In this document: positions 1-16,670 of the stretch, in pieces
How the letters are laid out: each line of letters begins with the position of its first letter
Position numbering within the stretch: the first letter of the stretch is position 1
Virus record (IMG/VR): IMGVR_UViG_3300024270_000052
Source: a virus
Lineage: Duplodnaviria > Heunggongvirae > Uroviricota > Caudoviricetes
Reading direction: 5' to 3' (one strand)
Length of the DNA stretch: 16,670 nucleotides
The notes under the pieces: generated by a model
Database searches by the model: none
What the model saw: the letters and a program-made list of their open reading frames with translations, nothing else
What the model was told of the DNA's origin: nothing
Program-made: the position numbers and the translations under genes

Positions 1-1
1 T

Positions 2-352
2 GTATTAACTACTTTTTTTGTAAAATGGGTTAATTCCAAAAGCGCAGAAATCTCAAATAAAATTGATGATGAAACATTAAATAAATATTTAAATATGCTT
101 ACTGAAACAATTAATACTTGCGTTTTAGCAACCAATTAGACATATGTTGAAAGTTTAAAACAACAAGGAAAGTTTGATGCGGAAGCGCAGAAAGAAGCAT
201 TTAATTTAACTTGTTCAGCAGTAATGGATATTTTAAGTGAGGACGCAAAAGAATATTTAACTTCTGCTATTGGAGATTTACAAATTTATATTACAAAGAA
301 AATTGAAGCTGAAGTACATACAAATAAAGTTACACCTTGTGTAAATCAATAA
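2..352 (+). CDS. 3' part of a phage protein, putative holin-like (5' end outside window); one TAG=Gln at 137-139
   Basis: Frame 2 reads VLTTFFVKWVNSK...CVLATN(TAG)TYVESLKQQGKFDAEAQKEAF...VNQ-TAA(350-352), open apart from one TAG. From recall, it resembles phage proteins with a TNQTYV.SLK.QGKF motif often labelled holin; the function is uncertain. Confidence 0.6.
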
Positions 353-361
353 AATAAATAT

Positions 362-395
362 AGGGGAACCTTTAGTATAATCTAAAGGTTCCCCT
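362..395. terminator. Bidirectional intrinsic terminator between convergent genes
   Basis: Perfect 14-bp stem AGGGGAACCTTTAG (362-375) / CTAAAGGTTCCCCT (382-395), 6-nt loop, A-rich on the left and T-rich on the right, between stops at 352 (+) and 410 (-). Confidence 0.85.
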
Positions 396-409
396 TATTT
401 TTGTTTATA

Positions 410-1114
410 TTAAATTCTATTATAAGTAAGCCAACGTTCACGAATTAAATCATGAGATTTTTTGGGAAAATATAATACTTCATCATTTTCAAAAGTTAAA
501 TGGTCAGTATCAATAATCTTAATTTCACTTAAATTAATCAATAAACTTGGTGCTAAAAATAAAAATTGCGGATGTTGGTTCAATGGAGTTATTGCTTTTT
601 CAAAAGATGAGCGCAATGACTAACCATCAAACATTGTTCCATTTTTTAAATGATAACATAAACAACGTTTTACAATGTTAATATAATTAACTTGACTTGA
701 GCGTATTCTTCTTTCACCTTCCGCAGTTTTAATTACCAAACTATCTTCTCTTATCTCTTTTTTAATTATATTAAATAATTCAAACAATTCTTCTTTTTCT
801 ATTGGTTTTAAAAAATAATGATCTGCATGCACTTTATAAGCAGGATAAGCGAGAGAAGGATCTTCTCCAATAAAAATAAAATAACTATTTGGGTCTATTT
901 TATCCATGCGATGACTTAACTCATATAGATTTTCTGATGAATCAGTGTCCATAATATAAACATCAAAACTTGCAGGAACAACAAGTAAATCTTCTGATTT
1001 ATCAAAAATTGATACTTTTGCCACAGACTTAGATTCTATTAAATATTCTTGAATCATCTCACGCAATTCATTTAAATATGTTTTGTTGTCATCATAAATA
1101 GCAATAGAGAGCAT
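410..1114 (-). CDS. LytTR-family response regulator (receiver + LytTR domain), 234 aa; TAG=Gln at 620-622
   Basis: Track ORFs 620-1114 and 410-616 are in one frame, separated only by a TAG: ...KNGTMFDG-Q-SLRSSFEKAI... The receiver has IAIYDD, YIMD and YFLKP; the C-terminal half has a LytTR-like layout. SD AAAGGAGG upstream; ends in TAA. Confidence 0.85.
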
Positions 1115-1149
1115 ATTTAAACTCCTCCTTTAAAATTTTTTACAATATT

Positions 1150-1178
1150 ATTATAACATAAATTTGTGAGAAAATCAA
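1150..1178 (-). promoter_or_regulatory. sigmaA/sigma70-type promoter for the LytTR gene
   Basis: Minus strand reads TTGATT-17 bp-TATAAT with an extended -10 TG (TGTTATAAT), about 35 nt upstream of the ATG at 1114. Confidence 0.75.
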
Positions 1179-1426
1179 ATTTTTTTGTGTAAAAAGTGTA
1201 AAAAATTTTAATTTTTGAGTATTTGATTTTTAAATTTACTTTTTGACATTCGGATTTTAAAAATAAAATTGTAATTTTGAAAAATTGAATAAAAATTGTA
1301 AGGATGAAAAATCAGACAAAAAATGTGTGAGTGTTTCTTGTTTAAAAATCTGAAACAATTTTTATATAGTAATGGAAGGGTAAGAGAAAAATAAAAAAAA
1401 TGAATAAATACCTTGGAGGTGAATAT

Positions 1427-1903
1427 ATGAATTATCAATATAATCAGTAGCAGGTGAGTCCACCGCAGAATTAGACGACTCAGCAGTATTCTTACCAACG
1501 ACAAGTTCCTTATACTTCTGGAACTTGGAATGCGAGAGTCAGACCGGTTTCTTCAATTGAAGAAGTAAGAGCATCTTCAATTGATTTTGATGGCTCAATT
1601 TTTTATTTCCCAGATGTTGCTAATAAAAAAATCTATACTAAATTTATTAATTTAGATGGCTCTGTGGCAATTAATGTATATGAGTTAAAAGAAATGCCAA
1701 CAGGTTAGGCAGCAGATTCATCTTACATTACAAGAGAAGAATTTGAAAACGTAATTATGTAGTTAAAAATGATGTATAATAATTCTTCTGCGCCTTCTAC
1801 TCCAATAGAAGAATAGCAATAGGTATAGTAGTAGATGAATAGTAATTAGTTTGCGGCACCACCCGCACAATAGCAACATAATGTTTCGCCATTACAATTT
1901 TAA
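1427..1903 (+). CDS. Cassette gene 1: Gln/Asn/Pro-rich termini with a central globular region, 158 aa; 11 TAG=Gln codons (absent from the ORF track)
   Basis: SD GGAGGTGA 1415-1422, ATG 1427, TAA 1901-1903. Reads MNYQYNQQQVSPPQNQ...RVRPVSSIEEVRASSIDFDGSIFYFPDVANKKIYTKFINLDGS...YITREEF...EEQQQVQQQM. TAGs at 1448, 1472, 1706, 1760, 1814, 1820, 1826, 1829, 1832, 1847 and 1871, mostly within Gln runs alongside CAA/CAG. Confidence 0.85.
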
Positions 1904-1916
1904 GGAGGTATGAAGA

Positions 1917-2162
1917 ATGGCACAAGTTGATCCGAGACAATTAATAGCTATGATTAGAAATGGTCAAAATCCTCAACAACTTATGTTAAGTGTTTTAGAG
2001 ACGATGCAAGATACTCCTTTTGGAGCCAATTTATTGAATCTCGCTCGCAATGGTTAGACTGCGGAGATTGAAAAAATTGCTCGGAATATCACATCTCAAA
2101 GAGGTATGGATTATGATAAAGAGTTTAATGCCTTTAAACAATAGTTTTTTGGCTTTAAATAA
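1917..2162 (+). CDS. Cassette gene 2: small helical hypothetical protein, 81 aa; TAG=Gln at 2055 and 2142
   Basis: SD AAGGAGG 1902-1908, ATG 1917, TAA 2160-2162. Reads MAQVDPRQLIAMIRNGQNPQQLML...NGQTAEIEKIARNITSQRGMDYDKEFNAFKQQFFGFK. Confidence 0.85.
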
Positions 2163-2199
2163 ATAAAATATTTTTTTTAATTAAAGGAGGGTTTCTTTT

Positions 2200-2994
2200 A
2201 TGTTTAATTCTAATGGTTACAGTTTGGCAGATATCGTTGCCGCAACAGGTGGCGGTAGAGAGAATTGCGGCGGCTTCGGCGGCTGGGGCGGAGATGGATG
2301 GTGGATTATCCTCTTATTCTTGCTCTGGGGTAACAACGGCTGGGGCGGCAATCAAGGTGGACGTGGAACAGTTCGTGAAGAAATTGCTTATGGTTTTGAT
2401 ATGAACGGTTTAGAAAATAGCGTCCGTGGTGTTCAGCAAGGTATTTGTGATGGTTTCTATGCCATGAATACTGGTATGTTAAATGGATTTAGTAACATTC
2501 AAAATACTCTATGTCAAGGTTTCTCTGGTATCAATCAAGGTACAGCTCAGTAGACATTTGATTTATCTACTCAGTTACATGGTATGGCAGCTGATAATGC
2601 GGCTTGTTGCTGCGAAACTCAGCGCGCTATTGAAAGAGGATTTGCTGAAACCAACTATAACATGGCAACTCAAGCTTGCGATACTCGTAGAGCAATTGCT
2701 GATAGCACTCGTGATATTATTGACAGTAATAACGCAGGTGTTCGTTCTATTTTAGATTTCTTAACTCAGGATAAGATTGCTACTCTTACCGCAGAAAATC
2801 AGAGTCTAAAATTCGCAGCTTCTCAGGCAGCTCAGAACGCTTTCATTGCAGCTAATCAGGAAGCTCAAACCGCAGAACTTATTCGCAGACTTGATACCCC
2901 ATGTCCTATTCCCGCTTATGTAGTTCCTAATCCTAATTGTTGCTATCCATCTTATGGATATGGGTATGGCAACACTGGATGCTGCGGTGGTTAA
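2200..2994 (+). CDS. Cassette gene 3: Gly-rich/hydrophobic N-terminus, helical core, Cys/Tyr/Gly-rich C-terminus, 264 aa; TAG=Gln at 2551-2553
   Basis: Track ORFs 2200-2553 and 2584-2994 share a frame and join as GTAQ-Q-TFDLSTQLHGMAADNAACCCETQRAI. SD AAAGGAGG upstream; ends in TAA. Confidence 0.85.
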
Positions 2995-3019
2995 TTAACA
3001 AAGGAGGTAAAAAATCTGT

Positions 3020-3439
3020 ATGGAAATTATTGCTAATGCTTTATAGACAGTTCCAGCAAATCAGACTGTTTATTTCACAGATACCGCCGTATGCGGTGGC
3101 CCATCTATGACTCATAGAGCTGGTAGTGGTTTAATTACTCTTAGAGGAATTACTAATCAATGTAGAGCAAGATTCCGCATCACTTTTGGAGCAAATATTG
3201 CTGTTCCAACAGGAGAAACAGTTGGACCAATTTCATTGGCTATTGCGATAGAGGGTGAACCTCTTCAAGCTACTACAATGATTGAAACACCAGCGGCTGT
3301 TGAAGAGTTCTCAAATGTTTCAAGAACTACCTTTATTGATGTTCCTCGTGGATGTTGTGTAAGTGTAAGTGTAAGAAATGTAAGTGATATTCCAGTAAAT
3401 GTACAAAACGCAAACTTAATTGTTGAACGTGTTGCTTAA
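3020..3439 (+). CDS. Cassette gene 4: predicted all-beta protein (possibly BclA-CTD/C1q-like jelly roll), 139 aa; TAG=Gln at 3044-3046
   Basis: SD AAGGAGG at 3001, ATG 3020, in frame with track ORF 3107-3439: MEIIANAL-Q-TVPANQTVYFTDTAVCGG... Alternating hydrophobic beta-strand pattern; the fold assignment is an inference. Confidence 0.8.
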
Positions 3440-3457
3440 TGAAAGGAGGTCTTATAA

Positions 3458-4105
3458 ATGGAGAAAAGATTAGAACATATGAAAGAATCTTTAATGGCTT
3501 GCGTTGAAAGTCAATTAACTCATTTAGATACAGTTGATACTAAAGAATTAGGTGAAGCCATTGATATGATTAAAGACCTTGAAGAAGCAATCTATTATTG
3601 TACTATTACAAAAGCAATGAAGGAACAGGATAAAGGAGAAAAAGAATCTCATAAATATTATCCAGTAATGTATAATAGAGATATGGATAGAGATATGGGA
3701 AAAATGTATTATGAAAACCCAAATTATATGGGTGGTAATGATACAAAACGTCAATATTCATCTGGAAATGGAGGAGGCAACTCCTCCTCCATGAGTAATT
3801 CTTCTGGAAGCGGAGGAGGTAATTCATCCTCTGGAAATACTGGTTCAAAACAATATAGTGAAACAGAATATAATTTAATGCGCGACCAGCGTGAAGGACG
3901 TAGTCCTCAGTCGCGCCGCATGTATATGGAATCAAAAGAAATGCATTCAGATAAAGCAACTCAAATGCGTGAATTAGAAACTTATATGCAAGAGTTAACT
4001 CAAGATGTAGTTGAAATGGTTGAAGGTGCAACTGTTGAAGAAAAGCAGTATTTAAGTAAACGAGTAGCAGCTCTTGCAAACAAATTGGCTCAATTAAATG
4101 ATTAA
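3458..4105 (+). CDS. Cassette gene 5: helical N- and C-terminal regions with a Gly/Ser/Asn low-complexity linker, 215 aa; no TAG
   Basis: Track ORF with SD AAAGGAGG. Linker SSGNGGGNSSSMSNSSGSGGGNSSSGNTGS. Stop TAA 4103-4105 overlaps the next gene. Confidence 0.85.
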   Translation: MEKRLEHMKESLMACVESQLTHLDTVDTKELGEAIDMIKDLEEAIYYCTITKAMKEQDKGEKESHKYYPVMYNRDMDRDMGKMYYENPNYMGGNDTKRQYSSGNGGGNSSSMSNSSGSGGGNSSSGNTGSKQYSETEYNLMRDQREGRSPQSRRMYMESKEMHSDKATQMRELETYMQELTQDVVEMVEGATVEEKQYLSKRVAALANKLAQLND

Positions 4106-4442
4106 CATTAATGGTGAACAATGGAGAGTGTTTTTAACCTCTCCATTTCACCCTGCTTTAAAACGCAGTGATGGTGCTTATACTCTAGGATGCTGTGATG
4201 ATGTAACAAAAACAATTTATATAAGTAATGATGTAAGTGATAAATATTTAAAAAAAGTTTTATGCCACGAACTCACTCACGCCGCAATGTTTAGCTACAA
4301 CGTAGATTTGACTTATGAGCAAGAGGAAGTTCTCGCTGATATTATAGCAACATATGGATAGGAAATTATTCATATGGCAAATCTTCTCTTTAAGAGGTTA
4401 AAAGATGAAAGAGAAGAAGAAAGAAAAAATGGGAGTATCTAA
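4098..4442 (+). CDS. Cassette gene 6: small HEXXH zinc metallopeptidase-like protein (ImmA/IrrE-like), 114 aa; TAG=Gln at 4359-4361
   Basis: Motif VLCHELTHAAMF followed by EEVLAD. After the TAG the frame continues YG-Q-EIIHMANLLFKRLKDE... to TAA 4440-4442 inside the terminator hairpin. Start overlaps the end of gene 5. Confidence 0.75.
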
Positions 4443-4465
4443 TAATTTAGATACTCCCATTTTTT
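4424..4465. terminator. Bidirectional intrinsic terminator
   Basis: AAAAAATGGGAGTATCTAA (4424-4442), loop TAAT, TTAGATACTCCCATTTTTT (4447-4465), between convergent stops at 4442 (+) and 4469 (-). Confidence 0.9.
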
Positions 4466-4468
4466 TTG

Positions 4469-4906
4469 TTATATATTACAATCTCGTACTTCTAACTTCA
4501 TCGCACTTTCATAATAATTTTTAGCTTGACCATTGCCGCCCAAAGAAGTATATAATTTATAAAATTCAGTTAATTGGTCATACTAGTCGGGAGTCATAAA
4601 TCCTTGTCTAATAAATCCTTTGCATAATTGAACTAAACGGAAACGATAAGAAGAAATAATTAAATTCATGTGATTCTTTTCTACTTGACCCACATTATAG
4701 ATATAAGACCTTAATTCTTCAAGCTCCTATTGAATTGGTTCAATTTTACTGTCAATTGTTTCATTCAATTTGTCAGTCTCTTGGTCTGCTAAAAGCTTTT
4801 TATAATTTTTCATTTGACTATGCATATATTTACAAAAAGCTAAAGCACCAGCAGAAATTAAACCAAAAATAATTTCAATGAAATGTTCAGTTAAAAAAGC
4901 TAACAT
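4469..4906 (-). CDS. Phage membrane-anchored protein with an LGGNG motif (possibly holin-like/lysis-associated), 145 aa; TAG=Gln at 4727-4729 and 4583-4585 (absent from the ORF track)
   Basis: SD AAAGGGG, ATG 4906, TAA 4469-4471. Reads MLAFLTEHFIEIIFGLISAGALAFCKY (TM-like)...IEPIQ-Q-ELEEL...GFMTPD-Q-YDQLTEFYKLYTSLGGNGQAKNYY. The holin role is tentative. Confidence 0.7.
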
Positions 4907-4912
4907 TATAAC

Positions 4913-4969
4913 AAATCCCCTTTCTTAAAATTTTTTCTCACACTATATCAATTTTAAGTAAGGGGATTT
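4913..4969 (-). promoter_or_regulatory. RBS-sequestering hairpin with a candidate extended -10 promoter in its loop
   Basis: 20-bp inverted repeat with one mismatch (4913-4932 / 4950-4969). On the minus-strand RNA the 3' arm contains the SD of the 4906 gene. The loop region reads TGATATAGT (4942-4950) on the minus strand. Confidence 0.65.
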
Positions 4970-4972
4970 TAT

Positions 4973-5464
4973 TTATTCAGACCAATCAAATGATTTTGCC
5001 TAAGAGTTTAGATACCAGTGACCAATACATATTGCGTCACTTTCATCTTCTGTAGCTTGTTTATTATAAAGCGTTTTTATTAATAACTAAGCTTCTTTTT
5101 TCTACTCTGGACGAGTTCTACTTTTTATACCGATTTTACTTTTCCATACTGTAGCTAATACAGCTTCAACTGGTATATCTAATTCTACAATCAATTCATA
5201 AATAACACCAAATACTTCTGCTAATGTTTTAAAGGTTTGAACATTTCCTGTTACATTAGATTGAAGTTGTATATCTTCCATTATAACTTTATTAATAGAA
5301 TAAGTATCAATTAATTGATGAACATTTTTTCTAATATTAAGCAATCTATCTCCTAAATCGGATTGATTACAAGTAAAATGTCCATAATCAATTAATTGAT
5401 TATCTTCAAATATAGCATATCCAGTTATTTTAGAAGACTAATCTAAAGATAAGATTCTGCTCAT
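4973..5464 (-). CDS. ruvC: RuvC-like Holliday junction resolvase, 163 aa; TAG=Gln at 5438, 5102, 5087 and 5000
   Basis: Reads MSRILSLD-Q-SSKITGYAIF...VIMEDIQ...VWKSKIGIK...TEDESDAICIGHW, the RNase H-fold D/E/D catalytic pattern. The ATG overlaps the TGA of dut (ATGA); ends in TAA 4973-4975. Confidence 0.85.
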
Positions 5465-6156
5465 ACTGATTCAAAAACATCTGCTTTTAATCCAAGAGAA
5501 TTAAAAACATCAAGTAATTTTTCATCAATTTTAATTTCGTTATTTAAATTAATTGATTGTAAAGAAGTAGAACCAAATCCGCCTGTTCGTAAGCCAATAG
5601 CTACATCATCTTCAATGGTATAATAAGGTTTAATAATTCCTTGACCAATAATATCTCCTCGTTTTAATTGAATATCAAATGGAGATAAATTAATTAATTG
5701 AAAGAAAATTTCACCTTCATTATCAGGATTATTATAATAATCAGCGTCAATAATACCAACTCCATTAGCAAGAATAAGCCAATATTTTAAAGGAGTAGAA
5801 GACCGCACGCTTAATTCAAGATAAGTATTTGGAAGTAATTCACATTTCATTCCAGTAGAAACTAAAGAAGGTTTAATTTTTGATGCTTTAGTAACAGCGG
5901 CAACATCTTCAAGAGTATAAGGTTTACTCATCTTTTGCGCAAGCTCATATTCAGCCTTCTTCTTTTCTTCTGAGTCAATTACATTCTAATGTAATTGGAA
6001 TAGTTCATATCTACCAAGCCAATTCAATTCTTCAGAACAAGATGGAATTATAATATCTTCAGCTACAACAAAATCATATCCAGCGCTCTGTTCTGTTTTT
6101 CTAATTGGTAAAGGTAAATCAATATCATTAAATCTACTTACTTTTTCAAATTTCAT
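5461..6156 (-). CDS. dut: Trimeric dUTPase, 231 aa, with an insertion between motifs I and II; TAG=Gln at 5986-5988
   Basis: True start at 6156 (MKFEKVS...RKTEQSAGYDF, motif I), in frame with track ORF 5461-5931. Motifs RSS, GIIDADYY, GDIIGQGI and RTGGFGSTS are present. TAATG coupling with the upstream gene; ends in TGA. Confidence 0.9.
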
Positions 6157-6401
6157 TATTCTACCTCATAATTAATATTAACAAAACTTATCGGGTCTTT
6201 TTCATCATTGAAATGTTTGTTTAAAGTAACTTTATACCAACTATCAATAACTGCACCTTTAGATTTTCTTTCTTTAAATTCACTAGAATATTTTGCTAAT
6301 GAAAATTCAGTAGCATTCTTAGCTTCATCAATAATTTCTTTTACTTCATTTTCATTATCTACTCTATATACTTCAATTGTACTTACAAGATATTTTGACA
6401 T
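6156..6401 (-). CDS. Hypothetical protein, 81 aa
   Basis: Track ORF with SD GAGG; its stop overlaps the dut start (TAATG). Confidence 0.75.
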   Translation of the reverse strand: MSKYLVSTIEVYRVDNENEVKEIIDEAKNATEFSLAKYSSEFKERKSKGAVIDSWYKVTLNKHFNDEKDPISFVNINYEVE

Positions 6402-6402
6402 T

Positions 6403-6663
6403 TTAATTTACCTCAATATTAATTTTTTTAGTATTATAATTTTTTACATTATACATTTGAATATCTTCAATAAAACCTTCAAGATATCCTTCATTACCAT
6501 ATAGGTGAATATTGTATATATCATATGTATAACAACTACTAACAATTACTTCTGCTAAATTATCAATAGTTGTTGAAGCTATTTCTCGCTTACCATTATC
6601 ATCATAAATAAATATATACTAATCAGTATTAAATAAATTAACTGAACTAACAATATAACTCAT
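6403..6663 (-). CDS. Hypothetical protein, 86 aa; TAG=Gln at 6619-6621 (absent from the ORF track)
   Basis: ATG 6663 follows the TAA of the upstream gene, with SD GGAGG. Reads MSYIVSSVNLFNTD-Q-YIFIYDDNGK...INIEVN-TAA(6403-6405). Exactly fills the gap between its neighbours. Confidence 0.75.
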
Positions 6664-6664
6664 T

Positions 6665-7063
6665 TTATCCTCCATATGAAACCATTAAACCTTCACAATC
6701 AAATAAGCACATACATAAATTTTCATCTTCATTTGTCCGCACCCAAATTTCAATTGTATCAGAAGCTTCCATATAATCAACAGTAATAATCTTACCAATA
6801 TCTAAAGCGCAAGTAAGAACTGCTTTTCCTTTATTTTCAAAATCCGATTCGTTTGCTTTTGGATAGAAAATAGTATAATAAGAAATTTCTTTACATAAAA
6901 GCATTAAATTTGAATAATTTTTCATTTTATCATTAATTAATTCAATATAAGGGTCTATATTATCTGCTATTGGAAGCTATGAAACAATAGATTTATTTAA
7001 ATCATATAGATTCATAGAAATATTTCCATAATCTTTAGATTCTTTTTTTAAATTACACTTCAT
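6665..7063 (-). CDS. Hypothetical protein, 132 aa; TAG=Gln at 6977-6979
   Basis: SD AAAAGGAG and ATG at 7063, in frame with track ORF 6665-6925 across one TAG (KSIVS-Q-LPIADN). Confidence 0.75.
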
Positions 7064-7093
7064 TATTTATCTCCTTTTTTATTTTATATAATA

Positions 7094-7122
7094 ATTATAT
7101 CATATTTTTTTATTTTTGTCAA
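7094..7122 (-). promoter_or_regulatory. Consensus sigmaA promoter overlapping the 3' end of nrdG
   Basis: TTGACA (7117-7122)-17 bp-TATAAT (7094-7099), with an extended -10 TG. Confidence 0.85.
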
Positions 7123-7582
7123 GATAAATAATACGTTGATTGCGGCTTCCTCTCATAGGAAGTGTAATGTCTCTTTCAGCTTCAATATAAGGTCCATCAA
7201 TTAAACAAGTAATTAATTCTAAAATTTCTTTTATATTTGGATTATGAGGTAAATCATCGTAAGTATACCCTGTCCATAAATAAATTTCTGTATCTGGTAA
7301 TTTTTCTTTAACAGTTTTTATTACCAATAAAGTCAAAAAAGTATTTTCAGGACATAAAGGTTCTCCACCCAAAATACTTAAAGAACGCTTAATACCATTA
7401 GCTTGAAGAGCTTCAATTATTTCATTAATTACATCAGTAGTAAATTCTAGTCCTCCGTCATAATCCCAAGTTTCGGGATTATGACAGCCAAGACAATGAT
7501 GCGGACATCCTTGAGTATAGAAAGAAACTGATACACCAGTTGCCGCAGAAAAATCATTTTTAATTAAACCTGCATATCGCAT
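7100..7582 (-). CDS. nrdG: Anaerobic ribonucleotide reductase activating enzyme (radical SAM)
   Basis: FYTQGCPHHCLGCHNPETWD (CxxxCxxC), SILGGEP, LIDGPY and RGSRNQRII; adjacent to nrdD. Confidence 0.95.
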   Translation of the reverse strand: MRYAGLIKNDFSAATGVSVSFYTQGCPHHCLGCHNPETWDYDGGLEFTTDVINEIIEALQANGIKRSLSILGGEPLCPENTFLTLLVIKTVKEKLPDTEIYLWTGYTYDDLPHNPNIKEILELITCLIDGPYIEAERDITLPMRGSRNQRIIYLDKNKKI

Positions 7583-8211
7583 TATTCTTCCTCCTCTAAG
7601 TCTAAATCATGAACATCATCTGGATTAGCTACTTCGTAATAAAATATACATCTACAACTGGGATGATATGGTGGGAGATTAACATCTTCATCTGGCGGAT
7701 ATTCTCCGCCTTCACACATATCACATCCACTTTCAATTACTAATAAAGTAGCATTAATAGGTCTTTTATTTTTCTTTACTGCATTTTCTACATTTTTAGT
7801 TTCTGTATTTAAAATTCTTTCAAATTTATAAACTAAATTATCTCTTATTTCTTTATAAGTTTTTTCTTTTAAAATATCTTGTCTTGTCTCTTCCCAAATT
7901 AAAGACAATCTATCTTGAATTGTTTTTCCATCTTCTTTATAAGTTAAATCAAAGATATTTTTGATATTAAATTCTTCTACTTCTTCATATAATTTTTCTA
8001 TATATTTACTTGTAATAAGATATGTTTCAGTTAATGATTCATAAAATAAATCTTCAATTTTTTTATATGCTTTATCCCAAAGTTTAATATTAAAATTATT
8101 TGAATATTCTCTGACAGCTTTTAAAGATTTATTTATAATTTTTTCAAAATATTTATCTTTAGATTCGTCAATTAAATCTTCTAATTTAAGTATTTCTTTT
8201 CTGATACTCAT
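7582..8211 (-). CDS. Protein with a phage MuF/SPP1 gp7 (minor head protein)-like C-terminal motif, 209 aa
   Basis: ERILNTET...CDMC...LPPYHPSCRC resembles the R..RTE...PP.HPNCRC signature. TAATG coupling to nrdG. Confidence 0.6.
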   Translation of the reverse strand: MSIRKEILKLEDLIDESKDKYFEKIINKSLKAVREYSNNFNIKLWDKAYKKIEDLFYESLTETYLITSKYIEKLYEEVEEFNIKNIFDLTYKEDGKTIQDRLSLIWEETRQDILKEKTYKEIRDNLVYKFERILNTETKNVENAVKKNKRPINATLLVIESGCDMCEGGEYPPDEDVNLPPYHPSCRCIFYYEVANPDDVHDLDLEEEE

Positions 8212-8216
8212 AACAA

Positions 8217-10508
8217 TTATCCATGTTTAACCCTTCGCTCTACCTCATCTTGTTTACCAAGGTTAAAAGCAGTTTTATAATTACCAGTTAAATAACCAGT
8301 AACTCTACGCAATTGTTGAATTTCTTTACTTCCGCATTCTGGACATTCATCATTAAATTCATCAGTATATCCGCATTTAAGACAAGTATCATTTGGAACA
8401 TTTACTGCGAAATAAGGAATATCTTTATCCATAGCATAATTTACTAAAATTTCTAATGCCTCAAGATTATTTTTAATTCCACTATCCAATTCAACATAAG
8501 TAATACATCCAGCAGAAGAATAACAGGTTAATTGAGATTCAATATCAATTTTTTCAAATGGAGACATCTCTATCCACACAGGTACATGCATAGAATTAGT
8601 AAAGAATTCTTTATCGGAAACATTCTCAATTACACCATATTTATCTTTAAATTTCTTTAAAGCAGTATGACATAGGTTTTCCGCAGGTGAATAATAAACA
8701 CCAAAATTTAATTTATATTCATTTTTAAATTGAGCACAACGAGTTTTAAACAATTCTTCAATTCGTTTTGCTAATTCCATTCCTTCTGGAGTAGTATGAT
8801 TTTTTCCAATAAGAATTTGAAGCGTTTCAGCAAGACCTAATTGTCCAAGAGCAAGGGTACCATGCTTAAGAGCGGAACGTATTCCTTCTTCTGGAATATA
8901 TCCTGCCATAAGTCCATTTTCATACATAAACTTAGCAGAATCAGGAGATTGACTACAAATCCATTCAAATCTTTCAATAAGCATATCTTTAGCATCATAT
9001 ATTGCTTTATCAAGAATTTCCATAAAAATATCTACAAGTTCAGTAGTATATTTATATTTATCTGTAAATTGATTTTCCCACTCTTCTTTTGCTTCCATGG
9101 CTAATGTAGGAAGAATAATTGTTACAGGACAAATATTACCTCTACCATCTTTGAGTTGACCAAAACCATTAATATCCCAACCATTTGCTGTGCGGCATCC
9201 CATCGTTGAGAAATAAGTTCTTGGGTCATTAATATCATATCCAGCATTACCAGACCAATCAACATTTGCGTAATTGGGATATAGTCTTTGAGCGGTTGAT
9301 TTTAAAGCCAATTGGAATAAATCATAATTGGGGTCTCCAGGTTTACGATTTACACCTTTCATACATTGAAAGATTCCACAAGGGAAAATAGATGTTTTAT
9401 GTAAAGCTCCAATACCTTCAATGGATACTTCAAGCAAAGCTTTAGTCACCATTCTACCTTCTGGTAAAGTACAAGTACCATAATTAATAGAAGTAAATGG
9501 CAACTGATTGCCTGAACGAGATTGAAGTGTATTAAGATTATGATACATTCCTTCTACGGCTTGATGTGTTTCTTTTTTTGTTTCAAATAGAGCTGCTTGA
9601 CTTAAATATTTATCAAGATTAACAATATTACTAAAAGTGAAATCTTCATATTTAAGATTAAATTCTTTTAAATATTTTTCTTTATGATTTTCAACCCAAT
9701 TATCTAATTCTTCATTTGGCATATCCAAAAGAGACAGAGCTAAAAATTCGTCAGTATGTTTTACATATTCTAATACATAATGTTTAAAAAATGATTTGCG
9801 TATATAAGGCACCATGGTCCAGTCAATATGTGTCGCAGAAACACCACCAAATTGTTGTAAACTTTGTAATTGGAAAATAACCGCTACAAGCTGAAATGCT
9901 GTATTTACAGAACCTGCGGGACGCACATCTGTTTGTCTGGTATTAAATCCTTTAGCAAGCAAATCATCAAAAGGAATAGATAAGCAATTATGTGAACCAA
10001 CATAATAACTATTTAAGTCATGAATATAAATACGATTATTTAAATGATTTTCTCTTGCTTTTGGTGATACAATAAAATCTAATGCTAATTGTTTCGTGAC
10101 CACATCTCCAGCTTCACCTGTGCGGCCTCCAAAAGATGCTTCATCTACATTAGCATTTTGGTTTTGGATATTTGTAGCATTTAATTTTTCTTTAACTGCG
10201 TCAATAAAATCATTTTCATAATGTCTAGCAACTTCTTTTTTATATCTATAACGAATATATTCTCTTGCTACATCACTGCGTTCAGAACGCATTAAATATT
10301 CTTCAACTTTATCTTGAACTTTTTCAACAGTAAATGGTTTATCTGAATTATGTACAGCATCTTTATAAATAGCTTCCGCTATATCAGCAGCTGTATCTGT
10401 TTCATAAAGTTTTCCATCAACTTCAAGAAAAGCTTTATTTATTGCGGTAATAATTTTACCTTTATTAAAAGGAACAAGTGTTCCATCTCTTTTATAAATT
10501 TGTACCAT
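8217..10508 (-). CDS. nrdD: Class III (anaerobic) ribonucleoside-triphosphate reductase with an N-terminal ATP cone, 763 aa
   Basis: ATP cone (IYKRDGTLVPFNKGKI), HNCLSI, TMGCRT (thiyl Cys), Zn site CLKC...CPEC and glycyl-radical loop RRVTGYL. SD GGAGG. Confidence 0.97.
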   Translation of the reverse strand: MVQIYKRDGTLVPFNKGKIITAINKAFLEVDGKLYETDTAADIAEAIYKDAVHNSDKPFTVEKVQDKVEEYLMRSERSDVAREYIRYRYKKEVARHYENDFIDAVKEKLNATNIQNQNANVDEASFGGRTGEAGDVVTKQLALDFIVSPKARENHLNNRIYIHDLNSYYVGSHNCLSIPFDDLLAKGFNTRQTDVRPAGSVNTAFQLVAVIFQLQSLQQFGGVSATHIDWTMVPYIRKSFFKHYVLEYVKHTDEFLALSLLDMPNEELDNWVENHKEKYLKEFNLKYEDFTFSNIVNLDKYLSQAALFETKKETHQAVEGMYHNLNTLQSRSGNQLPFTSINYGTCTLPEGRMVTKALLEVSIEGIGALHKTSIFPCGIFQCMKGVNRKPGDPNYDLFQLALKSTAQRLYPNYANVDWSGNAGYDINDPRTYFSTMGCRTANGWDINGFGQLKDGRGNICPVTIILPTLAMEAKEEWENQFTDKYKYTTELVDIFMEILDKAIYDAKDMLIERFEWICSQSPDSAKFMYENGLMAGYIPEEGIRSALKHGTLALGQLGLAETLQILIGKNHTTPEGMELAKRIEELFKTRCAQFKNEYKLNFGVYYSPAENLCHTALKKFKDKYGVIENVSDKEFFTNSMHVPVWIEMSPFEKIDIESQLTCYSSAGCITYVELDSGIKNNLEALEILVNYAMDKDIPYFAVNVPNDTCLKCGYTDEFNDECPECGSKEIQQLRRVTGYLTGNYKTAFNLGKQDEVERRVKHG

Positions 10509-10578
10509 TAATAAATCCTCCGAAAATATTAATTTGGGGCGACCCTATTATATTTAATAGTTGTTTTTTTATGGTTAA

Positions 10579-11133
10579 TTACTTCTGCCCAATGATGCTT
10601 AAAATTGTCTTTACGTTCTTCATTAAGTCTAATGTATTATCATTTTGTAATTCAATATATTCAAAAGGTAAATCTGAAAAATCTTTTTTATCAGTTCCAT
10701 AACGTCTAACAATTTCATCAACATTTGGTTCATCTTCTCTATTTAATTGTCTTAAAAGTCTTTGTTTATCAGAAGCTTTTATATAAAAAATAGTTACATC
10801 AATTTGAGGGTCTGATAGTAAAAATTCAACACGAGATGGGTCAAATACTCCTATATTTATAACATCTGAACGTAAACATTCATAATCAGTTCCATAAAAC
10901 CAATCATTAAAAGTTGCCATTTCTACTAATTCATTATTAATAGCTTTTTGCGCAAATTGCTCTGGTGTTATAAAATAGTAATTAATACCTTCAATTTCAT
11001 TATCTCTACGAGGACGTGTAGTATAACTAATAATAGAATGAACATCATTAGTATTTTCTAAAATCATTCTTAATAATGTATCTTTACCAGAACCAGATTG
11101 CCCAATTAAAGCAATTATTTTATACTTCTTCAT
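10579..11133 (-). CDS. gmk: Guanylate kinase
   Basis: P-loop GQSGSGKDT, SYTTRPRR.NE.EG.NYYF and YGT motifs; 184 aa. Confidence 0.9.
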   Translation of the reverse strand: MKKYKIIALIGQSGSGKDTLLRMILENTNDVHSIISYTTRPRRDNEIEGINYYFITPEQFAQKAINNELVEMATFNDWFYGTDYECLRSDVINIGVFDPSRVEFLLSDPQIDVTIFYIKASDKQRLLRQLNREDEPNVDEIVRRYGTDKKDFSDLPFEYIELQNDNTLDLMKNVKTILSIIGQK

Positions 11134-11359
11134 TTATGTCAATAGCCTCATCTTCATATTCATATTTTAATTGATTAGGTAATTCATTACGATAAAAAGT
11201 ATATTTCCTTTTACAGGTAGGACAAAAATAAACATACTGTTCAGGATAAGTACATAAAACTTTACCAGTACTTTTTATTTCTTCATTACAATCTTCACAA
11301 TAAAAGCTATCTATATAGATAGCTTTTACATATCGTCTTTTAATTTTCATCTTCTTCAA
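11120..11359 (-). CDS. Small zinc-ribbon-like protein, 79 aa
   Basis: CEDC...CPTC pairs; overlaps the dnaE stop and the gmk start. Confidence 0.7.
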   Translation of the reverse strand: MKKMKIKRRYVKAIYIDSFYCEDCNEEIKSTGKVLCTYPEQYVYFCPTCKRKYTFYRNELPNQLKYEYEDEAIDINEEV

Positions 11360-13847
11360 TTCCTCCTTGATAACGTTCCGAAGTTAATTTTAAATCAGTT
11401 TTATTTACAATTTCTTCAATTTTATACAACTGATGACCTGGCGTACTATTGTATTTTTTAACAATAAAATTATCTCCAGAACGAATACCCATAACCGCAA
11501 TCATATTACCACGATTAAACCAAGATTTTTCTACAATCTTTTTAGTTCCATCAGGATTTTTGATAGAAATTTGTTTATCAAATAAAGAAAAATATTCTTT
11601 TCTAAATTTAACTTCTACAACTCCATGAGTTGTTAATAACGTTACTGTGCTTTTAACCTTATTTTTTGCTATACAGGTTCCGCAAATTTTATGAAGTTTA
11701 AACATATGAATTTCTTTTCCTCCACGAGCAAACACTTGGTCTACTATTGGTTCTTCTGGCAAAGCAAAGAAATCAACAAATCCATATTTATTATGATTTA
11801 CATCAATTAATTCATGTTCGTGATAATAAAAACATAAAACTTCCATCTCCCAAGCAGAAATTGTACCTGAAGCATATTTCTCCCAATCTTCAAGAAAAAC
11901 AGCATCATTTATTTTTACTAAGATTTCATCTTTATTTTCATTAATCCATGTTCTAAAAATATCCATCCAATTTTGATAAATTTTTTCCCATTGCTTAATA
12001 TTCATAAAGAAAATTGTATCTTTTGTTATAATCAAATTATCACAATGTACTTCAATAAGAAAATTAATAGCTCTTTCATCTAATTTATATAATTCATTAT
12101 TAAATTTACAAATTGCTTTTAAATAACGATTAAATTCATATACTCTTCTTGCTAAAATTTGTTCTTCAGTTTCAGATGGAAGTAGATTATATTTAATTAA
12201 TCCACCCATATTTTGTAGAGTAATTCTTTTTTTTCTATCGCAAGTTTCCCAAATATACCAAGCCATACAAGTTTTACGTTCCATCATATCATCAAAAGCT
12301 CCACCCTTAATCAATGAAATCATAGCTTGCTTGCCTGGATTTACTTTATTCAAAAAATCTCGCGGAGATACATAAGGTCTATGTTCAATGATAGATGCTA
12401 CGACATCATCACCAACATTTAATAATCCTTTTAAACCAAAAAGAATTCTATTGTTCTCAGCATCTGGCGCAAAGCCATATTTAGATTTATTAATATTTGC
12501 TAAACTAACTTTAATACCAGCAGCTTGAATATCACCAATAGCTTTCGCAATTTTACCATAATCAGTACTTGCGCCAGCTTCTTCATCAGTTGCGCCACTA
12601 TTAACAATTAAACAAGCTGTATTCCAATAGATAGGATTAAATTTAGTTGCCAATAAAATTGTTTGAATACCAACAAATGAATAAGGTAATGAATGATTTA
12701 AACTAAAAGCATATCCAAGTTGTGGAGCGACCGCAACTTCCCAGACATAATCTGCTATATTAGAATTTCCAATTTTTTCATACACTTGCGCTTTTAATTC
12801 CGGAATTTTTGACATCTGTTTTTTTGCTACTATTTTACGAGCAGCGTTTGCTTCACCTAAAGTAAAATTAGCAACCTCCATCAAAATTTCCATCATTTGC
12901 TCTTGGATAGGACAGCAACCATAATATTTATCACAATGTTTATGCATTAACTCAATCATTTTTTCAGGCAAATGATTAAATTTCATTTCTTTATCAAAAA
13001 TATTAATTCCTGATTTTTGAATGCGAGCATATCTATCTTGCTGACTTTCTTTACCTTTTTCAGACATAAGTCTCATCATAGCATTTGCGGCAGTCATCTC
13101 TAAAGGATTTTGTGGTTTAAGTTTTTTCGCAATTGCTAATCCAACACCACCACTAAACTGAAATACATCCAATATATCACCTGCGGCTAAATGATTCCAA
13201 ATATAATTTTCAGATGTGTCAATTATTTCTGGATGAATATATTTATTATAAGTTTCTCTTAAACCAATATTTTCAATTAAATTATCCTCATGTAACATTT
13301 CAAAACATTTAATAATTTTATCAGAAACTTCAGTTACAAGAAAATCATATTTAGTATCACCTGCTGCTTCCGCCGCATGTAAGTCAAAACAAGTAATTAA
13401 ATCTCCATTTGGTGCTCTCATAAAAGATGCTGTATCAAATGGATTTTTATCATAAAGAATTACACCAGAAGCATGAATGCCACGTTTATTTACTAATCCC
13501 TCTATTGAAATGATAATATCAACCAATCCAGGATATTGATTAACTTCTTTTATAAAAGTTGTAACTGGTTTTCTATCTTTTTCTTCATCACCATATAATA
13601 CTTCTGAAATAGACCATAAAAATCCACGTTCTTGAGGAATTAATGATGACATATATTGCGCTACATCTACATCTATTCCTTCTGGATATTCTTCACTTCT
13701 ATAACCACGACAAGCTGTAAGAACAGCTGATTTAGTTCCTTCAGTTCCAAAAGTTGCTACCTGAACCAAACCAAATTCTCCACGTTCTTTACGAATTGCT
13801 TCAAAAATCGCTGGTCTTTTACTTGGAGCCAGGTCTATATCAATATC
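11340..13847 (-). CDS. dnaE: DNA polymerase III alpha subunit (family C), exon 2
   Basis: The frame extends upstream of the track ORF to GAT at 13845-13847: DIDIDLAPSKRPAIF...VQVATFGT...HASGV...GYAFSLNHSLPYS...FGLKGLLNVG and a C-terminal OB-like region. The spliced product is 1292 aa. Confidence 0.93.
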   Translation of the reverse strand, partial: DIDIDLAPSKRPAIFEAIRKERGEFGLVQVATFGTEGTKSAVLTACRGYRSEEYPEGIDVDVAQYMSSLIPQERGFLWSISEVLYGDEEKDRKPVTTFIKEVNQYPGLVDIIISIEGLVNKRGIHASGVILYDKNPFDTASFMRAPNGDLITCFDLHAAEAAGDTKYDFLVTEVSDKIIKCFEMLHEDNLIENIGLRETYNKYIHPEIIDTSENYIWNHLAAGDILDVFQFSGGVGLAIAKKLKPQNPLEMTAANAMMRLMSEKGKESQQDRYARIQKSGINIFDKEMKFNHLPEKMIELMHKHCDKYYGCCPIQEQMMEILMEVANFTLGEANAARKIVAKKQMSKIPELKAQVYEKIGNSNIADYVWEVAVAPQLGYAFSLNHSLPYSFVGIQTILLATKFNPIYWNTACLIVNSGATDEEAGASTDYGKIAKAIGDIQAAGIKVSLANINKSKYGFAPDAENNRILFGLKGLLNVGDDVVASIIEHRPYVSPRDFLNKVNPGKQAMISLIKGGAFDDMMERKTCMAWYIWETCDRKKRITLQNMGGLIKYNLLPSETEEQILARRVYEFNRYLKAICKFNNELYKLDERAINFLIEVHCDNLIITKDTIFFMNIKQWEKIYQNWMDIFRTWINENKDEILVKINDAVFLEDWEKYASGTISAWEMEVLCFYYHEHELIDVNHNKYGFVDFFALPEEPIVDQVFARGGKEIHMFKLHKICGTCIAKNKVKSTVTLLTTHGVVEVKFRKEYFSLFDKQISIKNPDGTKKIVEKSWFNRGNMIAVMGIRSGDNFIVKKYNSTPGHQLYKIEEIVNKTDLKLTSERYQGGIEEDEN

Positions 13848-15029
13848 CGTTTATTGGACTATATTTTTCATAATGACTTACTAAGAGCATTTTACTTCAG
13901 TCATTACTAGAACATCTTTCAGACGGTGCTTATCTCCGCCTTACATAAATAGTCTCTACACATTTAATCTTATTTTTCTATTTGTTTCCAATAATAGCCT
14001 TTATATAAAGTTCCATTTTTAATCGCTTTATCTAATTGAGTGTGTCCTTTCATTCCTAAGAATTGTAAGACTGCGGTTTTAGCATTAAATATTTGAATTA
14101 AATTGTAATTTTCATCATACATTTCAATTCGTTTTCCATTTAATGCTTGATTACCACTTTTACCATACATACCATTTTTTTCGCCAGCGGTTTTACCTTT
14201 ACTATTTACAGACATTTTCTACTTAGACTCTTCTGTATGTTTTTTACCATACATTCCATTATTAGAACCTTTTGTTTTTTCACTCATTTTTTGTTTAAAC
14301 TCTTCAGTTCTATAAGGAGAGTTGTCTCTTTCAAATTCTGCCCAATAAGATAAAAATGCTTTAGTTTTTTCACTATGGTATTTTCCATACATTCCATTAT
14401 TCTTACCACGATTTACTTCACTTAATTTTCGGCACAAAACTTCTTTTTCTTCTGGTGTATATCCTGCGGTAGTGTTTCCTCCACAACCGCCCTCATGAAT
14501 ATTATAAAACAATGGATTTGATGTGGCATTATATAAGGCAATAAATTGTTTTTCTTTTTCACTATTTTCTAAATCATTTTTAGAAACAAATAAAATGGAC
14601 TTTGTAAAACAGTCTTTTCCATATTTGGCAATTTCTTTTTTCAATTCTTTTCCGCTGCCTAAATATGAATCATCTAATTCTCCATAATGTTTTCCGATAT
14701 ATTTCATACCATTTATATTATTAGTAGTTAAATAAATATAATGTTGTTTCATTTAAACAACCCCCTTTCATATATATTTAACTTTTAGAATTAGACAATG
14801 ACCTGACTTTGTCCAAGATTTTTAGCACGGTATTCCCAATCTAACCTTTTTTAGGTCATAGGGTCTCTTAGTCAGTTGATTCGCATTTATATAACATAAA
14901 TCCTATTTCGCTGATACCGTTAGCCTGCGGTTACTCGTCTCGCCGGTCGGATGACCGGGCCGCCGCAGACACCCATTAAGCAATGGTTAATGTTCTTTTT
15001 TTACAACTGCCCAATATCAATATTAGACT
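13848..15029 (-). mobile_element. Group I self-splicing intron (1182 nt) in dnaE, with a homing endonuclease in the P6 loop
   Basis: P1: exon AACTGCCU pairs with GGGCAGUU (15005-15012), giving a U.G pair at the 5' splice site; terminal G at 13848. P3 AGAACATT/GATGTTCT; P4 ACGGTAT/ATACCGT; P7 GACTA/TAGTC with J8/7 AAAAATATAGTCC; P8 TAATGACT/AGTCATTA. Removal restores in-frame ERAELP-DIDID. Confidence 0.93.
13970..14752 (-). CDS. Intron-encoded GIY-YIG homing endonuclease with NUMOD3-type repeats and a C-terminal NUMOD1/HTH-like region, 260 aa; TAG=Gln at 14219-14221
   Basis: N-terminal HYIYLTTNNINGMKYIGKH and YLGSG; repeated NGMYGK.H.E..K motifs. Track ORFs 14219-14752 and 13970-14215 join in frame as KHTEESK-Q-KMS. 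SD GAAAGGGGG. Confidence 0.9.
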
Positions 15030-16400
15030 AGGCAGTTCGGCTCTCTCTTTATTTAAAAATCTCCAATAAGGGAGACCCCAACGAATTGGGTCAAGTTGAG
15101 TAATACCAAGCAAATAATTTGAAAGAAAACCGGTCGCAGAACCTCGTCCAGGTCCAACAATTGAACCGCATTCCCAAAACAAATCAATATAATGTTTAAA
15201 AGTATTGAAATAAGCGAAAAGACAATCATCAAGTTTTTCTCCAATAAACTTAATTACATCTGCCTCAATTTCAATACGATTAATATATTCTTCATTAAAT
15301 AAATTTTTATTTATTAATTCTTGTAGACATTCATTAATCCAATATCTTTCTTGAGATTCATCAGATATTAAAAGTGATTTAATAATCGGCCAATTAGTAT
15401 CTAATTCATCTTTTAATGAATTATTAATACCAAAATAAGATAAAGTTTTAGGATAATCTTTTACTTTTACTTTTGGAATAATTTGTTTTCTTTCAATTGA
15501 ATAAAATTCAATTTTATTTTTTATTTCATTTGTATTATTTAAAATCCATTCTGAAATATCATCATCTTGATAAGCATATGTTAATAATTCTTTAGCTTCA
15601 TTATAATCCATTAAACGAGCAAATTCATAAAATGAATCAACTTCTCGTTCTCCACCTTTAGAATTTAAATAAGCTTTATGAACCCATCTATCTTGACTTG
15701 TATAATAATGAGCATCAGTTCCTGCGACTAATTTAATTCCAAAAGATTGAGAAATAGAGTATAATTTTTTATTAACCAATACTTGGTCTTTTGTAGTTGC
15801 TGGGGCGCATTCTAAATAGAAATCATCACCAAATAATTCAAGACAATAATTAATAAAATCAATTATTTTTGAATAATATACTTTCATTGTTTCCATGTCT
15901 TGAACTTCTTCAGCTAAACAAAATTGTAATAAATTTGATGATAATTCTCCACCAAGACAAGCTGTTGTAGCTATTAAATGTCCTTTATATTTATTAACAA
16001 TAGTTGATAATTCTTTTTTTAAAACTGGAACTCTTTCCATTTTTCTATCAACATATAAATTATACCAAGCTATTGAACTTAATTCTTTTAATGCCATATA
16101 ACCAATTTTATCTTTGGCAATTAAAATAAAGTGATAATATTTTTGACCACTACTTCTATCATCTGTTAAATAAATTTCATTACCAAGTGCAATTGTAAAA
16201 TCTGGATTTGTCTCTCTCAATTTCTTAGCATATTGATTTACTTCCATGTGCGCAGATAAACATTCATGGTCTGTAATTGCTATACCGTTTAAACCCAATT
16301 CAATTGCTTTATCAATTAAATCTTTAGGTCTATTTATACAATCAAGTAAGCGAATATTTGAATACATTGTATGATTATGACAATTAAAATAACTGTTCAT
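15030..16400 (-). CDS. dnaE: DNA polymerase III alpha subunit, exon 1 (PHP domain and start of the polymerase domain)
   Basis: PHP motifs HNHTMYS, AITDHE and GTDAHY; GPGRGSATG, LLGITQLDP and WRFLNKERAELP. 457 codons up to the splice site. SD GGAGAG. Confidence 0.95.
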
Positions 16401-16437
16401 ATATATTCACTCTCCATTTTTATTTTTTCATATAAAT

Positions 16438-16466
16438 ATTATACCATATTTTATATGAAAAATCAA
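16438..16466 (-). promoter_or_regulatory. sigmaA-type promoter for dnaE, overlapped by an inverted repeat
   Basis: TTGATT (16461-16466)-17 bp-TATAAT (16438-16443) with TG extension. Inverted repeat TTTTTCATATAAA (16424-16436) / TTTATATGAAAAA (16450-16462). Confidence 0.75.
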
Positions 16467-16657
16467 GTTGTATATTCTTGAAGTACAGAAGCTAATGTAC
16501 GCCTAAAATCTTCATTTCTTTGAACTCGTAATTTTAAATCATCCATTTCAGCTTTTTCTTTATCTAATTGTTTTGCCATAGCTAATAATGAATGAGCGGC
16601 TGCTTCTAAATCGCGAGCAGCTTGTGTTAAGTTTTTTGAAGTTTCGTTTTCATCCAT
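16463..16657 (-). CDS. Hypothetical coiled-coil protein, 64 aa
   Basis: Track ORF with a heptad-like helical sequence, ending in TGA. The upstream context is cut by the window edge. Confidence 0.6.
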   Translation of the reverse strand: MDENETSKNLTQAARDLEAAAHSLLAMAKQLDKEKAEMDDLKLRVQRNEDFRRTLASVLQEYTT

Positions 16658-16670
16658 AGATTAACTACTC

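Follow-up and report, generated by a model that had tools for sequence, protein, structure and literature searches.

Late genes of an uncultivated tailed phage are probably written in genetic code 15, with TAG read as glutamine

Codon-level analysis of a 16,670-nt stretch of viral DNA (IMGVR_UViG_3300024270_000052, here called the window) and of related loci indicates, with a probability of about 0.93 on sequence evidence, that the late genes of this phage are written in genetic code 15 (TAG for glutamine, TAA and TGA as stops), by the mechanism proposed below. The source of the window is a large, uncultivated tailed phage of gut or rumen type with a GC content of 30%. Its own contig of 126 kb is about 71% complete, relatives being 120-200 kb in size. 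Contigs from two other samples (L285 and L286) are 99.99-100% identical to this contig and keep every TAG codon that they cover (21/21 and 11/11), so the TAGs are not assembly errors. A contig from another sample (L139), 99.986% identical across 7,178 nt, reaches beyond the start of the phage's own contig; the sequence recovered past the contig end amounts to 8 kb. The TAG-to-Gln interpretation had been put forward in an earlier note on the window and is supported by the results described here.

With TAG read as glutamine we obtained the same counts as that note, i.e. 28 in-frame TAGs in 13 window genes (Table 1); a fourteenth TAG-containing frame (4405-4599, plus strand) overlaps the gene at 4469-4906 on the minus strand and was judged spurious. 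Every window gene then terminates in TAA or TGA, and AGGAGG-like Shine-Dalgarno sites are found upstream of most of them. The motifs quoted in the note were also recovered, namely ILSLD-q-SSK in RuvC (codon 9), KHTEESK-q-KMS in the NUMOD3 region and VLATN-q-TYV in the holin (q, TAG), as was a glutamine-rich run mixing CAA, CAG and TAG (gene 1400-1903). Comparison of coding densities, which the note had proposed as a check, showed that table 15 raises the density specifically for TAG, both in the window and in the contig. In the window it increases from 81.7% to 93.2% with TAG as a sense codon, as compared to 83.7% with TGA and 87.4% with TAA recoded. For the contig, the change is from 65.1% to 87.6%, with the mean ORF length increasing from 127 to 239 amino acids. 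Recoding of TAA was considered as well and gave 84% greedy coverage genome-wide, but the mean ORF length was only 164 amino acids and 119 genes end in TAA; we ascribe its gain to the removal of the commonest stop codon of a genome with 30% GC. Contig genes called with TAG as glutamine end 119 times in TAA and 35 times in TGA, and recoding of either of these codons gives smaller density gains and short ORFs.

The contig harbors 384 in-frame TAGs across 82 genes, without in-frame TAA or TGA. The longest read-through ORFs encode polypeptides of 3,306 (78 TAG), 2,050 (25 TAG) and 1,787 amino acids (28 TAG). The other two frames of the same genes contain thousands of TAA and TGA codons, and since stops crowd these frames and not the coding frame, the open frames are not due to chance. 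The base following TAG differs mildly from that following CAA or CAG (p ~0.01) and the TAGs are evenly distributed along the genes; no special read-through context was seen in these two comparisons.

For the holin, RuvC, dUTPase, homing endonuclease, portal and sigma factor proteins, alignment of the read-through products with full-length family profiles continues across the TAGs. The holin matches phrog_13712 (E 1e-31) across its TAG, and RuvC matches the Pfam RuvC family (E 2e-10, residues 3-146) as well as phrog_159 and phrog_827; the exact sequence of the read-through RuvC protein, when looked up, gave no match. The product of gene 410-1114 aligns with phrog_8810 over residues 2-223, across the TAG, and its match to Response_reg is weak. 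Under code 11 it is split into pieces of 164 and 68 amino acids, and the dUTPase into pieces of 156 and 56. The homing endonuclease gene lies within an insertion that splits dnaE, which is uninterrupted in relatives; with Rfam, no group I intron was found around the endonuclease gene.

Table 1. Genes and blocks in the window, with in-frame TAG codons when TAG is read as glutamine
Feature	Position	Strand	In-frame TAGs	Remarks
Holin, 3' part	2-352	+	1, at 137-139 (codon 46 of partial gene)	gene start 58 nt upstream of the window; full product 136 aa
234-aa protein, weak receiver-domain match	410-1114	-	1 (codon 165; plus strand 620-622)	
Q-rich 167-aa protein	1400-1903	+	11	7 CAA, 5 CAG; invisible under code 11
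81-aa protein	1917-2162	+	2 (codons 47, 76)	
Gly/Cys-rich 264-aa protein	2200-2994	+	1 (codon 118)	phrog_16490, E 7e-57, residues 14-263
139-aa protein	3020-3439	+	1 (codon 9)	phrog_20016, E 4e-58, residues 2-139
Putative Zn-metallopeptidase-like protein, 114 aa	4098-4442	+	1 (codon 88)	weak DUF6782, Peptidase_M78 and SprT matches; phrog_1233
145-aa protein	4469-4906	-	2 (codons 60, 108)	phrog_4257, phrog_4105
RuvC-like Holliday junction resolvase, 163 aa	4973-5464	-	4 (codons 9, 121, 126, 155)	
dUTPase-like protein, 231 aa	5461-6156	-	1 (codon 57)	Pfam dUTPase; phrog_135, residues 14-212
90-aa protein	6403-6675	-	1 (codon 19)	two homologs, both CAA
132-aa protein	6665-7063	-	1 (codon 29)	relatives CAA x5, CAG x3, CAT x1, TAG x1
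TAG-free block	7100-13769	-	none	NrdG activase, 209-aa protein, NrdD anaerobic ribonucleotide reductase, guanylate kinase (Gmk), 79-aa ORF, DnaE C-terminal piece; Pfam matches
GIY-YIG/NUMOD3 homing endonuclease, 260 aa	13970-14752	-	1 (codon 178)	NUMOD3 E 4e-18; GIY-YIG; phrog_314
DnaE N-terminal piece, 474 aa	14976-16400	-	none	phrog_405 DNA polymerase, E 4e-99

The residue inserted at TAG was deduced from the codons found at the same positions in related DNA loci. Portal homologs in protein databases also show Gln at the TAG columns, but this evidence is circular because the database entry for the phage itself is already translated with TAG as Gln, and the DNA-locus analysis was used instead. 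Each TAG was aligned as X, so that Gln was not favoured by the alignment. Opposite the window TAGs we found 216 codons, including CAA (90), CAG (26), TAG (19) and AAA (19). Gln accounts for 116 of 176 residues, followed by Lys (20 of 176), and the per-site log-likelihood (in nats) is -1.52 with Gln and -3.05 with the next best residue. In relatives lacking any in-frame TAG, Gln still makes up 86 of 120 non-gap residues. The homolog columns thus gave the outcome anticipated in the note, Gln codons dominating opposite the TAGs with TAG-free relatives included. Gln is not the majority residue in 6 of the 17 informative window positions, which are variable columns, and ten positions are without an alignable homolog.

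Among individual genes, relatives carry CAA x8 and CAG x2 opposite the holin TAG, CAG x7 and CAA x4 at codon 57 of the dUTPase gene, CAA x13 and GAA x2 at codon 88 of gene 4098-4442, and CAA x15 and TAG x1 at codon 9 of gene 3020-3439. Only CAA, CAG or TAG occurs at RuvC codons 9, 121 and 126 in 21 relatives, and codon 155 faces AAA. The few homologs of gene 4469-4906 have TAG, CAA, CAT and AAA in the TAG columns. In gene 1400-1903 only two TAG positions could be aligned, both in variable columns, and gene 1917-2162 is uninformative on Gln since relatives have Arg opposite codon 47 and are gapped at codon 76. No homolog of gene 410-1114 was found in the fetched related loci.

The portal region of the phage's genome gave a similar picture, with Gln as 51% of 3,587 residues, Lys as 10%, and a log-likelihood of -2.00 for Gln versus -3.47. 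In the reverse direction, TAGs of relatives in this region face Gln codons of the phage at about 12 times the rate seen for codons of any other residue. The portal gene itself contains 9 TAGs, the tail genes carry TAGs too, and both flanks of the TAGs are conserved in sequence across 100 related loci. Some related loci lack in-frame TAGs (28 of 80 around the portal gene, 42 of 101 overall), and the coexistence of TAG-bearing and TAG-free loci indicates that the code varies inside one phage clade.

No tRNA with a CUA anticodon is present in the window or in the phage's own contig of ca. 71% completeness; 'CUA' calls made there by ARAGORN at low threshold were at noise level, inside coding sequence, and were discarded. 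The window yielded no RNA family in an Rfam search at gathering threshold. The tRNA that the note had suggested looking for was found for the same phage just past the contig end (L139:10013-10107), within a tRNA array that extends past the contig start. It is called by ARAGORN and by the Rfam tRNA model (53.7 bits, E 4e-10), and a tRNA(CUA) occurs in two complete recoded relatives too. The other accessory genes considered in the note, for release factor RF2 and GlnRS, were not recovered, as PF00472 and PF00749 (GlnRS/GluRS) had no matches in the 71%-complete contig. Around the suppressor tRNA (L139:8800-11200), Rfam gave no HDV-like theta ribozyme and no family other than tRNA (compare PMC10879173).

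The L139 tRNA(CUA), 95 nt long, is atypical: its variable region holds an insertion of 23 nt, and its first pair is an A1.C72 mismatch. Because of this body we infer its Gln identity rather than read it from a canonical tRNA-Gln; G73, a small D-loop and the unpaired 1:72 position are as in Gln-type tRNAs. Next to the working CUA arm, the insertion forms a second anticodon-type hairpin (CCUG-UUCUGAG-CAGG), of which the 7-nt loop UUCUGAG resembles the CUG anticodon loop of tRNA-Gln. In a sample from IMG/VR, CUG or UUG loops on differing stems were present in 9 of 22 unique long tRNA(CUA) and in none of 50 long non-suppressor tRNAs. Tentatively, and with the odds somewhat against it, the spare CUG-type loop might be an identity element by which host enzymes charge a tRNA lacking G36 with glutamine; no description of such a loop as a Gln identity element was found in the literature searched. 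The E. coli supE-type amber suppressors, cited by Borges et al. too, are tRNA-Gln species with a CUA anticodon that insert Gln at UAG and are charged by the host despite the lost G36. The L139 tRNA differs from these in that it is no point-mutated host tRNA-Gln; it has the second hairpin and the 1:72 mismatch.

The possibility that TAG is a sense codon for another residue, i.e. Lys or pyrrolysine, Glu, or an amino acid carried by a class II tRNA (Ser, Leu, Tyr), draws on the second rank of Lys in both codon comparisons, on the long variable region that makes the L139 tRNA superficially class II-like, and on the genuine class II bodies of other phage tRNA(CUA) genes in IMG/VR. We consider it very unlikely. 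Gln scores -1.5 to -2.0 per site against -3.05 or worse for all others (Ser -4.0, Leu -5.1, Tyr -5.2), the conserved columns in RuvC and gene 3020-3439 are purely CAA, CAG and TAG, and the extra hairpin with its CUG loop, on an otherwise Gln-like tRNA, is not a class II arm. No pyl genes were noticed in searches aimed at other genes.

The TAGs are unevenly divided over the genome. Among Gln-type codons, their share is 36% in the structural and lysis block versus 2.8% in the replication block (5 of 181 in replication and nucleotide-metabolism genes). The NrdD/NrdG/Gmk/DnaE block of the window, including 14976-16400, has no TAG among 78 CAA/CAG codons (P ~7e-16 at the 36% share of the late block). 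Such near-total avoidance would be needless in a host that itself reads TAG as Gln, and it bears on the proposal that the phage simply mirrors a reassigned host, with no phage-driven code switch. That proposal is compatible with the contig, which yields no release factor or aminoacyl-tRNA synthetase gene, and yet it is even less probable than a different residue at TAG: the phage has its own tRNA(CUA), the code varies within the clade, and standard-code Bacillota are the hosts of the closest cultured relatives as judged by the portal. To our knowledge, there is no bacterial lineage in which TAG encodes Gln. The least probable explanation, that the TAGs are true stops in decaying or fragmented genes or sites of rare leaky read-through, with long frames arising from AT-richness or assembly artefacts, may appeal to the plausible short ORFs delivered by code-11 callers and to the competition for UAG still open to host RF1, but it is hardly reconcilable with TAA- and TGA-free frames as long as 3,306 codons, conserved flanks with TAG exchanged specifically for CAA and CAG, TAGs in essential virion genes (portal, tail), their identity across three independent samples, and a dedicated tRNA(CUA).

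For the code-15 phage, a likely mechanism can be proposed. Early replication and nucleotide-metabolism genes, TAG-free according to the codon pattern, would be translatable by unmodified host ribosomes. The phage tRNA array would then provide the amber-suppressor tRNA(CUA), the gene of which is seen on the 99.99%-identical contig, and host enzymes would charge it with glutamine. Its accumulation would allow full read-through of the TAG-bearing structural, lysis and some recombination/repair genes, which would couple their expression to the late phase, a timing suggested by the codon distribution and the literature.

Similar to the phage described here, NCBI translation table 15, the Blepharisma nuclear code, has TAG for Gln and TAA/TGA as stops. 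In Blepharisma the reassignment is genome-wide and constitutive, unlike in this phage, where it concerns mostly late genes and is probably switched on in infection. As stated in the note, TAG-to-Gln recoding is known in gut phages; together with TAG-free early genes it is established for many phage clades (bioRxiv 10.1101/2021.08.26.457843; PMC9523058; PMC10607447). Code-15 gut phages include Lak, crAss-like, Garnet, Amethyst, Jade, Sapphire and Agate phages (Borges et al., bioRxiv 10.1101/2021.08.26.457843), and for crAss-like phages recoding was validated by metaproteomics (PMC9523058). The phage shares with them TAGs at Gln positions, retained TAA and TGA stops, enrichment of TAG in structural and lysis genes (its replication genes in the window being TAG-free), a phage-encoded tRNA(CUA), standard and recoded members in one clade, and the lack of a detected dedicated aminoacyl-tRNA synthetase. 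A few Lak and Agate genomes are reported to encode RF2, which is absent from the 71% of the genome recovered for this phage; RF2 and GlnRS are optional accessory genes in a minority of known recoded phages.

The nearest named GenBank phage by portal is Phass-1 (OQ749652, 135,976 bp; proposed Phassvirus group), with 40% amino acid identity over 85% of the query; the relationship is distant, megablast giving no nucleotide-level match. Phass-1 is a human gut phage in which 41 ORFs contain TAG, those for TerL, portal and tail proteins among them; it encodes a large set of tRNAs, tRNA-Sup(CTA) included, but no aminoacyl-tRNA synthetase, and its predicted host belongs to the Bacillota (Clostridia) (PMC10607447). 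It has three suppressor tRNA genes, as compared to one in the 8 kb recovered past the contig end.

The note's statement that standard gene calling misses or fragments about half of the genes was borne out, the effect extending to 13 of the roughly 24 genes in the window and to 82 of 154 in the contig. Table 15 is needed for these genes, among which are those for the holin, RuvC, dUTPase, portal and tail proteins. Look-up of a TAG-free neighbour gene in public gene calls showed that the same phage is fragmented in JGI-style code-11 calls and read through in other pipelines; gene 2200-2994, for example, appears as 117 + 136 amino acids in the JGI calls and as 264 in the ENA and Logan calls. Reference families may have inherited code-11 fragments, as neither phrog_15503 nor phrog_24618 extends beyond one end of the same 580-aa read-through protein. 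The phenomenon itself is well established, which makes this case useful and not surprising: it is a clean added example of the published model of TAG-free early genes, TAG-rich late genes and a phage-supplied suppressor tRNA. Roughly one third of the relatives sampled, or more, have aligned genes without any in-frame TAG, and the clade could therefore serve the study of code flips.

The window lies at positions 101676-118345 of a single linear IMG/VR viral contig (G000:C1) of 126,353 nt, which is ca. 71% complete according to CheckV, with some 50 kb of the genome missing, and has a GC content of 30%. A nucleotide search among deposited phages found no close relative; the sole matches were to nrdD of two Thomasclavelia phages (76% identity). 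With the standard table (code 11) the window breaks up into many short ORFs and gaps, whereas reading TAG as a sense codon gives a compact map of fused genes. A recount returned exactly the 28 in-frame TAGs in 13 genes counted in the earlier note, and its statement that every gene terminates in TAA or TGA is true for all window genes; AGGAGG-like sites precede most of them. Coding density of the window rises from 81.7% with code 11 to 93.2% with TAG recoded (code 15), as compared to 83.7% and 87.4% when TGA or TAA is recoded instead.

Features of the window, its contig and a near-identical contig (L139) with TAG read as Gln; unprefixed locations are window positions
Feature	Location	Strand	In-frame TAGs	Family match or remark
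tRNA-Ser, anticodon ACU (A34)	C1:4910-4998 = L139:2181-2269	-		
tRNA(CUA)	L139:10013-10107			95 nt
580-aa read-through protein	L003:6766-8505 (contig 46766-48508)		9	phrog_15503, residues 5-229; phrog_24618, residues 354-578
3,306-aa ORF	C1:61315-71235	+	78	
1,787-aa ORF	C1:71341-76704	+	28	next after 3,306-aa ORF
2,050-aa ORF	C1:86560-92712	+	25	further on
Holin, 3′ part	2-352		1	phrog_13712
Gene	410-1114		1	
Q-rich gene	1400-1903		11	
Gene	1917-2162		2	
264-aa Gly/Cys-rich protein	2200-2994	+	1	phrog_16490; GGWGG repeats, CCC and CC motifs
139-aa conserved protein	3020-3439	+	1	phrog_20016; adjoins phrog_16490 gene
Gene	4098-4442		1	
Gene	4469-4906		2	
RuvC	4973-5464		4	Pfam, E 2e-10; phrog_159, phrog_827
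dUTPase	5461-6156		1	
Gene	6403-6675		1	
Gene	6665-7063		1	
DnaE piece	11340-13769		0	
Insertion in dnaE	13770-14975	-		ca. 1.2 kb
GIY-YIG/NUMOD3 homing endonuclease	13970-14752		1	
DnaE piece	14976-16400		0	

When TAG is sense, coding density of the whole contig is 87.6% instead of 65.1% and ORFs average 239 rather than 127 amino acids; in the stretch from 60 to 70 kb, density is 98% instead of 35%. The three giant ORFs, presumably encoding virion or tail proteins, contain no TAA or TGA and are hidden entirely by code 11. Chance is excluded, since these long frames stay open while TAA and TGA number in the thousands in the remaining two frames of the same genes. Nor are the TAGs assembly artefacts, because two contigs from other samples (L285 and L286, 99.99-100% identical) keep all covered TAGs (21/21 and 11/11). 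Samples carrying the phage include JGI 3300022661, 3300023371, 3300022753 and 3300029705 and the ENA assemblies ERZ272483xx-484xx. That TAG is a sense codon in this phage is a near certainty.

As to the encoded amino acid, most TAG columns held Gln when the portal was searched against a protein database, but this test was rejected as circular, because the database entry for the same phage already shows Q at TAG. The DNA of relatives was therefore fetched instead (80 loci around the portal gene, 21 around RuvC), phage proteins with X at every TAG were aligned to it and the subject codons were read. For the window, 18 of 28 TAG positions were alignable, yielding 216 codon observations (CAA 90, CAG 26, gap 21, TAG 19, AAA 19, AGA 9 and minor others). 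The tabulation of homolog residues proposed in the earlier note thus gave Gln at 116 of 176. Of the 17 informative positions, 11 have a Gln majority, and the log-likelihood per site is -1.52 for Gln against -3.05 for the runner-up. Columns consisting almost purely of CAA, CAG and TAG are found at RuvC codons 9, 121 and 126, holin codon 46, dUTPase codon 57, codon 9 of gene 3020-3439 and codon 88 of gene 4098-4442. Around the portal, the 3,587 residues facing TAG (Gln 51%, Lys 10%, Glu 6%) closely resemble those facing the phage's own CAA and CAG (59%, 7% and 8%), with log-likelihoods of -2.00 for Gln and -3.47 for the next residue. Conversely, TAGs of the relatives face Gln codons of the phage at 5.5% and any other residue at ≤0.45%. 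Loci without in-frame TAG in >1,500 aligned codons (42/101) have unambiguous residues; there, Gln faces TAG in 86 of 120 non-gap cases in the window and 866 of 1,548 in the portal region. Density, homolog columns and a tRNA(CUA) on a near-identical contig all support the earlier interpretation, and among the possible meanings of TAG, Gln has by far the strongest support (probability around 0.93).

Products translated with TAG as Gln were compared to Pfam and PHROG profiles, and the matches run end to end across TAG positions for the holin, RuvC, dUTPase, homing endonuclease and products matching phrog_16490, phrog_20016 and phrog_8810, as well as for the portal and a sigma factor outside the window. 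The read-through products are real proteins. The phrog_16490 and phrog_20016 proteins are both conserved in 16 related loci. Gene calls publicly available from ENA and Logan read through TAG in the same phage (234, 264, 139, 114, 145, 163 and 231 aa), so some pipelines already deal with the recoding, whereas JGI calls show the predicted fragmentation by standard gene calling (e.g. 117+136, 110, 87, 59, 80 and 156+56 aa). The 580-aa read-through protein spans two PHROG families, which may have been set up as reference families from genes of recoded phages that code 11 had fragmented.

The proposed search for a decoder succeeded for the tRNA, and GlnRS and RF2 were not found. None of the 17 tRNAs of window and contig has a CUA anticodon, and no homolog of a release factor or of GlnRS/GluRS was found in the window or the ca. 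71% complete contig. The tRNA array reaches up to the contig start, and exact-protein look-up of a gene near this start recovered L139 from another sample, which shares the tRNA order and 99.986% identity over 7,178 nt with the contig and extends 8 kb beyond it. It adds six tRNAs, among them a tRNA(CUA) ca. 2.8 kb beyond the contig start, matched full-length by the Rfam tRNA model (53.7 bits, E 4e-10). A tRNA(CUA) also occurs in two complete recoded relatives (G003 and G005), and none was seen among the tRNAs inspected of G002, a relative without in-frame TAG. The phage array further includes a tRNA-Ser(ACU) and a tRNA-Ile(UAU), anticodons that seem unusual for a bacterial system.

The tRNA(CUA) of L139 is unusual. 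It has G73, an A1·C72 mismatch and a 23-nt variable-region insertion folding as a hairpin (CCUG-UUCUGAG-CAGG), the loop of which copies a tRNA-Gln CUG anticodon loop. Among 22 unique long tRNA(CUA) sequences from IMG/VR, chosen solely by CUA loop, long variable region and common T-loop, nine carry a loop of 7 nt that contains CUGA or UUGA, on differing stems (CCUG/CAGG, GCC/GGC, UUCC/GGAG, CC/GG); the other 13 have ordinary class II bodies. The motif was absent from 50 long non-suppressor tRNAs of the same loci, and a literature search found no description of a Gln-type spare anticodon loop in a suppressor tRNA. We hypothesize that this spare arm takes part in charging of the suppressor tRNA.

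The dnaE gene (Pol III α) is broken by an insertion carrying the homing endonuclease, within the Pfam DNA_pol3_alpha domain and just upstream of a DIDIDL stretch, which we take to be a conserved DnaE motif. Ten related loci have both pieces in one continuous in-frame ORF, with a gap of 36-93 nt between the alignments. The flanks of the insertion are GC-rich and look structured; an Rfam search for a group I intron around it was negative (E up to 1). The insertion may be an intron, or the polymerase may be genuinely split.

That phages recode TAG to Gln has been established through comparative genomics (10.1101/2021.08.26.457843), metaproteomics in crAss-like phages (PMC9523058) and annotation studies (PMC11210395). 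As a case of an established phenomenon this phage is of modest interest; the spare Gln-type arm, which sits outside the window, is the more unusual element. The nearest named phage by portal (40% amino acid identity) is Phass-1, a gut phage described as TAG-recoded, which encodes suppressor tRNAs and no aaRS and is predicted to infect Clostridia (PMC10607447). Phages with more distantly related portals have Enterococcus, Brevibacillus, Lactococcus and Bacillus as hosts, and these hosts point to a probable host in the Bacillota. The clade mixes genetic codes: 28 of 80 portal-region loci have no in-frame TAG and 49 have at least five, with overlapping protein identities to the phage (49-68% vs 55-99%).

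The share of TAG among Gln-type codons (TAG, CAA and CAG) is 36% in the plus-strand structural and lysis block (contig 44.5-106 kb), 27% in the small RuvC/dUTPase group and 2.8% in the minus-strand replication and nucleotide-metabolism block. NrdG, a 209-aa protein, NrdD, guanylate kinase and both DnaE pieces in the window contain 78 CAA or CAG and no TAG (P ca. 7e-16 at the late-gene share). A TAG-poor early and TAG-rich late pattern has been published for recoded phages and taken to mean that translation of the late genes is gated (bioRxiv 10.1101/2021.08.26.457843). The distribution of TAG in this phage would likewise gate translation of its putatively late genes.

Follow-up and report, generated by a model that had tools for sequence, protein, structure and literature searches.

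The six genes packed together at positions 1427 to 4442 of the stretch of phage DNA analyzed here (16,670 nt from IMG/VR record IMGVR_UViG_3300024270_000052; hereafter the window) raise the question of what they build and how the phage uses it. When the six proteins or their alignments were compared with Pfam, PHROGs, NCBIfam, PADLOC, and PDB sequences, no named family was found, the sole matches being to three PHROGs of unknown function (16490, 20016, and 1233) and, below threshold, to zincins. The genes, designated g1 to g6, and the elements around them are as follows.

2-352, plus strand: holin gene in the upstream flank
410..1114, minus strand: divergent gene for an orphan LytTR-type response regulator (NCBIfam LytR, E 1e-5, below cut-off)
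1318..1372, plus strand: candidate activator-dependent operon promoter, proposed from conserved blocks
1427-1903, plus strand: g1, 158 aa
1917-2162, plus strand: g2, 81 aa
2200-2994, plus strand: g3, 264 aa
3020-3439, plus strand: g4, 139 aa
3458-4105, plus strand: g5, 215 aa
4098-4442, plus strand: g6, 114 aa
4422..4467, both strands: intrinsic terminator, hairpin stem of 19-20 bp with a T-run on either strand

The six co-oriented, tightly packed ORFs emerge once TAG is read as Gln. A GGAGG-type Shine-Dalgarno sequence lies 6 to 10 nt 5' of each of g1 to g5, while g6 overlaps g5 by 8 nt and is translationally coupled to it. In-frame TAG codons number 11, 2, 1, 1, 0, and 1 from g1 to g6 and are therefore present in five of the six genes; in g1, they make up 11 of the 23 Gln codons. 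At conserved positions, they align with Gln of standard-code homologs, as at g4 codon 9 (Q in 13/14 such homologs) and g1 codon 112 (Q in 6/9). Read-through restores the ORFs, placing the phage among the TAG-to-Gln recoded gut phages (genetic code 15), and the fold predicted for g4 translated in this way has a pLDDT of 95. Codon use in the cassette is slightly different. The preliminary description of this DNA had reported the packed plus-strand genes with their strong Shine-Dalgarno sequences or overlap and TAG in five of the six, and both points were borne out. The sequence features that it quoted were likewise all found, namely the Q/N-rich composition of g1, the WWIILLFLLWG segment, the CCC and the CC...CCGG tail, the GCC pair of g4, the G/S linker of g5, and the HELTH of g6.

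The cassette appeared to carry its own transcriptional signals. Within 1318..1372, a TGTGAGT block is conserved ∼33 nt 5' of a conserved TATAGT-type -10, with a good -35 absent; a consensus scan returned TTTAAA-18-TATAGT at 1341-1370. These blocks are kept in the equivalent intergenic regions of the loci L013, L020, and L037, where coding sequence is only 50 to 58% identical. A search for recurrent promoter k-mers across the AT-rich genome was uninformative. The LytTR-type protein encoded at 410..1114 is a candidate regulator of the operon. A gene of equal size and orientation occupies its position in the same three loci, and in other lineages, a small sigma-region-4-like helix-turn-helix gene lies 5' of g1. 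The window copy adjoins both the holin gene and the divergent LytTR gene, and its first gene is unusually TAG-dense. At the 3' end, T-runs flank the hairpin at 4422-4467 on both strands, and the terminator is therefore bidirectional, as had been proposed, closing the operon and the convergent minus-strand gene alike. The accompanying view that the flanks are otherwise minus-strand had to be given up: the holin gene at 2-352 is on the plus strand, and in the 126-kb record, the cassette forms the tail end of a long plus-strand late block whose sole interruption is the minus-strand LytTR gene. The endolysin families Amidase_2, Amidase_3, and GH25 were not found in this record, which is 71% complete.

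The order g1 to g6 recurs in ∼170 loci of gut phages and Bacillota prophages, in differing contexts. The full set was found in ∼45 IMG/VR loci and in 14/80 species-level bacterial genomes, with colinear subsets elsewhere. This shows conservation of gene order far beyond chance; its lack among homologs would have spoken against a functional cassette, and the proposal of a real, uncharacterized operon is upheld by conserved order and content. The window holds one copy of a very widespread, uncharacterized phage module, and matching loci confirmed the suggestion that similar gene runs occur as hypotheticals in gut Clostridia phages. The hosts are mostly Bacillota, including the isolates Anaerotruncus colihominis DSM 17241 and Enterocloster hominis, which carry the cassette in prophages. 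The g3-g4 pair is present in a lytic phage of Butyrivibrio fibrisolvens, and a bona fide PHROG 16490 member was found in a Bacteroides uniformis phage. No match was obtained for Bacillus or Clostridium phages in a collection of 50,697 phage records, though many were included. Cassette-bearing contigs range from 27 to 400 kb. The cassette lies 3' of a holin in the window type, 3' of an endolysin and a PHROG 4105 protein in L057, 3' of the MCP, adaptor, and XhlA genes in L026, and 3' of a minor head protein gene, before the capsid genes, in L047 and Dulem virus 35. Because its contexts differ so between lineages, it appears to be a mobile unit not bound to one virion type. The commonest annotated upstream neighbors were lysis genes, with holin PHROG 13712 in 16/75 distinct loci, along with several endolysin families and XhlA.

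The signature protein of the cassette is g3, a member of PHROG 16490 (full-length profile match, E 7e-57) with at least 8,000 relatives at the level of 90% identity clusters in public metagenomes, all unnamed. The protein opens with a conserved N-terminal peptide. Next come a segment rich in Gly and Trp, whose hydrophobic core is WWIILLFLLW (34-43), a linker rich in Gly, and a helix of ∼170 residues (∼61-232) that shows a heptad pattern and has an invariant CCC at 136-138; a Pro/Cys/Tyr/Gly-rich tail containing the conserved Pro-rich stretch P.P.PAYVVPNP ends the chain. In an alignment of homologs, the CCC and the terminal Cys, among 12 Cys in all, were invariant, and stalk length varied through repeat-like indels. 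By heptad and charge analysis, the net charge of the N-flank averages -1.5. AlphaFold2 placed helices at 34-42, 71-107, and 111-232, with pLDDT of 70 to 90 in the C-terminal half of the rod and low confidence for the model overall (pLDDT 60, pTM 0.24). Together, these data show that g3 is rod shaped, with a long alpha helix patterned in heptads between a hydrophobic anchor at the N terminus and a tail rich in Cys and Pro. It had no Pfam or NCBIfam match at E values up to 1, and an ESM Atlas search with a g3 homolog returned viral hypothetical clusters only. The Gly-rich hydrophobic N terminus resembles YjcZ-family small sporulation membrane proteins in composition alone; no NCBIfam or Pfam profile of that family matched at E up to 1, and the likeness was set aside. 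A double-glycine leader, as in bacteriocins, was likewise discarded, the GG not being conserved among homologs. A search of longer relatives found no g3-g4 fusion. A few long g3 relatives resembled fusions to tail, tape-measure, or adhesin domains; the best case, in L240, was a single deletion variant on one contig and was rejected as evidence, 79 relatives keeping an intact 871-aa tail gene with the cassette ∼7 kb downstream.

The neighboring g4 belongs to PHROG 20016 (full-length profile match, E 4e-58), and its AlphaFold2 model (pLDDT 95, pTM 0.87) shows a predicted stand-alone C1q/TNF-like jelly-roll spanning residues 1-139. In Foldseek and VIA comparisons, the model was closest to the C-terminal domains (CTDs) of F-BclA and BclA and to BxpB/ExsF, followed by C1q/TNF domains; knobs of phage fibers or spikes (cyanophage A-1(L), A4, and phi812) were also matched, and the BFVD matches were phage orphans, part of them labeled "BclA protein." By sequence, no Pfam family matched at E up to 1, BclA_C included, and phmmer found no relevant PDB homolog. 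The search for longer, fused forms of g4 gave one 288-aa singleton only. Directly 3' of g3 lies either g4 (109) or an alternative Cys-rich beta protein (45), together accounting for 154/160 loci, and along the g3 tree, at least 19 switches from one partner type to the other were counted. No g3 alignment column was found to track partner type, and direct contact between g3 and the knob is therefore unsupported by covariation. Conservation of g4 is 60 to 72%, versus 45 to 67% for g3.

The remaining products are three orphans and a putative protease. In g1, a Q/N/Y/P-rich N-terminal region precedes a conserved domain of ∼80 residues (36-118); the tail after it is rich in Q, and an aromatic residue is conserved at the C terminus. 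The protein gave no Pfam, PHROG, or PDB match, and a profile of its domain retrieved 1,990 representative clusters (50% identity), all of them single-domain proteins of 83 to 200 aa. The predicted helical g2, with conserved GQNPQQL and DFDKEF motifs, sits between g1 and g3 in most loci and matched no family in Pfam, PHROGs, or NCBIfam. The TAG-free g5 has two conserved helical end domains separated by a low-complexity linker, Tyr/Met/Asp-rich and Gly/Ser/Asn-rich; it was without a match in Pfam, PHROGs, or PDB, and in the ESM Atlas met viral hypothetical clusters only. The Atlas suggested DUF7841 at 0.83, a domain that is in fact present in proteins occupying the g5 slot of divergent cassettes. 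When the g5 alignment was compared with those proteins, hhalign gave a probability of <1%; homology of g5 to DUF7841 is therefore unsupported and was not retained. The last product, g6, a PHROG 1233 member (full-length profile match, E 8e-18), is by sequence a minimal HExxH zincin. Across 34 homologs, H57, E58, and H61 are invariant or nearly so, and a downstream EQEE is conserved, in agreement with its earlier designation as an HEXXH peptidase. Pfam scores stayed below the gathering cut-offs (DUF6782, 24.0 versus 27; M78, 21.7 versus 22; SprT-like, 20.3 versus 25.6).

Tentatively, we favor the view that the cassette is a late accessory operon of gut Bacillota phages, self-contained and mobile, and that it makes a membrane-anchored rod with an exchangeable knob, acting on the cell envelope around lysis. 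The operon would be turned on late from its own activator-dependent promoter, and translation would be impossible until TAG is read as Gln. As all products lack signal peptides, assembly would take place in the cytoplasm. There, g3 may oligomerize into a coiled-coil rod held at the inner membrane face by its short Trp-flanked hydrophobic segment, with an N-out, C-in topology favored by the acidic N-flank. The exchangeable beta knob, g4 or its alternative, would join the rod, possibly in the way that ExsF trimers clamp the Pro-rich leader peptide of a fiber protein (bioRxiv 10.1101/2025.02.11.637640). The low-complexity-rich g1, g2, and g5 could serve as assembly helpers or scaffold, and g6 might trim one component. 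The finished structure would act on the host envelope at or around lysis and not as part of a particular virion. This view draws on the operon anatomy and conserved gene order, the lysis genes upstream, the varying contexts, the g3 and g4 models, the near-obligate pairing of g3 with a partner, and the dedicated candidate regulators beside g1. Against the membrane-anchored rod, a hydrophobic core of 10 to 13 residues, as in g3, would barely cross a membrane, the g3 model is of low overall confidence, neither fusion nor covariation ties g3 to its knob, two lineages have the cassette within the head module, adjacency to lysis genes is equally expected of any insertion that ends a Gram-positive late operon, and disulfide-linked Cys-rich structures make little sense in the cytoplasm of a strict anaerobe. 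It is unlikely, on our estimate, that the product is a virion-independent, phage-made structure of an undescribed kind, an exosporium-like "nap" or tether of coiled-coil rods and exchangeable beta knobs that is assembled in the cytoplasm, becomes active or cross-linked at lysis, and shapes the release, retention, or protection of progeny in the gut.

The main rival of the membrane-anchored rod is a decoration of the virion, in which g3 trimers would form head or collar fibers tipped with g4; g2, g1, and g5 would be the fiber chaperones and g6 the maturation protease, and the particle would carry a nap, like that of BclA, for binding mucus or glycans on the cell surface. Phage fibers and spikes often bear C1q/TNF-like knobs, such as those matched by g4, the stalk changes length through repeat-like indels as fibers do, and the exchangeable distal partners resemble swaps of receptor-binding modules. 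Also in keeping is the position that the cassette takes up in the L047 type and in Dulem virus 35, between the minor head protein gene and the capsid genes, as is a Bacteroides phage homolog annotated "outer capsid protein/viral fiber," whose neighbor weakly matches a PHROG labeled "virion structural protein." However, the cassette occurs at differing genome positions in phages so unlike in size and architecture that it is difficult to picture one virion docking site shared by all; conservation is higher in g4 than in g3, the opposite of what a host-range determinant would show; a hydrophobic Gly/Trp-rich N terminus is unusual as a capsid-binding base; and a candidate promoter and regulator as well as a terminator belong to the operon itself. 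Virion decoration is considered somewhat unlikely. We regard it as quite unlikely that g1, g3, and g5 form a cytoplasmic condensate that is oxidized into a matrix or shell at lysis and embeds or protects progeny or debris. Three of the six proteins contain long aromatic/Gly/Gln/Ser-rich low-complexity tracts, the 12 Cys of g3 include the invariant CCC and terminal Cys, and, with no signal peptide in any product, an oxidizing milieu would be reached only on lysis. Such a matrix rests purely on composition, however; the tracts are poorly conserved in sequence and length, and searches of Pfam, PHROGs, and PDB sequences gave no homology to any matrix-forming protein.

A host-directed moron, mediating superinfection exclusion, defense, or lysogenic conversion through a structure displayed or anchored at the membrane, would suit the position 3' of lysis genes, typical of Gram-positive morons, with its own putative promoter, its own terminator, and slightly different codon use, the presence in the two prophages of isolates, and the optional occurrence among related phages. 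Yet PADLOC matched the six proteins to 0 families, apparently virulent large phages also have the cassette, and its strong conservation and structural-type composition stand against the fast turnover of defense genes. Moreover, up to 11 in-frame TAG codons interrupt the first cassette gene of recoded phages, and the host code therefore rules out its translation in lysogens or at an early stage of infection. On the whole, a moron is improbable. As for the likeness to spore coat or exosporium proteins raised in the preliminary description, the fold of g4 is indeed closest to BclA/BxpB, but nothing else in the cassette supports it, and the spore link is weak. It is highly improbable that the phage supplies a sporulating host with BclA/BxpB-like and Cys-rich proteins that add to or modify the spore coat or exosporium, even with g4 nearest in fold to Bacillus exosporium and ENA proteins. 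The expected correlation with spore-forming hosts proved marginal and confounded by phylogeny: SpoIVA was present in 36/40 cassette-bearing genomes and, in a class-wide sample, in 8/8 g3-positive genomes, versus 305/399 overall (Fisher P = 0.03 and 0.11, respectively). Coat and exosporium families, a collagen stalk, and an exosporium leader were all absent from the six proteins in Pfam and NCBIfam searches, and at E up to 1, no NCBIfam profile, TIGR03720 included, matched any of the six. Butyrivibrio fibrisolvens, whose lytic phage has g3 and g4, is not known to form spores, PHROG 16490 extends to the Bacteroides uniformis phage, and the Bacillus and Clostridium phages of the large collection gave no match. 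Late lytic expression, finally, would kill the would-be mother cell.

Whatever its role, an operon that so many gut phages of humans and animals share, separately regulated and under strong purifying conservation, must confer a real advantage. Neither the g3 family (at least 8,000 clusters at 90% identity) nor the g1 domain (∼2,000 at 50%) has been named, assigned to Pfam, or treated in a paper. Solving the role of the cassette would annotate thousands of dark-matter genes and could point to a new step in how phages are released, adhere, or persist in the gut. Culturable carriers of the cassette or its relatives include Butyrivibrio virus Ceridwen, Bacteroides phage C3_41T2LP, and the Anaerotruncus colihominis DSM 17241 prophage.

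Among known systems, the ImmA/IrrE (Peptidase_M78), SprT-like, and DUF6782 zincins share with g6 the HExxH, a downstream acidic cluster, and a preceding beta-strand motif, at Pfam E values of 3e-5 to 5e-4, every score being below the gathering cut-offs; unlike the ImmA/IrrE type, the 114-aa g6 has no partner gene for an ImmR-type HTH repressor. The Rz-type i-spanins of Gram-negative phages have in common with g3 an N-terminal anchor, a coiled coil with cysteines, and a lysis-gene neighborhood. However, the cassette hosts are mostly Gram-positive, sequence similarity is nil, the partner of g3, itself a much longer protein, is a jelly-roll, and no lipobox-bearing small gene that could encode an o-spanin is present among the six. 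The head fiber gp8.5 of phi29 and the fibritin of T4 are trimeric coiled-coil phage fibers with a distal globular part. Like them, g3 is rod shaped, heptad patterned, and dispensable; it varies in length, comes close to them in size, and is accompanied by a small globular beta protein. There is no match in sequence or fold, and g3 differs in its hydrophobic Gly/Trp-rich N terminus, its Cys/Pro tail, and its separate knob gene, in an operon that adds four genes and its own regulation and is not fixed in the morphogenesis module.

The nearest structural relatives are those of predicted g4 among the exosporium and F-ENA proteins of the Bacillus cereus group. In structural alignments with the CTDs of BclA and F-BclA and with BxpB (ExsFA/ExsF) (PDB 1wck, 9h38, 8d02, 7r1m, and 9h3d), identity to g4 was 11 to 17% (BclA, 16 to 17%; BxpB/ExsF, 11%), and the rest of the C1q/TNF superfamily scored only 1 to 3 Z units lower. 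BclA has its jelly-roll at the C terminus of a polypeptide that also bears a collagen-like GXY stalk and an exosporium leader; g4 has neither, and the candidate stalk is here an alpha-helical coiled coil on a separate polypeptide, g3. With BxpB/ExsFA/ExsF, g4 shares the form of a stand-alone C1q/TNF-like protein, of ∼150 to 170 aa in that group, at a distance where phmmer against PDB sequences detects no homology. Unlike these spore proteins, g4 is phage encoded, including in phages of nonsporulating hosts, and its link in fold to BclA/ExsF bears on the origin of the C1q-like proteins of the Bacillota spore surface.

Under the standard genetic code, the region 1427-4442 consists of short broken ORFs, and six co-oriented genes (g1 to g6) appear once TAG is read as Gln. 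A GGAGG-type ribosome-binding site was found upstream of each of g1 to g5, and g5 and g6 overlap by 8 nt.

Features of the cassette and its flanks (coordinates, strand, description; g1 to g6 are ORFs with TAG as Gln)
2-352, plus strand, holin gene, running on upstream beyond the window (PHROG 13712, E 1.5e-30)
410-1114, minus strand, orphan LytTR-type regulator, divergent from the cassette; similarly placed in the related loci L013, L020 and L037
1427-1903, plus strand, g1
1917-2162, plus strand, g2
2200-2994, plus strand, g3
3020-3439, plus strand, g4
3458-4105, plus strand, g5
4098-4442, plus strand, g6
4422-4467, hairpin of 19-20 bp with T-runs on both strands, ending the cassette and a convergent minus-strand gene
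4469-4906, minus strand, 145-aa protein with an N-terminal hydrophobic helix (PHROG 4105 / 4257), convergent on the cassette terminator

From g1 to g6, the genes contain 11, 2, 1, 1, 0, and 1 in-frame TAG codons. At positions where the alignment was informative, codon 9 of g4 (TAG) corresponded to Q in 13/14 standard-code homologues and codon 112 of g1 (TAG) to Q in 6/9, and g4 translated through its TAG gave a predicted fold at pLDDT 95. The initial observation of a six-gene, TAG-containing cassette was therefore confirmed. The GC rise of the cassette lies mostly at codon positions 1 and 2, owing to its Gly and Ala content, with GC3 at 0.16-0.30 (genome median, 0.19); CAG usage exceeds that of neighbouring genes.

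Strong conservation marks five segments of the g3 protein (PHROG 16490, E 7e-57). From the N terminus, its alignment comprises a conserved peptide, MFN..GYSL.DIAA.TG; a Gly/Trp-rich segment surrounding a hydrophobic core of 10-13 residues; a repeat-like region whose length varies among relatives; an invariant CCC; and the block TRDIID...ILDFLTQDKIATL.AENQ.LKFAASQ, followed by a tail of the form CP.PAYVVPNPNCCY...GCGC. The AF2 model, of low overall confidence (pLDDT 60), has two helices, a short one at 34-42 and a long one at 111-232, along with Gly-rich linkers that are disordered; the C-terminal half of the long helix reaches pLDDT 70-90. Between about residues 61 and 232, hydrophobic and small residues recur in heptads. 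Throughout the family, the flank preceding the hydrophobic core is acidic (mean net charge -1.5), which would favour an N-out, C-in orientation if the core spans a membrane. The N-terminal part of g3 resembles YjcZ-family small sporulation membrane proteins in composition, but no Pfam or NCBIfam profile of that family matched it. An apparent natural fusion of g3 at L240:8001-10097, a single IMG/VR contig, was rejected: a deletion joins residues 1-516 of a tail protein, 871 aa long when complete, to the C-terminal half of g3, and the tail gene is intact in 79 relatives (e.g., L171:8001-10616), making L240 a deletion variant or an assembly artefact.

The g4 protein (PHROG 20016, E 4e-58) is a high-confidence predicted jelly-roll. 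Its best Foldseek match was the F-BclA CTD (9h38; E 7e-7, TM 0.77), with the BclA CTD (1wck), ExsFA (7r1m), and BxpB (8d02) also leading, and TNF and C1q domains and phage fibre tips coming next. The spore-surface proteins were ahead by only 1-3 units in the structural comparison, at 11-17% identity, and many phage orphans in BFVD share the fold. At loci lacking g4, the gene after g3 encodes another Cys-rich beta-type protein of about 130-145 aa, with the N terminus MAC..(N)..C..C and invariant Cys at 3, 7, 10, 42, and 112, for which no Pfam, PHROG, or PDB match was obtained (examples at L026:6872-7303, L041:6697-7095, L054:6619-7017, L068:6851-7246, and L079:6829-7212). Among the 160 loci with enough downstream DNA to be scored, g3 was followed by g4 in 109, by the alternative protein in 45, and by neither in 6, so g3, judged by its gene neighbours, appears nearly always to work with a small beta protein, of which there are two exchangeable kinds. 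The type of partner switches at least 19 times on the g3 tree, compared with about 35 times for shuffled labels. No column of the g3 alignment follows partner type, and covariation gave no signal for the place or existence of a g3-partner contact.

The 114-aa zincin g6 retains a conserved HE..H with EQEE downstream; it matches PHROG 1233 (E 8e-18), and its matches to Pfam DUF6782, M78, and SprT-like fell just under threshold. In g1, a conserved domain of about 80 residues lies between Q/P/Y-rich tracts, and the C-terminal aromatic residue is conserved; g2 is a small helical protein, and g5 has helical ends, both conserved, around a middle rich in Tyr, Met, Gly, Ser, and Asn. Neither single sequences nor profiles of g1, g2, g3, and g5 matched Pfam, NCBIfam, PADLOC, or PDB sequences, and direct reading of all six proteins revealed no signal peptide. 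In divergent cassettes, the g5 slot holds proteins with a C-terminal DUF7841 (PF25223; L055:6855-7799, L057:5080-5910, and L069:4222-4917), for which no homology to g5 could be detected.

At least 8000 relatives of g3 were found among 5.8 billion clusters, all of them unnamed and none with a Pfam domain, and g3 is encoded on more than 576 IMG/VR stretches. The g1-domain profile retrieved 1990 representative clusters, every one a single-domain protein of 83-200 aa. When the six genes were traced by HMM, their order, g1-g2-g3-g4-g5-g6, was never permuted in about 170 loci. The full set was present in about 45 IMG/VR loci and in 14 of 80 species-level bacterial genomes, the remainder of which had colinear subsets; both g1 and g3 are almost always present. 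Many full copies belong to one syntenic phage lineage, sharing the upstream holin as well as a PHROG 4105 protein, RuvC, and dUTPase on the downstream side, and their agreement is therefore partly by descent.

The settings of the cassette vary. It follows the minor head protein in the L047 type and Dulem virus 35; capsid, adaptor, and XhlA genes in L026; endolysin and a PHROG 4105 protein in L057; and holin and lysin in bajarodcaudo virus 5 and Butyrivibrio virus Ceridwen, and in a 58-kb phage group it lies about 7 kb after the tail genes. In the two gene positions preceding the cassette, compared across 75 distinct loci, the commonest annotated family was holin PHROG 13712 (16), other common families being several endolysin/amidase families, XhlA, recombinases, tail proteins, and minor head protein. 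In two unrelated contexts, a small sigma-region-4-like HTH gene lies immediately 5' of g1, a place taken in the window's lineage by the divergent LytTR gene. The intergenic stretch 1115-1426 contains conserved blocks (repeated TTGTGA-like elements, TGTGAGT, and a TATAGT-type -10 without -35), kept although the proteins are only 50-58% identical, which suggests activator-dependent transcription. These varied settings, neighbouring regulator genes, and conserved blocks thus mark the cassette as a unit that is mobile and has its own regulation.

In the 126-kb virus record containing the window (G000:C1), the cassette occupies 103075-106117 and closes a long plus-strand late block, with solely the minus-strand LytTR-type gene between it and the holin. 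This corrects the minus-strand flanks of the preliminary description, since the holin gene, which contains one TAG, is on the plus strand. The convergent protein at 4469-4906 may be lysis associated, since in L057 the cassette is directly preceded by an endolysin with a member of the same PHROG beside it. The last part of the late block ahead of the holin has two radical-SAM-like genes and an aldo-keto reductase with a fused 4Fe-4S dicluster domain (G000:C1 ~97194-101612; L090:11195-15610), an enzyme set unusual for this position. A short-gene cluster at ~25000-42500 of the same record, with GC3 of 0.46-0.63 (genome median 0.19), looks like a compositionally foreign island. In C3_41T2LP, a Bacteroides phage, the second gene downstream from the PHROG 16490 member encodes a 177-aa protein (L087:6022-6552) that matches PHROG 473 "virion structural protein" in its C-terminal part (E 1.4e-8), and a PolyVal-type metallopeptidase gene lies a few genes further on; this layout echoes that of the cassette, in a Gram-negative host.

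A correlation with spore-forming hosts had been suggested in the preliminary description as a check. Host assignments were largely from MAG bins. SpoIVA scored above cut-off in 36/40 cassette-bearing genomes and in 305/399 genomes sampled across the same class; g3 occurred in 8 genomes of that class sample, all 8 with SpoIVA. The one-sided Fisher p values, 0.03 for 36/40 and 0.11 for 8/8, are uncorrected for phylogeny and include many MAGs. Ceridwen, a lytic phage with B. fibrisolvens DSM 3071 as its isolation host (PMC7372960), carries g3 and a g4 49% identical to that of the window; C3_41T2LP has a clear PHROG 16490 member (E 1e-46); and neither g3 nor g4 was found in any Bacillus or Clostridium phage of a 50,697-record collection. 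In its distribution, the cassette seems to follow gut Bacillota, with some neighbours, rather than spore formers, and a spore-surface role is among the weaker explanations.

In the preferred, though tentative, reading, the cassette would encode a membrane-anchored rod with a beta partner. The operon would be expressed late, because its TAG-dependent translation and its location and direction group it with the late block, and its products would assemble in the cytoplasm. There, g3 would form a coiled-coil rod, attached to the inner side of the membrane through its hydrophobic segment, and the beta partner would associate with the rod, possibly as ExsF trimers clamp the Pro-rich leader peptides of BclA and F-Anchor (10.1101/2025.02.11.637640). 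In this scheme, g1, g2, and g5 would be assembly helpers, g6 would process one component, and the structure would act at the envelope around the time of lysis. The main rival, a virion fibre or nap, is in keeping with the frequency of C1q-like knobs on phage fibres, the location of the cassette in the head module in two lineages, and the exchangeable g3 partner. It was nevertheless considered less likely, mainly because the same module is common to phages of 27 to 400 kb, at varying genome positions, which argues for a target shared by all carrier phages rather than a virion part. A released cross-linked matrix and a host-directed moron are weaker rivals.

The cassette of the window is an ordinary member of a very common, entirely uncharacterised family. 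PHROGs without assigned function include g3, g4, and g6; no paper on these PHROGs was found, and searches on DUF7841, or on BclA and phage, gave nothing relevant. Among known kinds of structure, it would resemble a fibre with a C1q-like knob.

Follow-up and report, generated by a model that had tools for sequence, protein, structure and literature searches.

Why does a run of replication genes contain not one TAG codon in a phage that appears to read TAG as an amino acid, and does this absence mark a translational timing switch? The window, by which is meant the whole 16,670-nucleotide stretch analyzed, corresponds to bases 101,676–118,345 of a 126,353-base linear virus record (IMGVR_UViG_3300024270_000052; completeness rating 71%; 30% GC). 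The original prediction was that genes without TAG can be translated at once by the unmodified host while the others need the phage's code switch, that the boundary between the two falls at a promoter at 7094–7122, and that TAG content may thus forecast when a gene is expressed.

The phage and its genetic code

Reading TAG as sense gives a coding density of 81%, as against 62% under codes 11 and 4, a gain that exceeds the 5% used as the criterion for a code 15 phage. In alignments with homologues, Gln is the top residue in TAG columns (49% and 42% of cells), about as often as in CAA/CAG columns (51% and 54%), and the phage code, as read from these columns, is therefore TAG = Gln. The same alignments rule out Glu as the encoded residue. 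Sequencing error as the source of the TAGs was rejected as well, as near-identical contigs from three other samples have identical TAG counts in the structural arm. In its TAG to Gln reassignment, low GC content and mostly TAA stops, the phage resembles the Agate and Sapphire clades of Firmicutes-infecting gut phages (Borges et al., 10.1101/2021.08.26.457843).

The record contains 17 clear tRNA genes. No CUA tRNA was detected in this 71%-complete record by ARAGORN at several thresholds, Rfam tRNA, BLAST with the suppressors of relatives, or a hairpin scan, nor was a release-factor gene found in it. The record ends inside a tRNA cluster, just past tRNA-Tyr; the tRNA clusters of four relatives were read, and each contains a suppressor tRNA(CUA), which sits beside Tyr and Val. 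A search for contigs extending the record's end found none.

By TerL, the nearest cultured relatives are Enterococcus phages (49% identity) and phAss-1 (42%), and by NrdD they are Thomasclavelia phages (68%); the hosts of these relatives are Bacillota. The sigma-A promoters, together with these closest cultured relatives, suggest that the host belongs to the Bacillota. Like phAss-1 (Babkin et al., PMC10607447), the phage uses code 15 and has an SPbeta/Enterococcus-EF1-like siphovirus gene set with DnaE and NrdDG. Unlike phAss-1, it has a different gene order around nrdD, and the identity between the two is only 42% for TerL, 49% for the capsid, and 37% for NrdD; membership of the proposed genus Phassvirus was rejected on the TerL and NrdD identities and on gene order.

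Genes were called with a custom script, and small ORFs and start sites are approximate. Two sets of relatives were compared, with lineages defined by clustering at 90% DNA identity and codons counted in aligned regions only. On the replication side, 80 loci were found with NrdD, and 20 lineages were recoded and syntenic as judged by genes outside the block; on the structural side, 80 loci were found with a 371-aa capsid candidate, and 24 lineages were recoded.

The TAG-free block and its promoter

The block is encoded on the minus strand. A sigma-A-type promoter at 16438–16466 (10/12, with an extended −10 TG), found at the matching place in most relatives, heads a unit of dnaE, Zn ribbon, gmk, nrdD, MuF, and nrdG. 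The two dnaE exons, exon 1 (15030–16400; PHP domain and start of Pol III alpha) and exon 2 (11340–13847), are both without TAG and are separated by a 1,182-nt element (13848–15029) that has the sequence and fold of a group I intron. In a P1 hairpin, the final U of the 5' exon pairs with G; the final base of the element is G, and P7-type R/S elements are present. Its removal yields an open 1,292-aa DnaE with 37 Gln codons and no TAG, and restores the conserved motif ERAELP/DIDID across the junction. Within the element lies a GIY-YIG/NUMOD3 homing endonuclease gene (13970–14752, minus strand) with one in-frame TAG at codon 178 (14219–14221). The interruption thus has the features of a group I intron with a GIY-YIG endonuclease, and it would be removed by splicing. 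In Agate, too, an early gene is reported to contain a group I intron whose endonuclease is recoded (Borges et al.). The intron is absent from most relatives; an Rfam search with it gave no match, and a search for contigs containing it found none.

Downstream of dnaE lie an ORF for a 76-aa Zn-ribbon protein (11120–11350; 2 Gln codons, too few to be informative), gmk, which encodes guanylate kinase (10579–11133), nrdD, which encodes a class III ribonucleotide reductase (8217–10508; 0/28 TAG), a MuF-like ORF with weak matches to head-morphogenesis PHROGs (7582–8211; 2 Gln codons), and nrdG, which encodes the activase (7100–7582; 3 Gln codons). Recounting bore out the numbers first put forward: the six genes, taken to total about 2,690 codons with roughly 80 for Gln, hold 2,675 codons with 71 CAA, 9 CAG, and no TAG (80 Gln codons), and the genes at 2–7063 hold exactly the 27 TAGs first noted, out of about 113 Gln codons. 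The description of 7094–16400 as TAG-free stands for these six genes and not for the interval as a whole, in which the intron endonuclease has the only TAG of any gene. Of the 27 TAGs, 16 are in a cassette of six genes with no assigned function (1427–4442, plus strand), 11 of them concentrated in one Gln-rich gene.

The difference is well beyond chance. Fisher tests of the six genes gave p = 1.8e-7 against the genes at 2–7063 and p = 9e-16 against the structural arm, and the probability of 0/80 TAG at the genome rate (28%) is 3e-12. For single genes, the absence of TAG carries information only in nrdD, dnaE, and, to a small degree, gmk; at the late rate, nrdG, the MuF-like ORF, and the Zn-ribbon ORF would be expected to be TAG-free 22–36% of the time. 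The block differs in TAG use neither from the other replication-arm genes (p = 0.13) nor from the early arm (p = 0.10), and thus belongs to a wider TAG-poor region. The genome-wide comparison of TAG fraction with functional class that the original prediction called for gave 5/193 TAG (2.6%) in the replication arm vs. 284/762 (37%) in the structural arm (p = 5e-27), and a fraction of 4.6% in the arm of small early-type genes. This depletion agrees with the published layout, in which structural genes carry recoded codons and the DNA replication machinery does not (Borges et al.), and would support a link between TAG and timing at the level of whole arms.

The relatives narrow down which genes are under constraint. 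The block is wholly TAG-free in only 3 of the 20 recoded lineages; at least one TAG is present in nrdD in 12 of the 20. In relatives, TAG makes up 5.7% of Gln codons in nrdD, 20% in gmk, 17% in nrdG, and 30% in the MuF-like gene of the five that possess one. The TAG status of nrdG, and of the dUTPase gene, is also variable among phAss-1 relatives (Babkin et al.).

The sigma-A (sigma-70) consensus promoter at 7094–7122 (minus strand; 12/12 with TG) overlaps the nrdG stop and is followed by three small ORFs and the dUTPase gene (5461–7063, minus strand; 3 TAG in 11 Gln codons). It is one of 53 strong sigma-A-type promoters, 48 of which are on the minus strand, the strand of the early and replication arms, and it is conserved after nrdG in 16 of the 20 recoded relatives and in one standard-code relative. 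The strong form of the model of Borges et al. would make this promoter a switch point: TAG would be positively selected as a timer of late genes and would predict timing gene by gene. The promoter is indeed the best TAG change-point on the minus-strand arm of this genome, with a score of 20.4 vs. 18.7 and 17.7 for its neighbors. However, the position of the boundary is ill-defined, since there are just five Gln codons in nrdG and the MuF-like ORF together, and relatives have no step at this place: TAG is 64/751 (8.5%) upstream of the promoter and 15/198 (7.6%) in the first four genes downstream (p = 0.77). The promoter is thus real, and the proposed code boundary at 7094–7122 is not supported; the site is better read as a predicted transcription start.

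Probable early need and expression level as constraints on TAG

Among the block genes, only dnaE stays near zero TAG in the 20 recoded relatives (10 TAG in 843 Gln codons, about 1%), and it is TAG-poor in every one of the 20 lineages. The constraint has exceptions, as some recoded relatives carry TAG in dnaE and nrdD (in L076, 6/49 and 9/31, respectively). A recent origin of the replication block in a standard-code phage, with too little time since then for TAG to build up, could be read from the interleaving of standard-code and recoded relatives at 65–80% identity, and from an NrdD that is nearer to that of Thomasclavelia phages (68% identity) than to that of phAss-1 (37%). On the other hand, gene order is alike in recoded and standard-code relatives, and dnaE remained TAG-poor in every lineage while its operon neighbors gmk, nrdG, and RecJ gained TAG, which makes such a history highly improbable.

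Location in the replication arm does not itself keep TAG out. RuvC, a Holliday-junction resolvase gene in this arm (4973–5464, minus strand), has 4 TAG in 11 Gln codons, the first at codon 9. In relatives, TAG accounts for 45% of its Gln codons and is present in 18/19 lineages; RecJ, also in the replication arm, has 25% TAG and carries it in 15/15 lineages. The TAG fraction of dnaE is below that of RuvC in 17/18 lineages and below that of RecJ in 15/15. The persistence of TAG in these two genes despite their early-arm location is among the observations that a selected timer would account for.

Two ordinary causes of the depletion of dnaE were considered. Conservation fails as an explanation, as a CAG to TAG change is synonymous here and TerL, which is better conserved (74% identical to relatives), has 33% TAG; DnaE is only 34–76% identical to its relatives. 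The second cause is expression: if TAG were a slow or leaky codon, all TAG-poor genes, including those for replication, could simply be highly expressed and timing would be irrelevant. The strong expression effect in the late arm and the intermediate codon-bias score of nrdD (−0.22) are in line with this. However, no TAG occurs in this genome in the dnaE, helicase, primase, or RecD-like genes, whose bias (−0.29 to −0.35) is that of low-copy genes, and the arm of small early genes is likewise TAG-low. The replication arm as a whole scores −0.31, close to the −0.28 of low-copy late genes, of whose Gln codons 292/747 (39%) are TAG. Expression thus also fails for these genes as far as codon bias can tell, the weights having been trained on late genes of relatives with Gln codons excluded, so that high early expression may escape the score, and expression as the sole cause is very unlikely. 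The depletion of dnaE therefore goes beyond conservation and expression bias, and the explanation that remains is that dnaE would be needed before suppression.

In the late arm, expression level does matter. Across the 24 recoded lineages, TAG is 3/337 in the major capsid gene, 4/186 in the tail-tube gene (both identified from distant annotated homologues), and 4/328 in the two genes preceding the capsid gene, vs. 168/505 (33%) in TerL and 185/582 (32%) in the portal gene of the same operon. The capsid and tail fraction is below that of TerL and portal in 24/24 lineages (p = 1e-7, an optimistic value, as the lineages are related by descent). The TAG-poor structural genes carry high-expression codon bias, and the stronger such bias is in a late gene of this genome, the lower its TAG fraction tends to be (rho = −0.64, p = 1e-5). 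High-copy genes have 62% CAG in both standard-code and recoded relatives, though CAG is one transition from TAG. The caveat that TAG depletion might merely follow expression level thus holds for the late arm and not for dnaE. As the capsid and tail genes are late and yet TAG-poor, a TAG-free gene need not be early, and the proposal that TAG content predicts timing gene by gene is not supported: across the 24 lineages, TAG is as scarce in the capsid and tail-tube genes as it is in dnaE. Nor is the holin gene, the one lysis gene recognized (3' part, 2–352, plus strand), preferentially recoded, as had been expected of lysis genes from recoded phages; it has 1 TAG in 7 Gln codons here and 13/127 (10%) in relatives. 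Both the late capsid and tail-tube genes and the holin count against a timer that acts on late genes as such.

The remaining evidence for positive selection is mixed. Only two genes exceed the late TAG rate at p < 0.05 (9/10 and 10/13), as a selected timer might produce, and they do not clearly survive correction for gene number. The gene with 9/10 is an HTH gene, for which a search found no relatives. A conserved host-type sigma-A promoter starts the structural operon, and the presence of TAG in the operon's first gene in 14/15 lineages could again suit a timer; however, the TAG positions vary by lineage, and one recoded lineage has none. This first gene carries the PHROG label 'sigma factor', and an HTH-like stretch and a C-terminal Cys finger can be seen by eye; sequence searches against Pfam and PDB returned no match to a sigma factor. 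The mean TAG fraction observed in low-copy late genes is 37%, and in 24/24 lineages it is lower than a naive equilibrium of about 58% derived from other two-fold codons, though recent recoding could also keep TAG below equilibrium. Taken together, we favor the view that the TAG data fit tolerance and purging, with positive selection for TAG not seen; selection for at least one TAG may nevertheless act on a few genes. An adaptive timer with its switch at 7094–7122 is thus an unlikely explanation, if the least unlikely of the alternatives to tolerance and purging.

Probable TAG tolerance and purging, and the possible timing of recoded genes

The observation is real, is beyond chance, and is another example of the published layout in which early genes are dual-coded and late genes are recoded. 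Its probable basis is that TAG is tolerated where it costs little and purged from genes whose protein is required early or in large amounts. TAG would serve as a third Gln codon, read by a suppressor tRNA of the phage's own (whose presence here is deduced) in a host whose code is presumed to be standard, and CAG would mutate readily to TAG in a 30%-GC genome. Selection would then remove TAG from two kinds of genes and tolerate it elsewhere. The first kind would be needed before suppression is efficient, dnaE above all and, less strictly, nrdD, primase, and helicases. The second would be made in very large protein numbers: the major capsid, the tail tube, and the two neighbors. The dnaE–nrdG block would be one sigma-A-promoted replication operon of the needed-early kind, its total lack of TAG reflecting selection that is strict on dnaE and weaker on nrdD, with chance accounting for the small genes. 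Early-arm genes that can wait (RuvC, RecJ, and the intron endonuclease) carry TAG and would probably be delayed as a result. In this account the code, counts, lineage patterns, intron anatomy, and promoter positions are read from sequence, and the timing and amounts of the proteins are deduced.

Host-type sigma-A promoters head both the structural operon and the RuvC unit, so translation might be the main level at which late timing is set. A few recoded genes would then act as gates, namely RuvC, RecJ, and the gene for the HTH/Zn-finger protein at the start of the structural operon; they would be held until suppressor tRNA builds up, and the abundant capsid and tail genes could thereby be left TAG-free. 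We regard this as a doubtful, tentative reading.

Several known systems are comparable. In crAss-like phages, code 15 was proven by proteomics, with TAG = Gln in structural proteins and no recoding seen in early intracellular peptides (Peters et al., PMC9523058); the corresponding statement here is made from sequence only. Dual-coded early blocks and a 'soft switch' have been described in the work on Mgcod (Pfennig et al., 10.1101/2022.06.29.495998). As in those phages, early replication genes here have one and the same translation under code 11 and code 15, late genes require code 15, and the code follows the coding strand; unlike those blocks, the pattern here is gene-specific within blocks, with some nucleases recoded in the early arm and abundant genes free of TAG in the late arm. 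The phages of Borges et al. differ in that the holin is not preferentially recoded here; capsid genes, which avoid TAG here, are not mentioned by these authors. An amber-reassigned Crassvirales genus from Egypt also has a low-amber replication domain and a high-amber late domain, and its major capsid lacks recoded codons, which was ascribed to selection for efficient translation (10.64898/2026.08.21.746148). The present phage belongs to an unrelated phage order with a different host phylum, and the effect is quantified here in 24 lineages.

For the reading of recoded phage genomes, these data caution that the most abundant late proteins are mistaken for early ones if TAG content is used by itself. 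Combined with codon bias, TAG content separates three classes: TAG-free genes of low bias, which are probably early; TAG-free genes of high bias, which are abundant late genes; and TAG-rich genes, which can wait. Purifying selection against TAG is favored over positive selection for a timer, and this bears on why phages recode stop codons.

TAG-poor genes and repeated promoters

About 27 near-identical sigma-A promoters, which precede small, TAG-free genes that are richer in GC3, are found on the minus strand of the virus genome (27882-42520; stretches L002 and L003). The replication arm includes a TAG-free gene for a lysozyme-domain protein with a hydrophobic N-terminus (stretch L007, 13846-14676, minus strand), in which TAG stands at 2% among relatives. 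Within the window, one member of the six-gene cassette, which encodes a Gly/Cys-rich protein of 264 aa (2200-2994, plus strand), is low in TAG, at 1 of 17 Gln codons here and 5.9% in relatives. The codon bias of this gene resembles that of the capsid gene and, together with the low TAG, predicts an abundant product. A response-regulator receiver/LytTR-like gene, also in the window (410-1114, minus strand), contains a single TAG and has a sigma-A promoter to itself; it occurs patchily among relatives.

TAG-rich genes in the early arm and the head of the structural operon

The early arm encodes a 227-aa HTH protein (L002:5867-6550, genome 23867-24550, plus strand), in which 9 of 10 Gln codons are TAG, the highest fraction genome-wide; a search for relatives of this protein found none. 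A three-gene island that includes a GT2 glycosyltransferase (L001:9599-12217, minus strand; TAG at 24 of 41 Gln codons) adjoins the tRNA cluster and is surrounded by the TAG-poor early arm. The structural operon is headed by a putative "sigma factor" gene, so labeled by PHROG 5767 (L003:8508-9566, genome 44508-45566, plus strand), which is preceded by a conserved sigma-A promoter and encodes an HTH-like stretch and a Cys finger. This gene contains 4 TAG in the present genome, and TAG is also present in 14 of 15 recoded lineages.

tRNAs and code use among relatives

A tRNA-Ser with the unusual anticodon ACU (L001:4910-4998, minus strand) is shared with the relative L171, and several degenerate tRNA-like genes lie nearby (L001 343-462, 6784-6848, and 7441-7503). 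A weak Y RNA-like (YrlA) match lies beside the tRNA cluster (L001:9273-9380, minus strand). Distant from the cluster is a tRNA-like element of 104 nt whose center is enlarged (L002:16095-16198, minus strand).

In codon counts over matched regions, two recoded relatives use TAG in core replication genes: L076 (6/49 in dnaE, 9/31 in nrdD) and L032 (4/42 and 4/29, respectively). Possible reasons are that suppression sets in at once in these phages or that they have a different host. Four standard-code phages (L093, L102, L146, and L156) are intermixed with TAG-recoded phages of L091-L166 at 75-82% capsid identity, and the code therefore varies between close relatives.
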